Part shown: piece after piece, positions 1-64,000 of the stretch
How positions within the stretch are numbered: position 1 is the stretch's first letter
How the letters are laid out: the number at the start of each line of letters is the position of its first letter
Assembly: GCA_903828245.1 (NCBI GenBank)
Contig: CAIKLP010000082.1
Location: forward strand, 11,636-75,635
Length of the DNA: 64,000 nucleotides
Reading direction: 5' to 3'
From: an uncultured bacterium
GTDB lineage: Bacteria; Bacteroidota; Bacteroidia; Sphingobacteriales; Sphingobacteriaceae
Translations under genes and position numbers: made by a program
Notes under the pieces: model-generated
The model's input: the letters and a program-made list of their open reading frames with translations, nothing else
The model's database searches: none
Told to the model about the DNA's origin: nothing

Positions 1-1510
1 TCACTAAGGTATCTTTTGTACTATTCGACAGTTGTATTTCGACGGGCATTTCAAAAAACGAAACGGCTGCCGCAGTACTTTTTTGTTTGATGGTAATTAC
101 CACTTGGTTATTTGCTTCGTTTCTCCAAAGTATCTCATAGTTCGGATAACCTTCGCCAATAAACCAATCATCAAAAAACCATTGCAAATCTTTTCCTGCA
201 ACAGCCGATAAATGGTACGCTAAACTATTGGTGCTTGCATAATCATGTTGCAAGTTTTGATCATTCAAATAATTTCTTAAACCCAAAAAGAAAAGAGAAT
301 CTCCCATAATGCCCCTTAACATATGTAATAAATAAGAGCCTTTTTTATACGATAGTCTTTCGTTAAATATAGTAGAGACATTATTGGTGTCGCGCACTTT
401 TACCGATCCATCACTTACATCGGTTACATAACTAATGGTGCTTGTTTTAAATAAATTCCAAGTTGCGGGGTCTACGCCAAAATCGTTGATTAATGCTGCA
501 AAATAAGTCGCAAAACCTTCGTTTAGCCATATATCTTCCCAGCCAGCGCAAGTCACCATATTGCCAAACCATTGGTGCGCTAATTCGTGTGCAATTAATC
601 CTCTGTTAAAATTACCCATAAAGCTCATGGTTTGGTGTTCCATGCCGCCAGAAAAACCACATTGTGCATGACCATATTTTTCTTTTGCAAAGGGATAAGG
701 ACCAACCAATTTTTCATACAATTTTAAAATTGGAATCACTGCTTTGGTTTGAATTTTAGCATTGATTAAATTTTGCGGATACACATAATTTAAAATAGGT
801 AATGGTCCATTTATTAAATCTGCAGTGTCGGTATATTGTTCATAATTACTTACGGCAAATGCCACTAAATAACTGGTAATTGGATAGCGGTGTTTCCAAT
901 GATAAATAAAATCATTTTCTATCGAATCGGTAGCAACTAGTAAACCATTTGCTGCAGCCAAATAGGGTTTAGGCGTTCGAATAAAAATATCTAGAGAATC
1001 AATTTTATCGTCTAAACTTAATTTTGAAGGCCACCACTCCATCGAACCAAAAGGCTCTGAAAGAGTCCAAATAACTGGGCCATAGCCATGATCGCTTTGG
1101 GTGAATGCGCCAAATCCAGATCGAGAGGGAGTGCCTTGGTATCGAATGGTAATGGAATCTATTTGATGCGCATCAATTGCATTAGGTAAAAATATTTGTA
1201 ATTTATTTAAGTAATCATGCGAATAAGCCACACTATTTTGATGGTATAAAATGGTGTCAATACTTAAATTTTTGGCAAGCGAAAAATAAAGTTTGTTAGT
1301 GACTTGGCTAGTTTGAAAGTAGTAGGTAATCTCCCCCTTAATATAATTTACATTAGGGTCAATTTGCCAATCCGTATGTAGATAGGTTAAATTAATACGA
1401 CTACTATCAAAGTAAGCTATCGGGCTGAGTGCTTTTGCTTTATTTTCTTGCGCTAAAATTTGCGCCGAAAAAAAGATAATAAGCATTAAAAATAAAAGTC
1501 TTTTAAGCAT
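1..1510 (-). CDS. M1-family zinc metallopeptidase (aminopeptidase N-like); 3' end runs off the window
   Basis: Not in the supplied track because it is truncated. My minus-strand translation gives ATG at 1510 and MLKRLLFLMLIIFFSAQILAQE (signal peptide). In the same frame at ~515-595 it reads IAHELAHQWFGN...WLNEGFATY, the HEXXH-18-E signature of family M1. I checked the frame is open over the first 60 nt at the window edge. Confidence 0.85.
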   Translation of the reverse strand, partial: MLKRLLFLMLIIFFSAQILAQENKAKALSPIAYFDSSRINLTYLHTDWQIDPNVNYIKGEITYYFQTSQVTNKLYFSLAKNLSIDTILYHQNSVAYSHDYLNKLQIFLPNAIDAHQIDSITIRYQGTPSRSGFGAFTQSDHGYGPVIWTLSEPFGSMEWWPSKLSLDDKIDSLDIFIRTPKPYLAAANGLLVATDSIENDFIYHWKHRYPITSYLVAFAVSNYEQYTDTADLINGPLPILNYVYPQNLINAKIQTKAVIPILKLYEKLVGPYPFAKEKYGHAQCGFSGGMEHQTMSFMGNFNRGLIAHELAHQWFGNMVTCAGWEDIWLNEGFATYFAALINDFGVDPATWNLFKTSTISYVTDVSDGSVKVRDTNNVSTIFNERLSYKKGSYLLHMLRGIMGDSLFFLGLRNYLNDQNLQHDYASTNSLAYHLSAVAGKDLQWFFDDWFIGEGYPNYEILWRNEANNQVVITIKQKSTAAAVSFFEMPVEIQLSNSTKDTLV

Positions 1511-2681
1511 ATAGCGTAATTCTAAAAGTACTGCCTTTTCCAAGTACAGATTCTTTTACGGCAATTTGGCCATTGTGGTAGTTTTCGATGATTCGCTTTG
1601 CCAGCGATAGTCCTAAGCCCCATCCTCTTTTTCTGGTAGTATAGCCTGGTTCAAAAACAGTTTCAAATTTTGATTTAGGAATGCCTGCACCGGTATCCGA
1701 AATATCGATAAACACTTTATTCTTTTGTTGAGAAACGGAAAGCTTAATAGCGCCTTGTATGCCTATTGCATTAATTGCATTGTTGCACAAATTTTCAATT
1801 ACCCAATCAAATAACGAAGCATTTACTTGCGCACAAATAGCAGGGTCTCCATTTATTTCAAAAGTAATTTTTTCGCTGGTCCGTTTTTTAATATAGGTTA
1901 TATTTCTTTCGAGTATATCATAAACATTTTCCGATTTCAGTACAGGAATAGATCCAATTTTTGAAAAACGATCGGCCACTATTTCTAGTTTTTTTACATC
2001 GTTTTCTATTTCGTCAACGATGCTAATTTCTTGGGTCGAAATTTTTAATCTTAAATGTTCTATCCAAGCCAATAACGATGAAATAGGAGTGCCAAGTTGA
2101 TGAGCGGTTTCTTTAGCTAAACCAACCCATACGCGGTTTTGCTCCGATTTTCGACTAGCACTAAAAGCCAAATAAGAAACAAATAAAAATACAGCAATTA
2201 TAGCAAGTTGTATATAAGGATAAATTTTCAACTGCATCAAAATAGAAGAATCTTTATAATAGATAAACTGTTTTTCTCCAGGAATTACTTCATAAATTAT
2301 CGGATCATGTTGTTGTTTCATGATGGCTAATTGCGCTTGAAAATAATTTGGGTCGAATTGCTTGTTGGGTTCGTTCGTAGCGTCAAATGTTTTGGTCGTA
2401 TCTAAACCTCTACTATGTAAAACAACATTATTAGAATCGGCAATAATGGTTGCCATATCATTATTGTTAATAATGTTTTCAAAAAGGAAAACAATAAACT
2501 CGCCATCTGTTGCTTTGATTAATTGCTTGGTGGCTTCGATACGAAGTTCAATTTTTTGTTTTTCTTCGATTTGTAAACGCTTTACCAAAATATTTGTATA
2601 AACCAAAGAAGACAATCCAATGACAACCGCAAATAGGAGCAGCAATATTTTTCTATTCTTTTTGGTTTCTGGTTTGTTCAT
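1503..2681 (-). CDS. Sensor histidine kinase (HisKA + HATPase_c), two TM helices; no response regulator adjacent
   Basis: H-box HQLGTPISSLLAWIEHL, N-box NLCNNAINA, G-boxes DTGAGIP and GWGLGLS. TM segments ILLLLFAVVIGLSSLVY and IQLAIIAVFLFVSYLAF flank a periplasmic stretch. The stop overlaps the M1 peptidase ATG by 8 nt. Confidence 0.85.
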   Translation of the reverse strand: MNKPETKKNRKILLLLFAVVIGLSSLVYTNILVKRLQIEEKQKIELRIEATKQLIKATDGEFIVFLFENIINNNDMATIIADSNNVVLHSRGLDTTKTFDATNEPNKQFDPNYFQAQLAIMKQQHDPIIYEVIPGEKQFIYYKDSSILMQLKIYPYIQLAIIAVFLFVSYLAFSASRKSEQNRVWVGLAKETAHQLGTPISSLLAWIEHLRLKISTQEISIVDEIENDVKKLEIVADRFSKIGSIPVLKSENVYDILERNITYIKKRTSEKITFEINGDPAICAQVNASLFDWVIENLCNNAINAIGIQGAIKLSVSQQKNKVFIDISDTGAGIPKSKFETVFEPGYTTRKRGWGLGLSLAKRIIENYHNGQIAVKESVLGKGSTFRITLYA

Positions 2682-2739
2682 CGAACGAAAATACTAATTA
2701 ATCATTGATCGATGTATATTTTAAGAATGCAATAATTTC

Positions 2740-2769
2740 CCAAAATCAGACCAAAATCGGACCCAAAAT
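2740..2769. repeat. Three phased CCAAAAT direct repeats (starts 2740, 2751, 2763)
   Basis: Read directly. The spacing is 11 and 12 nt, in the divergent histidine-kinase / gltX intergenic region. Confidence 0.4.
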
Positions 2770-2803
2770 TGCTTAATTGGCGCTATTTAGCGCTCAAAAT
2801 ACT

Positions 2804-2811
2804 TATATTTG
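2804..2811 (+). promoter_or_regulatory. Bacteroidota -7 box TATATTTG upstream of gltX
   Basis: Exact TAnnTTTG match. Its G is 8 nt before ATG 2819, implying a leader of only a few nt. Confidence 0.4.
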
Positions 2812-2818
2812 TAAGCTT

Positions 2819-4354
2819 ATGGAAAGAAAAGTACGTGTTCGATTTGCGCCTAGTCCAACTGGCCCATTACATATGGGTGGAGTTCGTACGGCACTATATA
2901 ATTATTTATTTGCAAAAAAACATGGCGGAGATATGTTGCTTCGTATCGAAGATACCGATCAAACCAGGTATGTGCCAGGTGCAGAAAATTATATTATCGA
3001 ATCTTTGGCATGGTGTGGCATTACTTTCGACGAGGGAGTTCATGTGGGAGGTCCGCATGCGCCTTATCGTCAATCCGAAAGAAAAGAAATGTATAAGCAA
3101 TATGCTTTACAATTAATTGAATCTGGGCATGCATATTATGCTTTTGACAGCATGGAGGAATTGGATGCAATGCGCGAAAATTTGAAAGCAGCTAATGTTG
3201 CTTCGCCTCAATACAATTATATTACCAGAGAGGGCATGAAAAACTCGCTCACTTTGCCTAGCGACGAAGTGGCCCGAAGATTAGCGGCCGGCGATGCTTA
3301 TGTAATTCGAATGAAAATTCCTCGTAAAGAAGAAGTGCGTGTGGTAGATTTAATTAGAGGAAATGTGTTAGTGCAAACTTCACAAATGGACGACAAAGTT
3401 TTGTTCAAATCTGATGGTATGCCAACTTATCATTTAGCCAATGTGGTAGATGATTATTTAATGAAAATTACCCATGTTATTAGAGGAGAAGAATGGTTAC
3501 CATCGGCTCCCTTACATGTATTACTTTATAGATATTTAGGATGGGAAGAAGTGATGCCACAATTTGCGCATTTACCATTATTGCTTAAGCCAGACGGCAA
3601 TGGCAAATTGAGTAAGCGTGATGGAGACAGACTAGGATTCCCTGTTTTTCCACTAAAATGGCAAGATCCATTTACCGAAGAAATTAGTTCTGGCTATAGA
3701 GAAAACGGGCACATTCCAGCTGCTTTTATTAATATGTTAGCCTTGTTAGGATGGAATCCTGGAACGCCACAAGAAATTTTCAGCATGTCGGAATTAATCG
3801 AAGCATTTAGCATTGAAAGAATTTCTAAGTCGGGTGCGAAATTCGATGCTGCAAAAACCAAATGGTTTAATCAGCAATATTTAAGACAAACATCTTCCGA
3901 AGATTTAGCTAAAATTTTTGTAACAGAAATTCAAGCTAAGGGTTTTGATTTTCCAATAACTTATATTCAAGCGGTCTGCGAATTAGTAAAAGAGAAGGCG
4001 CAATTTTCGAATGAGTTTTGGTCTTTAGCGAGTTATTTTTTCGAAGAACCAACTTCATTTGACATGGACTTAGTTCGTAAAAAATGGAAAGATGCAGTAC
4101 CTTCATTTATGGCTAATTTAGCGGCAGATTTAAATTCAACCGAAAGTTTTGATGCGCTTAGTATAGAATCATTATTTAAAATAACAGCCGAAAATAATGG
4201 TATTGGTGCGGGTGCTGTTATGCAAATATTTAGAATTGCAATCTCCGGTCAAGCGGCCGGCCCGGCTATATTTGAGCTTACTTCATTAATTGGGAAAGAA
4301 CGTATTGTAAAGCGTTTAAATATTGCCATCAATCAATTCAATACTATAGCATAA
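2819..4354 (+). CDS. gltX: Glutamate--tRNA ligase
   Basis: Class I signatures PTGPLHMGG (HIGH) and KLSKR (KMSKS). I prefer ATG at 2819 ([15 protein letters not shown]) over the TTG at 2777 in the track, which would lie upstream of the -7 box at 2804-2811. Confidence 0.95.
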
Positions 4355-4376
4355 ACACAATCAAAAGCAAACCACT

Positions 4377-4784
4377 ATGAAAAGACCAATTAGAGTTTTA
4401 GTAGCAAAATGCGGATTAGATGGACACGATAGAGGTGCAAAAATAATTGCTACTTCGCTGCGTGATGCTGGAATGGAAGTGATTTACACAGGACTTAGAC
4501 AAACGCCCGAAATGATTGTAAACGCTGCTTTGCAAGAAGATGTTGACGCTATTGGTGTTAGTATTTTAAGTGGAGCACATTTAACTGTTTTTCCAAAAAT
4601 TATTCATTTAATGAAAGAAAAAGGAATGAATGATGTGCTACTAACGGGCGGCGGAATTATTCCAGAACCAGACATGGAGCAATTAGCTCAGATGGGCGTT
4701 GGACAACTGTTTGCGCCAGGCACCGCCACTTCCAATATTGTTGATTATATTACGCAATGGGTGTCGGCTAATAGAAATTTCTAA
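4377..4784 (+). CDS. Cobalamin (B12)-binding domain protein, methylmalonyl-CoA-mutase small-subunit-like
   Basis: 135 aa with DxHxxG (DGHDRG), SxL (SILSG) and GG (TGGG) motifs of the B12-binding Rossmann domain. Confidence 0.85.
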
Positions 4785-5305
4785 TGAAAAAAATCCTTAC
4801 GCTGTTTTTGTTTTTAATTACACTTTATGCCAATGCGCAAATTGCAAGTACTGGCTATAAGATTTACAGTTGGGGTTCCAATAAAAATACGATTCCCGTA
4901 TTAGCCAAGTGTAATCAAACCAATGCGGGTGATCAATTCAGTAATTGCGAAATCAATAATAAAGACTCTATTTTTTATGCAGGATTTCATTATAATTATT
5001 GCAATTTTCGTTTTTATAAAGAAGCGTTGGTAGAAGTGCATTTCGATTTAAGGTTTAAAGAGCTTGGCAATGTTGTTGCTAAATTGAGCACCGATTTTGG
5101 AGCACCTAAAATTTTAGAAAACGCCACCACGCATGCCGATACACTTATGACCACCATTGGCTATGAATGGATTGTTGGAGATACGCGGGTATTAATTATT
5201 AACAAAGGAATTACGAGCCCAGTTTGGTGCATCCTTAGCTCCCAATCTCATAAAAAAGCATACAGAAAAAAAGTAATCGATATAGAAAAAATAATCTTTA
5301 ACTAA
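4784..5305 (+). CDS. Hypothetical secreted protein
   Basis: 173 aa with a signal peptide (LFLFLITLYANA/QI). No family recognised. Both gene junctions are TAATG stop/start overlaps. Confidence 0.6.
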   Translation: MKKILTLFLFLITLYANAQIASTGYKIYSWGSNKNTIPVLAKCNQTNAGDQFSNCEINNKDSIFYAGFHYNYCNFRFYKEALVEVHFDLRFKELGNVVAKLSTDFGAPKILENATTHADTLMTTIGYEWIVGDTRVLIINKGITSPVWCILSSQSHKKAYRKKVIDIEKIIFN

Positions 5306-6087
5306 TGCCTTACGAAAACATTTTAACCGAGCAAAAAAATGCAACGCTGCATATTACTATTAATCGTGCAAGTAAATTAAATGCATTAAATAAAGCGACT
5401 TTATCTGAACTAAACGCTGCGTTTCAAGCTGCATTTGTAGATGAAGAAGTACGCGCAATTATTTTAACTGGCGATGGCGCAAAAGCATTTGTGGCCGGTG
5501 CAGATATTGCGGAATTTGCAGACTTCTCTGTTGTGCAAGGTGCTGCTTTAAGTAGCGAGGGCCATGCGCAGGTTTTTAATTTAATCGAAAATAGTCCGAA
5601 ACCTGTTATTGCGGCCATCAATGGTTTTGCATTAGGAGGCGGCTTAGAATTAGCTATGGCTTGTCATATTCGTGTGGCTTCCGAAACTGCAAAAATGGGT
5701 TTACCAGAAGTAGGCTTAGGCGTAATACCTGGTTATGGCGGTACACAGCGATTAGCGCAATTAATTGGCAAAGGCAGGGCAATGGAAATGATTGTTACCG
5801 CCGATGTAATCAATGCCGCAGAAGCATATAGAATGGGTTTAGTAAACCATGTGGTTGCGCCCGAAAATTTATTAGCGAAATGCGAAGAAATTGTCGCGAA
5901 AATTATAACCAAATCTCCGGTTGCAATTAGTTATGCCATTAAATCTGTGAACGCTGGTTTTGAAGAAGGTCAGAATGGATATGCAAGCGAAATCGAAAAC
6001 TTTGGCGCTTGTTTTGGAACAAAAGATTTTAAAGAAGGTACGACTGCGTTTTTAGAAAAAAGAAAAGCGAATTTTTCTGGTAATTAG
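5305..6087 (+). CDS. Enoyl-CoA hydratase/isomerase (crotonase family)
   Basis: [10 protein letters not shown] and [22 protein letters not shown], the typical crotonase oxyanion-hole segments. Confidence 0.9.
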
Positions 6088-7010
6088 TTTTTACTTAAAA
6101 AATCTGCATAAGCCAATTCAATGCCTTCGGCTAATTCGGTTTGGTAAGTCCAACCTAATGCGCTGAGTTTACTCACATCCATTAATTTTCTTGGCGTGCC
6201 ATCTGGCTTAGTCGTATCAAATTTTATTTCGCCATCAAAACCAATAATTTGTTTAATGAGCAGTGCTAAATCTTTAATGCTGATATCATGACCTACACCC
6301 ACATTTAAAAATTCCGCGCCATCATAATTTTGCATCAAGAAATAACAAGCATCGGCTAAATCGTCTGCAAATAAGAATTCGCGAAGGGGTGTGCCGGTGC
6401 CCCATATTTCTACATGGCTTGCCCCATTTACTTTTGCTTCGTGAAATTTCCTAATTAATGCAGGCAACACATGTGAATTTTGTGGATGGTAATTATCGTT
6501 GTAGCCATATAAATTGGTTGGCATAACAGCAATAAAATTCGAACCATATTGACTTCTATAGGCTTCGCACATTTTAATGCCAGCAATTTTTGCAATGGCA
6601 TAAGGTTCGTTGGTGTATTCTAATAAACCGGTTAACAGGCTTTCTTCTTTTAATGGCTGCGGGGCTAATTTTGGATAAATGCAAGAAGAACCTAGGAATA
6701 AAAGTTTAGTAACTTGATGAATATGGGCAGCGTGGATAATGTTGTTTTGTATAGCCAGATTTTCGTACAAGAAATCTGCACGATAAGTATTATTCGCTAC
6801 AATTCCACCAACCTTCGCAGCGGCTAAAAATACGTAGGCTGGTTTTTCTTTTTCAAAAAACTGCATAACGGCCAATTGATTTCTTAAATCTAATTCGGCA
6901 GATGTTTTACAAATTATATTTTGAAAACCAGCAGCGGTTAATTTTCTTAAAATGGCAGAACCAACCATGCCTCTGTGGCCAGCAATATATATTTTCGAAT
7001 CTTTATTCAT
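6084..7010 (-). CDS. fcl: GDP-L-fucose synthase
   Basis: SDR fold [15 protein letters not shown], catalytic YAIAKIAG, and full-length resemblance to Fcl/WcaG. I prefer ATG at 7010 ([11 protein letters not shown]); the track start at 7016 is a TTG. Confidence 0.9.
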
Positions 7011-7036
7011 GCGCAATACGAATTCCTATTAATTCT

Positions 7037-7044
7037 CAAAAATA
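7037..7044 (-). promoter_or_regulatory. -7 box TATTTTTG upstream of fcl
   Basis: Exact TAnnTTTG match on the minus strand, ~27 nt before ATG 7010. Confidence 0.35.
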
Positions 7045-7137
7045 CATTTATCTTCTCATAATTTATAACATAAATCATAGCAAAAGGCAATTATAAAATG
7101 CAATATTTTTACAACCTTTGCTAAAATTATAAACCAA

Positions 7138-7782
7138 TTGGGAAAAGATAAATTAAAACGCTTTATCGAAATTGCAACATTTGCGAATGTATTTGAGATG
7201 GAGCCCGTACATAAAGGCTTTTGGGGGGCAAATTATTTTAAGAATAGCCATCCGATTGTATTAGAATTAGGTTGCGGAAGAGGCGAGTATACGGTTAATT
7301 TGGCCGAAAAGTATCCTGATAAAAACTTTATTGGGATAGATATTAAAGGGTCAAGGATATGGCGAGGAGCTAAAACAGCCATAGAAAACAACATGCAAAA
7401 TGTGGCATTTCTGAGAATAGAAATTGAAAATATTTTAGACCATTTTTCGGCTGCAGAAATTTCAGAAATATGGATTACTTTTCCAGATCCTCAGCCTCAA
7501 ATTAGTCGAGAAAGAAAAAGACTCACCTCTGTTCGGTTCTTAACTTACTATCAAAATATACTCAAACCGAACGGAATTGTGCATCTTAAAACAGATAGCG
7601 ATGCTTTGTATACTTATACCAACACCTTAATACAAGAAAAACCAATTAAAGTGTTGGCCGCCACATCCGATTTATATCAAGATGAATTGCTAGATGATTT
7701 ATTGCAAATTCAAACTACTTATGAAAAAAAATATTTAGCAGTGGGTAAAAATATTAATTATTTAAAATTTAGTTTTGAGTAA
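7138..7782 (+). CDS. trmB: tRNA (guanine46-N7)-methyltransferase
   Basis: MGKDKLKRF...LELGCGRGEY...WITFPDPQP are typical TrmB motifs. The TTG start is forced: an in-frame stop lies at 7078-7080 and there is no in-frame ATG between it and 7138. Confidence 0.9.
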   Translation: MGKDKLKRFIEIATFANVFEMEPVHKGFWGANYFKNSHPIVLELGCGRGEYTVNLAEKYPDKNFIGIDIKGSRIWRGAKTAIENNMQNVAFLRIEIENILDHFSAAEISEIWITFPDPQPQISRERKRLTSVRFLTYYQNILKPNGIVHLKTDSDALYTYTNTLIQEKPIKVLAATSDLYQDELLDDLLQIQTTYEKKYLAVGKNINYLKFSFE

Positions 7783-8107
7783 ATTAGAAAATAATTTTTT
7801 TGAGCAGGTTTATGCCGTAGTAAAAAAAATACCCCAGGGTAGAGTGAGTTCTTACGGCGCAATTGCGCAATATTTAAGCGCTAAAAATGCAGCAAGAATG
7901 GTGGGTTGGGCCATGAATGCCTCTCATCAACTGTTAGATGTACCTGCGCATCGAGTGGTTAATAGAAATGGTATGCTTTCTGGCAAACATCATTTCCCCG
8001 GCGATAACTTAATGGAAGAGTTATTAATTTCCGAAGGGCATCAAATTGTAAAAGATCAAATTGTTAATTTCAAAAAAGTTTTTTGGGATCCATCTACAGA
8101 GCTGTAA
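7775..8107 (+). CDS. MGMT-family DNA-binding protein lacking the acceptor cysteine (alkyltransferase-like, ATL)
   Basis: IPQGRVSSYGAIA...ARMVGWA...VPAHRVVNRNG. The canonical PCHRV active-site motif reads PAHRV. 110 aa, TTG start overlapping the trmB stop. Confidence 0.8.
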   Translation: MSKLENNFFEQVYAVVKKIPQGRVSSYGAIAQYLSAKNAARMVGWAMNASHQLLDVPAHRVVNRNGMLSGKHHFPGDNLMEELLISEGHQIVKDQIVNFKKVFWDPSTEL

Positions 8108-8108
8108 A

Positions 8109-8693
8109 TCAATAGCAATGACAGCTTAGTAAATGATCATTCACCATTCCTGTTGCTTGCATGTGCGCATAACAAATAGTCGTTCCAAAAAACTTAAAGC
8201 CTCTTTTATTTAAATCTTTACTAATAGCGTCAGACTCCACACTACTTGCGGGTAAGTCTTTGAGCGATTTTCTTTTATTGACAATGGGCTTATTATTGGG
8301 CATAAAAGAATATAAATAAGCATCAAAACTACCGTATTCTTTTTGTAGGGATAAGAATATTTGCGCATTACTAATGGCTGATTTTATTTTAAGTCTATTT
8401 CGAATAATACCATCAAATTGCATAAGTGCTTCGATGGTAGCTTCGTCAAATTGGGCCACTTTTTTTGCATCAAAATTAGCAAAGGCTTTTTTGTATCCTG
8501 CTCTTTTTTTGAGCACCGTTAGCCAGCTCAATCCTGCTTGCGCACTTTCTAAAATCAAAAATTCGAAAAGTACGCAATCGTCGTGGCATTCTTTGCCCCA
8601 TTCCTCGTCGTGGTATTGAATATAAATGGGGTCCGATAAGCACCAGTCGCAGCGTGTTTTCATTTTTTTCTGATTTGCATGGAATTCGCTCAT
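8109..8693 (-). CDS. tag: DNA-3-methyladenine glycosylase I
   Basis: RCDWCLSDPIYIQYHDEEWG and LILESAQAGLSW are hallmark Tag segments. Confidence 0.9.
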   Translation of the reverse strand: MSEFHANQKKMKTRCDWCLSDPIYIQYHDEEWGKECHDDCVLFEFLILESAQAGLSWLTVLKKRAGYKKAFANFDAKKVAQFDEATIEALMQFDGIIRNRLKIKSAISNAQIFLSLQKEYGSFDAYLYSFMPNNKPIVNKRKSLKDLPASSVESDAISKDLNKRGFKFFGTTICYAHMQATGMVNDHLLSCHCY

Positions 8694-8779
8694 TCATTTT
8701 CCCATGCCTAAAGCTAAGAATTATTCATAAAATGTTAAAATCAGGCACCTTAATTGGCTAATAAATATCAAGAATATGA

Positions 8780-8787
8780 TAACTTTG
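8780..8787 (+). promoter_or_regulatory. -7 box TAACTTTG upstream of polA
   Basis: Exact TAnnTTTG match. Its G is 11 nt before ATG 8798. Confidence 0.4.
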
Positions 8788-8797
8788 GGACTAGCAT

Positions 8798-11605
8798 ATG
8801 CAAGACAAGAAATTATACTTATTAGATGGAATGGCGTTGATTTATCGCGCACATTTCGCTTTGAGTAAATCGCCAAGATTTACTTCGAACGGCCTCAACA
8901 CTTCGGCTGTATTTGGCTTTGCCAATACTTTATTAGAATTATTGAGAAGAGAAAAGCCAAGTCACATTGCGGTGGTTTTTGATACGAAAGCACCAACCGA
9001 ACGCCATACCGATTTTGTTGAATACAAAGCGCACCGCGAGGCCATGCCCGAAGATTTATCGGCGGCACTTCCTTATGTATTTCAATTAATCGAAGGATTT
9101 AAAATTCCTGTTATTACAAAAGATGGATTCGAAGCCGATGATATTATTGGCACACTAGCCAAGAAAGCAGAAAAAAAAGGTTATACCGTTTATTGTATGA
9201 CACCCGATAAAGATTTTGCACAATTGGTATCCGAAAATATTTTTATTTACAAGCCCGCTAGAATGGGAAATGATGTAGAGATCATGGGAGTGCCCGAAGT
9301 GCTTAAGAAATGGGAGATTGAGCATGTGCATCAAGTCATTGATATACTAGGTTTATGGGGTGATGCAGTAGATAATATTCCAGGCATACCAGGCATTGGC
9401 GAAAAAACGGCTAAAGATTTAATTCGTCGTTATGGTTCGATGGAAAATATTTTTGCAAATGCACATGAGTTAAAAGGAAAGCAAAAAGAAAATGTCGAAA
9501 ACTTTCAAGCACAAGGTTTGCTTTCTAAAAAATTAGCCACCATTATTTTAGATGTTCCGGTTACCTTAGATGAAGACGGATTATTATTAGAAGCACCAGA
9601 CAGAAGTTTATTAGAACCTTTATTTGCAGAATTAGAATTCAAAACATTGGGTCGTCGTGTTTTTGGCGAAGATTTTAAAATAACAGAAACAGTAAAATCG
9701 AATAATACTTCCCAAATGGATTTGTTTGGGAGCCCTAGGGCAGCTGCATTTGAGCCGCAAGACGAATCTGAAGAGCTCGAGTTAATTAATTTTAAAACAA
9801 TTCAAGATACCGAGCACCTGTATCATTTAGTAGATACACCAGCAGCTAGACAAAATTTAATTTTGCAATTAAATGCGCAAAGCGCTATCTGTTTCGATAC
9901 TGAGTCTACTTCAACCGATGCAAATATGGCAGAGCTAGTAGGGCTATCTTTTTCCATTAAAAAAGGAGAGGCCTATTATATTCCTTTGTCGGCAGTTCAA
10001 AACGAAGCAATGGCAGTATTAAAAGAATTTGAATCAGTACTTGCCAATCCTGCCATTCAGAAAATAGGTCAAAACATTAAATACGATATTTTATTATTGA
10101 AGTGGTATGGTATTGAAGTGAAAGGCGTATTATTTGATACTATGTTGGCACATTATTTAATTGATGCCGATGCCAGACATGGCATGGATGTGCTAGCAGA
10201 AAATTACTTACAATATTCGCCCGTGTCTATTACAGAATTAATAGGTAAAAAGGGTAAAACCCAAGGTAGCATGAGAGATGTAGCCGTAGATGTGGTGAAA
10301 GAATACGCAGCCGAAGACGCAGATATTACTTTACAATTAAAAGAAGTGTTCGAGCCAATGTTAACTGCAACTCAGGCAAGCGATTTAGCAAGTAAGGTAG
10401 AAAATCCATTGGTATATGTTTTAGCCGACATGGAATTTGAAGGTGTGAAAATTGATAAAGAAGTATTGGCTCTATTATCAAAAGAACTAGCGGTAGATAT
10501 AGATATAGCAGAAAAAGAAATATTCGAATTGGCTGGTGTAAAATTTAATATTGCTTCGCCTAAACAATTAGGAGAAGTATTATTCGATAAATTACAACTC
10601 GACCCTAAAGCAAAAAAAACAAAAACAGGACAGTATCAAACAGGTGAAGATATTTTATCGCTGCTGGCACCTAAGCACGAAATTGTGCAGCATATTTTAA
10701 GTTTCAGAACCTTACAAAAATTAAAATCTACTTATGTTGATGCATTGCCAGAAATGATTAATCCAAAAACAGGTAGGGTTCATACCTCCTATAATCAGGC
10801 GGTTGCAGCCACTGGCAGGTTGAGTTCTAATAATCCAAACTTGCAAAATATTCCCATTAAAACAGCTCGTGGAAGAGAAGTGAGAAAAGCATTTATTGCA
10901 AAAGACGCCAACCATGTAATCATTTCTGCCGATTATTCGCAAATTGAATTAAGGGTTATTGCCGAAATGGCAAAAGAAGAAAATATGTTACAGGCTTTTG
11001 TAAATGGTTTAGATATTCATACCGCAACGGCAGCAAATATTTATAATGTGGCTGTTAATGAAGTAACGACAGAACAAAGAAGAAATGCAAAGGCAGTTAA
11101 TTTTGGAATTATTTATGGTCAATCAGCTTTTGGTTTATCGCAAAATTTAAATATTCCAAGAAAAGAAGCGGCAGAAATTATTGAGCAATATTTTATTCAA
11201 TTTCCTAAAATTAAAAATTACATGGCGCAAACAATCGATTTCGCCAGAGAAAACGGCTATGTAGAAACCATCATGAAACGCAGGCGTTACCTTAGAGATA
11301 TTAATTCAGCCAATGCAACGGTGAGAGGCTTTGCAGAACGAAATGCTATTAATGCGCCTATTCAAGGATCGGCAGCCGATATGATTAAAATGGCCATGTT
11401 AAAAATTCATGCAGCGATAAAGGCGCAAGGTTTGCAATCTAAAATGACCATGCAAGTGCATGACGAATTGGTTTTCGAAGTGCCTTTGCAAGAAGTTGAT
11501 CAAATGAAGGTTATTATTGAAACAAACATGAAAAATGCGCTACCACTAGCGGTGCCAATTTTAGTTGAAATTGGCATAGGCGAAAATTGGCTGGCCGCAC
11601 ATTGA
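8798..11605 (+). CDS. polA: DNA polymerase I
   Basis: 5'-nuclease N-domain, 3'-5' exo region (CFDTESTS), and pol motifs A (DYSQIELR), B (RRNAKAVNFGIIYG) and C (QVHDELVFE). Confidence 0.97.
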   Translation: MQDKKLYLLDGMALIYRAHFALSKSPRFTSNGLNTSAVFGFANTLLELLRREKPSHIAVVFDTKAPTERHTDFVEYKAHREAMPEDLSAALPYVFQLIEGFKIPVITKDGFEADDIIGTLAKKAEKKGYTVYCMTPDKDFAQLVSENIFIYKPARMGNDVEIMGVPEVLKKWEIEHVHQVIDILGLWGDAVDNIPGIPGIGEKTAKDLIRRYGSMENIFANAHELKGKQKENVENFQAQGLLSKKLATIILDVPVTLDEDGLLLEAPDRSLLEPLFAELEFKTLGRRVFGEDFKITETVKSNNTSQMDLFGSPRAAAFEPQDESEELELINFKTIQDTEHLYHLVDTPAARQNLILQLNAQSAICFDTESTSTDANMAELVGLSFSIKKGEAYYIPLSAVQNEAMAVLKEFESVLANPAIQKIGQNIKYDILLLKWYGIEVKGVLFDTMLAHYLIDADARHGMDVLAENYLQYSPVSITELIGKKGKTQGSMRDVAVDVVKEYAAEDADITLQLKEVFEPMLTATQASDLASKVENPLVYVLADMEFEGVKIDKEVLALLSKELAVDIDIAEKEIFELAGVKFNIASPKQLGEVLFDKLQLDPKAKKTKTGQYQTGEDILSLLAPKHEIVQHILSFRTLQKLKSTYVDALPEMINPKTGRVHTSYNQAVAATGRLSSNNPNLQNIPIKTARGREVRKAFIAKDANHVIISADYSQIELRVIAEMAKEENMLQAFVNGLDIHTATAANIYNVAVNEVTTEQRRNAKAVNFGIIYGQSAFGLSQNLNIPRKEAAEIIEQYFIQFPKIKNYMAQTIDFARENGYVETIMKRRRYLRDINSANATVRGFAERNAINAPIQGSAADMIKMAMLKIHAAIKAQGLQSKMTMQVHDELVFEVPLQEVDQMKVIIETNMKNALPLAVPILVEIGIGENWLAAH

Positions 11606-11614
11606 TAATATTTT

Positions 11615-11622
11615 TATATTTG
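11615..11622 (+). promoter_or_regulatory. -7 box TATATTTG just after polA
   Basis: Exact TAnnTTTG match 4 nt before ATG 11626. It could give a leaderless small-protein mRNA or drive the downstream TrmH-family gene. Confidence 0.3.
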
Positions 11623-11625
11623 TAT

Positions 11626-11769
11626 ATGGTTCAGGAAATATTAGTCGGATTATTGGTGCTTGCTGCGCTTGTCTATTTGGGCAGTATGATTTATCGTAAT
11701 TTTACTGCAAAAGGCAAATGCGCAGGCAATTGTAATTGTGGTATTGATCCTTTAGAAAATAAAATCTAA
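11626..11769 (+). CDS. Small Cys-rich membrane protein (FeoB-associated-type)
   Basis: ATG at 11626 gives MVQEILVGLLVLAALVYLGSMIYRNF (one TM helix) followed by GKCAGNCNCG. The stop abuts the next ATG (TAAATG). Confidence 0.5.
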   Translation: MVQEILVGLLVLAALVYLGSMIYRNFTAKGKCAGNCNCGIDPLENKI

Positions 11770-12555
11770 ATGCTGCATTCCGAACTAATTTCTAGTTTAC
11801 AAAATCCAAAGATTAAACATATTATTCGCTTAATTGAGAAATCAGCTGAACGTAAATCAGAAGGCTTAATTGTGGTAGAAGGTAAACGAGAAATAGCTTT
11901 AGCCTTAAGCGCTGGGCACGAAATAGCTTCCTTATATTATTGCGAAGAAATCGCCGGTCATATCGAACATTTTCCTGCCGATCAAATTTATCCAGTGACT
12001 AAAGAAGTTTTTGCAAAAATGGCCTATCGCGAAAATTCAGATGGCTTATTGGCCTTAATCAAACCTGTTTTTTTAGCATTGGAAGATTTAACACTGACCG
12101 AAAATCCATTGTTATTGGTGCTCGAAGCAGTAGAAAAACCAGGTAATTTAGGCGCTGTATTACGAACGGCAGATGCTGCAAAAATAGACGCCTTAATTGT
12201 TTGCGATTTAAAAACAGATTTATTCAATCCAAATGTGATTCGTTCTAGTGTGGGTTGTGTGTTTACCGTTCCAATGGTTGTGTGTAGTTCGGAAGAATTA
12301 TTTCATTGGTTACAAAAAAATAAAATCAAAGCTTATGCTGCTGCCTTAACAGCACAAGATGATTACCATCATGTTGATTTTTGTAAACCTTCAGCCATTA
12401 TTTTAGGTACAGAGGCAACTGGCTTGTCTGATTATTGGTTAGCAAATGCAAGCCAAATAAAAATACCAATGTTGGGGAAAATAGATTCTTTGAATGTCTC
12501 TAATGCCGCGGCCATCTTGACATTCGAAGCAAAAAGACAAAGAGGGTTTAAATAG
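11770..12555 (+). CDS. TrmH/SpoU-family RNA 2'-O-methyltransferase
   Basis: SpoU motifs EKPGNLGAVLRTADAA, LGTEATGLS and IPMLGKIDSLNVSNAAAI. Confidence 0.85.
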   Translation: MLHSELISSLQNPKIKHIIRLIEKSAERKSEGLIVVEGKREIALALSAGHEIASLYYCEEIAGHIEHFPADQIYPVTKEVFAKMAYRENSDGLLALIKPVFLALEDLTLTENPLLLVLEAVEKPGNLGAVLRTADAAKIDALIVCDLKTDLFNPNVIRSSVGCVFTVPMVVCSSEELFHWLQKNKIKAYAAALTAQDDYHHVDFCKPSAIILGTEATGLSDYWLANASQIKIPMLGKIDSLNVSNAAAILTFEAKRQRGFK

Positions 12556-13030
12556 TTTTTTCTAATAACACAACGGCATAAGCAACAACGCCCTCTGCTC
12601 TTCCAATAAAACCCATCTGTTCATTGGTGGTTGCTTTAATAGAAATATCTTCTTCCGAAATGCCAATTGCTGTCGCTATATTTTTTTTCATTTCCGGAAT
12701 ATGCGGATTTATTTTCGGAGCCTCTAAACAAATCATGCAATCGATATTACCCAATGCAAAGTTTTTCGCTGCAATTAATTTCATTACTTCTTGAAGTAAA
12801 AGCATGCTAGAAATACCTTTCCATTTTTCATCGGTATTCGGGAAATGAAAACCAATGTCTCTCAGGTTTGCAGCGCCTAATATGGCATCGCAAATTGCAT
12901 GTAGTAAAACATCTGCATCCGAATGTCCAAAGGCGCCTCGATCGTATGCAAGGTTAACGCCACCCATAATAAATGGATGACCCATTTTTAGCTGGTGAAC
13001 ATCAAAACCAAGTCCTATTTTAATTTTCAT
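12548..13030 (-). CDS. ispF: 2-C-methyl-D-erythritol 2,4-cyclodiphosphate synthase
   Basis: GFDVHQL, HSDADVLLHA and full-length IspF-like sequence. The ATG overlaps the porV stop by 11 nt. Confidence 0.95.
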   Translation of the reverse strand: MKIKIGLGFDVHQLKMGHPFIMGGVNLAYDRGAFGHSDADVLLHAICDAILGAANLRDIGFHFPNTDEKWKGISSMLLLQEVMKLIAAKNFALGNIDCMICLEAPKINPHIPEMKKNIATAIGISEEDISIKATTNEQMGFIGRAEGVVAYAVVLLEKTI

Positions 13031-14267
13031 TGGTTTTTATGTCTTCGAAGTTAAAGGTAAGCGAGAATCTTAAGGTGTTCTCTAATGGATTTTGTTGTTT
13101 GGTTGGAATTAAATAAGAAAGATCGATTCCAAAAATATTGTATTTAATACCTGCGCCAATGGTAAAGTATTGTCTATCACCTTTAGTTGGATGCTCGTAA
13201 AAGTAACCTGCTCTTAAGGCAAATTGTTTATCGTACCAATATTCAAAACCAGCCGAATAATATATTTCTCTGAATTCTTCTTGCATGCCACCCGGTGCAT
13301 CATTAAACGATTGCATGATGCCAGTTGGTACAGAAACATTTGGGTCTTTACCCGAAATAATTTTTCGAGTACCATCCGAATTTAATATAGGATTATTTAA
13401 AGCATCGTATGCGTAAATAGGAGGCGTGGGTACCAATAACTTATTCGCTTCTACAAAGGCAGAAATTTCGTTATAGTCATCTAATTTCATTTTTCCACCA
13501 ATTCCAATTTTTAAATTAGTAGGAATAAAAAAGCGATCGGTAGAATTTGTATAATTCATTTTAGCGCCAACATTCGAAACGCATGCGCCAAAAGTTAGGG
13601 TTGTTCTTTTACCATCAACAATTAAATCTGGATTTTGATAATAGGTAGATACATCTACCGCCACACTTCTTCCTGGCATAATGTCTTGGCCCGATGCGGC
13701 TAATTGTCCTTGCGCTAAATCGGAATTAATAAATCGAAATGCCGTTCCTAATCCTAACCTATCGGAAAGTTTTCTGGTATAAGATAAGTCGAGTGCAAAT
13801 TCATTTGGATTACCTTGCCCGGTTACATTTCCAGCGATATCGGTAAAAGTAATATCACCTAAAGAAAAGTATCTTAAAGATGCACCGAATACTTGCTTGT
13901 TGTCTAATTTATAATAGCCCGATAAATAAGCAAGGTTAATATCTGGCACTAATTTTTGTAACCATGGAGTATAAGAAATACCAATGGCATAAGGTCTATC
14001 AACAAAAGCAAACTTAGAAGGATTCCAATGATTTGAATTTACATCTGCGCTACTTGCTACACCGCCATCGCCCATGGCGCCTGCTCTAGAATCTGGGCCA
14101 ATTAATAAAAAAGGCACCGCAGTGGTAATGGCATTTACCGCATCACCATTTCCATTTAAGTTTTGCGTGCCAATTTGCGCCGAAGCACTTTGCAACATAC
14201 CGCAAAGCAAGGCAGCGAAAAAAATTGTTTTTCCAACAACAACTGAATTTTTACTTTTTAATTTCAT
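13020..14267 (-). CDS. porV: Type IX secretion outer-membrane shuttle/channel protein PorV
   Basis: Signal peptide, then AVPFLLIGPDSRAGAMGDGGVASS...NSNHWNPSKFAF...YTPWL, characteristic of PorV (LptO). It lies directly downstream of porU. Confidence 0.9.
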   Translation of the reverse strand: MKLKSKNSVVVGKTIFFAALLCGMLQSASAQIGTQNLNGNGDAVNAITTAVPFLLIGPDSRAGAMGDGGVASSADVNSNHWNPSKFAFVDRPYAIGISYTPWLQKLVPDINLAYLSGYYKLDNKQVFGASLRYFSLGDITFTDIAGNVTGQGNPNEFALDLSYTRKLSDRLGLGTAFRFINSDLAQGQLAASGQDIMPGRSVAVDVSTYYQNPDLIVDGKRTTLTFGACVSNVGAKMNYTNSTDRFFIPTNLKIGIGGKMKLDDYNEISAFVEANKLLVPTPPIYAYDALNNPILNSDGTRKIISGKDPNVSVPTGIMQSFNDAPGGMQEEFREIYYSAGFEYWYDKQFALRAGYFYEHPTKGDRQYFTIGAGIKYNIFGIDLSYLIPTKQQNPLENTLRFSLTFNFEDIKTNEN

Positions 14268-14326
14268 CTAAAATAATTTTTATGCGATTGCCACTATTTT
14301 CAAAGATAGAAAAATAAGGCAAAAGC

Positions 14327-17300
14327 TTAATTTAACAATACGAGCTTTTCTGTTTTTTCGGCACTTTGCCCATTTACTGTGCGAATTTTTAATCGGTATA
14401 CATAAACGCCTCTGCCTATTTTATCGCCAAAATCATCTTTCCCGTCCCAAAGAATGCCTGTTACTCTTGCGCCATTACCGCTTGTGTTTTGATTGATCGT
14501 TTTCACTAATTTGCCAGAAACGGTAAATATTTGTACTTGTACTTGTAAATTTTCGCTGCCACCATTGTGTTCAAACTGAAAATCTGTTTGCGTAGTAAAA
14601 GGATTAGGGTAATTCAACACATGTTGCAATTGCAAGCCTTCAGATGAAACCACTGTAAATGCAGTGTTACTTTCTGAAGAATTATTGAAAACATCCCAAG
14701 CTTTAATTTTTAAAGTATAATTTCCTGCGGCTAATTTATTGAAAGGATAATTAATTTCTCCTTCTTGATAGCTGTCTAATTTTGATTCGTAATATTGATT
14801 TAAATCGATTGTTTCCGACTTTGCATCTTTGGTAATAGTAGCGGTTAAATTATGTCCAATTCCATTCCCAACGGTGTTAATACCATTGGCGTCTTTTAAC
14901 TTCACCATTAAAGTTGGATTTTCGTTGGTGATGCCACCCATGACAAAGTTTTCGGAATTCAAATAGGTTTTAATTTCTGGTCCAATTTTATCCGAATTAC
15001 TAGTATTAGCAGAACCACCAATAATAATACTGTCAAATGATCCAATGGCTTCTTGTGCGCCCACTTGCGCATAGTAACTGAGTCTGCCAGCGCCTGCTTG
15101 ATACGAAATATCTTTTGGCACCACAAAACTAAAATCAAACGAGCCATTTGTTACGCTTACTTTACCTTTGTAAATAATATTTTTTTGAATGTCGAAATTT
15201 TGCACCTTACTACCATTCACACCTAAATCTTGTCCAAGCGTTTTCAGGGTCGTTTTTTTGTCAAAAATACTTGGGTATAAAACACCCGAAACATTGTTTA
15301 GTTTATTGCCATTTTGATCGGCAATATATCCTTTGATATTCACTAAACTCTGTGCTTTTAACGTATCTAAATTTTTAGTACTAATTAATTTTTCATTTAC
15401 TTTTTGGGTAACGATTCGGTATTGCGGAATTGCAAACGGCAAAGAAGGATCACCCAATAAAGAAAAATTTCTTTGATTAATAGTCAAGCCTAAACCGTTT
15501 AAGTTTTTGCTTTTTCTAAATAAATCACCAAGCGTATTATTACTACCAATATTCGTAGCATCAAAAAGGGCTTTGATAAAACTTTGGTTAATGGCTTCGT
15601 TTTCGTTTGCAAAAACCACACGGGTGGTGGTAAACATAGCAATGGCGCCACCTTCGGCGTTTAATAAGCATTGTTCTCCTGCCGATTGAAATGCAGGGTC
15701 GTCCCATCTGCTGACCGAACAAGTTGCGGTAAAAAGCAGTGGCATACTCGATTTGTTTTTCCAAGAACGAATATCATCTAGTGTTACAACCTTTTCGTGT
15801 GCAAGACCAACTTCTCCACCATGACCAATATAATTAATCACTAATGCGCCTGAAGCCATTGCTTGGTTAATGGCGTTGTTTACTTCTGGGTAGCGGCTTC
15901 CAGCAGGCGTACTAATTTGCGGATAGGCATCTAAATAAATTTTATCAATATTATAATTGTTGCTTAAGCTTCTAATGGTTCGGTAATGATTTTCGGCATG
16001 ATTTAAATGCAAGTTTCCATCTTGATCGTCGGCGACTAACACATATTTATTTTTCCAGTCGCCTCTTAAGCTGCTGTATAAAATTAATTTATCGACCATT
16101 TGTTTTGCTTCTAAAGCCGATTGAATAGGCATTCTGCCAACGGCTACATCTAAGGCAGCGGCACCATATACTGGATTTCCGTTGTAGTCAAAATCACCCT
16201 CGGTTTCGTCGAGCAAACCAAAAAAATCATCACTCACATAAGAGCCAAAAGGTGAGTGCGAATTCCTGCTTTCAAAAGAGCTTACAAAATTGGTATTGTT
16301 TTTTACATAACCAATATTATCGTAAGAGCCATCGCCAAATAGCAATAAATATTTTGGCATGTTTACTTCATTGGTACCAGCTCTATCGTAAAACATTTTC
16401 ACAAAATCTCTAATGGCACTTGCATCTTTAGCACCTGCACTAAATTCATTAAAAATTTTATCTTCTGTTATTACCAATACACGCAAATTATTATTCGTTC
16501 TTCTAAAGGCAGCCAAACGCTCTGCTTCAGCTAAAAAATCTGGTGCGGAAATAATAATAAGATCTGCAAAATCAAGTCCGTGTAAATCTTGGTTGTCTAT
16601 TTTTTCTAATATTTCGGGCTTTGGAAAATCTGTTCCTTTAAATACGGCATACTCTTTTAATAGCTCTGTTTTATTGATGAACTGTGCAAGGTTATTGTTT
16701 ACAGTATATAATTGATTGACTGGATTTGTTTTGTTGGTAATGTCCCAAATGGTTATTTCGCTTGGGTTAATGGCATCAATATTAAACTGACTAATTTTGC
16801 CTTTGCCAAAACTTTCAATGCTCCTAAAGTTTAAAAAATTTCCATTCAATTTTAATTTGCTGATGGCGTTAATTTGAATAAAATTTAAATATCCTGTTGC
16901 CGTTAAGTCTGGTTTGTTATAGGTAATATTGATAAGCAGGTTTTCAGATGGATTAGGAACCGTGGTGTAGCCAGTACTTACAATAGATCCATAGGAAGCA
17001 TCATAACTAAACTCTACACCGGAACAAATTAAGGTATTGGTTGTTGCGCCATTTGCTTTAATCACAAAAGAGCTATTGGCAGGATTTTGTGATCGACCAA
17101 TTAAATCTGCCCTAAATTTCACAGGTTTTCCGATAGCCAATGTTGGCAGCGTAAAATTAAAATCATAAGAAAGTAAATTACTGAATTCCTCTCCCCATCT
17201 TTCTCTACCACTTTTAATAGTTGAATTTACTCCCGTCGAATTATTTAATTCATGTAATTCGAAATAATTGTAGCTGTCTATAATTTTATTGGGCGCTTCA

Positions 17301-18193
17301 TTTAGGCTTTCTTGATTTGCAATTCTTTTACCTGGGCCAATGTCTGTCGTGATAAAATAATTACTTTTTAAAGTGTACGAATTGGTTGTATGCGAAAAAG
17401 TATTTTGAATGGTATCTGGATAAATATTATTTGGCCCAAATGCATAAAACAAAAGGTAATCTGTTTCATTAAATTTGCCATCGGCTTCTCCAAAAACTAA
17501 AATCGGATTTTCTGTTAAATCGTCGTATCGGCTCGCGCTGTTGATTTCTGGAAGTATGCCACCTCCATTTCCATATATGCGAATATTTCTAGGATCAATC
17601 GATTCTGGGTTGAGCCCCATCTTTTTTAATTCAGCAAAACCAATTTTATAAATACCATTATTAGCAATGCCTAGTTTAGTCCAGGTGCCATTTTGTAAAA
17701 TAGAATGAGCGGCATAATTTCTAGTATTTAAAATAGTTTTCTTTAACGCTGTAGTTAATAACTTTACTTCAAAAGAAACTAATCTTTCTATTTTTCCGGT
17801 TTCGGTATTTTTTCTGAAGGGTACAATGGAAACAAGTAAAGAAGGAATTTTCTTTTCAAAAATAACTGCCGCATGAATGCTTGCTGCCGCAGTTAATTGC
17901 GCAGTAATTAAGTTTTCGTATGCAATAACGGCAGGCTCGTAAATGGGATTTACTAAAACAGCATCGGTAAAATTGCCTGCAAACTTTTTATTCCAAATGG
18001 GCATGTGCTTCAGTTGCACATCAAAAATAGCCTCCTCAAATAGCTCCACTTTTTGCGACTTCGATTGGACGTCTGCGAATTCGTTGACACTCCAGTTTAG
18101 TTTATAGGAATTTAACTGCTGGGCCATGGTTAAACCCGAATGTGCAGAAAAGCCTAAAAAAAGGCAAAAAAAGAGGTATTTCTTGATTTTCAT
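14327..18193 (-). CDS. porU: Type IX secretion C-terminal-signal peptidase/sortase PorU
   Basis: 1288 aa with a signal peptide and a central gingipain-like (C25) region (LLLFGDGSYDN, INYIGHGG). It has its own type-A CTD (YPNPFTTQTDFQF...GVYVYRLKI). porU-porV synteny is present. Confidence 0.9.
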   Translation of the reverse strand: MKIKKYLFFCLFLGFSAHSGLTMAQQLNSYKLNWSVNEFADVQSKSQKVELFEEAIFDVQLKHMPIWNKKFAGNFTDAVLVNPIYEPAVIAYENLITAQLTAAASIHAAVIFEKKIPSLLVSIVPFRKNTETGKIERLVSFEVKLLTTALKKTILNTRNYAAHSILQNGTWTKLGIANNGIYKIGFAELKKMGLNPESIDPRNIRIYGNGGGILPEINSASRYDDLTENPILVFGEADGKFNETDYLLFYAFGPNNIYPDTIQNTFSHTTNSYTLKSNYFITTDIGPGKRIANQESLNEAPNKIIDSYNYFELHELNNSTGVNSTIKSGRERWGEEFSNLLSYDFNFTLPTLAIGKPVKFRADLIGRSQNPANSSFVIKANGATTNTLICSGVEFSYDASYGSIVSTGYTTVPNPSENLLINITYNKPDLTATGYLNFIQINAISKLKLNGNFLNFRSIESFGKGKISQFNIDAINPSEITIWDITNKTNPVNQLYTVNNNLAQFINKTELLKEYAVFKGTDFPKPEILEKIDNQDLHGLDFADLIIISAPDFLAEAERLAAFRRTNNNLRVLVITEDKIFNEFSAGAKDASAIRDFVKMFYDRAGTNEVNMPKYLLLFGDGSYDNIGYVKNNTNFVSSFESRNSHSPFGSYVSDDFFGLLDETEGDFDYNGNPVYGAAALDVAVGRMPIQSALEAKQMVDKLILYSSLRGDWKNKYVLVADDQDGNLHLNHAENHYRTIRSLSNNYNIDKIYLDAYPQISTPAGSRYPEVNNAINQAMASGALVINYIGHGGEVGLAHEKVVTLDDIRSWKNKSSMPLLFTATCSVSRWDDPAFQSAGEQCLLNAEGGAIAMFTTTRVVFANENEAINQSFIKALFDATNIGSNNTLGDLFRKSKNLNGLGLTINQRNFSLLGDPSLPFAIPQYRIVTQKVNEKLISTKNLDTLKAQSLVNIKGYIADQNGNKLNNVSGVLYPSIFDKKTTLKTLGQDLGVNGSKVQNFDIQKNIIYKGKVSVTNGSFDFSFVVPKDISYQAGAGRLSYYAQVGAQEAIGSFDSIIIGGSANTSNSDKIGPEIKTYLNSENFVMGGITNENPTLMVKLKDANGINTVGNGIGHNLTATITKDAKSETIDLNQYYESKLDSYQEGEINYPFNKLAAGNYTLKIKAWDVFNNSSESNTAFTVVSSEGLQLQHVLNYPNPFTTQTDFQFEHNGGSENLQVQVQIFTVSGKLVKTINQNTSGNGARVTGILWDGKDDFGDKIGRGVYVYRLKIRTVNGQSAEKTEKLVLLN

Positions 18194-18315
18194 AATTGCG
18201 ATAAGCCTAAAAATAAGGCTAATTCTTACAAAAAGCCCTAAATTTCATTAAAATTCCTGTTTAAACGGATATTAGTCTATAAAATTGCCTATTTTTATTC
18301 AATAAATATTTTATC

Positions 18316-18323
18316 TATATTTG
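18316..18323 (+). promoter_or_regulatory. -7 box TATATTTG upstream of the PorP/SprF-family gene
   Basis: Exact TAnnTTTG match 46 nt before ATG 18369. Confidence 0.4.
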
Positions 18324-18333
18324 ATGTTCTGAC

Positions 18334-18354
18334 TTAGAATAGCAGATATTCTAA
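18334..18354 (+). promoter_or_regulatory. 8-bp inverted repeat TTAGAATA-GCAGA-TATTCTAA in the PorP/SprF-family gene leader
   Basis: Read directly. It lies between the -7 box (18316-18323) and ATG 18369. Confidence 0.4.
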
Positions 18355-18368
18355 AATTGTTTTTACCT

Positions 18369-19340
18369 ATGTTAAAAAAGAAATTAGGACTATTATTTTT
18401 TGGTTTATTGGCCTTAACTGTTGTTAAAGCGCAAGACCCTCATTATTCGCAGTTTTACGCAGCGCCTCTTTACCTAAACCCTGGGTTTGCTGGTACTGCA
18501 GATGGCCCAAGGGTTATTTTAAACCACCGTAATCAATGGCCAGGAGTTAATAAAGCTTACCGAAACACCGCTTTCTCTTACGATCAATATATGCCAAATT
18601 TAAATGGTGGAATTGGTATTATGGTTGCAAATGATAATCAAGCAAATGGCGTTTTCAAAGCAACCCGTGTTACGGCTGTTTACTCTTACAATTTAAAAGT
18701 AAATAGAAAAGTAATGATTAAGCCAGCAATTTCCACTTCTTATTCAGCCAATTCGGTGAATACCAATAATTTAATTTGGGGATACGATGCACAAGGCACG
18801 CCAATTTATACTACTAACGACCCCTCTGCAGGTAATTTAAATGCCAGCTATTTGGATTTTGGAACAGGTGCTATCTTATTTACAGAGAACTTTTTTGGAG
18901 GTTTCTCTATTGATCATTTAACGGAACCCAATCAATCTTTTGATGGTGGAAATTCACCATTACCTCGCAAATACACTTTACATGCTGGTGGTTTTATTCC
19001 AGTTGGCAAAAAACAATATAATGCCTCTATTTCACCAAACATATTATACCAACAACAAGGGTCTAATAGTCAGTTGAATATTGGTATGTATTATAACAGG
19101 GGCCCAATTGTAGCAGGTACTTGGTATCGTTCTAGTTTTGTAAATGGCGATTCATTTATTGGCCTAGTTGGCTTTAAATACGATATTTACAAGTTTGGCT
19201 ATAGCTATGATATCATTACTTCAGAATTAAGAGCTTCTGCTTCTGGGGCACATGAATTTTCATTGTCAATCCAATTACAACAACCACCTTCGAAGGCAAA
19301 GGGTAAAAATTACAAACGTGTAAATTGCCCTTCTTTCTAA
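18369..19340 (+). CDS. PorP/SprF-family type IX secretion membrane protein
   Basis: AQDPHYSQFYAAPLYLNPGFAGT N-terminal signature after a signal peptide, with beta-barrel-like alternation. I prefer ATG at 18369 over the TTG at 18357. Confidence 0.85.
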   Translation: MLKKKLGLLFFGLLALTVVKAQDPHYSQFYAAPLYLNPGFAGTADGPRVILNHRNQWPGVNKAYRNTAFSYDQYMPNLNGGIGIMVANDNQANGVFKATRVTAVYSYNLKVNRKVMIKPAISTSYSANSVNTNNLIWGYDAQGTPIYTTNDPSAGNLNASYLDFGTGAILFTENFFGGFSIDHLTEPNQSFDGGNSPLPRKYTLHAGGFIPVGKKQYNASISPNILYQQQGSNSQLNIGMYYNRGPIVAGTWYRSSFVNGDSFIGLVGFKYDIYKFGYSYDIITSELRASASGAHEFSLSIQLQQPPSKAKGKNYKRVNCPSF

Positions 19341-19397
19341 GGATTTGAATAATAATAAATATATTTACTTCGTTAAATCTTAATTCAACACCGCTAA

Positions 19398-19414
19398 TTT
19401 GGCAATTTGCCAAA
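19398..19414. promoter_or_regulatory. 17-bp perfect palindrome TTTGGCAA-T-TTGCCAAA upstream of gldJ
   Basis: 8-bp arms are exact reverse complements around a single central T. It lies 30 nt before the gldJ ATG. Confidence 0.5.
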
Positions 19415-19443
19415 GAACGCAAAACAAATAAAATAACATACAG

Positions 19444-20859
19444 ATGAAAAAATTAATCAATTTTTCTGTTTACTTTTTGATGGCAGGTATGCTAGTTACT
19501 GTTTCATCATGTTCTGAGAAATCATCAAGAACAGGTTGGAAATACAACGACAAAAAGAACGGTGGCTTTCAAGTTTACAAAGACGCAGAACAAGCAACAG
19601 GTCCAGGTTTAATGTTCATTGAAGGTGGAACTTTTGTAATGGGTTCTATGGAGCAAGATTTAGCTTTCGATAATGACAATTACGAAAGAAGAGTTTCTGT
19701 TTCTTCTTTTTACATGGATGAAACCGAAGTAACAAACGTGGACTATTGTGAATATTTATACTGGTTAAAGCGAGTATATGGCGCAGATTATCCCGAAGTA
19801 TATGAAAAAGCATTGCCAGATACTTTAGCTTGGAGAAATCCACTTGGATTTAATGAGCCTTATGTAGATAACTACTTACGTCATCCAGCATACAAAAACT
19901 ATCCAGTAGTAGGTGTTTCTTGGACTCAAGCAAATGAATATTGCGCTTGGAGAACTGATCGCGTAAACGAAAGAATTTTAATTGATAAAGGAATCTTAAA
20001 AGATAATCCTAATCAAGTAAACGAAGATAACTTCAGTACACAAGCTTATCTTTCTGGCCAATACGAAGGGTTGGTTAAAAAGAATTTGAAAAACTTAGAT
20101 CCAAATGGCGAGCCAACTCGTCGTGTGCGTTTAGAAGATGGCATTTTATTGCCTAATTACCGTTTGCCAACAGAGGCAGAATGGGAATATGCAGCCAAAG
20201 CATTGAAAGGAAATTCGCAATTCGAAAATGTAAATCAAAAAAGACTATATGCTTGGAATGGTTTAACTACGCGTGATCCAGAAGGTAAAGGAAAAGGTAT
20301 TATGTATGCCAATTACAAAAGAGGTCGTGGAGATAACATGGGTGTTGCTGGTAATTTAAATGATAGCTACGACATTACTGGTCCAGTAAGAGCATTTGTT
20401 CCTAACGATTTTGGTTTATATAATATGGCAGGAAATGTGAGTGAGTGGGTGATGGATGTTTACCGTCCTTTGTCTCCAGAAGATAAAAGCGATTTCAATC
20501 CATTCCGTGGAAACGTATATACTAAACCTGCTACAGATGCCGATGGAAACATTGCAGAAAAAGACAGTTTAGGACATGTAAAAAGAGTGGTTGATTACGA
20601 TGCCTATGCAAGCCCTGATAAGCGCGGTGACATTGACGATGAGTCTATGTATGCTTATGGTGTAACCAGCATGATCAATGATAAAGCAAGAGTGTTTAAA
20701 GGTGGATCTTGGAACGATCGTGCTTATTTCTTGAATCCTGGCGTTCGCAGATTCATGGATGAAGATGCATCTACATCAGACATCGGATTCCGTTGCGCAA
20801 TGGTGAGATTAGGATCGCAAGACGCAAAGAAATTTAAAGCTAGAAACCCTAATAAATAA
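19444..20859 (+). CDS. gldJ: Gliding motility lipoprotein GldJ (FGE-sulfatase-like fold)
   Basis: Lipobox VSSC, then TGWKYNDKKNGGFQ and SUMF1/FGE-type segments (GGTFVMGS, YPVVGVSW, RGGSWND, IGFRC). Confidence 0.9.
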   Translation: MKKLINFSVYFLMAGMLVTVSSCSEKSSRTGWKYNDKKNGGFQVYKDAEQATGPGLMFIEGGTFVMGSMEQDLAFDNDNYERRVSVSSFYMDETEVTNVDYCEYLYWLKRVYGADYPEVYEKALPDTLAWRNPLGFNEPYVDNYLRHPAYKNYPVVGVSWTQANEYCAWRTDRVNERILIDKGILKDNPNQVNEDNFSTQAYLSGQYEGLVKKNLKNLDPNGEPTRRVRLEDGILLPNYRLPTEAEWEYAAKALKGNSQFENVNQKRLYAWNGLTTRDPEGKGKGIMYANYKRGRGDNMGVAGNLNDSYDITGPVRAFVPNDFGLYNMAGNVSEWVMDVYRPLSPEDKSDFNPFRGNVYTKPATDADGNIAEKDSLGHVKRVVDYDAYASPDKRGDIDDESMYAYGVTSMINDKARVFKGGSWNDRAYFLNPGVRRFMDEDASTSDIGFRCAMVRLGSQDAKKFKARNPNK

Positions 20860-20881
20860 TTATAGCCATAAAATATTTACA

Positions 20882-20910
20882 CCCTCGGATTGCATCCGGG
20901 GGTTTTTTTT
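20882..20910 (+). terminator. Intrinsic terminator after gldJ
   Basis: CCCTCGGA (20882-20889) / loop TTGCA / TCCGGGGG (20895-20902). This is an 8-bp stem with one G-U pair, followed by eight T (20903-20910). Confidence 0.75.
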
Positions 20911-20913
20911 GAT

Positions 20914-21693
20914 ATGCAAGAAGGTGGTTTAAGATTTTCAGAAAATGTAAGTATAGCAAAGCATCCATTGGTGTCTGTTATAACTGTGGTATACAATAGC
21001 GAACAGCTTATTGAACGTACCTTGCGTTCGGTTGCAAATCAAACTGCGAAAAATATAGAACATGTAATCATCGATGGTGCCTCTAAAGATCAAACACTCG
21101 CCATTGTAAAATCTTTTCCAAACGGGATTGCTTATTGGCTTTCGGAGAAAGATAATGGAATTTACGATGCCATGAATAAAGGCATCGAAAAAGCAAATGG
21201 AAACTATCTTATTTTTTTAAATTCGGGCGATGAGTTTTTTGCAAACGATACTATTGAAAAAGTATTTCAAAATAATGAAAATGCGGATGTGTATTATGGC
21301 GATACCATCATCACTAACGAACAAGGAGAGGCATTAAGAAACAGAAGATTACGACCACCCACCAATCTCTCCTGGCAAAGTCTACAAATGGGAATGGTAG
21401 TTTGTCACCAATCTGTTTTTGTAAAAAAAACAATTGCAGTACCTTATCAAACAAAGTATCGTATTTCGGCAGATATTGATTGGCTTATTCGCTGTTTAAA
21501 ACAAGCAAAAACGGTTTGTAATACCGACCTAGTAATTTCAAAATTTTTGGATGGAGGCATGTCACAAACCAATCAACAAAAGGGTTTGCAAGAACGCTAC
21601 GAAATTCTAAATATTCATTTCGGCTATTTAAAAAACGGATTCAATCATTTAAAAATGATTGCGAGGTTGCTTGCCAATAAATTATTGAATTAA
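20914..21693 (+). CDS. Family 2 glycosyltransferase
   Basis: VSVITVVYNSEQ...IDGASKD...FLNSGDEF is a GT-A/DxD-type N-domain. I prefer ATG at 20914; the track TTG at 20890 lies inside the gldJ terminator. Confidence 0.85.
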   Translation: MQEGGLRFSENVSIAKHPLVSVITVVYNSEQLIERTLRSVANQTAKNIEHVIIDGASKDQTLAIVKSFPNGIAYWLSEKDNGIYDAMNKGIEKANGNYLIFLNSGDEFFANDTIEKVFQNNENADVYYGDTIITNEQGEALRNRRLRPPTNLSWQSLQMGMVVCHQSVFVKKTIAVPYQTKYRISADIDWLIRCLKQAKTVCNTDLVISKFLDGGMSQTNQQKGLQERYEILNIHFGYLKNGFNHLKMIARLLANKLLN

Positions 21694-22289
21694 AAAATAG
21701 ATTTCATAGCCGACCACCAAATTACTTTTTGCGCTTGGTTGCTGCTGAGTTCTTCTAAAGAACTGGCTAGTAAAAATGGACAGTCCGCTATTTGAAATAC
21801 CGTGTTGATAGCTACCTCTTTTTCGATGCCAATTTTAGCTAATTCGATGCCAAAACCCAACACCTTATTACAGCTAAAAAATTCTTTTAAGGATTTAAAA
21901 TGAAGCGATTCGCATTGATGTAAATTGACAATGGCCACATCTCTCAATGCTAGTTTGAGTGCAGCTAAAGTTTTCTCTAATAGTAGTAGGTCGTTTGCAG
22001 CTATAATTTCAGTTTTTAACGGCTGGTCTATCAGTATTAAAATATATTTATTGTTCTCTCCTAGATAATTATAATGTACACCAATTGGCCTTAGATCCGA
22101 TGAGGGTATCGCGTTTTGTGCTGAAGATATAGACGGTTCGGCGGCAATTGCTTGATTTTCTAAAGTCGGTTCATTAGTCATTAGGCTAGCTTGCTCCAAT
22201 TGACTTGTGGCTTCGGTTATATGGTAAAGATCCGAGCCTAAAAGGGTGGTTAAAACGGCTGGATTAGTAGAAATAAGTGGATTTTGCAT
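21690..22289 (-). CDS. Hypothetical protein
   Basis: 199-aa ORF with a low-complexity Ser/Ala/Gln-rich N-half and an alpha/beta-looking C-half. No motif recognised. Confidence 0.55.
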   Translation of the reverse strand: MQNPLISTNPAVLTTLLGSDLYHITEATSQLEQASLMTNEPTLENQAIAAEPSISSAQNAIPSSDLRPIGVHYNYLGENNKYILILIDQPLKTEIIAANDLLLLEKTLAALKLALRDVAIVNLHQCESLHFKSLKEFFSCNKVLGFGIELAKIGIEKEVAINTVFQIADCPFLLASSLEELSSNQAQKVIWWSAMKSIF

Positions 22290-22339
22290 AGCTTGTTCCG
22301 TAAAAGTATCATTTTTTTAATTTACATACCAATTGCTGC

Positions 22340-22400
22340 CCTAAATACGTTGAAACAATTGAAAATTGTCCTAAATTAGCGAACCTAAAACAAACCTAAA
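22340..22400. repeat. Four CCTAAA repeats (starts 22340, 22370, 22384, 22395) plus two TTGAAA repeats
   Basis: Read directly, in the divergent intergenic region between the 199-aa hypothetical gene and the first PPIase gene. Confidence 0.35.
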
Positions 22401-22426
22401 TCAAAAATTTTAATTTTATATTTTTT

Positions 22427-24397
22427 ATGAAGAATTTAACTTGGTCAAAGAAAATTTATTTTTCAGCAGCTACAATGCTTTTTGGATTCGGTGCATTTGC
22501 GCAAAATACCAATACCCTAATGACGGTAGGTAGCGACAAAGTTGGTAAGCAAGAATTTGAAAATGTTTTCAAAAAGAACAATTCAAAATTGGCGACTAAT
22601 CCAGATGAGAAAACATTAAGAGAGTATTTAGACTTATACATCAATTTTAAATTAAAAGTACTTGAAGCGAAAAGTTTTGGTATGGATACTGCCGCTTCCT
22701 TTAAAAAAGAGCTAGCGGGTTATCGCAAACAATTAGCCGCGCCTTACTTAACAGATAAAGAAGTTACAGAGCAATTAATTAATGAAGCATACGAGCGTTC
22801 TAAAAAAGAAATTAGGGCAAGTCATATTCTAGTTAATTGTAAAGAAGATGCCAGCGCAAAAGATACCCTTGCGGCTTACAATAAAATTATGGCTATTCGT
22901 AAAAAAATCTTAGAGAAAAAAGAAGACTTTGCAAAAGTGGCCATGGAATCTTCAGAAGATCCTAGTGCAAAAACAAATAAAGGAGATTTAGGATTTTTCA
23001 GTGTCTTTGCCATGGTGTACTCTTTCGAAAATGCTTGCTACAAAGCAAAGCAAGGAACAGTAACGATGCCATTTAGAACAAAATATGGTTACCATATTGT
23101 AAAAGTGGTTGATTCGAGACCTGCCCAAGGTGAAGTAAAAGTAGCTCATATTATGTTGAGAGCAACCGCAAAGCTTAGCAAAGAAGATTCGTTAAGAAAC
23201 CAAAATAAAATTAACGAAGTTTATAATTTGCTCACAAGCGGACAAAAATTCGAAGAACTTGCAAAGCAATATTCAGAAGATAAAGGATCTGCGAAAAATG
23301 GCGGAATTTTACCCGTATTTGGTACAGGTAAAATGGTGCCAGAATTTGAATCAGAAGCTTTTGCGCTTAAAAATGTAAATGATTACAGCAAACCTTTTAC
23401 TACCTCTTACGGATGGCATATTGTAAAATTAGTAGAACGCAAATCGTTGCCATCATTTGATGCGGCTAAAGCAGACATCAAAGCAAAAATCAGTCGTGAT
23501 TCAAGAGCAGATCTTAATAAGCAATCATTTATTGGGAAGTTAAAAAAGGAATATAAATTTATTGAGACACCAGCTTCGTTGAAAAAATTCTATTCAAAAG
23601 CAGATTCTAACTTAGCGCTTAGTGCATTCAAAAAGCAAGAAACGGTTAATCCTAAAGATGCAATTTTTGCATTAGGTTCAACGATTTATACAGTAGCCGA
23701 TTATGCAGATTACTTGACACAGTATCAGTTTAATATGTTAAAAGACAATATGCCAAAGGCGAAAAAAGATGCCTATGATAATTTTGTGAATAAAACATTA
23801 TTGGATTACGAAGAAAACAGATTAGATCAAAAATATCCAGAATTTAAAACTTTGATGGAAGAGTATAGAGATGGTATTCTGTTGTTCGAATTAACAGATC
23901 AAAAAGTTTGGTCTGCTGCTGTAAAAGATACCACAGGCTTAGAATTATTTTTCGAACAAAATAAAGCGAACTACCAATGGGCCGATCGTTTAGATGCAAA
24001 AATGTATACTTGCGCAAACGAAGCCATCGCAAATGATGTTCGTCAAATTATCAAGAATAAAAAAATCACCGAAGATTCATTATTAAGAAGAATAAACAAA
24101 AGCAATCCGCTTAACTTGGCTATTAAATCTGATAAGTTCGAAAAAGGGGAAAACGCAATTATTGATGGCATCGTTTGGAAAAAGAGCGTGACGCCCAATA
24201 TTGTTGCAAATAACACCGTTGTATTTGTAAAGGTGAACGCTAAATTAAATGCACAAACCAAAGCCTTAAACGAAGTAAGAGGAACCGTTACAGCAGACTA
24301 TCAAAATAAGTTAGAGAAAGAATGGATTGGTGTTTTAAAACAAAAATATCCTGTACAAGTAGACGACGCAGTGTTCCGCACTTTGTTTGCTAAATAA
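22427..24397 (+). CDS. Peptidyl-prolyl isomerase, PpiD/SurA-like with two parvulin domains
   Basis: Signal peptide. Two parvulin-type segments: ASHILV...GDLGFF...YGYHIVKV and VAHIML...GGILPVFG...YGWHIVKL. Confidence 0.85.
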   Translation: MKNLTWSKKIYFSAATMLFGFGAFAQNTNTLMTVGSDKVGKQEFENVFKKNNSKLATNPDEKTLREYLDLYINFKLKVLEAKSFGMDTAASFKKELAGYRKQLAAPYLTDKEVTEQLINEAYERSKKEIRASHILVNCKEDASAKDTLAAYNKIMAIRKKILEKKEDFAKVAMESSEDPSAKTNKGDLGFFSVFAMVYSFENACYKAKQGTVTMPFRTKYGYHIVKVVDSRPAQGEVKVAHIMLRATAKLSKEDSLRNQNKINEVYNLLTSGQKFEELAKQYSEDKGSAKNGGILPVFGTGKMVPEFESEAFALKNVNDYSKPFTTSYGWHIVKLVERKSLPSFDAAKADIKAKISRDSRADLNKQSFIGKLKKEYKFIETPASLKKFYSKADSNLALSAFKKQETVNPKDAIFALGSTIYTVADYADYLTQYQFNMLKDNMPKAKKDAYDNFVNKTLLDYEENRLDQKYPEFKTLMEEYRDGILLFELTDQKVWSAAVKDTTGLELFFEQNKANYQWADRLDAKMYTCANEAIANDVRQIIKNKKITEDSLLRRINKSNPLNLAIKSDKFEKGENAIIDGIVWKKSVTPNIVANNTVVFVKVNAKLNAQTKALNEVRGTVTADYQNKLEKEWIGVLKQKYPVQVDDAVFRTLFAK

Positions 24398-24408
24398 ATT
24401 AATTAATA

Positions 24409-25269
24409 ATGCGTGTAATTGGATTTTTACTTTTGTTGAGCTTGAGTGCATGCGATTATATCGCAAGTTTTATCGGTGCTAAAGAAAAACCAATTGCACG
24501 CGTTTTCGATAAAGAACTTCTGCCTTCAGATTTAATTAATATTGTTCCAAAAGGTACATCCAAAAATGATAGCATGGAGATTGTAAAAGCCTATGTTGAA
24601 AATTGGGTAAAACAAGAAGTTATTTTAAAGCAGGCTATAGATAATGCTAATTTAGATCAAGCAGCAATCGAATTACAGTTAGCCAACTATAAAAACTCTT
24701 TGGTTATTTATGCCTACGAAGAACAATTAGTTGCGCAAAAATTAGACACAACAGTTTCAGAAAAAGAAGTACTCAATTTTTATAATAACAATAAAGATAA
24801 TTTTGAGTTGAAGAAGAGTATTGTAAAAGTGTCCTTTATTAAATTAGCCAAAAATGCTGCTCAATTAAATTTGGTAAAGAAATGGTTTAATTCTACTAGA
24901 CCAAGAGATAAAGCAGATTTAGAAACTTATTGTATGCAATTTGCTAGTGATTATCTTTTTGCAGATACCACTTGGCAATACCTAGATGATTTACAATCAA
25001 AAATTCCATTAGGCAAGTTTTCGGAAGATGCTATTTTGCAAACGGGTAAACGCTTAGAATTCACAGATGCTAACTTTATTTATCTGGTATTTATAAAAGA
25101 TTTCATGTACAGAGAAGAAACCTCTCCATTATCATTTGAAATCGATAATATTAGAAATAGCATTATCAATAAAAGAAAGCTAGTCTTGATCAATAGCATG
25201 GAACAAGGGGTTTATCAAAAAGCTGTTACGGATAAAGACATAGAAATTAATTTGGATGAAAAACAATAA
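24409..25269 (+). CDS. SurA-N-domain-like lipoprotein (no recognisable parvulin catalytic segment)
   Basis: Lipobox LSLSAC, helical chaperone-like sequence, and position between two PPIase genes. Confidence 0.6.
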   Translation: MRVIGFLLLLSLSACDYIASFIGAKEKPIARVFDKELLPSDLINIVPKGTSKNDSMEIVKAYVENWVKQEVILKQAIDNANLDQAAIELQLANYKNSLVIYAYEEQLVAQKLDTTVSEKEVLNFYNNNKDNFELKKSIVKVSFIKLAKNAAQLNLVKKWFNSTRPRDKADLETYCMQFASDYLFADTTWQYLDDLQSKIPLGKFSEDAILQTGKRLEFTDANFIYLVFIKDFMYREETSPLSFEIDNIRNSIINKRKLVLINSMEQGVYQKAVTDKDIEINLDEKQ

Positions 25270-26644
25270 ACAAATGAACACAAGAAAAAGTATTATCCTT
25301 TTTATCCTACTGTTGGTAATTAATTTTGCTGCAAATGCACAAGATAAAATTGCTGATAAAATTATTGCAGTGCTGGGAGAGAATATTGTTTTACAATCCG
25401 ATATTGATGGACAGTTTGCGCAATACATTGCTCAAGGGTATGCTAATAAACCCGAATTAAAATGTCAAATTTTAGAGTCCTTAATCACTCAAAAATTATT
25501 ACAAAACCAAGCGCAATTAGATAGTATTGAAGTAAGTGAAGGACAGGTGGAAGATGAGCTAAATAGAAGATTAAACTATTTTATTTCGCAAATTGGATCT
25601 CAAGAAAAGCTAGAACAATTTTTAGGAAAATCGGTCATTGAATTTAAATCAGATCTAAGAGACGACGTCCGATCGGTGATTATGGCGCAAAATATGCAGT
25701 CGCAAATAACCAGAGGTGTAACTATTACCCCGAACGAAATCAAAACTTTTTATGATAAAATTCCTGTAGACAGCTTACCCTATTTTAATAAAGAAGTGCA
25801 ACTTGGTATAATTGTAAAAAAGCCCGAAATTAGTTTAGCTTCAAAAACAGAGGCTAAAGAAAAATTAGAAGAGCTAAGAGCACGCGTGGCTAAAGGCGAA
25901 GACTTTTCTACATTGGCTATTTTATATTCACAAGACGGTTCGGCTAAAAGTGGCGGAGAGCTTGGCTTTGTAGGTAGAGGCGCTTTGGTTAAAGCATTTG
26001 AAGCAGTCGCTTTTAAATTAAAACCAGGGGAGTTATCCCAAATAGTAGAAACTGAATTTGGATTTCATATTGTACAATTAGTGGAGCGCAGAGGGGAACA
26101 AGTCAATGTGCGTCATATTTTAATTAAGCCAAGCACTAAATCTTCGGACTTAAAAAAAGCCAAATTAGAGTTAGACAGTTTATACACTTTACTCATTGCC
26201 AACGAACTTAAATTTACAGATGCAGCAGCAAAACACTCTGATGATGATGCTACTAAAAGAAACGGAGGCATGATGCAAAACGCGCAAGACGGCAGCACTA
26301 AAATCCCTTCAGACCAGTTAGATCCTAATTTATATTTTGTCATAGAGAATTTGAAAGTGGGCGAAATTGCACAACCTACATTATTTACTTTACCGAGTGG
26401 CGAGCAGGCGTATCGTATGGTGCAATTTATTTCTAAAACAGAACCCCATCGTGCAAATTTAAAAGATGATTATCAAAAAATTCAACAAGCTGCTTTGAGT
26501 AGTAAACAAAACAAAACAATGGAAGATTGGTTTAATAAAAAAAGAGCCAGTACTTTTATAAAAATTTCAGAAGATTTTAATTATTGCACTGCATTAGATA
26601 AATGGTTTGCAGCAGCATCAAAAGGGAAACAAGTCGATAAATAA
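25256..26644 (+). CDS. Periplasmic chaperone / peptidyl-prolyl isomerase SurA-like
   Basis: Signal peptide and a SurA N-domain (IIAVLGENIVLQSDID). Two parvulin-like segments: GGELGFVGRG...FGFHIVQL and VRHILIK...GGMM. Confidence 0.85.
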   Translation: MKNNKQMNTRKSIILFILLLVINFAANAQDKIADKIIAVLGENIVLQSDIDGQFAQYIAQGYANKPELKCQILESLITQKLLQNQAQLDSIEVSEGQVEDELNRRLNYFISQIGSQEKLEQFLGKSVIEFKSDLRDDVRSVIMAQNMQSQITRGVTITPNEIKTFYDKIPVDSLPYFNKEVQLGIIVKKPEISLASKTEAKEKLEELRARVAKGEDFSTLAILYSQDGSAKSGGELGFVGRGALVKAFEAVAFKLKPGELSQIVETEFGFHIVQLVERRGEQVNVRHILIKPSTKSSDLKKAKLELDSLYTLLIANELKFTDAAAKHSDDDATKRNGGMMQNAQDGSTKIPSDQLDPNLYFVIENLKVGEIAQPTLFTLPSGEQAYRMVQFISKTEPHRANLKDDYQKIQQAALSSKQNKTMEDWFNKKRASTFIKISEDFNYCTALDKWFAAASKGKQVDK

Positions 26645-26645
26645 T

Positions 26646-27605
26646 ATGTACAAGTCGGAAGTAGAAGCAGTAGCAGCATTAGCGGAAAGTTATCAAGAAA
26701 TAACCAAAGAAGTTGGAAAAGTAATTGTTGGCCAAGACGAAGTGTTAAAAGCAGTCTTGATTTCTATTTTTAGCAATGGGCATTGTTTATTAGTGGGTGT
26801 GCCTGGCTTAGCGAAAACACTGTTGGTGCAAACCATTGCTCAGGTATTAGATTTAAGTTATAACAGAATTCAGTTTACACCCGACTTAATGCCATCGGAT
26901 ATTACCGGTTCAGAAATTTTGGACGAAAATAGAACTTTCAAATTTATTAAAGGTCCGATTTTTTCCAATATTATTTTAGCAGATGAAATAAACAGAACAC
27001 CACCTAAAACGCAAGCTGCATTATTAGAGTCTATGCAAGAACGCGCCGTAACTGCAGCAGGTGTTCACCATAGCTTACCTTCTCCGTTTTTTGTTTTAGC
27101 CACACAAAACCCTATAGAACAAGAAGGCACCTATCCATTACCCGAAGCACAGCTCGATCGATTTATGTTTAATGTTTGGTTGGATTATCCAAGTTTCGAA
27201 CAAGAATTAAACATAGTTAAAAATACCACGAGCAACAAGGTAGTTGATTTGAAAAAAATAATCAATGCAGCACAAATCTTATATTTTCAAAAATTAGTTA
27301 GAAGTATACCCGTAGCAGATAACGTTATTGCCTATGCAGTTTCATTAGTAGCCAAAACAAGACCTGGAAGAGCTGGTGCTAGCCCAGAGGCAGACAAATA
27401 CTTATCATGGGGCGCTGGTCCAAGAGCAAGTCAGTTTTTAGTTCTAGGAGCTAAATGTCATGCGGCCATTCATCAAAAATTTTCACCAGACATAGAAGAT
27501 GTAAAAGCAGTAGCAACCGCCGTGCTCCGTCATAGAATTGTGCGAAATTATAAAGCAGAGGCAGAGGGAATCAGTGTAGAAGCAATTATCGAAAAGCTAC
27601 TTTAA
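26646..27605 (+). CDS. MoxR-family AAA+ ATPase
   Basis: Walker A GVPGLAKT, Walker B ILADEINR, and QNPIEQEGTYPLPEAQLDRF. ATG at 26646 starts immediately after the upstream stop. Confidence 0.9.
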   Translation: MYKSEVEAVAALAESYQEITKEVGKVIVGQDEVLKAVLISIFSNGHCLLVGVPGLAKTLLVQTIAQVLDLSYNRIQFTPDLMPSDITGSEILDENRTFKFIKGPIFSNIILADEINRTPPKTQAALLESMQERAVTAAGVHHSLPSPFFVLATQNPIEQEGTYPLPEAQLDRFMFNVWLDYPSFEQELNIVKNTTSNKVVDLKKIINAAQILYFQKLVRSIPVADNVIAYAVSLVAKTRPGRAGASPEADKYLSWGAGPRASQFLVLGAKCHAAIHQKFSPDIEDVKAVATAVLRHRIVRNYKAEAEGISVEAIIEKLL

Positions 27606-28966
27606 CTATTTTCCTGTTTTCTGATTCTCCATTCTTTTGGGTAGGCATTATTAATTCTATTGCCCAATAATTTTGCCCATCCTAATGCGTAATTTTTATA
27701 TTTCATTAAATGCCAACCTTTCGCATTTCCTTGCGATGGCATATCATTTTTTTGTAAATATAAAATGGCATCATCATAACTTAATTCAATACTTGGAAGT
27801 AGATCGGAGCGGTAATTGCTCATCGCCAGTGCTTGCGAGGGAATCAGCTCTTCCCGAATTAATTGCCCAATTTCAGTCCCAAATTTTTTAATATGTAATT
27901 TCGTATTTAATACGCCTAGCATTTGTGCGCTAATTTCTTTTGGAATAAAAAGCAATTGATCTTGGTGTACAATAAATTCGGGATCCTGAGCCTTCAGGTA
28001 TTGTGTGGCAATGGCTTTTGATTTTTTATCTGCGAAATTAATTTTCTTGGAAAGTCTAGGCCAATTCCCCTCCGAAAAATTACTTGATTTTCTAATTGCA
28101 GTTACAAAAAATCCTTCGCCTTTATTTTGATGAGGTAAAAATTTATAGGCATGTATATTGGCATGTTTACTAACGTAAATTTCTGGAAAAGCATTGCAAT
28201 TCATTGCCAACGATTCCCATTCGCCACTCGTAATAAGTGGTAAAATTTGCAGTTCGTCTTCTTCTTCAGAAAAAGTACAAGTGCTATAAATCAGTATTCC
28301 TCCGGGCTTCACTAATTTTGTCGCTTCTTCTAGGATTCTTTGCTGTCTTGCGCTACAGAGTTTTACATTCCCTTCATTCCACTCCAATCTAGCTGCAGGA
28401 TCTTTCCTAAACATGCCTTCGCCAGAACAAGGGGCGTCTATTACGACTACATCAAAACAATTTTCGAAATCGGTAAAATGAGCTGGGTCGTTATTGCAAA
28501 CAATCACATTTGCATTTCCCCAACGCGTACAATTTTCGGCTAATATATTTGCGCGTTGTGCAATTGTTTCGTTGGCAATTAAAAAACTATCAGCAGAAAT
28601 TAAAGATAAAATATGGGTACTTTTTCCGCCTGGGGCTGCACATAAATCCAATACCTTTAGGGCCTTGTTGGTATCAATATGTTGCTTAAATATTTCTGCA
28701 ATAAACATAGAGCTTGCTTCTTGAACATAATATGCGCCCGCATGAAAGAGCGGGTCAAAAGTAAAAGAAGGCCGCTCTGCTAAAAAGAAAGCCTTATCGG
28801 CCCAAGATATAGGACTAGTATTGTCAAAAGGATTTGCGTCGCATTTACTCAGGTTTAGCCTAATTGAAGTATAGGTGGCAGAATCTAATGCAGTGATTAT
28901 TGCACTTGCTTGGTCTGCAAACTGTTGTTCTATTTTTTTAATAAAATCTGCTGGGAGCATGGTCAT
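27602..28966 (-). CDS. RsmB/RsmF (NOP2/Sun)-family rRNA cytosine-C5 methyltransferase
   Basis: SAM motif DLCAAPGGKS and catalytic cysteines in DAPCSGEGMFRK and YSTCT. Confidence 0.85.
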   Translation of the reverse strand: MTMLPADFIKKIEQQFADQASAIITALDSATYTSIRLNLSKCDANPFDNTSPISWADKAFFLAERPSFTFDPLFHAGAYYVQEASSMFIAEIFKQHIDTNKALKVLDLCAAPGGKSTHILSLISADSFLIANETIAQRANILAENCTRWGNANVIVCNNDPAHFTDFENCFDVVVIDAPCSGEGMFRKDPAARLEWNEGNVKLCSARQQRILEEATKLVKPGGILIYSTCTFSEEEDELQILPLITSGEWESLAMNCNAFPEIYVSKHANIHAYKFLPHQNKGEGFFVTAIRKSSNFSEGNWPRLSKKINFADKKSKAIATQYLKAQDPEFIVHQDQLLFIPKEISAQMLGVLNTKLHIKKFGTEIGQLIREELIPSQALAMSNYRSDLLPSIELSYDDAILYLQKNDMPSQGNAKGWHLMKYKNYALGWAKLLGNRINNAYPKEWRIRKQENS

Positions 28967-29061
28967 TATGCTAATTTAAAAATAATTCGATTGTAACAGT
29001 AATTTTAGCACAAAGCTTATTTTTTCTTAAAATTACTTTAATTATTTTTTTAATTTGCAAG

Positions 29062-31143
29062 ATGATCAGTAAATCTATGAAGTTATTTAGCATTACCAGT
29101 GTATTGGCTATTCTGAGCCTAACCGCATTTTCTTATTGCGCACCAGATACTACTATTAAAGTTTTATATCCAGACGAAAAACAAATAGAAGTTAGCAGAC
29201 AAGTGGTAAGCTTAATTGCAAATTACAATTATAAACAAGTGCCGATCGGCGATTCTTTATCAAGATTAATTTTTGATAATTATTTAAAATCTTTAGATGA
29301 TAACCGTGTTTATTTTTTCGAAAAAGAGGTGATCGAATTTAAAGAAAACAGAGATTTAATGGATGACCAAATGGTGATGGGTAATTTAGAGCCCGCATAC
29401 CATATGTTTAATGTTTACTTAGAAAGGTATGTCGATAGAATCCGTTTCATGATTGCGCAATTGCCAAGTGTTGCTTTCGATTTTACAAATAACGAATCTT
29501 TAGTGTACAATAGAGAAAAACTACCATTCATGCAAACCCAAGCAGAGATGGATGTCTATTGGTTGCAAAGGTTAAAATATGATTTACTGAATTTAAAATT
29601 AGCGGGTACAGACGAAGCGAAAAGTAAAGAGACATTAAAAAAACGATACGAAAATTTACTTTCTCAAATTGCTAAGATAGAGAGTTATGATGCTTTCCAA
29701 TCTTTAATGACCGCCTATACCGAATCTATAGATCCACACACAAATTATTTCAATCCAAATAATGCTGCAAAATTTAACATTGATATGGCAAGATCTTTGG
29801 AAGGCATAGGAGCTACCTTAAAGTTTGAAAACGATTTTGTGATGGTTGCTGCTGTTGTGCCAGGAGGCCCTGCAGATAAATCTGGGCAAATTGCGATTGA
29901 CGATAAATTTATTGCAGTAGCACAAGGAGATGGAGAGTTTGTAGACATTGTAGGCTGGAGATTAGATAACGCAATTCAATTAATTAGAGGGGCTAAAGGA
30001 ACAACAGTTAGGCTAAAAATTGTTTCAAAAGGACAAGACATTGCAAGTCCAAAAATTATTTCCATTGTTAGAGAAAAAATTGTTTTGCAAGATCAATCTG
30101 TTAAAAAAGATATTAAAACCATTCAATCAAATGGAAAAGAAATAAAAATTGGCATCATTGATATTCCTGCATTTTATGCAGATTTTAAAGCATATCAAGC
30201 GGGCGATTTAAATTACAAAAGCACTACCCGAGATGTTAAACTAATTATTGATTCTTTAAAAACAGCAAAAGTAGATGCCATTGTGGTAGACCTAAGAAGT
30301 AATGGTGGCGGCTCTTTGATGGAAGCCATTGATTTAACGGGATTATTTTTAAAGCAAGGTCCGGTTGTACAAGTGCGCGACACCAAAAATAAAATTGAAG
30401 TAGGCGAAGACGATGATCCAAGTATTTTATGGGATGGTCCAATGGCCGTATTAATAGATCGATTTAGCGCATCTGCATCCGAAATTTTTGCAGCTGCTAT
30501 TCAAGATTATGGTAGAGGAATTATTATTGGCACACAAAGTTATGGTAAAGGCACCGTACAAAATTCGATCGATTTAGATCAAATGATGGGTGAAGGAACT
30601 TCTAAAGTAATTGGGAATACCAATAAATTCGGGCAAATAAATTTAACAATTGCCAAGTTTTATCGCATCAATGGAAGTTCTACTCAGCACAAAGGCGTGA
30701 GCCCCGATATTGCCTTTCCAATGGTTTTTGCTGCCGATAAATATGGCGAAAGTGCGGAACCTGCTGCTTTACCCTGGGATGAAATTAAGCGAAGTAATTA
30801 CAAAACTTTAGCAAACATTGCGCCTGTTAAAAGAGTATTAGTAGAAAAGCATGATAAAAGAATGAAAGGAAGTAAAGATTTCGAACATTTATTAGCAGAT
30901 ATAAAAGAGTTGAAAGTGCGAGATGCGGAAACTACTGCAACATTAAATGAAGCGATAGCCAAAAAAGAAAGAGACGAAAAAGAAGCGGAAAGTTTGGCAA
31001 GAGATAACGAAAAAAGAATGGCAAGAGGACTTGCCCCAATGAAGAAAGGCGATCCTAAACCTAAAGCCGTGAAAGCTTTTGATTTTATGCTCGAAGAGTC
31101 TTGTATAATTGTTGGCGATTTTGTACAAGCAATTCAAAAATAA
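29062..31143 (+). CDS. Carboxy-terminal (tail-specific) processing protease, family S41
   Basis: PDZ-like segment (GIGATLKFENDFVMVAAVVPGGPADKSG) and the S41 catalytic region RFSASASEIFAAAIQDY...GKGTVQ. Confidence 0.9.
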   Translation: MISKSMKLFSITSVLAILSLTAFSYCAPDTTIKVLYPDEKQIEVSRQVVSLIANYNYKQVPIGDSLSRLIFDNYLKSLDDNRVYFFEKEVIEFKENRDLMDDQMVMGNLEPAYHMFNVYLERYVDRIRFMIAQLPSVAFDFTNNESLVYNREKLPFMQTQAEMDVYWLQRLKYDLLNLKLAGTDEAKSKETLKKRYENLLSQIAKIESYDAFQSLMTAYTESIDPHTNYFNPNNAAKFNIDMARSLEGIGATLKFENDFVMVAAVVPGGPADKSGQIAIDDKFIAVAQGDGEFVDIVGWRLDNAIQLIRGAKGTTVRLKIVSKGQDIASPKIISIVREKIVLQDQSVKKDIKTIQSNGKEIKIGIIDIPAFYADFKAYQAGDLNYKSTTRDVKLIIDSLKTAKVDAIVVDLRSNGGGSLMEAIDLTGLFLKQGPVVQVRDTKNKIEVGEDDDPSILWDGPMAVLIDRFSASASEIFAAAIQDYGRGIIIGTQSYGKGTVQNSIDLDQMMGEGTSKVIGNTNKFGQINLTIAKFYRINGSSTQHKGVSPDIAFPMVFAADKYGESAEPAALPWDEIKRSNYKTLANIAPVKRVLVEKHDKRMKGSKDFEHLLADIKELKVRDAETTATLNEAIAKKERDEKEAESLARDNEKRMARGLAPMKKGDPKPKAVKAFDFMLEESCIIVGDFVQAIQK

Positions 31144-31146
31144 TTT

Positions 31147-33123
31147 TTAATAATTTAAAAGTGCACTGAGTTTTTCTGCAATTCTTGCTTTTGCTAAAAA
31201 ATTATCTTCTAATCCTTTATCCATTGGAATGGCCGTGTCTAGGCTTGCACAGCGAACCACTGGTGCATCTAAAAAGCTAAAACAATGTTCTGCTATATGA
31301 GCCGCAAGTTCTGCGCCAAATCCATTCGTTAAAGTATCTTCGTGTAAAATAAATGCACGACCCGTTTTTCGAACAGAATGTTCGACGGCATTTTTATCCC
31401 AAGGTTGCAAACTCCTCAGGTCAATTAAATCTGCATCGATGTTTGTGTTTTCATTTAGATAGTCTAAAGCCCAATGTACACCTAAGCCATAGGTAATGAT
31501 CGAAACTTTATTACCCGATTTAATTAATTTTGCTTCTCCAATGGTGGTGGTATAATAGTCATCTAAAATTTCTTCCGAAATGCCACGGTATAAAAATTTA
31601 TGTTCAAAAAACATGACGGGGTTTGGATCTTCTATGGCGCTAGCGAGCAAGCCTTTTGCATCGGATGGAAAGGCAGGGTAAACAACTTTTAATCCTGGTG
31701 TTTTGGTAAACCAAGCTTCGTTGCTTTGCGAATGGAATGGACCAGCACCAGTGCCCGCACCTGTTGGCATACGAACAACTACATCAACGGCTTGGCCCCA
31801 TCTGTAATAAGTTTTCGCAAGGTTATTGATAATTTGATTGAAACCAACCGTAGCAAAATCTGCGAATTGCATTTCCATAATTGCTTTGTGGTGATTAATG
31901 GCCAAACCCATTGCAGCGCCTACAATGGCAGATTCGCAAAGTGGTGTATTGCGTACTCTTTCTTTTCCAAACTCTTCCACAAAGCCTTCGGTAATTTTAA
32001 ACGCTCCGCCATATTCTGCCACGTCTTGCCCCATGATAATTAAATTCGAATGTTTGCGCATGGCTTGTTTCATGGCATCCGAAATAGCGTCTAAAAATCT
32101 TTTGTTTGTTTTGTTCTCTGTTGTCGCAACAATCTGTTCGGCAGCTGGGGCATACATGTCCTGCAATTCAGTTTCGGAAGATATGGTAACCGATGGATCG
32201 TTGAATGCTTGAATAACAGCGGCATCAATTTCTTCTTTAAATTTCAACTTTAAATTTGAAATAAATGTTTCGTCAATTATTTTTTCTGATAAAAGAAATT
32301 GTTCATAGTTTTCCACCGGATCTTTTGCTTCCCAAAATTCCAATAAATCTTTAGGCACATATTTTATACCCGAAGCTTCTTCGTGGCCGCGCATCCTAAA
32401 AGTTTTACATTCAATTAATATGGGTCGCGGATGCGCGCTAATATCATCTGCGTATTTTTTGAGGGTGTGGTAAACCTCTAAAATATTATTGCCATCAATT
32501 TGAATCGCTTCTATGCCATAACCTATTCCTTTGTCGGCAAGATTTTCGCATTTATATTGTTCCGATACTGGAGTAGAAAGACCATAACCATTATTTTCAA
32601 TCACAAAAATAACGGGTAAATTCCAAACCGCTGCTACATTAAGTGCTTCATGAAAATCGCCTTCACTTGTTGCGCCGTCGCCAGTAAATACAAGCGTGGC
32701 TTTTGCGGTATTCGTTAATTTATCTGCAAGCGCAATACCGTCTGCTAAGGCCAATTGTGGGCCCAAGTGAGAAATCATGCCAATAATTTTGTAATCTTGT
32801 GTGCCAAAATGAAAAGAACGATCACGACCTTTTGTAAAGCCAGTCGATTTACCTTGAAACTGTGCAATTAATTTGGCAAGAGGAATATTTCTTGAGGTAA
32901 ATACACCAAGGTTTCGGTGCATAGGTAAAATATAAGATGATGAATCTAAAGCCATGGTTGATCCTACAGATATGGCTTCTTGGCCAATACCCGAAAACCA
33001 TTTGCCAATTTTGCCTTGCCTAAGTAAAATCAACATTTTTTCTTCGATCATTCTTGGCTTTAAAATTTGCTGATAAAGCGCAATTAATAATTCATCGGAA
33101 CAGTTCTTGCGTTCGAATTTCAT
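31147..33123 (-). CDS. 2-oxoacid dehydrogenase E1 component, fused alpha/beta subunits
   Basis: 658 aa. The N-half has the ThDP-binding E1-alpha motif (GDGATSEGDFHEALN...NNGYG). The C-half is E1-beta-like (IIMGQDVAEYGGAFK...). Confidence 0.9.
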   Translation of the reverse strand: MKFERKNCSDELLIALYQQILKPRMIEEKMLILLRQGKIGKWFSGIGQEAISVGSTMALDSSSYILPMHRNLGVFTSRNIPLAKLIAQFQGKSTGFTKGRDRSFHFGTQDYKIIGMISHLGPQLALADGIALADKLTNTAKATLVFTGDGATSEGDFHEALNVAAVWNLPVIFVIENNGYGLSTPVSEQYKCENLADKGIGYGIEAIQIDGNNILEVYHTLKKYADDISAHPRPILIECKTFRMRGHEEASGIKYVPKDLLEFWEAKDPVENYEQFLLSEKIIDETFISNLKLKFKEEIDAAVIQAFNDPSVTISSETELQDMYAPAAEQIVATTENKTNKRFLDAISDAMKQAMRKHSNLIIMGQDVAEYGGAFKITEGFVEEFGKERVRNTPLCESAIVGAAMGLAINHHKAIMEMQFADFATVGFNQIINNLAKTYYRWGQAVDVVVRMPTGAGTGAGPFHSQSNEAWFTKTPGLKVVYPAFPSDAKGLLASAIEDPNPVMFFEHKFLYRGISEEILDDYYTTTIGEAKLIKSGNKVSIITYGLGVHWALDYLNENTNIDADLIDLRSLQPWDKNAVEHSVRKTGRAFILHEDTLTNGFGAELAAHIAEHCFSFLDAPVVRCASLDTAIPMDKGLEDNFLAKARIAEKLSALLNY

Positions 33124-33141
33124 GTTAAGCCTAATTTAATT

Positions 33142-34530
33142 TTATTTTTTCTTTGGATTTGTTTTAGCTCTCCAAAGTTGTGCAAATGATTGCTCTTCAA
33201 AAAGGGGTAATGCTCTTCTCTTGCCCCAAGATTGTGCAAATAATTTACGCACAAAATAACTTTTCCATTTACCCGTAAATAGATCAATTAATTTTCGGTG
33301 CAACATAGATTGCTTCCAAAAAAACCAAGCCATTTTTTCGGATTTTGGGTAGAGATGCTGTGCTACAGCATCTCTTCTATTATACAATAACACTTTGTGG
33401 ATATCAATTTTTACTGGACACACATCAGAACAATTACCACATAAAGTAGAGGCATAGCTCAAATGCTTAAATTCTTCCATTCCTTTTAGGTGTGGAGTGA
33501 TGATACTACCAATGGGGCCACTGTAAGTAGTGTCGTAGCTGTGACCACCAATATTTTTATATACTGGACAAGCGTTTAAACATGCGCCACATCGAATGCA
33601 ATACAAGGCTTGGCGTTGGTCTTTTTGTGCTAATAAATTACTGCGACCATTATCTAGTAGTACCACATACATTTCTTCTGGGCCATCGCTTTCTCCTAAT
33701 TTTTTTGGCCCATTTAAAATAGAATTGTAAACGGTCATTAGTTGCCCAGTGCCTCGGGTGCTTAATAGTGGCCAAAATAAATCTAAATCTTTGATAGAGG
33801 GAATAATTTTTTCTATACCAACAACCGCAATATGTACTTTTGGAAAAGTGGTACTTAGTCTGGCATTTCCCTCGTTTTCAGTGATGGAAATACTACCCGT
33901 ATCGGCAATTAAAAAGTTTGCTCCGGTTATGCCGGCTGTTGCAGTGGTATATTTTTCGCGAAGTAATTCTCTTGCTTTGAGTGTGAGTGCTTCGGGGCTT
34001 GCATCTAAAGGAGTACCGAATTTTTCGTGAAAGAGTTTTGCAATATCTTCTTTAGATAAGTGCATCGCTGGAGTGACAATGTGGTAAGGCTTTTGGCCAA
34101 GTAATTGTACAATATATTCTCCTAAGTCGGTTTCTATCGAATCTATTTGTTGTGCTGCTAGAAATTCATTCAACTCAATTTCTTCGCAAGCCATCGACTT
34201 CGATTTGACCAACATTTTTGTTTCGTGCTTTTTAAGAATGGCAAGAATTTCTTTTTGCGCTTCTTCCACTGTGTTTGCCCAAATTACCTTTCCGCCTTTT
34301 CTGATAAAATTGCTTTCAAACTCTAATAGATAGCGATCAAGGTTTTCAATTGTTTTCCATTTAATAAGATGCGCTTTTTTACGAGCAGCTTCTAGGTTAG
34401 CAAATTGAGGAAGGCCTTTAGCAACAGCAACATCATATTTGCCAATATTGAATTTAATTTTTTGTCGATGCGACACATCAAAAGATTTCTCTTCTGTTTT
34501 TGATTGAAATTGTGATGCAGTCGTGCTCAT
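33142..34530 (-). CDS. LutB-like iron-sulfur lactate-utilisation protein (LUD domain + 2x[4Fe-4S])
   Basis: CIRCGACLNACPVY and CGNCSDVCPVKI ferredoxin-type clusters after a LUD-type domain. Confidence 0.85.
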   Translation of the reverse strand: MSTTASQFQSKTEEKSFDVSHRQKIKFNIGKYDVAVAKGLPQFANLEAARKKAHLIKWKTIENLDRYLLEFESNFIRKGGKVIWANTVEEAQKEILAILKKHETKMLVKSKSMACEEIELNEFLAAQQIDSIETDLGEYIVQLLGQKPYHIVTPAMHLSKEDIAKLFHEKFGTPLDASPEALTLKARELLREKYTTATAGITGANFLIADTGSISITENEGNARLSTTFPKVHIAVVGIEKIIPSIKDLDLFWPLLSTRGTGQLMTVYNSILNGPKKLGESDGPEEMYVVLLDNGRSNLLAQKDQRQALYCIRCGACLNACPVYKNIGGHSYDTTYSGPIGSIITPHLKGMEEFKHLSYASTLCGNCSDVCPVKIDIHKVLLYNRRDAVAQHLYPKSEKMAWFFWKQSMLHRKLIDLFTGKWKSYFVRKLFAQSWGKRRALPLFEEQSFAQLWRAKTNPKKK

Positions 34531-34549
34531 TATAAATTATATATAATAT

Positions 34550-36151
34550 TTAGCGGTTATTTTCAAAATCGTTTGTCTTGTCTTTTCTTAAAGGTTCTGC
34601 GCGATTGGCAATCTCCCATGCAGTATAAAAAACAAGTTTCGTTCTATTGCTAAGCATCGGAAAATTTATTTTCGATATTTCGTCTGTTGCTTTATGATAG
34701 TCATCGTGTACGCCATTAAAGTAAAAAATAATCGGAATGTTGTATTTCGCAAAATTATAATGATCGCTTCTATAGTAAAACCTATTGGGATCGCTTGGGC
34801 TATTGAATGTATAATCTAAATTCATGTGGGTATAAGCACTATTCATTTTTTCATTTATTTCATGTAAATCCGAACTAATCTTATCCGAACCAATTACATA
34901 AATATAATTAGAATCATTTTTGTGTGCCTCATCTACCCTACCAATCATATCGATGTTTAAATCGCAAATAGAATTCTTAATCTCAAAGCTTGGGTTCGAT
35001 GTATAGTATTGAGAACCCAATAAGCCTTTCTCCTCTCCAGTTACGGTCATAAAAACAATACTTCTTTTCGGACCTTGACCTTGCGCTCTTGCTAAAGCAA
35101 AGGCTTCTGCAATTTCAATTACGCCAACTGTTCCAGATCCGTCATCATCTGCGCCATTGTATACTTCGTTATCTATTACACCAATGTGGTCGTAATGCGC
35201 TGTGATATAAACATATTCCTCGGGGTACTCTGATCCAGGGATATAACCAATCACATTTTCGGTGCTCGTTTTCTCTTCCAGATAATCAATATTTGCAGTA
35301 ATTGTACTTTTAAGCACGAAAGGATCAATACTTCTGCGCTTACTGTATTTTTTTCTAAGATTGTCTATATTTTTATTATTTGGCATAAGCAATGCTCTTG
35401 CCACATTGTCGTTGATAGTTATGACAGGGAAAGCTTGCATTACTTTTTCTTTGCTTAAATCTCCTGGTCCTTTTGTATAGTTTTCCTCCAATTGCATACT
35501 TGGCGTTTCCATTTGGTGTTTATAGCTTTTCGCAAACTTTGCGTATTCGGCATCGACAATTAAAATTAGTTTTGGCTTTAGTTTTTGAATAGCAGCAATT
35601 TTTTTGTTTTTATTAGACCAATCACTTTTTTCTTTACTATTACTGAGCAGGTAAAGGCCCTTTTTATTTTTAGGTTCTCCAGCTAAAATCACGACCACTT
35701 TTCCTTCAATATTAAAAGTTTTGAAGTCATTTCTAATTTTATCTATAATTCCATAGCCAGCAAAAACAATTTCGTTGCTTTGAAAATTTACATTGCCAAT
35801 ATTTTTTGCGCAGAAAAAATCATCGCCAAAATTAAATACTTGTTGGTTAACAATCAATTTTTTAGCAGCCAATGTTTTTTTAACCAAGTCGAAAGTTTGA
35901 AAAAAATTATCGTTCCCCGCTGGTTTTAATTGCAGCCTTTCAAATTCTTTGGCAATATAAATTGCAGCAGCTTTTTGTCCTTTTTGTCCGGTTTCTCTTC
36001 CTTGATAATCGTCAGAAGCCAATACCGAAAGGTGTTTGTATAAATCTTCTACGCTTATACTTTCTCCAAATTCAGCTGGGCTAATGGGTTTCTGTGCAAA
36101 AGCGATGCTGCTCATGCTAAAGGCAATGCCTATGAAAATACTTTTTTTCAT
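34550..36151 (-). CDS. M28-family aminopeptidase with PA domain
   Basis: Signal peptide and zinc ligand segments ITAHYDHIG, GADDDGSGT and FMTVTGEEKGLLGS. Confidence 0.85.
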   Translation of the reverse strand: MKKSIFIGIAFSMSSIAFAQKPISPAEFGESISVEDLYKHLSVLASDDYQGRETGQKGQKAAAIYIAKEFERLQLKPAGNDNFFQTFDLVKKTLAAKKLIVNQQVFNFGDDFFCAKNIGNVNFQSNEIVFAGYGIIDKIRNDFKTFNIEGKVVVILAGEPKNKKGLYLLSNSKEKSDWSNKNKKIAAIQKLKPKLILIVDAEYAKFAKSYKHQMETPSMQLEENYTKGPGDLSKEKVMQAFPVITINDNVARALLMPNNKNIDNLRKKYSKRRSIDPFVLKSTITANIDYLEEKTSTENVIGYIPGSEYPEEYVYITAHYDHIGVIDNEVYNGADDDGSGTVGVIEIAEAFALARAQGQGPKRSIVFMTVTGEEKGLLGSQYYTSNPSFEIKNSICDLNIDMIGRVDEAHKNDSNYIYVIGSDKISSDLHEINEKMNSAYTHMNLDYTFNSPSDPNRFYYRSDHYNFAKYNIPIIFYFNGVHDDYHKATDEISKINFPMLSNRTKLVFYTAWEIANRAEPLRKDKTNDFENNR

Positions 36152-36169
36152 TTGATTGATACGAATGGA

Positions 36170-36598
36170 TTAGCAATTAATTTTATTTACTCTATTGGCA
36201 TGTCTACCGCCTTCAAAAGCAGTATTTATAAATAAGGCTGTAATTTCTTTTGCTTGTGCAATGCTTACAAAACGCGCTGGAATACATAATATATTAGCGT
36301 CGTTATGCGAACGTGCAAGACTTGCTAATGGACTATCCCAGCAAATAGCCGCTCTAATATCTTTGTGTTTATTGGCGGTAATGGCAACTCCGTTGGCGCT
36401 TCCGCAAATAAGAATCCCCATTTCAAACGCTTTCTCAACAATTGCATTTGCTACAGGATGCACAAAGTCGGGATAGTCTACCGAGTCTAAATTATATGGA
36501 CCAAAGTCTTTTACTTCGTGACCATCTGCTGTTAGCATTTCAATTAACACTTCTTTGTATTCGAAACCAGCGTGGTCTCCTCCAATGGCTATTTTCAT
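36170..36598 (-). CDS. rpiB: Ribose-5-phosphate isomerase B
   Basis: MKIAIGGDHAGFEYK...ILICGSANGVAITANK is the typical RpiB/LacAB sequence. Confidence 0.92.
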   Translation of the reverse strand: MKIAIGGDHAGFEYKEVLIEMLTADGHEVKDFGPYNLDSVDYPDFVHPVANAIVEKAFEMGILICGSANGVAITANKHKDIRAAICWDSPLASLARSHNDANILCIPARFVSIAQAKEITALFINTAFEGGRHANRVNKINC

Positions 36599-36599
36599 A

Positions 36600-37463
36600 T
36601 TAGTTGTTTTGATAAAATAAATCGTCTGCTATTTTTTTTCTTTTTGCTACACGAGCCGAAACAAAGATGCTGATCTCGTACAAAAAGTATAGGGGGGTTG
36701 CCACTAGTAACAAAGTTGGCGCATCTGGCGTGGGGGTAATAAATGCCGCAATTAAAATAATTAAAAAGAAAGCAATTCTTCTGTTGCTACGCATAAACTT
36801 TGGCGTCATGATACCAATCTTTGATAAGAAATAAATCACAATGGGCAATTCAAAAACCAAGCCGGTTGCCATGGTAAGTATTGCAACCGTTGAAAGGTAG
36901 CTATCTAAGGTAATTTGGTTTATAATTTCTGAACTAATTTCGTAGCTCCCTAAAAAGTTAATAGACATTGGCGTAATAATAAAATAGCCAAATAAAATGC
37001 CTGTTAAAAATAAAAAAGAGCCGTAAAAAATTAAACCGCTTGCGTTCTTTCTTTCTTTCTTGCTCAAGCCTGGTTTGATAAAATTCCAAAGCTCAAAAAG
37101 TAAATAAGGAAAGCCCATAATAAAGCCGGCATAAAATGCGGCAGTTAAATGTAAATTAAATTGTCCAGCCATCGTATTATTCATGATGGTGAAATTTATT
37201 TTATCGATGCATAATCCAGCATCTAAATCATAATAATTTGATAGTTCACATAATTTTCTATAGGTCCAAAAATCAGTTTTCTTTGGTCCGAATATAATGA
37301 CATCGAATAAAATATCTTTATACATAAAAGCGGTTAGCGCCAATGTAATGATTACTGCCGATGACCTCACTAAATGCCAGCGCAATGCTTCTAGATGATC
37401 TACGAAAGACATCTCTGCATTTGGATTAGTTGCGCTGCGTAATTTTTTTAAAAAGTCGGACAT
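36600..37463 (-). CDS. tatC: Twin-arginine translocase subunit TatC
   Basis: MSFVDHLEALRWHL N-terminus and six TM segments. I prefer ATG at 37463; the TTG at 37475 sits inside the -7 box at 37473-37480. Confidence 0.9.
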   Translation of the reverse strand: MSDFLKKLRSATNPNAEMSFVDHLEALRWHLVRSSAVIITLALTAFMYKDILFDVIIFGPKKTDFWTYRKLCELSNYYDLDAGLCIDKINFTIMNNTMAGQFNLHLTAAFYAGFIMGFPYLLFELWNFIKPGLSKKERKNASGLIFYGSFLFLTGILFGYFIITPMSINFLGSYEISSEIINQITLDSYLSTVAILTMATGLVFELPIVIYFLSKIGIMTPKFMRSNRRIAFFLIILIAAFITPTPDAPTLLLVATPLYFLYEISIFVSARVAKRKKIADDLFYQNN

Positions 37464-37472
37464 ATAGAGTAT

Positions 37473-37480
37473 CAAATTTA
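37473..37480 (-). promoter_or_regulatory. -7 box TAAATTTG upstream of tatC
   Basis: Exact TAnnTTTG match on the minus strand, 10 nt before ATG 37463 and just downstream of the accC terminator. Confidence 0.4.
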
Positions 37481-37516
37481 GGAAAGTATTTCAGATGAAC
37501 TCAATTAATTATCAAT

Positions 37517-37546
37517 AAAAAAAGCGAGCCTAAACTCGCTTTTTTT
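37517..37546 (-). terminator. Intrinsic (symmetric A7/T7) terminator immediately after accC
   Basis: AAAAAAA GCGAG (37524-37528) CCTAAA CTCGC (37535-37539) TTTTTTT. On the minus strand the hairpin is followed by a U-tract and starts 1 nt after the accC stop. Confidence 0.7.
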
Positions 37547-37547
37547 A

Positions 37548-38888
37548 TTATTCTGAAAAGTCGAAACTCTCTAAGAACTTGGTCGTAAAGTTGCCCGCTC
37601 TAAATTCGGGATCTTTTAATAATTTCAAGTGAAAAGGGATGGTTGTTTTTACGCCTTCTATCACGAATTCGCTCAAGGCTCTTTCCATAGTAGAAATAGC
37701 TTCTTCTCTAGTTTGCGCAACGGTAATCAGTTTTGCAATCATGGAGTCGTAATTTGAAGGTATCATATAGCCAGCGTAAACATGGGTGTCTACGCGCACT
37801 CCGTGACCTCCTGGGCTATGAAAGTTGGTAATCTTACCTGGTGAAGGTCTGAAATTATTCCATGGATCTTCTGCGTTAATTCTGCATTCAATCGCATGCA
37901 TAGCTGGCTCGTAGTTTTTGCCTGAAATAGCAATTCCTGCCGCTACTTTAATTTGTTCTTTAATTAAATCGAAATTAATTACCTCTTCGGTAACTGGGTG
38001 CTCTACTTGAATACGGGTATTCATTTCCATGAAATAGAAATTACGGTGTTTATCTACTAGAAATTCAACTGTTCCAGCACCTTCGTAATTTACTGCTTTC
38101 GCTCCCTTGATAGCTGCTTCACCCATTTTTTGACGCAATTCCGCGGTCATAAATGGGGAAGGAGATTCTTCTACTAATTTTTGATGACGTCTTTGAATAG
38201 AGCAATCTCTTTCTGATAAATGACAAACTTTTCCAAACTGGTCGCCGATCACTTGAATTTCGATGTGTCTTGGGTCTTCGATAAATTTTTCTAAATAAAT
38301 ACCGTCGTTTCCAAATGCCGCACCTGCTTCTTGTCTAGCCGAATCCCATGCGCCTTCAAATTCTTCGTCTTTCCAAACAATACGCATGCCTCTTCCGCCA
38401 CCACCTGCAGTTGCTTTTAGAATAATTGGATAGCCAATCTCGTTTGCAACGGTTATGCCTTGTTTTACATCTGTCAATAAACCAACAGAACCTGGAATGG
38501 TGGGTACGCCTGCAGCAATCATTGTATCTTTTGCAGAAGCTTTGTCGCCCATTCCATTAATTTGCTCTGGCGTAGCACCAATAAATTTAATACCATAATC
38601 ACGGCAAATTTGAGAGAATTTCGCGTTCTCTGAAAGAAAACCATAACCCGGATGAATAGCATCGGCATTGGTAATTTCGGCCGCAGAAATTAAATGCGGA
38701 ATACTTAAATAAGAATCTTTGCTCGGCGCAGGGCCAATACAAACGGCTTCATCGGCAAATCGAACATGTAAACTATCGCGGTCTGCAGTAGAATAAACAG
38801 CAACAGTTTTGATGCCCATTTCTTTACAGGTGCGAATAATTCGCAAGGCAATTTCGCCTCTATTTGCAATTAATATTTTTTTGAACAT
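37548..38888 (-). CDS. accC: Acetyl-CoA carboxylase, biotin carboxylase subunit
   Basis: [17 protein letters not shown] plus an ATP-grasp region GGGGRGMR. Full-length AccC-like. Confidence 0.97.
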
Positions 38889-38942
38889 GTTAGCTTTTGA
38901 ATTTTTAATAACGATTACAGTAAAATTTTCAATGTAAAAAAA

Positions 38943-39407
38943 TTACATTGGCTCTACTAAAAATAATGGTTGATCGTATTCAATTGGTGAAGCATTGTCA
39001 ATTAAAATTTTCACGATTTTACCCGAAACTTCTGATTCGATTTCGTTAAATAACTTCATTGCTTCAATTACGCAAAGCACATTTCCTGGTCCTATTTTAT
39101 CGCCAACATTTACAAACGATGGTTTGTCTGGTGATCCTGAACGATAAAATGTACCAATCATTGGCGATTTAATGGTAATTAAATTTGTGTTTTCGTTTGC
39201 TACTGGAGCCACTGGCGCAGGAGCCGCTGCCGCAACAGGTGCAAGAGCCGCTGCCATTGGCATAGGTGCTGCTTGCATGTTTACAACAGTAGGCGCATTA
39301 CCTTGCGCTTTAATTGTTATTTTAAAATCTTTTCTGTCAATAGACACTTCGCTTACACCAGATTTAGCTACAAATTTGATGAGCTCTTGTATTTCTTTAA
39401 TATCCAT
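38943..39407 (-). CDS. accB: Biotin carboxyl carrier protein
   Basis: Ala/Pro-rich linker and the biotinylation motif [12 protein letters not shown]. Confidence 0.95.
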
Positions 39408-39436
39408 ATCGATTATTTTAAATTTATTATTAAAAA

Positions 39437-40435
39437 CTATTTAGTATCGTAGGCCCATTTAATATAAACAGCACCCCAAGTAAATCCTCCGCCAAAAGCA
39501 GCCAAAATAATATTGTCTCCTTTTTTTAATTGACTTTCCCATTCCCATAAACACAATGGAATAGTACCGTTAGTGGTATTACCATATCGGTGAATATTGA
39601 GCATTACTTTATCGCTACCGATGCCCATTCTGCTAGCAGTTGCATCGATGATTCTTTTATTTGCTTGATGTGGCACAAGCCATGCAATATCATCGGCAAC
39701 TAAATGGTTTTTCTCCATAATTTCTGCCGAAACTTCTGCCATGTTGGTAACCGCAAATTTATAAACAGATTGGCCTTCTTGGTAAACGTAATGTTCTTTA
39801 GCTTCTACGGTTTCATGTGATGCCGGTTTTGCAGACCCACCTGCTTTTTGATGAAGGTGTATCCTACCCGAACCGTCGCTTTTTAAAATTGAATCAATTA
39901 TTCCATTTTCATCTGTTGAAGGTTCTAATAAAACTGCACCAGCACCATCGCCAAAAATAATACAAGTAGTGCGGTCTTCGTAATTGATAATCGAGGACAT
40001 TTTATCGCCACCTACTACTACTATTTTTTTATAACTACCCGATTCAATAAATTTTGCAGCGGTGGTAAGTGCATAAATAAATCCAGAGCAAGCCGCATTA
40101 ATATCGAAACCAAAAGCGTTTTTAGCACCAATTTTATCGGTAATAATATTTGCAGTTGCTGGAAATTGCATATCTGGTGTGGTTGTCGCGCAAATTAATA
40201 AATCGATTTCGGATGCTTCGATTCCTTTTTTGGCAAGTAGACCAAGCACGGCTGCTGCGCCCATATCTGAGGTGCCTTTACCTTCCCCTTTTAAAATTCT
40301 TCTTTCTTGAATGCCAGTCCTAGATTGAATCCACTCGTCTGTGGTATCAACCATTACTTCTAATTCTTTATTCGTAAGAACATAGTCTGGAACATATCCA
40401 AATACTCCGGTAATAGCTGCGCGAGTTTTATTCAT
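39437..40435 (-). CDS. fabH: 3-oxoacyl-ACP synthase III
   Basis: Catalytic triad contexts [16 protein letters not shown] and YGNTTNGT. Confidence 0.95.
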
Positions 40436-40440
40436 TTAGT

Positions 40441-41382
40441 TTATTCCTTGAATGCCGCTTTAATTTTTTCTGTCAAATTTGTACTCACCATTTCTTTAGC
40501 GAGCAATATCAAATTTTTAATTGCAATATCGTTTGAAATACCATGACCAACTACTACAGGCGCGTTAACACCAAGTACAGGACTGCCACCATAATTCTCG
40601 TAATTTAAACGAGCAAAAAATGGCGCATCCATTCCTTTTCCAGCAGTCATATCATGAAATGTTTCGGAGAGCTTTAATACAATGTTACCAGTAAATCCAT
40701 CGCAAACAATTACATCTGCTTTGTCGTTAAATAAATCACGGCCTTCGATATTTCCAATAAAATTAATATTTGCTGTTTCTTTTAAAAGCGGATAAGTTGC
40801 TTGTGTAAGTATGTTTCCTTTTTCGGCTTCTTCGCCAATATTTAGCAAACCTACTTTTGGATTTTTGATGCCGAATAAAATTTCGGCAACTAAAGAACCT
40901 AAAATTGCAAATTGCACTAAGAGTTCTGGTTTGCAATCGGCATTAGCGCCAACATCTAAGATTACCCCAAAGCCACCATTTTCTTTTGGTAAATAAGAGC
41001 AAATGGCAGGCCTGTTCATTCCTGGAATAGTTTTTACGCTAAACATAGAGCCCACTAACATGGCGCCAGAATTTCCAGCACTTGCAAAGGCATCAATGCT
41101 GCCCTCTTTTAGCATTTGGAAACCAATACTTAAACTTGAATTTGGTTTTTGAGAAAGTGCACGAGTGGGGTGTTCGCCCATTTCGATGACTTGATCTGCA
41201 TGAATAAAGTCGAACAAACTAGCGTCCACTCCGTTTTCGGAAAGTATGGATTTAGTCATTGGCTCATCGCCAATTAAGACAATTCTACAGTCGGATGGGA
41301 CTTCATTTAAAGCTAAAATTGCTCCCAAGGTTGTAGCCTTAGGAGCAAAATCTCCACCCATAATATCAATTCCTATTCTCAT
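40441..41382 (-). CDS. plsX: Phosphate acyltransferase PlsX
   Basis: MRIGIDIMGGDFAP N-terminus and full-length PlsX-like sequence. It sits in the rpmF-plsX-fabH order. Confidence 0.95.
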   Translation of the reverse strand: MRIGIDIMGGDFAPKATTLGAILALNEVPSDCRIVLIGDEPMTKSILSENGVDASLFDFIHADQVIEMGEHPTRALSQKPNSSLSIGFQMLKEGSIDAFASAGNSGAMLVGSMFSVKTIPGMNRPAICSYLPKENGGFGVILDVGANADCKPELLVQFAILGSLVAEILFGIKNPKVGLLNIGEEAEKGNILTQATYPLLKETANINFIGNIEGRDLFNDKADVIVCDGFTGNIVLKLSETFHDMTAGKGMDAPFFARLNYENYGGSPVLGVNAPVVVGHGISNDIAIKNLILLAKEMVSTNLTEKIKAAFKE

Positions 41383-41397
41383 TAGGAGTGATTAATA

Positions 41398-41586
41398 TTA
41401 GTTAGCAGCGTTTTCCACGATCATTTTGCCTTTGTAGTATAAGTTTCCTTCTACTTTATAGGCTCTATGAGGCATGTGTACTGTACCAGTAGTTTGACAA
41501 ACTACCAATGCAGGTGCTTCTGCTTTGTAATGTGTTCTTCTTTTGTCTCTTCTCGATTTCGAGATTTTGCGTTTTGGATGTGGCAT
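41398..41586 (-). CDS. rpmF: 50S ribosomal protein L32
   Basis: [21 protein letters not shown] is the canonical L32 N-terminus. Confidence 0.9.
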
Positions 41587-41612
41587 TTTGCTACAAATTT
41601 AAAGGGTAATAA

Positions 41613-42158
41613 TTATTTTCCTGTTAATTTCTTTAACGCCTCCCATCTGGGGTCTATGTCCTCATTTGGTTGGTCTGTTGATTTTTCTGCGGACAATTTA
41701 TTAAGTATGGCAAGTGTTTCTTTATTACACCCTGCTTGGCCGTTTGGCAAATCTGCATGGATGTGCACAAATGGTACAGAAAGAATGATAAACTCATAAA
41801 TGTAGTTTGCTACATTTATTTGATGTTCGTGAATAGCCAAAACTACCACTTCGTCCGATTGCTCAAACGCTTCTTCCCCTAACTTAAAAATTAGTCTTTC
41901 TTCCGTTTCCATTGGGTAATCAAAATCGTCGGTACACCTATCGCAAGTTAAACTTACTGTGCCTTTTATTTTGAAATCGAGCACAAATAGTGCCTCTTGT
42001 TTATTAAACGTGAGGTTTACCTTTAATGCTCCCAATTTTACTGGCGAATAATCAAATTCGTCAAAGAACGATTTATCTATATTATATTCGAAATCATGTT
42101 TCCCTAGTTTTAGGCTTGTGAAAACAATAGAAAAAGGTTTTAACTTGTTCAATTTCAA
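41613..42158 (-). CDS. YceD/DUF177-family protein
   Basis: 181 aa with the CDRC...H.H Cys/His pattern of DUF177, in the conserved position upstream of rpmF. The TTG start is forced by an in-frame stop 2 codons upstream. Confidence 0.8.
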   Translation of the reverse strand: MKLNKLKPFSIVFTSLKLGKHDFEYNIDKSFFDEFDYSPVKLGALKVNLTFNKQEALFVLDFKIKGTVSLTCDRCTDDFDYPMETEERLIFKLGEEAFEQSDEVVVLAIHEHQINVANYIYEFIILSVPFVHIHADLPNGQAGCNKETLAILNKLSAEKSTDQPNEDIDPRWEALKKLTGK

Positions 42159-42173
42159 ATTTTAATTAGCCCG

Positions 42174-42181
42174 CAAATGTA
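42174..42181 (-). promoter_or_regulatory. -7 box TACATTTG upstream of yceD-rpmF-plsX-fabH-accBC
   Basis: Exact TAnnTTTG match on the minus strand, 16 nt before the TTG start at 42158. Confidence 0.4.
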
Positions 42182-42226
42182 TAAAAACTAATTGGATAAT
42201 GAAAGCGGATTGCCGCCATTTTTCAA

Positions 42227-43291
42227 TTATTCGCCCTTATCTTTCGTTAATCGGTGGATTTTTAACGGATTTTCGCTAATTTCTTGCTGAATTTTACGAT
42301 TTCTCACAATATCAATCGCTAAATAAAGCGCCTCTCTAAAAGAGCTTTCGTCGGCTAGGTTTTTGCCAGCAATATCGTATCCGGTTCCATGTGCTGGAGA
42401 GGTTCTTACAAATGGCAAGCCTGCCGTAAAATTTGTCCCGTTATCAAATGACAGGCTCTTAAAAGGAATCAAACCCTGATCGTGGTACATGGCTAATACC
42501 GCATCAAATTCTCTGTAGCTATGCTTCCCAAAAAAACCATCGGCTGGATAAGGTCCAAAAACAACTAGTTGATGATTGTTTGCTTTTTGAATGGCAGGAA
42601 TAATAACGGTTTCTTCTTCTTTGCCCAATGCACCATTATCTCCTGCATGCGGATTAAGACCCAAAACCGCTATTTTGGGTTTCCTGATCCCAAAATCTGA
42701 TTTTAAGCTATTGGCTAATAAGGTAATTTTATGATGAAGTTTTTCGATATGTAAATGCGAAGACACGTCTTTTAATGGAATATGCCCCGTAGCAACACCA
42801 ATTTTTAATTCTTTGCTGACCATTAACATCAACGAATCTTTTTGTTCTGTTTTAGATTGTAAATATTCTGTATGACCAGGAAATGCAAATCCCGCCTCTT
42901 GAATACTATGTTTATTAATGGGCAATGTTACCAAAGCGTCAATTTTACCAGCCTTTAAGTCCTCGGTTGCTTTTTCGAGGGCATCAAAGGCATATTTACC
43001 AGCAATGGCAGTGCCGGTGCCCATGTCAATTTTTCCTTCTTCGGCCCAAACATTAATTAAATTGGCTCTTTTAGCATTTGCTTGATGCGCTTCATTTATA
43101 ATATTGAAACTAAAATCTTGAATGCCTAAGAGTTTACGATGAAAAGAAGTGGCTTTAGAAGAGCCATAAACAATGGGTGTGCAAAGGTCAAAAACCCGGG
43201 CATCTAAAAAGGTTTTAAGCATAACCTCTATGCCTATGCCGTTAATATCACCAATACTTATACCTATTTTTATTTTATCTGAATCGTTCAT
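42227..43291 (-). CDS. pdxA: 4-hydroxythreonine-4-phosphate dehydrogenase
   Basis: GDINGIGIEV, GHTEYL, LNPHAGDNG and SPAHGT are PdxA hallmark segments. Confidence 0.92.
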   Translation of the reverse strand: MNDSDKIKIGISIGDINGIGIEVMLKTFLDARVFDLCTPIVYGSSKATSFHRKLLGIQDFSFNIINEAHQANAKRANLINVWAEEGKIDMGTGTAIAGKYAFDALEKATEDLKAGKIDALVTLPINKHSIQEAGFAFPGHTEYLQSKTEQKDSLMLMVSKELKIGVATGHIPLKDVSSHLHIEKLHHKITLLANSLKSDFGIRKPKIAVLGLNPHAGDNGALGKEEETVIIPAIQKANNHQLVVFGPYPADGFFGKHSYREFDAVLAMYHDQGLIPFKSLSFDNGTNFTAGLPFVRTSPAHGTGYDIAGKNLADESSFREALYLAIDIVRNRKIQQEISENPLKIHRLTKDKGE

Positions 43292-43390
43292 AATCTATAT
43301 TTTGAGGATGAATTTTGGAGCTCAATTTTAATTGATTTCCTAGTTCAGCGCAAATTAATTAAAATTGTCAGGATTAATAAAACCAATTTC

Positions 43391-44188
43391 ATGCAAGTTA
43401 GGGCAAAAAAGTTTTTAGGACAGCATTTTTTAACGGATAAAAACATTGCCCATAAAATTGTGAAGGCACTCCAAACCAAAGAAGGTATTGTGCTGAATGT
43501 ATTGGAAGTAGGCCCAGGTATGGGGGTTTTAACCGATTTTATGGTTACAGATCAATCCATATCTTTGAGTGTAATTGATATTGACAGAGAGTCGATTATT
43601 TACTTAGAAAAGAAATATCCTTTGTTAGGTGATCGAATTATTTCGGGCGATTTTTTAAACTTAGCTTTTGAGAAATTTGTGGAGCCGGGTAAAGATTTTG
43701 CCATCATTGGCAATTTCCCTTACAATATTTCTTCTCAGATTTTATTTAAAGTATTAGATAATAAAGAAAAAGTTAGCCAGGTTGTAGGCATGTTTCAAAA
43801 AGAAGTAGCAGAAAGAATTGTGGCTAAAGCAGGAACAAAAGCATACGGAATTTTAAGTGTGTTGATGCAAGCCGATTATGAAATTGAATATTTGTTTACT
43901 GTAAATCCGGGTGTTTTTAATCCGCCACCCAAAGTAAAATCTGCCGTAATTTCTGCTTTGCGAAATACCACAAATGTTTACGATGGTGCGAACGAAAATT
44001 TATTCAGAGAAATTGTAAAAGCTGCGTTTAACCAACGCAGAAAAACCTTAAGAAATTCCTTGCGAAAATATTTAACACCAGCCATTCAAGAAGAAAAAAT
44101 GTTTGATTTAAGGGCCGAAAGATTAAGTGTAAACGACTTTGTTTGGCTAACAAAATTAATTACAAAAGCAATTGATGAAAAAAAATAA
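43391..44188 (+). CDS. rsmA: 16S rRNA (adenine1518/1519-N6)-dimethyltransferase
   Basis: KKFLGQHFL, LEVGPGMGVLT and GNFPYNISS. Confidence 0.92.
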   Translation: MQVRAKKFLGQHFLTDKNIAHKIVKALQTKEGIVLNVLEVGPGMGVLTDFMVTDQSISLSVIDIDRESIIYLEKKYPLLGDRIISGDFLNLAFEKFVEPGKDFAIIGNFPYNISSQILFKVLDNKEKVSQVVGMFQKEVAERIVAKAGTKAYGILSVLMQADYEIEYLFTVNPGVFNPPPKVKSAVISALRNTTNVYDGANENLFREIVKAAFNQRRKTLRNSLRKYLTPAIQEEKMFDLRAERLSVNDFVWLTKLITKAIDEKK

Positions 44189-45134
44189 TGTTAAAATTTT
44201 AGTCACCGAAGATATTCATCAAATATTTTTTGATGTATTGGCTGCTGCTCAGATTTTAGTCGATGACCGATCAAATATTAGCAGCAGGGATGAGCTGAAA
44301 GCACTATTACCATTGTATGATGGAATATTAGTTCGGTCTAAATTTTTTGTTGATGAAGATTTAATTGCTGGCGCTAAAAATTTAAAATTGATTGCTAGGG
44401 CTGGTGCTGGAATGGATAATATTGACGAGGTTTATTGTCAATCAAATGGCATTACCTTAATAAATGCGCCCGAAGGAAATAGAGATGCCGTTGCCGAACA
44501 TGTTATTGGCATGTTGCTAAATCTATTACGCAATATTTCTAAATCAAATGCAGAAATTAAAAATGGAATTTGGTTAAGAGAAGAAAATAGGGGTATAGAA
44601 ATTGGCGGCAAAACAATCGGAATTATTGGTTATGGAAATACCGGGAAAGCACTTGCAAAAAAACTCAGCGGCTTTGGCGTAAGTTGTATTGCTTATGATA
44701 AATACCTTGTAAATTATTCCGATCAATTTGCCCAAGAAGTAAGCCTAAACGAATTACAAAACAGCGCAGATATTATTTCTATACATGTGCCCTTAACTGC
44801 TGAAACAAAATATTTAATTAATGATGCTTTTATAGCTAATCTAAAAAATGGCGTCGTGATTTTAAATGCCTCGCGTGGGCCTGTTTTGCAAACGGCTGCT
44901 TTGATTCAAAATATACAGAGCGGAAAAGTAGCCTATGCGGCACTAGATGTGCTTGAAAATGAGAAAATTGATGAATTAAATACGATTCAGCAATCGGAGT
45001 TTGATCAATTATGCAAAGAAAGTAAAGTCTTGTTAACCAGCCATATAGCAGGTTGGACGAAAGCATCCTATTATAAAATTGCACAGGTTTTAGCCCAAAA
45101 AACCATTCAGTATTTCAATAACCAAAGTAATTAG
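44175..45134 (+). CDS. D-isomer-specific 2-hydroxyacid dehydrogenase (PGDH-like)
   Basis: NAD fold GIIGYGNTGKALAKKL and catalytic region NASRGPV...SHIAGWT. I prefer ATG at 44175 over the TTG at 44172. Confidence 0.85.
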   Translation: MKKNNVKILVTEDIHQIFFDVLAAAQILVDDRSNISSRDELKALLPLYDGILVRSKFFVDEDLIAGAKNLKLIARAGAGMDNIDEVYCQSNGITLINAPEGNRDAVAEHVIGMLLNLLRNISKSNAEIKNGIWLREENRGIEIGGKTIGIIGYGNTGKALAKKLSGFGVSCIAYDKYLVNYSDQFAQEVSLNELQNSADIISIHVPLTAETKYLINDAFIANLKNGVVILNASRGPVLQTAALIQNIQSGKVAYAALDVLENEKIDELNTIQQSEFDQLCKESKVLLTSHIAGWTKASYYKIAQVLAQKTIQYFNNQSN

Positions 45135-45165
45135 TCAAAATTCAGCTAATCAGCTGATTTTTAAT

Positions 45166-45205
45166 ACCATTTGAAAGCCCCTTTCAAATGGTTGCATTTT
45201 ATTTG
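45166..45205 (+). terminator. Strong intrinsic terminator after the dehydrogenase gene
   Basis: Perfect 12-bp stem ACCATTTGAAAG (45166-45177) / loop CCC / CTTTCAAATGGT (45181-45192), followed by TGCATTTTATTTG. Confidence 0.8.
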
Positions 45206-45297
45206 TAACATTTCTCTTACTAAAATTTGCATTTTATCTATTATTAACATTATATTTATTTTTAATAAAAAAATCAATAAACCCTAAGATCAACATT

Positions 45298-48200
45298 ATG
45301 ATGAGAAAGTTTTACGCATTCTTAGTCTTGTTAACAATCACAATTGGTCAAGCGGCATTCGCGCAAAGCGGTGCAGGCGAGCTAAGAGGAAAGGTTGTAG
45401 ATTCTAAGACTAAAGAGGGAGTGCCGTTTGCAGGAGTTATCGTAGAGTTAAATGGAACTCAGGTTGCTGCGCAACAAACAGACTTTGATGGCAATTATGT
45501 TATCAAACCAATCTCTCCAGGTAAGTATGATGTCCGCGTGGAAATCATAGGTTACAGTAAAAGGATTATTAACGGAGTTATCATTAACTCTAACAGACAA
45601 ACTTATGTCAATCCCGATATTGCTGCCAGTGTAACTAATATTCAAACGGTAACCGTAACAGATTACGCGAAACCTTTGATTGAAAGAGATAACAACATTG
45701 CAGGAGGAACTTTAACCGCAGAAGAAATTATAAAACTTCCAACTAGAAACATTAACTCTTTAGTATCAACAACTGCAGGTGTTTACCAAGCAGACGAAGG
45801 AGATGGTTTAGTAGTAAAAGGTTCGAGAGATGATGCAAACGATTATTATATTGATGGTGTAAAAGTTAGGGGAATTGCAGGTGTACCTCAAGGTGCGATA
45901 GAGCAAATTTCAGTTATAACAGGTGGTGTACCTGCTCAATACGGTGACGCAACGGGTGGTATTATTACCATTACTACCAAAGGACCTTCAAGAAAATTAA
46001 ATGGTGGCGTAGAAGCGGCTACTTCTGAATTCTTAGATGGTTACGGATATAATTTAGTAAGTGGAAACGTGAGTGGTCCATTATTAGTTCATAATAGAGG
46101 ACAAGAAGGCGAAAGACCAACTTTAGGTTTCTTTATCTCGGGCGAATTAGAAAGCAAGAGAGATCAAAACCCTTCTTATGTGGGTGCTTGGAAAGCGAAT
46201 GACAGCTGGTTGAAAAATGTTCGTGAGAACCCAGCAATTTTTAATTTCACCCCAGGATCTGCCAATCCAATTGTGGCAGTACCAAATGGCAACTATACAC
46301 AAAACGGACAATTAGACAAATCAAAAGCGCAAGATGGAAACGAAATTCGTAACATCAATTTTAATGCAAGTTTAGATTTTCAACCAAGTTTAAATAACAC
46401 TTTCAAATTTGGTTTTTCTGGTACGAGTCGTTATCAAAAAGTTTATAACAGGTCTAACATGTTATTTAATTCTGATAACAACCAAGAATTTACTAGAAAT
46501 ACTTATCGTGTGTATGGTCGTTATACGCAGAAGTTCTCTAGCAATGGCGAAGACGAGAGCAAAAATTTATTGAAAAATGCATATTATACTATACAAGCAG
46601 ATTTTTCTAGAGATAAAAGTGTTCAACAAGATCCAAATCACAAAGATAATTTGTTTAACTATGGTCATATTGGTAAATATGAAACACTTCGTGAAAATAG
46701 ATACGGCGCAATTGTACCAACAGACACTATCTTAACTTCTAATGGAGATACCGTGCGTTTCCAAAGTGTTGGAACCGGAACTAACGCAGGCACAAGAGAC
46801 ACTTCATTTTTATTTAATGCAGGTTCTGCTAATCCATATTTAGCAAATTATGTTTCTTCCTTGTATTCATTTATCAATACCGAATTTGGAGAGGGTAATA
46901 TTAATAGTATAACTACTTTTCAGGGTTTAGGTGGTATTGTAAATGGTAACAGCGCACCAAGTATTTACGGTGGGTTATTTGCACAGCCAGGTGCGGTTGC
47001 AAATTTGTATGAAGAAAACTTAAGAGATCAATATAGAATTTCTGCAATGGCTTCTGCCGATATTAAAAATCACTCGATACAAGTTGGTTTAGAATATGAG
47101 CAAAGAATTGAAAGCAGATTTAGAATCAACCCAAGATCTTTATGGACTACTATGCGTCAACAATCAAATGGTTATTTGACTTTAGACAAGTCTGCTATGA
47201 CTGTTGATACCAATGGATATTCAATCATCAACTTAAACGCTGCGGGTGTTTCTGTTTCGGGTGATACGGTAACTTGGAGCAGAGCCAATGATTATACAAA
47301 CGCTTCGGATTTCGCTAAAGCAGCTAGAATAAAATTAGGCTTAAATGCTGGAGATTATTTAGATGTAGATGCTTACGATCCTTCTACTTTCTCATTAGGT
47401 ATGATTGGTGCAGAAACTTTATTAGATAACTTAAATCCTGCTGGAGTAAGTTATACTTATAGTGGGTATAGTTTTGATGGAAAGAGAAGTACAGAAAATA
47501 TTACGCTCAATGATTTCTTTGATGATCAGAATCCTGATAAACAATGGAGGGTTGGAGCGTTCAGACCAGTATATATTGCTGGTTATATTCAAGATAAATT
47601 TACCTATAAAGATATTATCTTCAGTTTAGGGGTGCGTATCGATCGTTTCGATGCCAACCAACAAGTCTTGAAAGACAGATACTCTTTGTTTGATACAAGA
47701 AAAGCAGGTGAAATTGCTAATCGTCCTACAAATATTTCTGAAGATGCCGTTGTTTACGTTAACGACAAACAATTTGGTGGCGTTAGAGGCTACAGAATGG
47801 GAGATGTTTTCTATGATGCTGCAGGTAATGTTGTTCAAGACGTAACTGCTATTAAGAGTTCACAAGACGGTAAAATTACGCCATGGTTAACATCAGAATC
47901 ATTTGATGAAAATGGTAATACAAAAGTAGGCAATTCGAGCTTTAAAGATTATGCACCTCAAACGCAAATCATGCCGCGTATTGCTTTCTCTTTCCCTATT
48001 TCGGACGAAGCAAATTTCTTTGCTAACTACGACATCTTAACACAACGTCCACGTTCAAACGTGTTTAGTAATCCAATCAATTACTATTTATATTCGTTGA
48101 GTAAACAAAGTGTCACTTTGGTGAGTCCGGACATTGCGCCAGAAAAAACCATCAACTACCAATTAGGTTTCAAACAAAAAATCGGAAACACTTCGGCTTT

Positions 48201-49038
48201 AACTTTAACAGCTTTCTACAAAGAGTTAAAAGATAACTTCCAACAATTACAAATTGCAACGGCTTATCCAGCTTCTTATATTACTTTTAAAAACCAAGAT
48301 TTTGGAACCATTAAAGGTTTTACTTTGCAGTATGATTTAAGAAGAACTAATAACTTATCTGCAAACATTGCCTATACTTTACAATTTGCAAACGGTACTG
48401 GTTCTAATGCATCATCTGCTGGAAATTTAATTTCGAGTGGAGAGTCTGAGCCAATCAGAATTCCATTGCCTTTAGATTACGATCAAAGACATACTATTGT
48501 GGCTTCACTTGATTACCGTTATGGTATGGGTACAGATTACAATGGACCTGCTGCTTTGAAAGGTTTATTAGAAGGCTTCGGTTCTAACTTTATTATTAGA
48601 GCGGGTTCTGGAACACCTTATTCAAGAATTTCACAAGACATTGTACAAAACATTCTTTCTGCAGACGATACCCGTTTCAGAAGGTTAATAGGAGAGATCA
48701 ATGGTTCTCGTTTACCTTGGCAAATCAATATGGATTTAAGAATGGATAAAGATTTCCAATTAACTGCAAAAGCAGCCGATGGAAAAGGAAGAAGTTCATC
48801 ATTAAATTTATATGTATTGGTTCAAAATGTATTGAACGCAAAACGAATTGCAAGTTTATATCCAGCTACAGGTTTACCTGATGATGATGGTTATTTAACT
48901 TCACCGCAAGCGGTTCAACCATTAACTGAATTCCAAGATCCACAAGCCTACATGGACATGTATCATATTGCAGTGAATAATCCTGATAACTTTAAATTAC
49001 CAAGAGTAATTAGAATTGGTGCAATCTATAACTTCTAA
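45298..49038 (+). CDS. Oversized TonB-dependent-receptor-like outer-membrane barrel with carboxypeptidase-regulatory-like N-domain
   Basis: Signal peptide (AFAQ), then GKVVDSKTKEGVPFAGVIV...FDGNYVI...GKYDV (CarboxypepD_reg-like). TonB-box-like QTVTVTD sits at 45643-45663. A plug-like segment follows (NSLVSTTAGV...VKGSR...YYIDGVKV...ISVITGGVPAQYGDATGGIITITTK), then a long beta-rich region ending GAIYNF. Confidence 0.85.
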   Translation: MMRKFYAFLVLLTITIGQAAFAQSGAGELRGKVVDSKTKEGVPFAGVIVELNGTQVAAQQTDFDGNYVIKPISPGKYDVRVEIIGYSKRIINGVIINSNRQTYVNPDIAASVTNIQTVTVTDYAKPLIERDNNIAGGTLTAEEIIKLPTRNINSLVSTTAGVYQADEGDGLVVKGSRDDANDYYIDGVKVRGIAGVPQGAIEQISVITGGVPAQYGDATGGIITITTKGPSRKLNGGVEAATSEFLDGYGYNLVSGNVSGPLLVHNRGQEGERPTLGFFISGELESKRDQNPSYVGAWKANDSWLKNVRENPAIFNFTPGSANPIVAVPNGNYTQNGQLDKSKAQDGNEIRNINFNASLDFQPSLNNTFKFGFSGTSRYQKVYNRSNMLFNSDNNQEFTRNTYRVYGRYTQKFSSNGEDESKNLLKNAYYTIQADFSRDKSVQQDPNHKDNLFNYGHIGKYETLRENRYGAIVPTDTILTSNGDTVRFQSVGTGTNAGTRDTSFLFNAGSANPYLANYVSSLYSFINTEFGEGNINSITTFQGLGGIVNGNSAPSIYGGLFAQPGAVANLYEENLRDQYRISAMASADIKNHSIQVGLEYEQRIESRFRINPRSLWTTMRQQSNGYLTLDKSAMTVDTNGYSIINLNAAGVSVSGDTVTWSRANDYTNASDFAKAARIKLGLNAGDYLDVDAYDPSTFSLGMIGAETLLDNLNPAGVSYTYSGYSFDGKRSTENITLNDFFDDQNPDKQWRVGAFRPVYIAGYIQDKFTYKDIIFSLGVRIDRFDANQQVLKDRYSLFDTRKAGEIANRPTNISEDAVVYVNDKQFGGVRGYRMGDVFYDAAGNVVQDVTAIKSSQDGKITPWLTSESFDENGNTKVGNSSFKDYAPQTQIMPRIAFSFPISDEANFFANYDILTQRPRSNVFSNPINYYLYSLSKQSVTLVSPDIAPEKTINYQLGFKQKIGNTSALTLTAFYKELKDNFQQLQIATAYPASYITFKNQDFGTIKGFTLQYDLRRTNNLSANIAYTLQFANGTGSNASSAGNLISSGESEPIRIPLPLDYDQRHTIVASLDYRYGMGTDYNGPAALKGLLEGFGSNFIIRAGSGTPYSRISQDIVQNILSADDTRFRRLIGEINGSRLPWQINMDLRMDKDFQLTAKAADGKGRSSSLNLYVLVQNVLNAKRIASLYPATGLPDDDGYLTSPQAVQPLTEFQDPQAYMDMYHIAVNNPDNFKLPRVIRIGAIYNF

Positions 49039-49043
49039 GAGAA

Positions 49044-52000
49044 ATGAAAATGAAAAATATATCATATAAACTATCTGCTTTTGTTGGTGCAAGTCTATTA
49101 ACGCTTGCATTAGGAGTAGGACAAGTAAAGGCCGATGTATACAAAGGCCCAGGAGCGGGGACACCAACTTATCCTCGCACACAAATGAGGGCTGCAAATA
49201 TTTGCGACCCAGCATCCTCACAAATTGATTTAGATGTTAACAATGTGCGTTGTAGATTGTTAAACGGAGGAGATATGTGGTGGGATATTTTTGCAACTAA
49301 AAATGCAAGATACGAAGTACCAAAAGTAGATCCAGGAGGAAGAAGTATTCATGCTTCTTTTGCATCTGGTTTATGGTTTGGTGGTGTTGATGGTGGTGAA
49401 CAATTAAAAACCGCTGGTCAAACCTATCGTCAAACAGGTTTAGACTTTTGGCCAGGACCATTAGATACCTTAACAGCTACCATTACTAAAGATGATTGTA
49501 AAGCATGGGATAAACAATACAGTGTGTTGCGTCCAGAAATTACAGAATATGTATCAAGCGGAGTTGTTTCAGAAAACATTGCTAAATGGCCAGGTAACGG
49601 GGATGCAAGTAAAGGACAAGCGCAATTTATGGCGCCATTCTTTGATGCAGACGGCGATGGTATTTACAATACAGCTAGTGGCGACTATCCAACTTTAGAT
49701 CCTAATGAATTAGGTGCAAAGCCAGACCAAATGATTTGGTGGGTATACAACGATAAAGGTGGTGTGCATACTGCTTATCCGGGTGGTGAGCCCATTGGAT
49801 TAGAAGTACACGCTTTAGCTTTTGCATTCAAAACTTCGAACGAATTAAATAACATGACTTTCTATAAGTATTCTATTTACAACCGTTCAAGCACTCCATT
49901 ATTTAGAACCTACTTTGGTGTATTTACCGATTCGGATTTAGGTGGTGCAGACGACGACTTTGTAGGTTGTAACATGGCATTAGTAGATAGCGACGGACCT
50001 TCGGGCCCACTTCCTCCAAAAAGAAGAAGTTTTGGTTACACATATAATGCAGACAATGACGACGCCGATGGAGCTTCTCCAGGATATGGTGCAACGCCTC
50101 CAGCTTTTGGTATCGATTATTTCCGTGGTCCTAAAGATGAAAATGGAAATGAATTACCGATGTCTACTTTTATGTTCTTTACCAACCAAGGTCAAGCAGG
50201 TATCAACTCAGATCCATCAAACGCAGTTCAATTATACCGTTACTTAAGAGGCTATTGGGCAGATGGGCAACCATTAACTTATGGCCAAGCAACGGGTAGA
50301 GGTGGAACGGATACTTGTTTATATGCATTCCCTGGTTCAACAGATCCAGACGGTCGTGCACCATGGGACGAAACCAGTACACCTGGTGATAGACGTATGG
50401 TTCAAGCTTCAGGTCCATTTACTTTACAACCAGGCGCAGTAAACGAAGTAATTATAGGTGCTGTTTATGGCCGTGCAGATAATGGCGACAATAAAGCATC
50501 TATCTCGGCTGCATTAATAGGTGATGACAAAGCACAAGTTTTATTTGACAATGCGTTTAAATTGGCAAATGGTCCAGAGCCGGTAAACATGGTTATTGTT
50601 CCAGGCGACAAGAGAATTAAAATCATGTTAGAGGGAACTACTAAATGTGAAAGGTACAATGCAAGAGAATTAGATAACGAAGATTTGAAATTATACAATT
50701 ACAAATTCCAAGGTTATCGTATCTATCAAGTAAAAGACCAAACTGTTTCGGTTAGTAATTTAAATGATATTTCTAAAGCAATTGAAATTTTACAAGTAGA
50801 TATAAAAGATAAAATTTCAAGAGTAATCAATAAATCTTTTGATGCAAATACACAAAACACGCAAGCGAAAATTGAAATTGAGGGAGAAAACAAAGGAGTG
50901 GCACATTACTTTGATGTAACAACTGATCAATTCGCTACTAGCTACGATGGTAAATTTATCAACGGAAATGATTATTACTTTATTTGTATTCCATATGCAG
51001 TTGCAGATTCTGCAGTGTTCACCAAATATTTACCATCTAGAACAAGTACCAAAGTGGTGAAAGTAATTCCTAACCGCCAAGTTTTAAACGGAAAAATTAA
51101 TGGTATCGCAGACGACGGTTTAGCAGTAACGAGATTTGCTGGTGCAGGTAATGGCGGCGCAGTGTTAGATTTAGATCCAACATCTGAATCGGATATTATT
51201 GCTGGTGTTTTAAAAGGAGGAACAAAACCTAAAGCAAAGTATGCGGTAAGCAAAGGACCAGTAACTATTAATGTTTACAATCCTACCATTTTAGAAAAAG
51301 CAAATTACCGCTTAGAATTTACCGCAGACATGAAGAGTTATGTATTATTAAACGATGATACCAATGACACTTTAATGGTTTCGGATACTACTTATAATAC
51401 CAGTACTACTTTAAATGAAAATGAGCAAGCCGCACAAATTCGTACGTACGAAATAGGCTCGAACGGGCTACCTCGTTTAGTGAATGCAAAACCACTTGGG
51501 TTTTCTATTAAAGTGAACAATACTTTAAGTGCTCCGGGTACAGCTACTGCCATTGAAAACAATAATAACTTCTTAGAAGCCTCTATTGTTTATGCAGATA
51601 AATCTAAAAATTGGCTATCAGGTTACAGCGGATTAGCAAGTAATGCAACACCTGCCGTTGCTGGTTGGATAGAAAATAATGCAACCGTAGACCCGAACGA
51701 AGTGTATAGCAATGTATTAAGTGGTACTTGGGCGCCTTATAAATTACTAAGGAATCCAACTTCAACAGATTTAAAGAAAACAAGTCCTTTATTCGATCAA
51801 GTAACAAAAGGTACGGCTTATAAATTTGATTCAATCGGAAGTTACGATATCGTGTTTACTAGTGATACCACCAAATGGTCAGAATGTATTGTAGTAGAAT
51901 CATCTGTTGGTGGAACCATTGAGCCTTCTAAAAACAATGAAAAGAGAATGAATTTGAGACAGGACAACATTGGTTACGGTATTGGTAAAAGTAAATTCCC

Positions 52001-52781
52001 TGGTTATGCAATTAACTTAGAAAACGGAGAACGCGTAAATATTTTCTTTGCAGAAGCTTCGGCTTTAGCAGACGAAAATGGCGCCGATATGAAATGGAAT
52101 CCAACCTCAAATACTACTTTCTTGAATCGTGGAGGTCGTCACCATGTTTATGTAACGCGTCGTGCGTACGATGGTTGTAATCAATTATGGAATTTGTTAA
52201 GTAAAAATGGTACTGATTTCAATAACCCAACTTATGCAGATCAAAAAACAGCATACTTCATGGTTGATTGGGTTACGGTTCCAGTATTAACATCGGGTAA
52301 GCAATTATTATCAACAGATGTAAAAGTAAGGTTGCGCGTTTCTAAACCATATGCAAAATTCGCAACAGAGGCAACAGGAACAGGTGTGCCAGTTTATAAA
52401 TTCAATACGCAAAACTCTGTTAGATCGGCATTCGATAACGTGGCAGAGGATAATAAAAATGCATTAGCATTAATCAATGTAGTACCAAATCCTTACTATG
52501 CGTATTCTACTTACGAACCAGACAGAAACAGTAACAGAGTTAGGTTTACTAATTTGCCTGCAAAAGCAACAGTAACAGTATATACAACAAATGGCATGTT
52601 GGTTCGCAGAATGACAAAATCTGATGCGGCTACCACTAGTATTGAATGGGATTTAAGAAATTCAAATAGAATTCCAATTGCAACCGGAGTATATATCATT
52701 CACATTGATTGCCCTTTAATTGGCGAGAAAACGCTGAAATGGTTAGGTGTAATGAGACCTGTTGATTTTACAAACTTTTAA
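49044..52781 (+). CDS. Large secreted protein of unknown function with divergent T9SS type-A CTD-like C-terminus
   Basis: 1245 aa with a signal peptide (LALGVGQVKA/D) and a DADGDGIY Ca-binding-like motif. The last ~100 aa (52470-52778) read VPNPYYAYS...ATVTVYTTNGMLVRRM...IEWDLRN...ATGVYIIHI, which parallels the PorU CTD in this window. It starts 5 nt after the upstream stop. Confidence 0.8.
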   Translation: MKMKNISYKLSAFVGASLLTLALGVGQVKADVYKGPGAGTPTYPRTQMRAANICDPASSQIDLDVNNVRCRLLNGGDMWWDIFATKNARYEVPKVDPGGRSIHASFASGLWFGGVDGGEQLKTAGQTYRQTGLDFWPGPLDTLTATITKDDCKAWDKQYSVLRPEITEYVSSGVVSENIAKWPGNGDASKGQAQFMAPFFDADGDGIYNTASGDYPTLDPNELGAKPDQMIWWVYNDKGGVHTAYPGGEPIGLEVHALAFAFKTSNELNNMTFYKYSIYNRSSTPLFRTYFGVFTDSDLGGADDDFVGCNMALVDSDGPSGPLPPKRRSFGYTYNADNDDADGASPGYGATPPAFGIDYFRGPKDENGNELPMSTFMFFTNQGQAGINSDPSNAVQLYRYLRGYWADGQPLTYGQATGRGGTDTCLYAFPGSTDPDGRAPWDETSTPGDRRMVQASGPFTLQPGAVNEVIIGAVYGRADNGDNKASISAALIGDDKAQVLFDNAFKLANGPEPVNMVIVPGDKRIKIMLEGTTKCERYNARELDNEDLKLYNYKFQGYRIYQVKDQTVSVSNLNDISKAIEILQVDIKDKISRVINKSFDANTQNTQAKIEIEGENKGVAHYFDVTTDQFATSYDGKFINGNDYYFICIPYAVADSAVFTKYLPSRTSTKVVKVIPNRQVLNGKINGIADDGLAVTRFAGAGNGGAVLDLDPTSESDIIAGVLKGGTKPKAKYAVSKGPVTINVYNPTILEKANYRLEFTADMKSYVLLNDDTNDTLMVSDTTYNTSTTLNENEQAAQIRTYEIGSNGLPRLVNAKPLGFSIKVNNTLSAPGTATAIENNNNFLEASIVYADKSKNWLSGYSGLASNATPAVAGWIENNATVDPNEVYSNVLSGTWAPYKLLRNPTSTDLKKTSPLFDQVTKGTAYKFDSIGSYDIVFTSDTTKWSECIVVESSVGGTIEPSKNNEKRMNLRQDNIGYGIGKSKFPGYAINLENGERVNIFFAEASALADENGADMKWNPTSNTTFLNRGGRHHVYVTRRAYDGCNQLWNLLSKNGTDFNNPTYADQKTAYFMVDWVTVPVLTSGKQLLSTDVKVRLRVSKPYAKFATEATGTGVPVYKFNTQNSVRSAFDNVAEDNKNALALINVVPNPYYAYSTYEPDRNSNRVRFTNLPAKATVTVYTTNGMLVRRMTKSDAATTSIEWDLRNSNRIPIATGVYIIHIDCPLIGEKTLKWLGVMRPVDFTNF

Positions 52782-52806
52782 TTGTTGAACGAATTAAAAA
52801 TCAGAT

Positions 52807-53853
52807 ATGAAAAATATTTTTAAAATAGTAAGTACTACAATATTAGGCGCTTTATTACCTGCAATTTTAATTGCAGGTAATGGCGAGCGCGCAGGTACTG
52901 GTGGCGCAACAGAATTATTGATTAACCCTTGGGCGCGTAGTGCCGGATTTGGTGGTATCAATACGGCAATGGCTAAAGGGGTAGAAGCCATGAATGTCAA
53001 CGTTGGCGGGTTAGCTTATACTAAAAACACCGAAGTAGTTTTCTCAAGAACAACTTGGTTAAAAGGTTCTGATGTAAACATCAGCGCATTTGGATTGAGT
53101 CAAAAAGTAGGAACTTCTGGCGTATTAGGTATCAGTATCATGTCAATGGATTTTGGTGATATCGATGTAACGACCAACGATAGACCAGAAGGAAATATTG
53201 GAAAATTCTCTCCTAAATTAGTGAACTTTGCATTAGCGTATTCGAAAGAATTCTCTAACAGTATTCACGGTGGTATTTTGGTGAGAGGCATTCAGCAATC
53301 AATTGCAGATTTAAATTCGTCAGGATTTTCTTTAGATGCAGGTATTCAATATACGGGTGGCGATAACGACGAATTAAAATTCGGTATTGCATTGCGTAAC
53401 ATTGGTCCAGATATGGTGATGCAAGGTGACGGTTTAATGGCAACATTTACAGATCCTACTTTGCCATTCGCAGTAGAAGGATATCGTAAATCACAAGCTT
53501 ATCAAATTCCTTCTTTATTAAACATGGGTTTATCGTACGATTTATATTTTCAAAAAGACCATCGTATAACGCCAATGTTTAATTTTACATCTAACTCATT
53601 CTCTAACGATTTAATCGGTTTAGGATTAGAGTATAGCTACAAAAATTATTTAATGTTTAGAGGAGCTTACAATAGCGAGAAAAATATTGACATTGCGGCA
53701 ACTTCTCCAAGTGTTTATAATGGCTTAACTTTTGGAAGTACCATTGAATTGCCTTTAAATGATAAAGGCTCAACATTTGCAATTGATTATTCTTATAGAG
53801 TAACACATGTTTATGATGGAACACATGCCATTTCTGCGCGTATAACATTATAA
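52807..53853 (+). CDS. PorV/PorQ-family outer-membrane barrel protein
   Basis: 348 aa with a signal peptide. GGATELLINPWARSAGFGGINTAM parallels the PorV motif FLLIGPDSRAGAMGDGGVAS. Beta-barrel-like alternation with a terminal aromatic-rich strand. Confidence 0.75.
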   Translation: MKNIFKIVSTTILGALLPAILIAGNGERAGTGGATELLINPWARSAGFGGINTAMAKGVEAMNVNVGGLAYTKNTEVVFSRTTWLKGSDVNISAFGLSQKVGTSGVLGISIMSMDFGDIDVTTNDRPEGNIGKFSPKLVNFALAYSKEFSNSIHGGILVRGIQQSIADLNSSGFSLDAGIQYTGGDNDELKFGIALRNIGPDMVMQGDGLMATFTDPTLPFAVEGYRKSQAYQIPSLLNMGLSYDLYFQKDHRITPMFNFTSNSFSNDLIGLGLEYSYKNYLMFRGAYNSEKNIDIAATSPSVYNGLTFGSTIELPLNDKGSTFAIDYSYRVTHVYDGTHAISARITL

Positions 53854-53877
53854 CATTATAATTTAATTTTTTAATAA

Positions 53878-53916
53878 AAGAAGGCCGTATTTATATACGG
53901 TCTTCTTTTATTTTAT
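53878..53916 (+). terminator. Strong intrinsic terminator after the three-gene OM operon
   Basis: 15-bp stem AAAAGAAGGCCGTAT (53878-53892) / loop TTAT / ATACGGTCTTCTTTT (53897-53911) with one G-U pair, followed by ATTTT. Confidence 0.8.
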
Positions 53917-53953
53917 CAGTACCAACAAGATTTTTATTAATACAATTTTTATT

Positions 53954-54427
53954 ATGTCAGAAGTAACTTATTTTACGCAAGAGGGATTAGAGAAATTAAA
54001 AGAAGAAGTAGCGCATTTAAAAGCGGTAGAGCGTATAAATATTTCTAAGCAAATTGCAGAAGCGAGAGACAAAGGTGATTTGTCTGAAAACGCCGAATAT
54101 GATGCCGCTAAAGAAGCGCAAGGCTTGTTAGAGCTCAAAATTTCTAAACTAGAGCAAGTTTTAGGAAGTGCTCGGGTAATTGACGAATCAAAACTAGATG
54201 CGTCTAAAGTATTGGCATTGTCTAAAGTGAAAATAAAAAACACGAAGAATGGCGCCGAAATGACTTATCAATTAGTTGCCGAAAAAGAAGCCGATTTGAA
54301 GTCTGGAAAAATCTCTATTAAATCTCCCATTGCCCAAGGTTTATTAGGCAAATCGGTTGGCGATAAAGTTACCATCACGGTTCCAAGTGGTAATGTTGAT
54401 TTTGAAATTATTGAAATTTCAAGATAA
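53954..54427 (+). CDS. greA: Transcription elongation factor GreA
   Basis: Coiled-coil N-domain with DLSENAEYDAAKE and a C-terminal S1-like domain. Confidence 0.95.
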   Translation: MSEVTYFTQEGLEKLKEEVAHLKAVERINISKQIAEARDKGDLSENAEYDAAKEAQGLLELKISKLEQVLGSARVIDESKLDASKVLALSKVKIKNTKNGAEMTYQLVAEKEADLKSGKISIKSPIAQGLLGKSVGDKVTITVPSGNVDFEIIEISR

Positions 54428-54825
54428 TGTCGAGTATATTTTCTAAAATTATTGCAGGTGAAATTCCTGCTTATAAAGTGGCAGAGAGCGATCAGTTTGT
54501 CGCGTTCTTAGATATTTTACCCTTAGCCAAAGGCCATGTATTGTGTATTCCTAAAAAAGAAATAGATTATATATTTGACATGGAAGAAGCGGATTATTTG
54601 GCATTGATGCACTTTAGTAAAAAAGTGGCTAAAGGCATTAAGCAAGTAATTCCCTGCAAGAAAGTGGGAGTGGCAGTGATTGGATTAGAAGTGCCACATG
54701 CGCATGTGCATTTAATTCCAATGAATACCGTTCAGGATATGAACTTTAGCAATCCAAGGTTAACTTTTACTAAAGAAGAATATCTGCAATTAGTGGAAAC
54801 AATTAGCGCGGCTATTTCGATTTAA
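54427..54825 (+). CDS. HIT-family nucleotide hydrolase
   Basis: Histidine triad HAHVHLIP and the N-terminal IFSKIIAGEIPA. Confidence 0.9.
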   Translation: MSSIFSKIIAGEIPAYKVAESDQFVAFLDILPLAKGHVLCIPKKEIDYIFDMEEADYLALMHFSKKVAKGIKQVIPCKKVGVAVIGLEVPHAHVHLIPMNTVQDMNFSNPRLTFTKEEYLQLVETISAAISI

Positions 54826-55393
54826 TACCAGATTTACTTTCTTGTAATTTGCTAGGGTTGTCTGCTAGAAAAGCTTTCCAACCAGTATGCTTTTTATCGC
54901 CGCTCTTGCCTCCAATATTGTTTTGTAAATAATGACAAACCGCTGCAGCCAATCCGTCTGTAGCGTCTAAAAACGCCGCATCATTTTTAAACTTTAATAA
55001 CTGTTGCAACATAGCCGCCACTTGTTCTTTAGAAGCGTTGCCGTTTCCGGTAATGGATTGTTTTATTTTTTTGGGAGAATATTCTGTAATTGGAATATTT
55101 CGGTAAAGTGCTGCTGCCATAGACACGCCTTGCGCTCTGCCTAACTTTAACATGGACTGCACGTTTTTTCCAAAAAACGGCGCTTCAATGGCGAGCTCAT
55201 CTGGATTGAATGCATCTATAATCGCAAGAATGCCTTCAAAAATAACTTTCAATTTCATGGGGTGATCGTCGCCCTTGCCTGTTTCAATGACGCCATGTTT
55301 GATTAGCGTGATAGCAGATCCGCGCACTTGGATAATTCCATATCCAGTAACAGCAGTACCCGGGTCAACGCCTAAAATTATTTGATCTCTCAA
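54812..55393 (-). CDS. ruvC: Holliday junction resolvase RuvC
   Basis: ILGVDPGTAVTGYGII plus the acidic catalytic residues of the RNase H-like fold. Confidence 0.93.
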   Translation of the reverse strand: MRDQIILGVDPGTAVTGYGIIQVRGSAITLIKHGVIETGKGDDHPMKLKVIFEGILAIIDAFNPDELAIEAPFFGKNVQSMLKLGRAQGVSMAAALYRNIPITEYSPKKIKQSITGNGNASKEQVAAMLQQLLKFKNDAAFLDATDGLAAAVCHYLQNNIGGKSGDKKHTGWKAFLADNPSKLQESKSGIKSK

Positions 55394-55422
55394 TTGCTGA
55401 TAATTTTCGTTATTTTGTATAA

Positions 55423-56403
55423 GTGAAACTATTTCTACAAAGATACAAGAAGCTTTTAGTAAACCTACTGAAAGTTAGCATACTGCTCTTAACAATTGCC
55501 TATGTGGCAATTGAATTAATGCACAGAAATGCCTTGGAAAATATAGGGCAAATTACCGCTCAAATACAATCTGGACAAAAGCTATATCTATTAGTATTGG
55601 TAGTCATATTGATGCCCTTGAATGTTTTTTTAGAATCAAGTAAATGGCAATTTGCCGCTAGCAAATTAGAAAAACTTTCCATAAGGCGTGCCATTGCTTC
55701 GGTTCTTGCAGGCATGAGCATTGGCATATTTACGCCAAATAATATTGGCGATTATGGCGGGCGTATTTTATATTTAAGCGAAGGCAATCGCATTAAGGGA
55801 GTGCTGGTTAATTTTATTTCCTCTATTGGGCAAATGGTGATTACTTTACTTGCAGGCTTTATTGCTTTTTATTTTTATGCGCCGCAATATGTAAACCAAG
55901 ACCCGCTGATCAATTACATATTATTGTATTTCGTTTTATTTTTAATGGTAGTGGTCTTGTATTTATTTTTAAATATAGGACGTATTACCTATTACTTATC
56001 TTCATTGGGCTGGTTCAAAAAGCATGTCGAACTACTTGCTGTTTTTGCTTTATTTAAAAATATCGATTTAATAAAAATTTTAGCTTGGTCCGCCCTGCGT
56101 TACCTTGTTTTTTCTTCGCAATATTTACTGTTATTGCATTTCTTTATTCCAAGCATGGCTATTAGCGAAACGTATATGATGATTACCTTAATATTCTTTA
56201 CGCAGTCTATCTTGCCTGGTTTTGCTATTACAGAGTTGGGGGTGCGTTCTGGCATTGCGGTGTTTTTTCTCGGACATTTAAGCGCAGATACCATAGGCAT
56301 ATTAGCAGCAGCATTTTCTATATGGAGTGTAAATGTTATCTTGCCTTCCTTGGTAGGAACTTATTTTATCATCAAAGCAAAATTTATCGGTGCAAATTCT
56401 TAA
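55423..56403 (+). CDS. Flippase-like polytopic membrane protein (UPF0104 / LPG-synthase-TM-type)
   Basis: 326 aa with ~8 predicted TM helices and the basic N-terminus typical of this family. The GTG start is forced by a stop immediately upstream. No catalytic motif. Confidence 0.65.
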   Translation: MKLFLQRYKKLLVNLLKVSILLLTIAYVAIELMHRNALENIGQITAQIQSGQKLYLLVLVVILMPLNVFLESSKWQFAASKLEKLSIRRAIASVLAGMSIGIFTPNNIGDYGGRILYLSEGNRIKGVLVNFISSIGQMVITLLAGFIAFYFYAPQYVNQDPLINYILLYFVLFLMVVVLYLFLNIGRITYYLSSLGWFKKHVELLAVFALFKNIDLIKILAWSALRYLVFSSQYLLLLHFFIPSMAISETYMMITLIFFTQSILPGFAITELGVRSGIAVFFLGHLSADTIGILAAAFSIWSVNVILPSLVGTYFIIKAKFIGANS

Positions 56404-57520
56404 TATTATTACGGTTATTTTATTGATTTGTTATTCGGGCATATTGCTTTTTTTTATCAAAGGCTGGTGGGGTTTGAAAAACGGGCAGCCAATTCAAAGT
56501 CAATTCAAAACCACGGTTAGTGTGTTAGTGCCTGTTAGAAATGAAGAACAACACATTGCAAATTTAGTACAAGACTTAATTGCACAAAATTATCCAATCG
56601 CACTTTTTAATATCATTATAATAGATGATCATTCTACAGATCAAACAGCTACTATCGTTCGGTCGTTTAGCAATTCAAATTTGCGCTTGCTCCAATTATC
56701 GATCGAGAAACCAATTAATTCTTATAAAAAAAGAGCAATTGCTACCGCTATTGCCGAATGCGATTCCGAATTAATTATTACCACCGATGGCGATTGCAGG
56801 ATGGGTTCAGATTGGATTGCCAGTATTGTGAGTATGTATGAACAAGAGCAATGTCAATTAATTTCTTCGCCAGTGGCGTATCATCAAGAAAAAAGTTTAG
56901 CAGAAAAAATACAAACGGTAGAGTTTGAATTGCTGATTGCCGCTGGCGCTGCTTGCATTCAAAATAAATTTCCAAATACCTGCAACGGTGCAAATTTAGC
57001 TTATACGCGCGCTGCGTACCACGCAGTAGGAGGATTTAAAGGTATAGATGAGCTTGCATCTGGCGACGACGAATTATTATTGCATAAAATTCACAAGCAA
57101 TTTCCGGATGGCTTGCGATTTTTAAAAGAGTCGAGCGCTATTGTTTATACTGAGGCTAAAGGCACCCTTCGGTCGTTTTATCAACAACGAAAAAGATGGG
57201 CATCCAAAAGTGTAAAATATGCCGACAAAAGAATGGTATTATTAGTGAGTATAATATATTTTTTCCACCTGGTTATTTTTATTCAAGCAGGCCTGTTGTT
57301 TTTTACGCGGGCAAACCTAGCCATGTTTGTTATATTGATTGGGGTAAAAATAGGCTTAGATGCGATACTCATTTTTCAGAGTTTAAGTTTCTTTAAAAAG
57401 CGTAGATTACTATTCTTGTTGCCTTTAGTGGAAATATTTTATGTGATTTATATTTTAATAATTGGTATTATTGCCAATATTGGTGGGGCATACGAATGGA
57501 AAGGTCGAACAGTTAATTAA
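56390..57520 (+). CDS. Membrane-integrated family 2 glycosyltransferase with QxxRW motif
   Basis: N-terminal TM helix and a GT-A core ([35 protein letters not shown]). QRKRW is at 57185-57199, followed by three C-terminal TM helices. The GTG start overlaps the upstream gene by 14 nt. Confidence 0.8.
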
Positions 57521-57522
57521 TT

Positions 57523-58725
57523 ATGAAGTCAACAATTCAAACACCATCTGCTAGAATTTTTGCTAAATTATTAAGGAATAAATTAGCCTTAGCTGGATTC
57601 TTTTTTATAGTGCTTACTTTTTTAATGGCTTTGTTTGGCTATTTAATTATTCCAGATCATTCGCCTATGGCCAACGAAATGCATTTGGAACTGAGCACAA
57701 AAAAGCCATTTGCAAAGGCGCAATTTTTAGCGCTTCGTAAAAATAAAATCATTACACCAGTTTCTTTTTGGTCTCGTTTAGCAAATGGTCAAGAATCTGA
57801 GTTTCAATATATCCCCATTCAATCTTATCAGTTTAGCGATTCTACCATTAAAATCACGCTACTCGATCAACAAAAGCCGCTTAGCTATAATTTGGCAGCG
57901 ATTGTATATCCGATTGCAGATGCTTCGGCTATCACCTATAGCCAGCAAGCATTTCAGCTACGCACCCTCGATGGGCAAACAATAAATATTAGCACAAGTG
58001 CATTGCTTACAAAAATAAAAAAAGATCAAATTTTTACCAGAACCTATATTTTCGGAACCGATCGCTATGGCCGTGATTTATTCAGTCGCATTATTTTAGG
58101 AAGCAGGGTATCGCTTGCTGTTGGTTTGGTTTCGGTTGTTATTTCTTTATTAATTGGACTTGCACTTGGTGCCATGGCAGGTTTTTATAGGGGTTCTGTC
58201 GACGAATTAATTAGTTGGCTTATCAATGTAATTTGGTCTTTGCCTACACTCTTGTTGGTTATTGCTATTTCGTTTGCATTAGGTAAAGGATTTTGGCAAG
58301 TGTTTATTGCCATAGGATTAAGCATGTGGGTAGAAGTGGCACGTTTGGTCCGCGGACAAATTTTAAGCGTAAGAGAATTAGAATATGTAGAAGCGGCTAG
58401 AGCGATGGGTTTTAGTAACTTTAGAATTATTTATAAACACATATTGCCAAATATTATGGGCCCACTATTAGTGATTGCTGCTGCAAATTTTGCATCGGCT
58501 ATTTTATTAGAAGCGGGATTAAGCTTTTTGGGATTTGGCGCACAACCACCTATGCCAACTTGGGGTGGCATGGTGAAAGAACATTATGGTTACATTATTA
58601 TTGATGCGGCATACCTTGCCATTATACCGGGCATAGCCATCATGCTCTTAGTATTTGCCTTTAATATTTTTTCTGCTGGTTTAAGCGATGCATTTGAAAC
58701 AAAAGGGAATAATGTTTCGGTTTAA
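57523..58725 (+). CDS. ABC transporter permease (DppC/OppC-type)
   Basis: EAA loop [23 protein letters not shown] and six TM helices. There is an extended periplasmic loop after TM1. No ATPase or binding protein is adjacent. Confidence 0.85.
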
Positions 58726-60161
58726 TTTACTTCGCTAATTGCTTTTTTTGTTTTTGTATCGAGCGAAATAATAATAGCGATACATAATAAAAAGATGCCG
58801 CCATTCTTATCCACCTCCACCATATCGCCAAGTACCAAGTGAACTAAAAATACCACTAGCGCCAAAAAGCAAGCGGTAATAATATGTTGATCTTGTTTTA
58901 TTTTACTCATACGGTAAATAAAATGACAACGCATTAGGGCATATAAATACATGCCGCTAAATAATAAAAAACCAAAAACACCTTGCTCGCAAAAAGTAAG
59001 CAGAAAATAATTATGCGTGCTGGCATGCTCGGGGTTGTCGCTCACGTTGGTTATAAATGCGGGGTTTGCGTAAATTTTATAAGTAGGATAAAAAGTATTA
59101 GTACCTGTGCCTAACCAAAAATTATGTTGAATTAAATTAACTGCAGCTACCCATCTATACACCCGTTCCATTCCAGAAACATCTTTCATTTCCATGGTGG
59201 CCGACATATGTTTACTAAAATTTTCGTGATTAAATACGGTTCGTTGAAAATCGGGTGCGTATTTCATATATCGATTTTGATCCACTAAATAATAACAAAA
59301 ACCAATTGTACAAATTAGTGCAACCAATATGGCATGTTTAAGATATGCTGCCCGAAACACTAACAGTGCGCCTAATGCAGCTAACAAAGACAGCCAAGTA
59401 GTTCGGGTGTAGGAAGTAACGATAGCAAATAATAAAAGCAAGGAGCTGCCAATAAGAAGCGTTAATATTATTGGTTTATGTTTGTACCAGCCAATGGCCA
59501 TTACAACAAAAGGCAATAATAAACCTAATGCACAAGCATAAATTACATGGTTGGCATAAAATGGTCGAGCGGCAATATTAATTTCATCAAAGCCAAAAGA
59601 TTTTAAAGCATGCCTGGCAACCGTATAGCATACGCTTAGCATTAATGGAATAAAAATCAACCAAAATAATTTCTTGTAAATACCTTCTTGTTTTAAAATC
59701 AAAATTGGGATAAATACAAATGCAGCGTAATACCAAAGCTTAGTCAGTATATATTTAAAAGACAATACATGGTTTGAAGAGAGCGCCATATTTAAACATA
59801 ACAAAGCGATGTGTGCTAAGATGAGTAGTATAAGCAAATGTTTCCATTCTGCATTGTGTTGCAATCTATTTTGAATAAGCAACACTATGCTCACACCTAA
59901 GAGTGCGATCATTAAAGGTTCTGTGGGCATCGACAAACTAGAACCGCCAACAGAAAACTCAAACGATAATGGCAATGCAGTAATTAAAAAATAAAATAGT
60001 AAGGAGAAATCTTTAATGGCTATATATCCGCCAATGAGAATTACTGGTAAAAAGTGTATATAGGGTTCGTCTATTTTAATGGCATACAACGAAGTTGCCA
60101 CAAATAAAGTTATCGCGGCAAAGAAAATAAGTAATTGTTTGGGTGTAATTGCTTTAAACAA
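58722..60161 (-). CDS. O-antigen ligase / polymerase-family (Wzy_C-like) membrane protein
   Basis: 479 aa with ~11 TM helices and a large loop carrying [11 protein letters not shown], typical of the O-antigen ligase domain. Confidence 0.65.
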
Positions 60162-60162
60162 T

Positions 60163-61284
60163 TTAGCTTAATTTTTTACTTATGGATGGTATGGCTTCGA
60201 TCAGCGAAATAGCAATAATTGACAATAAAAAAGTAGAAACAAAAACCAATACTGTTGTCAAGCCTCTTCTTGGTCTGGCGGCAATTTCTGGTTTTGTTGC
60301 TTGGTTAATGGTAAATTTCATTGGCAATACCTGCTCGTAATCTAACTTGGTGCTTTCGAATCTAGACTTTAAACTACTTAGCTTTTTCCTTTCTAAATCA
60401 AGACTATTGATATTATCAAGGTAAATGCCGCCATATTTTTTCAATAACTCTAATTGCGGCTTAACTGCATTGATTGCTGCTTGGTAGCCATTTACTCTTG
60501 CCCGCGTTTTAACAATTAAGGTGTCTGGTAAATTTACTTTTGCGTTTTCGTATACTTTTAAAATGGCAGTCTCTTGATCTAATCTTACTTTGTTAAGGGT
60601 ATAACTTTCGTTCAACTGTTTAGATTGTTCGAAATAATCGTATACGCCTGCTTCTCGTAATTTCAATAAAGTTTTATCCATTAAATCTACCACCTGTAAT
60701 TCATTCTGATATTCTTTAGTGATAATTGCTAATGCTTCTTTGGCTTTACTTCTTTGAATTTCATTTTTTTGAAAACCTGAAAAATTGGCAATATAATTAG
60801 CCATGTCGGCTGCTATTTGCGCATCGGTATCGAATACGGTAATTTGAATGGCTTTATATTCTGTTTGTTCAACTTCTACTTGTTTGCTTAGTAAGTTTTT
60901 TAAGGTATAATAAGACACCCCGCTGGCGGTATCTAATTTGTAATGTTTAGCTAAATTAAATTGGTGAATGACGGCTAATTTCGTTTCATCAGATTTTAAT
61001 ATTTGTAATAATTGTTCGCCATCTTGATCTGATCCAAATTCTAAAAGATTGAAACGAGCCATACCCGGTTCGGTCATTAAACTGGTAGAAATTTTCGCAT
61101 TAGACGTTGGGTAAAAAATTACACTGGCCTTATACTCTGGCGTAATAAATGCAGGGCCTGTAAAAATAAAAACGATTACGGAAACTAGCACGGAGCTTCC
61201 AGCAATTACCCATTTCCATTTCATGACTAATTTTATCAAATAAAAAATATCAAATGAATAGTCGTTTTGTACTTCTTTGTCCAT
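60163..61284 (-). CDS. Wzz-like polysaccharide chain-length determinant (PCP) protein without kinase domain
   Basis: N-terminal FDIFYLIKLVMKWKWVIAGSSVLVSVIVF TM helix, a long coiled-coil periplasmic region, and a C-terminal TM helix. Confidence 0.6.
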   Translation of the reverse strand: MDKEVQNDYSFDIFYLIKLVMKWKWVIAGSSVLVSVIVFIFTGPAFITPEYKASVIFYPTSNAKISTSLMTEPGMARFNLLEFGSDQDGEQLLQILKSDETKLAVIHQFNLAKHYKLDTASGVSYYTLKNLLSKQVEVEQTEYKAIQITVFDTDAQIAADMANYIANFSGFQKNEIQRSKAKEALAIITKEYQNELQVVDLMDKTLLKLREAGVYDYFEQSKQLNESYTLNKVRLDQETAILKVYENAKVNLPDTLIVKTRARVNGYQAAINAVKPQLELLKKYGGIYLDNINSLDLERKKLSSLKSRFESTKLDYEQVLPMKFTINQATKPEIAARPRRGLTTVLVFVSTFLLSIIAISLIEAIPSISKKLS

Positions 61285-61333
61285 GTTTTATTAATTAATA
61301 AGGAAAGCCAAAGGTAAGATTTTAAAAGAAAAC

Positions 61334-62779
61334 TTATTCTTCTGCTTTGATAATATTATTCAGTTGTTTAAAGGAGATTAAACGCAAAATACTCAGAAAT
61401 AGTATACTTAATAGCAAAGCAATTATAATGCTCCATAATGTGGGTAGGTGGTAGTTGGCTAACATCAGGCTTGCCATATAGCTTAAAAGCAGGGCTACGA
61501 CTAGTTTAATGATCGTTAACATTTTGATTTTCAAGGAAAAAACTTTTGTAGCAAAATAGAAATGTGCCAATGCAACAAAACCAAAACTGAGCATTGCATT
61601 CCAAGCGCAAGCTATTGCACCATATTTAGGGATGAATATAAGGTTGGCTAATACATTAAAAACAACCGCAATGACTGCAATTTTATTGAGTAATGAAATA
61701 TTGCCATTTGCCGTTAATAAAGTGCCACAAACATAAGTGATACAACTGGCCACAAAACTAACCAGTAACAAACCCAATAATTTACCAGCTAAGGCAGCAT
61801 GCTGTAGGTATAGCAATTCCATTAAAGGCATGCTAAAAACATATACTACAAGTGCAAATGCACAAGCCGGGAAAACCAGTAATTTAAAACCTGTTTTTAC
61901 CATGGGTTCGACCGAAGCCTTGTCTTTAATTAATCTCGAAAATAGCGGATAAAGCAAACCCGAAAATAAAATGGCAATCATATTAGCCGCATCGATTAAT
62001 CGATAGGCAGCAGCATAAATGCCCACTTCTTCATTGTCATTAGGATGCATCATTTTTAGCAAAACGGTATCCATTTTTGCATATAGCACCATTAATAAAG
62101 CTAACAAAGCAAAAGGAAAACTTTCTTTGATAATGAGTAAACAAAACTTTTTATCAAATTTAAAATTTGGGTTAATGCAGTAAAACTTTACAATAAAAAA
62201 GGAAACAACTGCGGTAATTCCAAAGGAGAGTAATTGCAAAACACAAAAAAGTTGAATGTCTAAAAAGCCCTTTAGGCTTGGGATGTAGAGAAATACGCCA
62301 ACAAATACAATCATTAACATTTTATCTAAAATAGAAATAAAGGTATCTGTTTTAAACAAATGTAAGCCCGATAAATTAGAGCGATTATACAGCACAATGG
62401 AATTTAATATTTGAGAAAAACCCAGCAAAAGAACCAAATTCAATTCTATTTTATTTTGTTCACTAAAAATAAAATACCAAAGTAAAAGAAGTATAAAATA
62501 GGGAACAGTTAATACAATTTTAAAAACAGAGATGCGGCTAAAGTATTTGGTGAGTAAATGATTGTTTTGTGCAATGTGTCGATTGTTGAAATTGGTTATA
62601 CCGGGATCGAGTACCACACTTAAAATAAAACTCAGATTAAACAGCGCATAAAATAAGCCATAAGCATTGCTGCCAACGGCGTTCTGCAAGCCTCGATCAA
62701 TTCCAAATAAGTAAAGCGGCTTAATTAATAAATTAACAAAGACCAGTAATATAAGATTGAGGATAAATTTTCGTTGCAT
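61334..62779 (-). CDS. Oligosaccharide flippase (Wzx / MOP superfamily)
   Basis: About 12-14 TM helices. I prefer ATG at 62779 (MQRKFILNLILLVFVNLLIKP). The track start at 62845 would put the 62789-62821 palindrome and promoter-like boxes inside coding sequence. Confidence 0.75.
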   Translation of the reverse strand: MQRKFILNLILLVFVNLLIKPLYLFGIDRGLQNAVGSNAYGLFYALFNLSFILSVVLDPGITNFNNRHIAQNNHLLTKYFSRISVFKIVLTVPYFILLLLWYFIFSEQNKIELNLVLLLGFSQILNSIVLYNRSNLSGLHLFKTDTFISILDKMLMIVFVGVFLYIPSLKGFLDIQLFCVLQLLSFGITAVVSFFIVKFYCINPNFKFDKKFCLLIIKESFPFALLALLMVLYAKMDTVLLKMMHPNDNEEVGIYAAAYRLIDAANMIAILFSGLLYPLFSRLIKDKASVEPMVKTGFKLLVFPACAFALVVYVFSMPLMELLYLQHAALAGKLLGLLLVSFVASCITYVCGTLLTANGNISLLNKIAVIAVVFNVLANLIFIPKYGAIACAWNAMLSFGFVALAHFYFATKVFSLKIKMLTIIKLVVALLLSYMASLMLANYHLPTLWSIIIALLLSILFLSILRLISFKQLNNIIKAEE

Positions 62780-62788
62780 ATTTGAAAT

Positions 62789-62821
62789 CAATACAAAGAA
62801 ATTAAATTTATCTTTGTATTG
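62789..62821. repeat. 11-bp perfect inverted repeat CAATACAAAGA / TCTTTGTATTG with an 11-nt AT spacer
   Basis: Read directly. It is centred in the 69-nt divergent wzx / GT9 intergenic region. Confidence 0.6.
62809..62816 (+). promoter_or_regulatory. -7 box TATCTTTG upstream of the GT9 gene
   Basis: Exact TAnnTTTG match overlapping the right arm of the 62789-62821 inverted repeat. A near-match, TTTCTTTG, lies on the minus strand at 62794-62801 and faces wzx. Confidence 0.35.
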
Positions 62822-62848
62822 CGACATTTCGGCTAAAATAAGCATTTA

Positions 62849-63877
62849 ATGAAAAAAGAAGATTTTATATATGCAAGCAGCATTTGCTGTTCTACCTGGG
62901 TCAATGGCTTTAAAAAGCCTCAAAACATCCATGTAGCGCGTATTTTGATCGTCAAATTGGATGAAATTGGAGATATGGTCAATTCCATCCCCGTTTTTCA
63001 AGCGCTTAAAAATACCTATCCCAGTGCTACGCAAACTTTATGGTGTAAACCATTTGTAAAGCCTTTAATGGAACCGATGGCAGCAATTGATCATATTGTA
63101 TTGTCTACAAAAGAACTCAGTGGCAAATACGATTTGATAATAGAATTGCGTGGTACATATGAGTCCATTCTATATGCTTTGTTGCATCCACCACATTACC
63201 GATTAGACCGAGCAAGCGTACGCTTAAAAAATAAATTAAACAAAGGTGTGCATCCGCACGAGGTGTTTACGAATTTGCAAATCATCGAATCTTTGTTAAC
63301 TGAAATACCCTCGGAACCCTCGATTTTATTGAGTTTTACGGAGTCGGATGAAAAAATTGTACAACAATATTTAACAGGCAATCAGCTTAATCGCTTTGCT
63401 GTTTTTCATTGTGGAGCTAGAAAAAAATTACGCCAATGGAAAGAGTCAAATTTTATTCAAGCGGCAAGCTATTTAAAAAATACTCATTCGCTTGATATTA
63501 TTTTTGCAGGCGACGATGCAGATTTAGCAATGATCTCGCGCATGCAAGCTGCCCTTGATTTTAAAAGTTACACGGTTGCTGGGCATTTTTCCTTATCGGC
63601 TTTTGGTGCTTTGTGCAAACAAGCCCAGGTTTTTTTAGGTAACGAAAGCGGCCCTTTGCACATTGCAGCAGCTAGCGGTTGTCCTGTTTTGGGCTTATTT
63701 GGTCCGGGTGAGCCTAAGGTTTTTTATCCATGGGGCGCTAAGGCACATTTCTTGCACGAAGTATTGGAATGCAACCCTTGCGACCAAATCAATTGTAAAT
63801 ACCCAGAAAATACCTGTATGGATCGAATTAGTGTAGCGGCTGTGAAAAAAAAATTGAACGAAATTATTTTGCAGTAA
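62849..63877 (+). CDS. Family 9 glycosyltransferase (heptosyltransferase-like)
   Basis: RILIVKLDEIGDMV N-terminal motif, C-terminal GNESGPLHIAAASGCPVLGLFGP, and a terminal Cys cluster. Confidence 0.8.
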   Translation: MKKEDFIYASSICCSTWVNGFKKPQNIHVARILIVKLDEIGDMVNSIPVFQALKNTYPSATQTLWCKPFVKPLMEPMAAIDHIVLSTKELSGKYDLIIELRGTYESILYALLHPPHYRLDRASVRLKNKLNKGVHPHEVFTNLQIIESLLTEIPSEPSILLSFTESDEKIVQQYLTGNQLNRFAVFHCGARKKLRQWKESNFIQAASYLKNTHSLDIIFAGDDADLAMISRMQAALDFKSYTVAGHFSLSAFGALCKQAQVFLGNESGPLHIAAASGCPVLGLFGPGEPKVFYPWGAKAHFLHEVLECNPCDQINCKYPENTCMDRISVAAVKKKLNEIILQ

Positions 63878-64000
63878 TTTTTTTTGCTTTGATTAATAAG
63901 TTGGGGCTAAATACCATTGCCCTGGTGGAGCGAGCAGTAGCAAAAATAACAAGCTTAATAAAAAATTTCAGCACAGACCAAATTATTTTTCTGAAAATTT
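63864..64000 (-). CDS. Partial ORF (C-terminal ~45 codons), unknown product
   Basis: My translation of the minus strand is open from the window edge to a TAA at 63864-63866 (...IFRKIIWSVLKFFIKLVIFATARSTRAMVFSPNLLIKAKKITAK*). It overlaps the GT9 3' end by 14 nt. It is too short to identify. Confidence 0.25.
   Translation of the reverse strand, partial: IFRKIIWSVLKFFIKLVIFATARSTRAMVFSPNLLIKAKKITAK

Follow-up and report, generated by a model that had tools for sequence, protein, structure and literature searches.

Three adjacent genes in the 64,000-nucleotide stretch of DNA that we analysed (the window) encode a TonB-dependent transporter (gene 1), a large secreted protein with a T9SS-type C-terminal domain or CTD (gene 2), and a predicted barrel of the PorV/PorQ family (gene 3). 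We propose that this triad has been inherited vertically as an outer-membrane module found throughout Bacteroidota, and that its three proteins cooperate as a T9SS-anchored TonB uptake machine, a reading to which we assign a probability of about one half. Our literature search found no published characterisation of such a triad, in agreement with an earlier note on this DNA, whose author was aware of no experimental work on one.

An ORF check returned exactly the three plus-strand genes that the earlier note had described, separated by gaps of 5 nt (gene 1/gene 2) and 25 nt (gene 2/gene 3). The two hairpins that bracket them had been called the strongest terminators in the window. This is correct for the downstream hairpin; at -20.9 kcal/mol it is the most stable in a scan of the window for hairpins tailed by T-runs. 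The upstream hairpin, in contrast, reaches about -14.8 kcal/mol and ranks roughly 17th, and the 45-nt stretch that was folded includes a second small hairpin. A scan of the region with a terminator consensus yielded 7 sites compared to 7.4 expected from shuffled sequence, which is no excess. The upstream hairpin terminates the serA-like gene and sets the triad apart from what lies upstream, and the downstream hairpin closes the unit ahead of greA (Table 1). The promoter of the triad presumably lies in the leader between the upstream hairpin and gene 1; a search of the leader for the exact Bacteroidota -7 motif gave no match. Given that the GC content is flat at ~36% along the whole window, the region is no island. 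Rfam and tRNA searches of the window gave no matches. The same window holds genes for the T9SS proteins PorU, PorV, a PorP/SprF protein, and GldJ; the order of PorU (1288 aa) followed by PorV parallels that of gene 2 followed by gene 3.

Table 1 Features of the triad and its borders in the window.
Feature	Position	Strand	Details
Upstream intrinsic-terminator-like hairpin	45166..45192	+	12-bp stem, 3-nt loop, then T-rich tail
Leader, presumed promoter region of the triad	45193..45297	+	105 nt, AT-rich; read from sequence
Gene 1 ORF	45298-49038	+	1246 aa
Gene 1 CarboxypepD_reg domain, aa 29-105	45382..45612	+	PF13620, 41.3 bits (cut-off 32.3)
Gene 1 TonB box QTVTVTD, aa 116-122	45643..45663	+	Pattern conserved among homologues
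Gene 1 Plug, aa 138-222	45709..45963	+	Pfam PF07715, 35.2 bits (cut-off 23.9)
Gene 2 ORF	49044-52781	+	1245 aa
Gene 2 CTD, T9SS type-A-like, of the PorU/PorZ kind, aa ~1140-1245	52461..52778	+	
Gene 2 8-residue tail RPVDFTNF past the last CTD strand	52755..52778	+	Conserved
Gene 3 ORF	52807-53853	+	348 aa
Downstream intrinsic-terminator-like hairpin	53878..53911	+	~15-16 bp with one G-U pair, then T-run

Family and fold both identify gene 1 as a genuine TonB-dependent transporter. The N-terminal CarboxypepD_reg domain, the TonB box, the plug, and the terminal F that had been picked out of its sequence are all upheld by Pfam matches, by an alignment of 48 homologues, and by the sequence itself, which indeed ends in F. 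In that alignment, QTVTVTD falls on a conserved strand with the pattern [E/T]-V-x-[V/I]-x-x-Y; we take this TonB box to be similar to the DTxxVTA boxes of BtuB, FhuA, and FepA. The barrel family PF00593 is recorded for most homologues, and a Pfam search of gene 1 itself gave no match to it at E <= 0.1. An AlphaFold2 model of residues 108-1246 (pLDDT 83, pTM 0.82) matches PhuR, Cir, FpvA, FptA, FhuA, and BtuB in Foldseek searches with E-values of 1e-25 to 1e-21; XusA is also among the transporters matched, and the TM-scores normalized to the solved structures lie between 0.6 and 0.79. Gene 1 is predicted from these fold matches to form a barrel of the 22-strand type that encloses its plug, and it is longer than the solved transporters of its kind by ~450 residues. 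We also considered and rejected two assignments from the SusC/SusD system. Gene 1 is not of the SusC/RagA type, given that no SusC/RagA model appears among its NCBIfam matches at E <= 0.1, and it has no SusD-type partner beside it, since the downstream gene 2 lacks both a lipobox and a match to the SusD family.

Gene 3 scores 137.9 bits against the NCBIfam PorV family model NF033709 (cut-off 90), and six orthologues score 108-143 bits. At its N-terminus, ELLINPWARSAGFGG aligns with FLLIGPDSRAGAMGDG of the PorV encoded in the window, the same resemblance that had first suggested its membership in the PorV/PorQ family; the two proteins are 25% identical. Gene 3 nonetheless falls short of the models for individual members of the family. 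It scores 61.1 bits against the PorV model NF033710 (cut-off 250), for which the window's real PorV reaches 491 bits; 72.6 bits against the PorQ model NF033711 (cut-off 220), with its orthologues at 40-66 bits; and 34.4 bits against PorV2 (cut-off 325). The six orthologues follow the same pattern. The PorP/SprF models reach just ~14 bits at the triad. Gene 3 is predicted by these profiles to be an outer-membrane barrel of the PorV/PorQ family, in a clade apart from PorV, PorQ, and PorV2.

Gene 2 begins with a type I signal peptide (aa 1-30) that has no lipobox cysteine; it is a Sec-exported protein and not a lipoprotein. The secreted protein is rich in beta structure and carries acidic loops of the DxDxDG type. 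It belongs to a family of 6,622 clusters at 50% identity for which there is no Pfam or NCBIfam model. An AlphaFold2 model of residues 50-1245 (pLDDT 83.7) yielded weak matches to beta-sandwiches in a fold search and nothing else. The earlier note had recognised no catalytic motif in gene 2, and our profile and fold searches likewise found no recognisable catalytic or ligand-binding fold. Nor is the body of the protein that of PorU or PorZ: the family profile aligns by hhalign with the window's PorU over 53 columns that lie in the CTD only, and the NCBIfam matches are restricted to the profile ends (positions 671-739 of 757 in PorZ and 988-1075 of 1095 in PorU).

The CTD of gene 2, in contrast to its body, appears clearly homologous to T9SS C-terminal domains at the level of sequence. 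The alignment to the CTD of the window's PorU that had been made by eye is recovered by BLASTP (E 1e-7, 27% identity). Against TIGR04183 (cut-off 23), full-length gene 2 scores 18.5 bits and the isolated CTD 23.5 bits; Pfam PF18962 (Por_Secre_tail) does not match gene 2 and matches one of 32 divergent members of its family. The CTD fits the C-termini of the PorZ model (E 1.6e-7) and the PorU model (E 1.5e-6) better than it fits the generic type-A model. All 27 CTDs tested from the gene 2 family match the PorZ, PorU, and TIGR04183 models (E <= 0.1 for TIGR04183), the best E-value against PorZ being 5.7e-11. The control for this comparison is a single ordinary type-A cargo protein (locus L001), whose CTD matches TIGR04183 but neither the PorZ nor the PorU model. 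The tail that follows the last strand has the pattern RPxD[LF]xx[F/Y] in the gene 2 family, with a terminal F or Y in 50/50 members; the CTD of the window's PorU has no such tail and ends in ...EKLVLLN. Conservation within gene 2 is also highest in the CTD, with a score of 0.72 compared to 0.55 for the rest of the protein, and the divergence of the CTD is similar to that of GreA (0.43 and 0.41, respectively). Such strong conservation and slow divergence are a better fit to a permanent binding partner than to a disposable signal.

Profile and fold matches thus bear out the three family assignments (TonB-dependent transporter, T9SS CTD, and PorV/PorQ barrel) of the earlier note, which had also named the adjacency of the genes in related genomes, beforehand, as a test that could refute its proposal. 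We found the order gene 1-gene 2-gene 3 in 74 of 82 related loci; 68 of these have the exact triad and six have the same order plus extra copies. The order is retained down to 32% identity, in Chitinophagales, Flavobacteriales, Bacteroidales, Sphingobacteriales, and Saprospiraceae. The usual flanks are ksgA and serA-like genes on one side and greA and HIT on the other, but some loci (for example L002 and L006) keep the triad although their flanking genes differ. In genomes with a second or lone gene 2, the CTD is kept and gene 3 is usually single, as fits a shared anchor barrel. Among the triad proteins, distance matrices correlate pairwise at r = 0.67-0.83 compared to 0.23-0.62 with greA or HIT, mirror-tree correlations of a kind that shared history or rates can yield without contact. 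With the signal of greA and HIT removed, two short and noisy proxies for species distance, the partial correlations among the triad proteins are 0.56-0.73. The conservation of the CTD, its likeness to PorZ and PorU, and the co-variation of the three proteins favour a gene 2 CTD that is probably retained and bound to a barrel.

In the mechanism we propose, the ordinary translocon of the T9SS would carry gene 2 across the outer membrane, and the CTD of gene 2 would be passed to the gene 3 barrel and left uncleaved. Because the CTD would be bound and not cut, gene 2 would stay at the cell surface, held by gene 3 as PorZ is by PorQ and PorU by PorV. The held protein would be positioned at the large extracellular portion of gene 1, either on it or next to it, where it would capture or present a ligand that gene 1 would import with energy from TonB. 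Gene 2 would fill the role played by SusD-type and other surface lipoproteins in other Bacteroidota transporters. More tentatively, at somewhat less than even odds, genes 2 and 3 may be a third, ancient pair of retained CTD and PorV-like barrel, one that does not serve secretion itself but equips a TonB-dependent transporter with a capture subunit that is delivered by the T9SS and carries no lipid. Such a pair would be a general alternative to SusC/SusD, common among uncultured Bacteroidia and with an echo in polysaccharide loci of Rhodothermus.

The same three genes could work together in another way: gene 3 may anchor or shuttle gene 2 while gene 1 is a platform or accessory barrel, not an importer capped by gene 2, in a module with a core envelope or T9SS-related function. 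We consider this unlikely, though several observations speak for it. The triad is ancient and is found in lineages from very different habitats; a genome usually has a single such locus, at times accompanied by further gene copies or by a gene 2 paralogue that stands alone elsewhere. Its conserved neighbours are the housekeeping genes ksgA, the serA-like gene, greA, HIT, and ruvC, with no inner-membrane transporter or catabolic enzyme linked to it in the neighbourhoods we compared; given such neighbours, a core envelope function fits equally well as nutrient import. PG0534 also provides a precedent for a transporter-like barrel as a T9SS component (PMC5445135). Yet the TonB box, plug, and full classical importer fold of gene 1 are difficult to account for unless transport is driven by TonB, and in Rhodothermus the same gene order occurs within an alginate utilisation locus. 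If synteny with housekeeping genes were all that held the triad together, as it is for greA, HIT, and ksgA, which are syntenic without a functional link, then the three functions might be unrelated. This is very improbable given the gaps of just 5 and 25 nt in a unit bounded by terminators, an order that survives both sequence divergence and changed flanks, co-variation of the three proteins beyond that of the flanking genes, and the specific match between a T9SS CTD and a PorV-family barrel.

Gene 2 might instead be ordinary T9SS cargo, its CTD cleaved by PorU and the protein then released or attached to lipopolysaccharide, with gene 3 as a paralogous shuttle and gene 1 taking up whatever gene 2 makes or binds, without a stable complex. 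The CTD is indeed of a type-A-like kind, and for type A domains, handling by PorV and cleavage are the general rule (PMC12618676). We find this reading somewhat less probable again than that of gene 1 as a platform: the CTD is the slowest-evolving part of gene 2, at a rate like that of GreA; it resembles the retained domains of PorZ and PorU and not a generic cargo domain; and a dedicated PorV-family barrel nearly always lies directly downstream of gene 2.

If the reading as a T9SS-anchored uptake machine is true, it would change two pictures at once. TonB-dependent uptake in Bacteroidota has so far been understood almost wholly through pairs of a barrel and a lipoprotein, such as SusCD, and the T9SS has been seen as a system that delivers enzymes, adhesins, and its own attachment complex; here the T9SS would assemble one component of an importer. 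With a third cognate pair of CTD and PorV-like barrel, comparisons could test CTD retention and barrel specificity, and the triad would offer a first way into the function of a family of more than 6,000 sequence clusters that has neither a Pfam nor an NCBIfam model. Many abundant lineages from fresh water, the sea, soil, groundwater, and the gut carry the module amid their core genes, so its substrate may be of ecological importance.

Several known systems share parts of this arrangement. PorZ and PorU retain their CTDs bound to PorQ and PorV, and it has been proposed that cognate PorV-like barrels shield such CTDs from cleavage (PMC10202324). PorU-PorV and PorZ-PorQ resemble gene 2 and gene 3 in combining a large surface protein with a PorV/PorQ-family barrel; unlike them, gene 2 has a body that shows no homology to PorU and no match to PorZ, gene 3 stays under the equivalog cut-offs, and the unit of the triad includes a TonB-dependent transporter. 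Type B cargo proteins have cognate PorP/SprF partners encoded by linked genes, for example SprB-SprF (PMC12618676; PMC9143113). This too is a T9SS substrate genetically linked to a barrel that receives and anchors it, but in the triad a type-A-like CTD goes with a barrel of the PorV/PorQ family. In Porphyromonas gingivalis, T9SS function requires PG0534, a protein annotated as a TonB-dependent receptor. Compared by description only, PG0534 is like gene 1 a transporter-like barrel tied to the T9SS; it is smaller (92 kDa compared to ~138 kDa computed from the length of gene 1) and, unlike gene 1, has no reported linkage to a T9SS cargo or PorV-like gene (PMC5445135).

The gene order of the triad recurs in the alginate utilisation locus of Rhodothermus marinus, where tonB, hypA, and hypB are annotated as a TonB-dependent receptor (2,805 nt), a protein with a T9SS type A sorting domain (2,181 nt), and a PorV/PorQ family protein (1,056 nt), listed as hypothetical and unstudied there (PMC9530828). 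The likeness is one of annotation alone, in a nutrient-uptake setting; the locus belongs to another phylum, its first two proteins are shorter, and it is surrounded by alginate lyases. The arrangement is therefore already visible in annotation, though uncharacterised. SusC/SusD and XusA-XusB (PDB 9gbc), like the triad, place a TonB barrel with a CarboxypepD_reg-type domain beside a large surface partner, and the presumed logic of capture followed by import is common to both. In contrast to such pairs, the triad has no SusC/RagA match, SusD-like gene, or lipoprotein, and its barrel has ~450 extra residues; its partner carries a type I signal peptide and a T9SS CTD, and its third gene encodes a predicted barrel anchor.

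The triad is a three-gene operon encoding a TonB-dependent transporter (gene 1), a secreted protein with a type IX secretion system (T9SS) C-terminal domain (CTD; gene 2), and a PorV/PorQ-family barrel (gene 3). ORF calls place all three genes on the plus strand at the positions proposed in the earlier note, with gaps of 5 nt between genes 1 and 2 and 25 nt between genes 2 and 3. The operon is bracketed by two T-tailed hairpins, which had been described as the two strongest terminators in the window. In a whole-window scan for hairpins followed by a T-run, this holds for the downstream hairpin (-20.9 kcal/mol, the most stable) and not for the upstream stretch, which is mid-ranked at about -14.8 kcal/mol with a second small hairpin included. 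Between the stop codon of the serA-like gene and the 12-bp hairpin there is also a perfect 6-bp palindromic hairpin (TCAGCTAATCAGCTGA), terminator-like on both strands, so that the hairpins stand in tandem. Second in stability among the window's T-tailed hairpins is one (-20.1 kcal/mol) within the coding sequence of a 326-aa ORF.

Features of the triad, its flanks and the T9SS genes of the window
Feature	Position	Strand	Remarks
PorV	13020-14267	-	
PorU	14327-18193	-	long form, extra N-terminal domain NF052318
PorP/SprF-family barrel	18357-19340	+	divergent from PorU
GldJ	19444-20859	+	
ksgA/rsmA overlap with next gene	44172-44188		17 nt
Palindromic hairpin	45142-45157		
Upstream hairpin	45166-45192		12-bp stem, T-rich tail; just 3' of serA-like gene
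Gene 1	45298-49038	+	1246 aa
Gene 1 CarboxypepD_reg	aa 29-105		Pfam, above cut-off
Gene 1 TonB box QTVTVTD	aa 116-122		conserved alternating strand
Gene 1 Plug	aa 138-222		Pfam, above cut-off
Gene 2	49044-52781	+	1245 aa
Gene 2 conserved tail	aa 1238-1245 (52755-52778)		
Gene 3	52807-53853	+	348 aa
Downstream hairpin	53878-53911		about 15-16 bp stem, then T-run; directly 5' of greA
326-aa ORF	55423-56403	+	GTG start, no NCBIfam match
Hairpin within 326-aa ORF	~55946-55990		19-bp stem

Inspection by eye revealed no Bacteroidota -7 promoter motif (TAnnTTTG) in 45193-45297, and neither Rfam families nor tRNAs were found within the window. Given that GC content is flat across the window at about 36%, the triad region carries no island signature. 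Upstream, the gene overlapped by ksgA/rsmA is a 2-hydroxyacid dehydrogenase (serA/pdxB-like) whose start is listed as TTG; pdxA lies divergently upstream, reminiscent of the enterobacterial pdxA-ksgA linkage.

Gene 1 is a TonB-dependent transporter in both domain content and fold. The N-terminal CarboxypepD_reg and plug domains recognised by eye in the earlier note are borne out by Pfam, and its TonB-box-like segment lies on a strand whose pattern, [E/T]-V-x-[V/I]-x-x-Y, is common to 48 homologues. PF00593 is recorded for most gene 1 homologues; among NCBIfam models, those for siderophore receptors match the barrel region only weakly, and by NCBIfam the protein is no SusC/RagA-family member. 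An AlphaFold2 model of aa 108-1246 (pLDDT 83, pTM 0.82) matches PhuR, Cir, FpvA, FptA, FhuA, BtuB, and Bacteroides XusA with E values of 1e-25 to 1e-20, and target-normalised TM-scores against classical TonB-dependent transporters are 0.6-0.79. Because the matched structures comprise 576-809 residues compared to 1139 modelled for gene 1, the protein has about 450 extra residues, which are likely to be mostly extracellular loop material.

Gene 3 belongs to the PorV/PorQ family, scoring 137.9 bits against an NCBIfam cut-off of 90, and stays far below the cut-offs of the equivalog models for PorQ (72.6 bits, cut-off 220), PorV (61.1, cut-off 250), and PorV2 (34.4, cut-off 325). Six orthologues from other loci score in the same way; orthologues are about 50% identical across orders and carry the NCBI name 'PorV/PorQ family protein'. 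Identity to the true PorV of the window is 25%, and the N-terminal motifs of the two proteins that the earlier note compared do align. We considered that genes 2 and 3 are the PorZ and PorQ of this lineage, which the equivalog scores reject, or a duplicated PorU-PorV pair, which is rejected for the protein body since the CTD alone aligns.

The body of gene 2 follows a type I signal peptide without a lipobox and has no Pfam or NCBIfam family outside its C-terminus. Its family is nonetheless very large: a word-indexed search gave at least 1,761 matches, and a query without the CTD retrieved 6,622 representatives of 50%-identity clusters at E <= 1e-3 and 1,880 at E <= 1e-30. A look-up of clusters for cultured hosts returned solely 'hypothetical protein' entries from metagenome-assembled genomes. 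When 32 divergent relatives were scanned with Pfam, the core was without any match, and a few carried inserted Ig, cadherin, or BNR domains. The AlphaFold2 model (pLDDT 83.7) is mostly beta, and a fold search with it found no convincing structural neighbour; a match to PorZ is probably due to the CTD. Matches to GH116, GH94, an exo-arabinanase, and copper amine oxidase are weak and partial (TM-score <= 0.26, rmsd 10-17 Å). We do not read these matches as a sign that gene 2 is a glycoside hydrolase; its model has too few helices for the (alpha/alpha)6 catalytic domain found in such enzymes. The sequence contains acidic loops resembling DxDxDG, which could be calcium sites, and a pair of invariant cysteines, which could form a disulfide. 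Sequence searches of solved structures with each triad protein and with the gene 2 family profile gave nothing meaningful.

Positions 13020-20859 of the window hold a canonical T9SS and gliding cluster. Its GldJ falls just below the cut-off of the full-length model (453.9 vs 458.2 bits) and passes the short-form model. Given that PorU, PorV, a PorP/SprF protein, and GldJ are all encoded here, a T9SS is available to the organism. The CTDs of PorU and PorZ stay bound to PorV and PorQ, and it has been suggested that cognate PorV-like barrels may shield such CTDs from cleavage (PMC10202324).

The CTD of gene 2 is unusually conserved and shows affinity to these retained domains. As expected from the earlier note, it aligns with the CTD of the window's PorU (E 1e-7). 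Each of the 27 family CTDs examined hits the PorZ model (best E 5.7e-11) and the PorU model at their C-terminal ends, and in isolation the gene 2 CTD just reaches the cut-off of the generic type-A model TIGR04183 (23.5 vs 23 bits); as a single control, an ordinary type-A cargo protein at L001, one of the related loci, scores 33.6 bits on TIGR04183 and leaves the PorZ and PorU models unmatched. Conservation within the protein peaks in the CTD (mean majority fraction 0.72 vs 0.55), which over 51 triads has a mean pairwise divergence of 0.43, compared to 0.41 for GreA and 0.57 for the gene 2 body. After the last CTD strand, 50 of 50 family members carry a tail, RPxD[LF]xx[F/Y], that ends in an aromatic residue and that the window's PorU lacks. 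One possible role of this tail is as a peptide that docks on the barrel of gene 3 or gene 1. It resembles an outer-membrane beta-signal, yet gene 2 is not a barrel.

Scanning a single genome for each species yielded at least 582 related loci. The best 80 of these all come from Bacteroidota metagenome-assembled genomes, including Sphingobacteriales, Saprospiraceae, Chitinophagales, Flavobacteriales (Crocinitomicaceae, Cryomorphaceae), and Bacteroidales (Lentimicrobiaceae, rumen lineages). Arrangements were counted at 82 loci using tblastn and family HMMs. The predicted conservation of the neighbourhood was found: the gene order is kept at 74, exactly at 68 and with an additional copy of gene 1, 2, or 3 at 6; three more are interrupted by a contig end, and at five, gene 2 occurs as a lone paralogue or as a tandem pair of gene 2-like ORFs, genes 1 and 3 not being nearby. 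Usually greA and HIT make up the 3' flank, where ruvC lies on the other strand; the 5' flank is frequently ksgA and a serA-like gene. The recurring order and flanks indicate that the triad is ancient and vertically inherited.

Several loci vary in copy number. There are two tandem gene 1 transporters at L001 (258-7969), a second gene 2 downstream of gene 3 at L006, L044, L064, and L066, and two copies of gene 3 at L054; two gene 2 copies often share one anchor gene. The lone paralogues (L008, L037, L051, L071, and L079) are all about 1340-1355 aa and keep the CTD; in each, the match to gene 2 begins at 7001, within ORFs starting at about 6850-6980. Within 7 kb of them we found no transporter or PorV-like gene, and their neighbours are inconsistent (TPR, OMP_b-brl_2, GT2, Kelch with T9SS CTD, M28 peptidase). 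The Kelch-repeat protein (L071, 5697-6866; Por_Secre_tail, 28.8 bits) lies directly upstream of the paralogue. L008 and the full triad L010 belong to one and the same metagenome-assembled genome.

The reading best supported by these results, at a probability of about one half, is that of the earlier note, now on firmer ground. Gene 2 would pass through Sec and next through the T9SS, and be retained at the surface through an uncleaved PorZ/PorU-like CTD gripped by the dedicated gene 3 barrel. There it would act as the extracellular partner of the oversized gene 1 transporter, in a physical complex that may capture and import a ligand.

Other accounts are less probable. The triad could be a core envelope or T9SS-accessory module, which we consider unlikely; PG0534 of P. 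gingivalis, whose annotation is TonB-dependent receptor, is needed for the T9SS to function (PMC5445135). It is somewhat more doubtful that gene 2 is ordinary cargo that is cleaved, served by a paralogous shuttle; the gene 2 CTD sides with those of PorZ and PorU. Type B cargo depends on genetically linked PorP/SprF shuttles (PMC12618676). That the genes share synteny only is very improbable: pairwise-distance matrices of the triad proteins show mutual correlations of r 0.67-0.83, compared to only 0.23-0.62 with the flanking greA and HIT, and partial correlations with greA and HIT regressed out are 0.56-0.73. This co-variation is consistent with co-evolution and is no proof of contact.

Retention of gene 2 on gene 3 beside gene 1 would join the T9SS to TonB-dependent import in a widespread module. 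Each part is of a known kind; the combination is uncharacterised, gene 2 has no family model, and we found no published characterisation of the triad in the literature; Bacteroidota BAM-complex papers name PorV by analogy only. The sole published trace we found is the alginate utilisation locus of Rhodothermus marinus, which, according to a figure legend (PMC9530828), runs in the order TonB-dependent receptor, hypA, hypB. There, hypA is a T9SS type A sorting-domain protein and hypB a PorV/PorQ family protein, both unstudied hypotheticals, in the same annotated arrangement as the triad.
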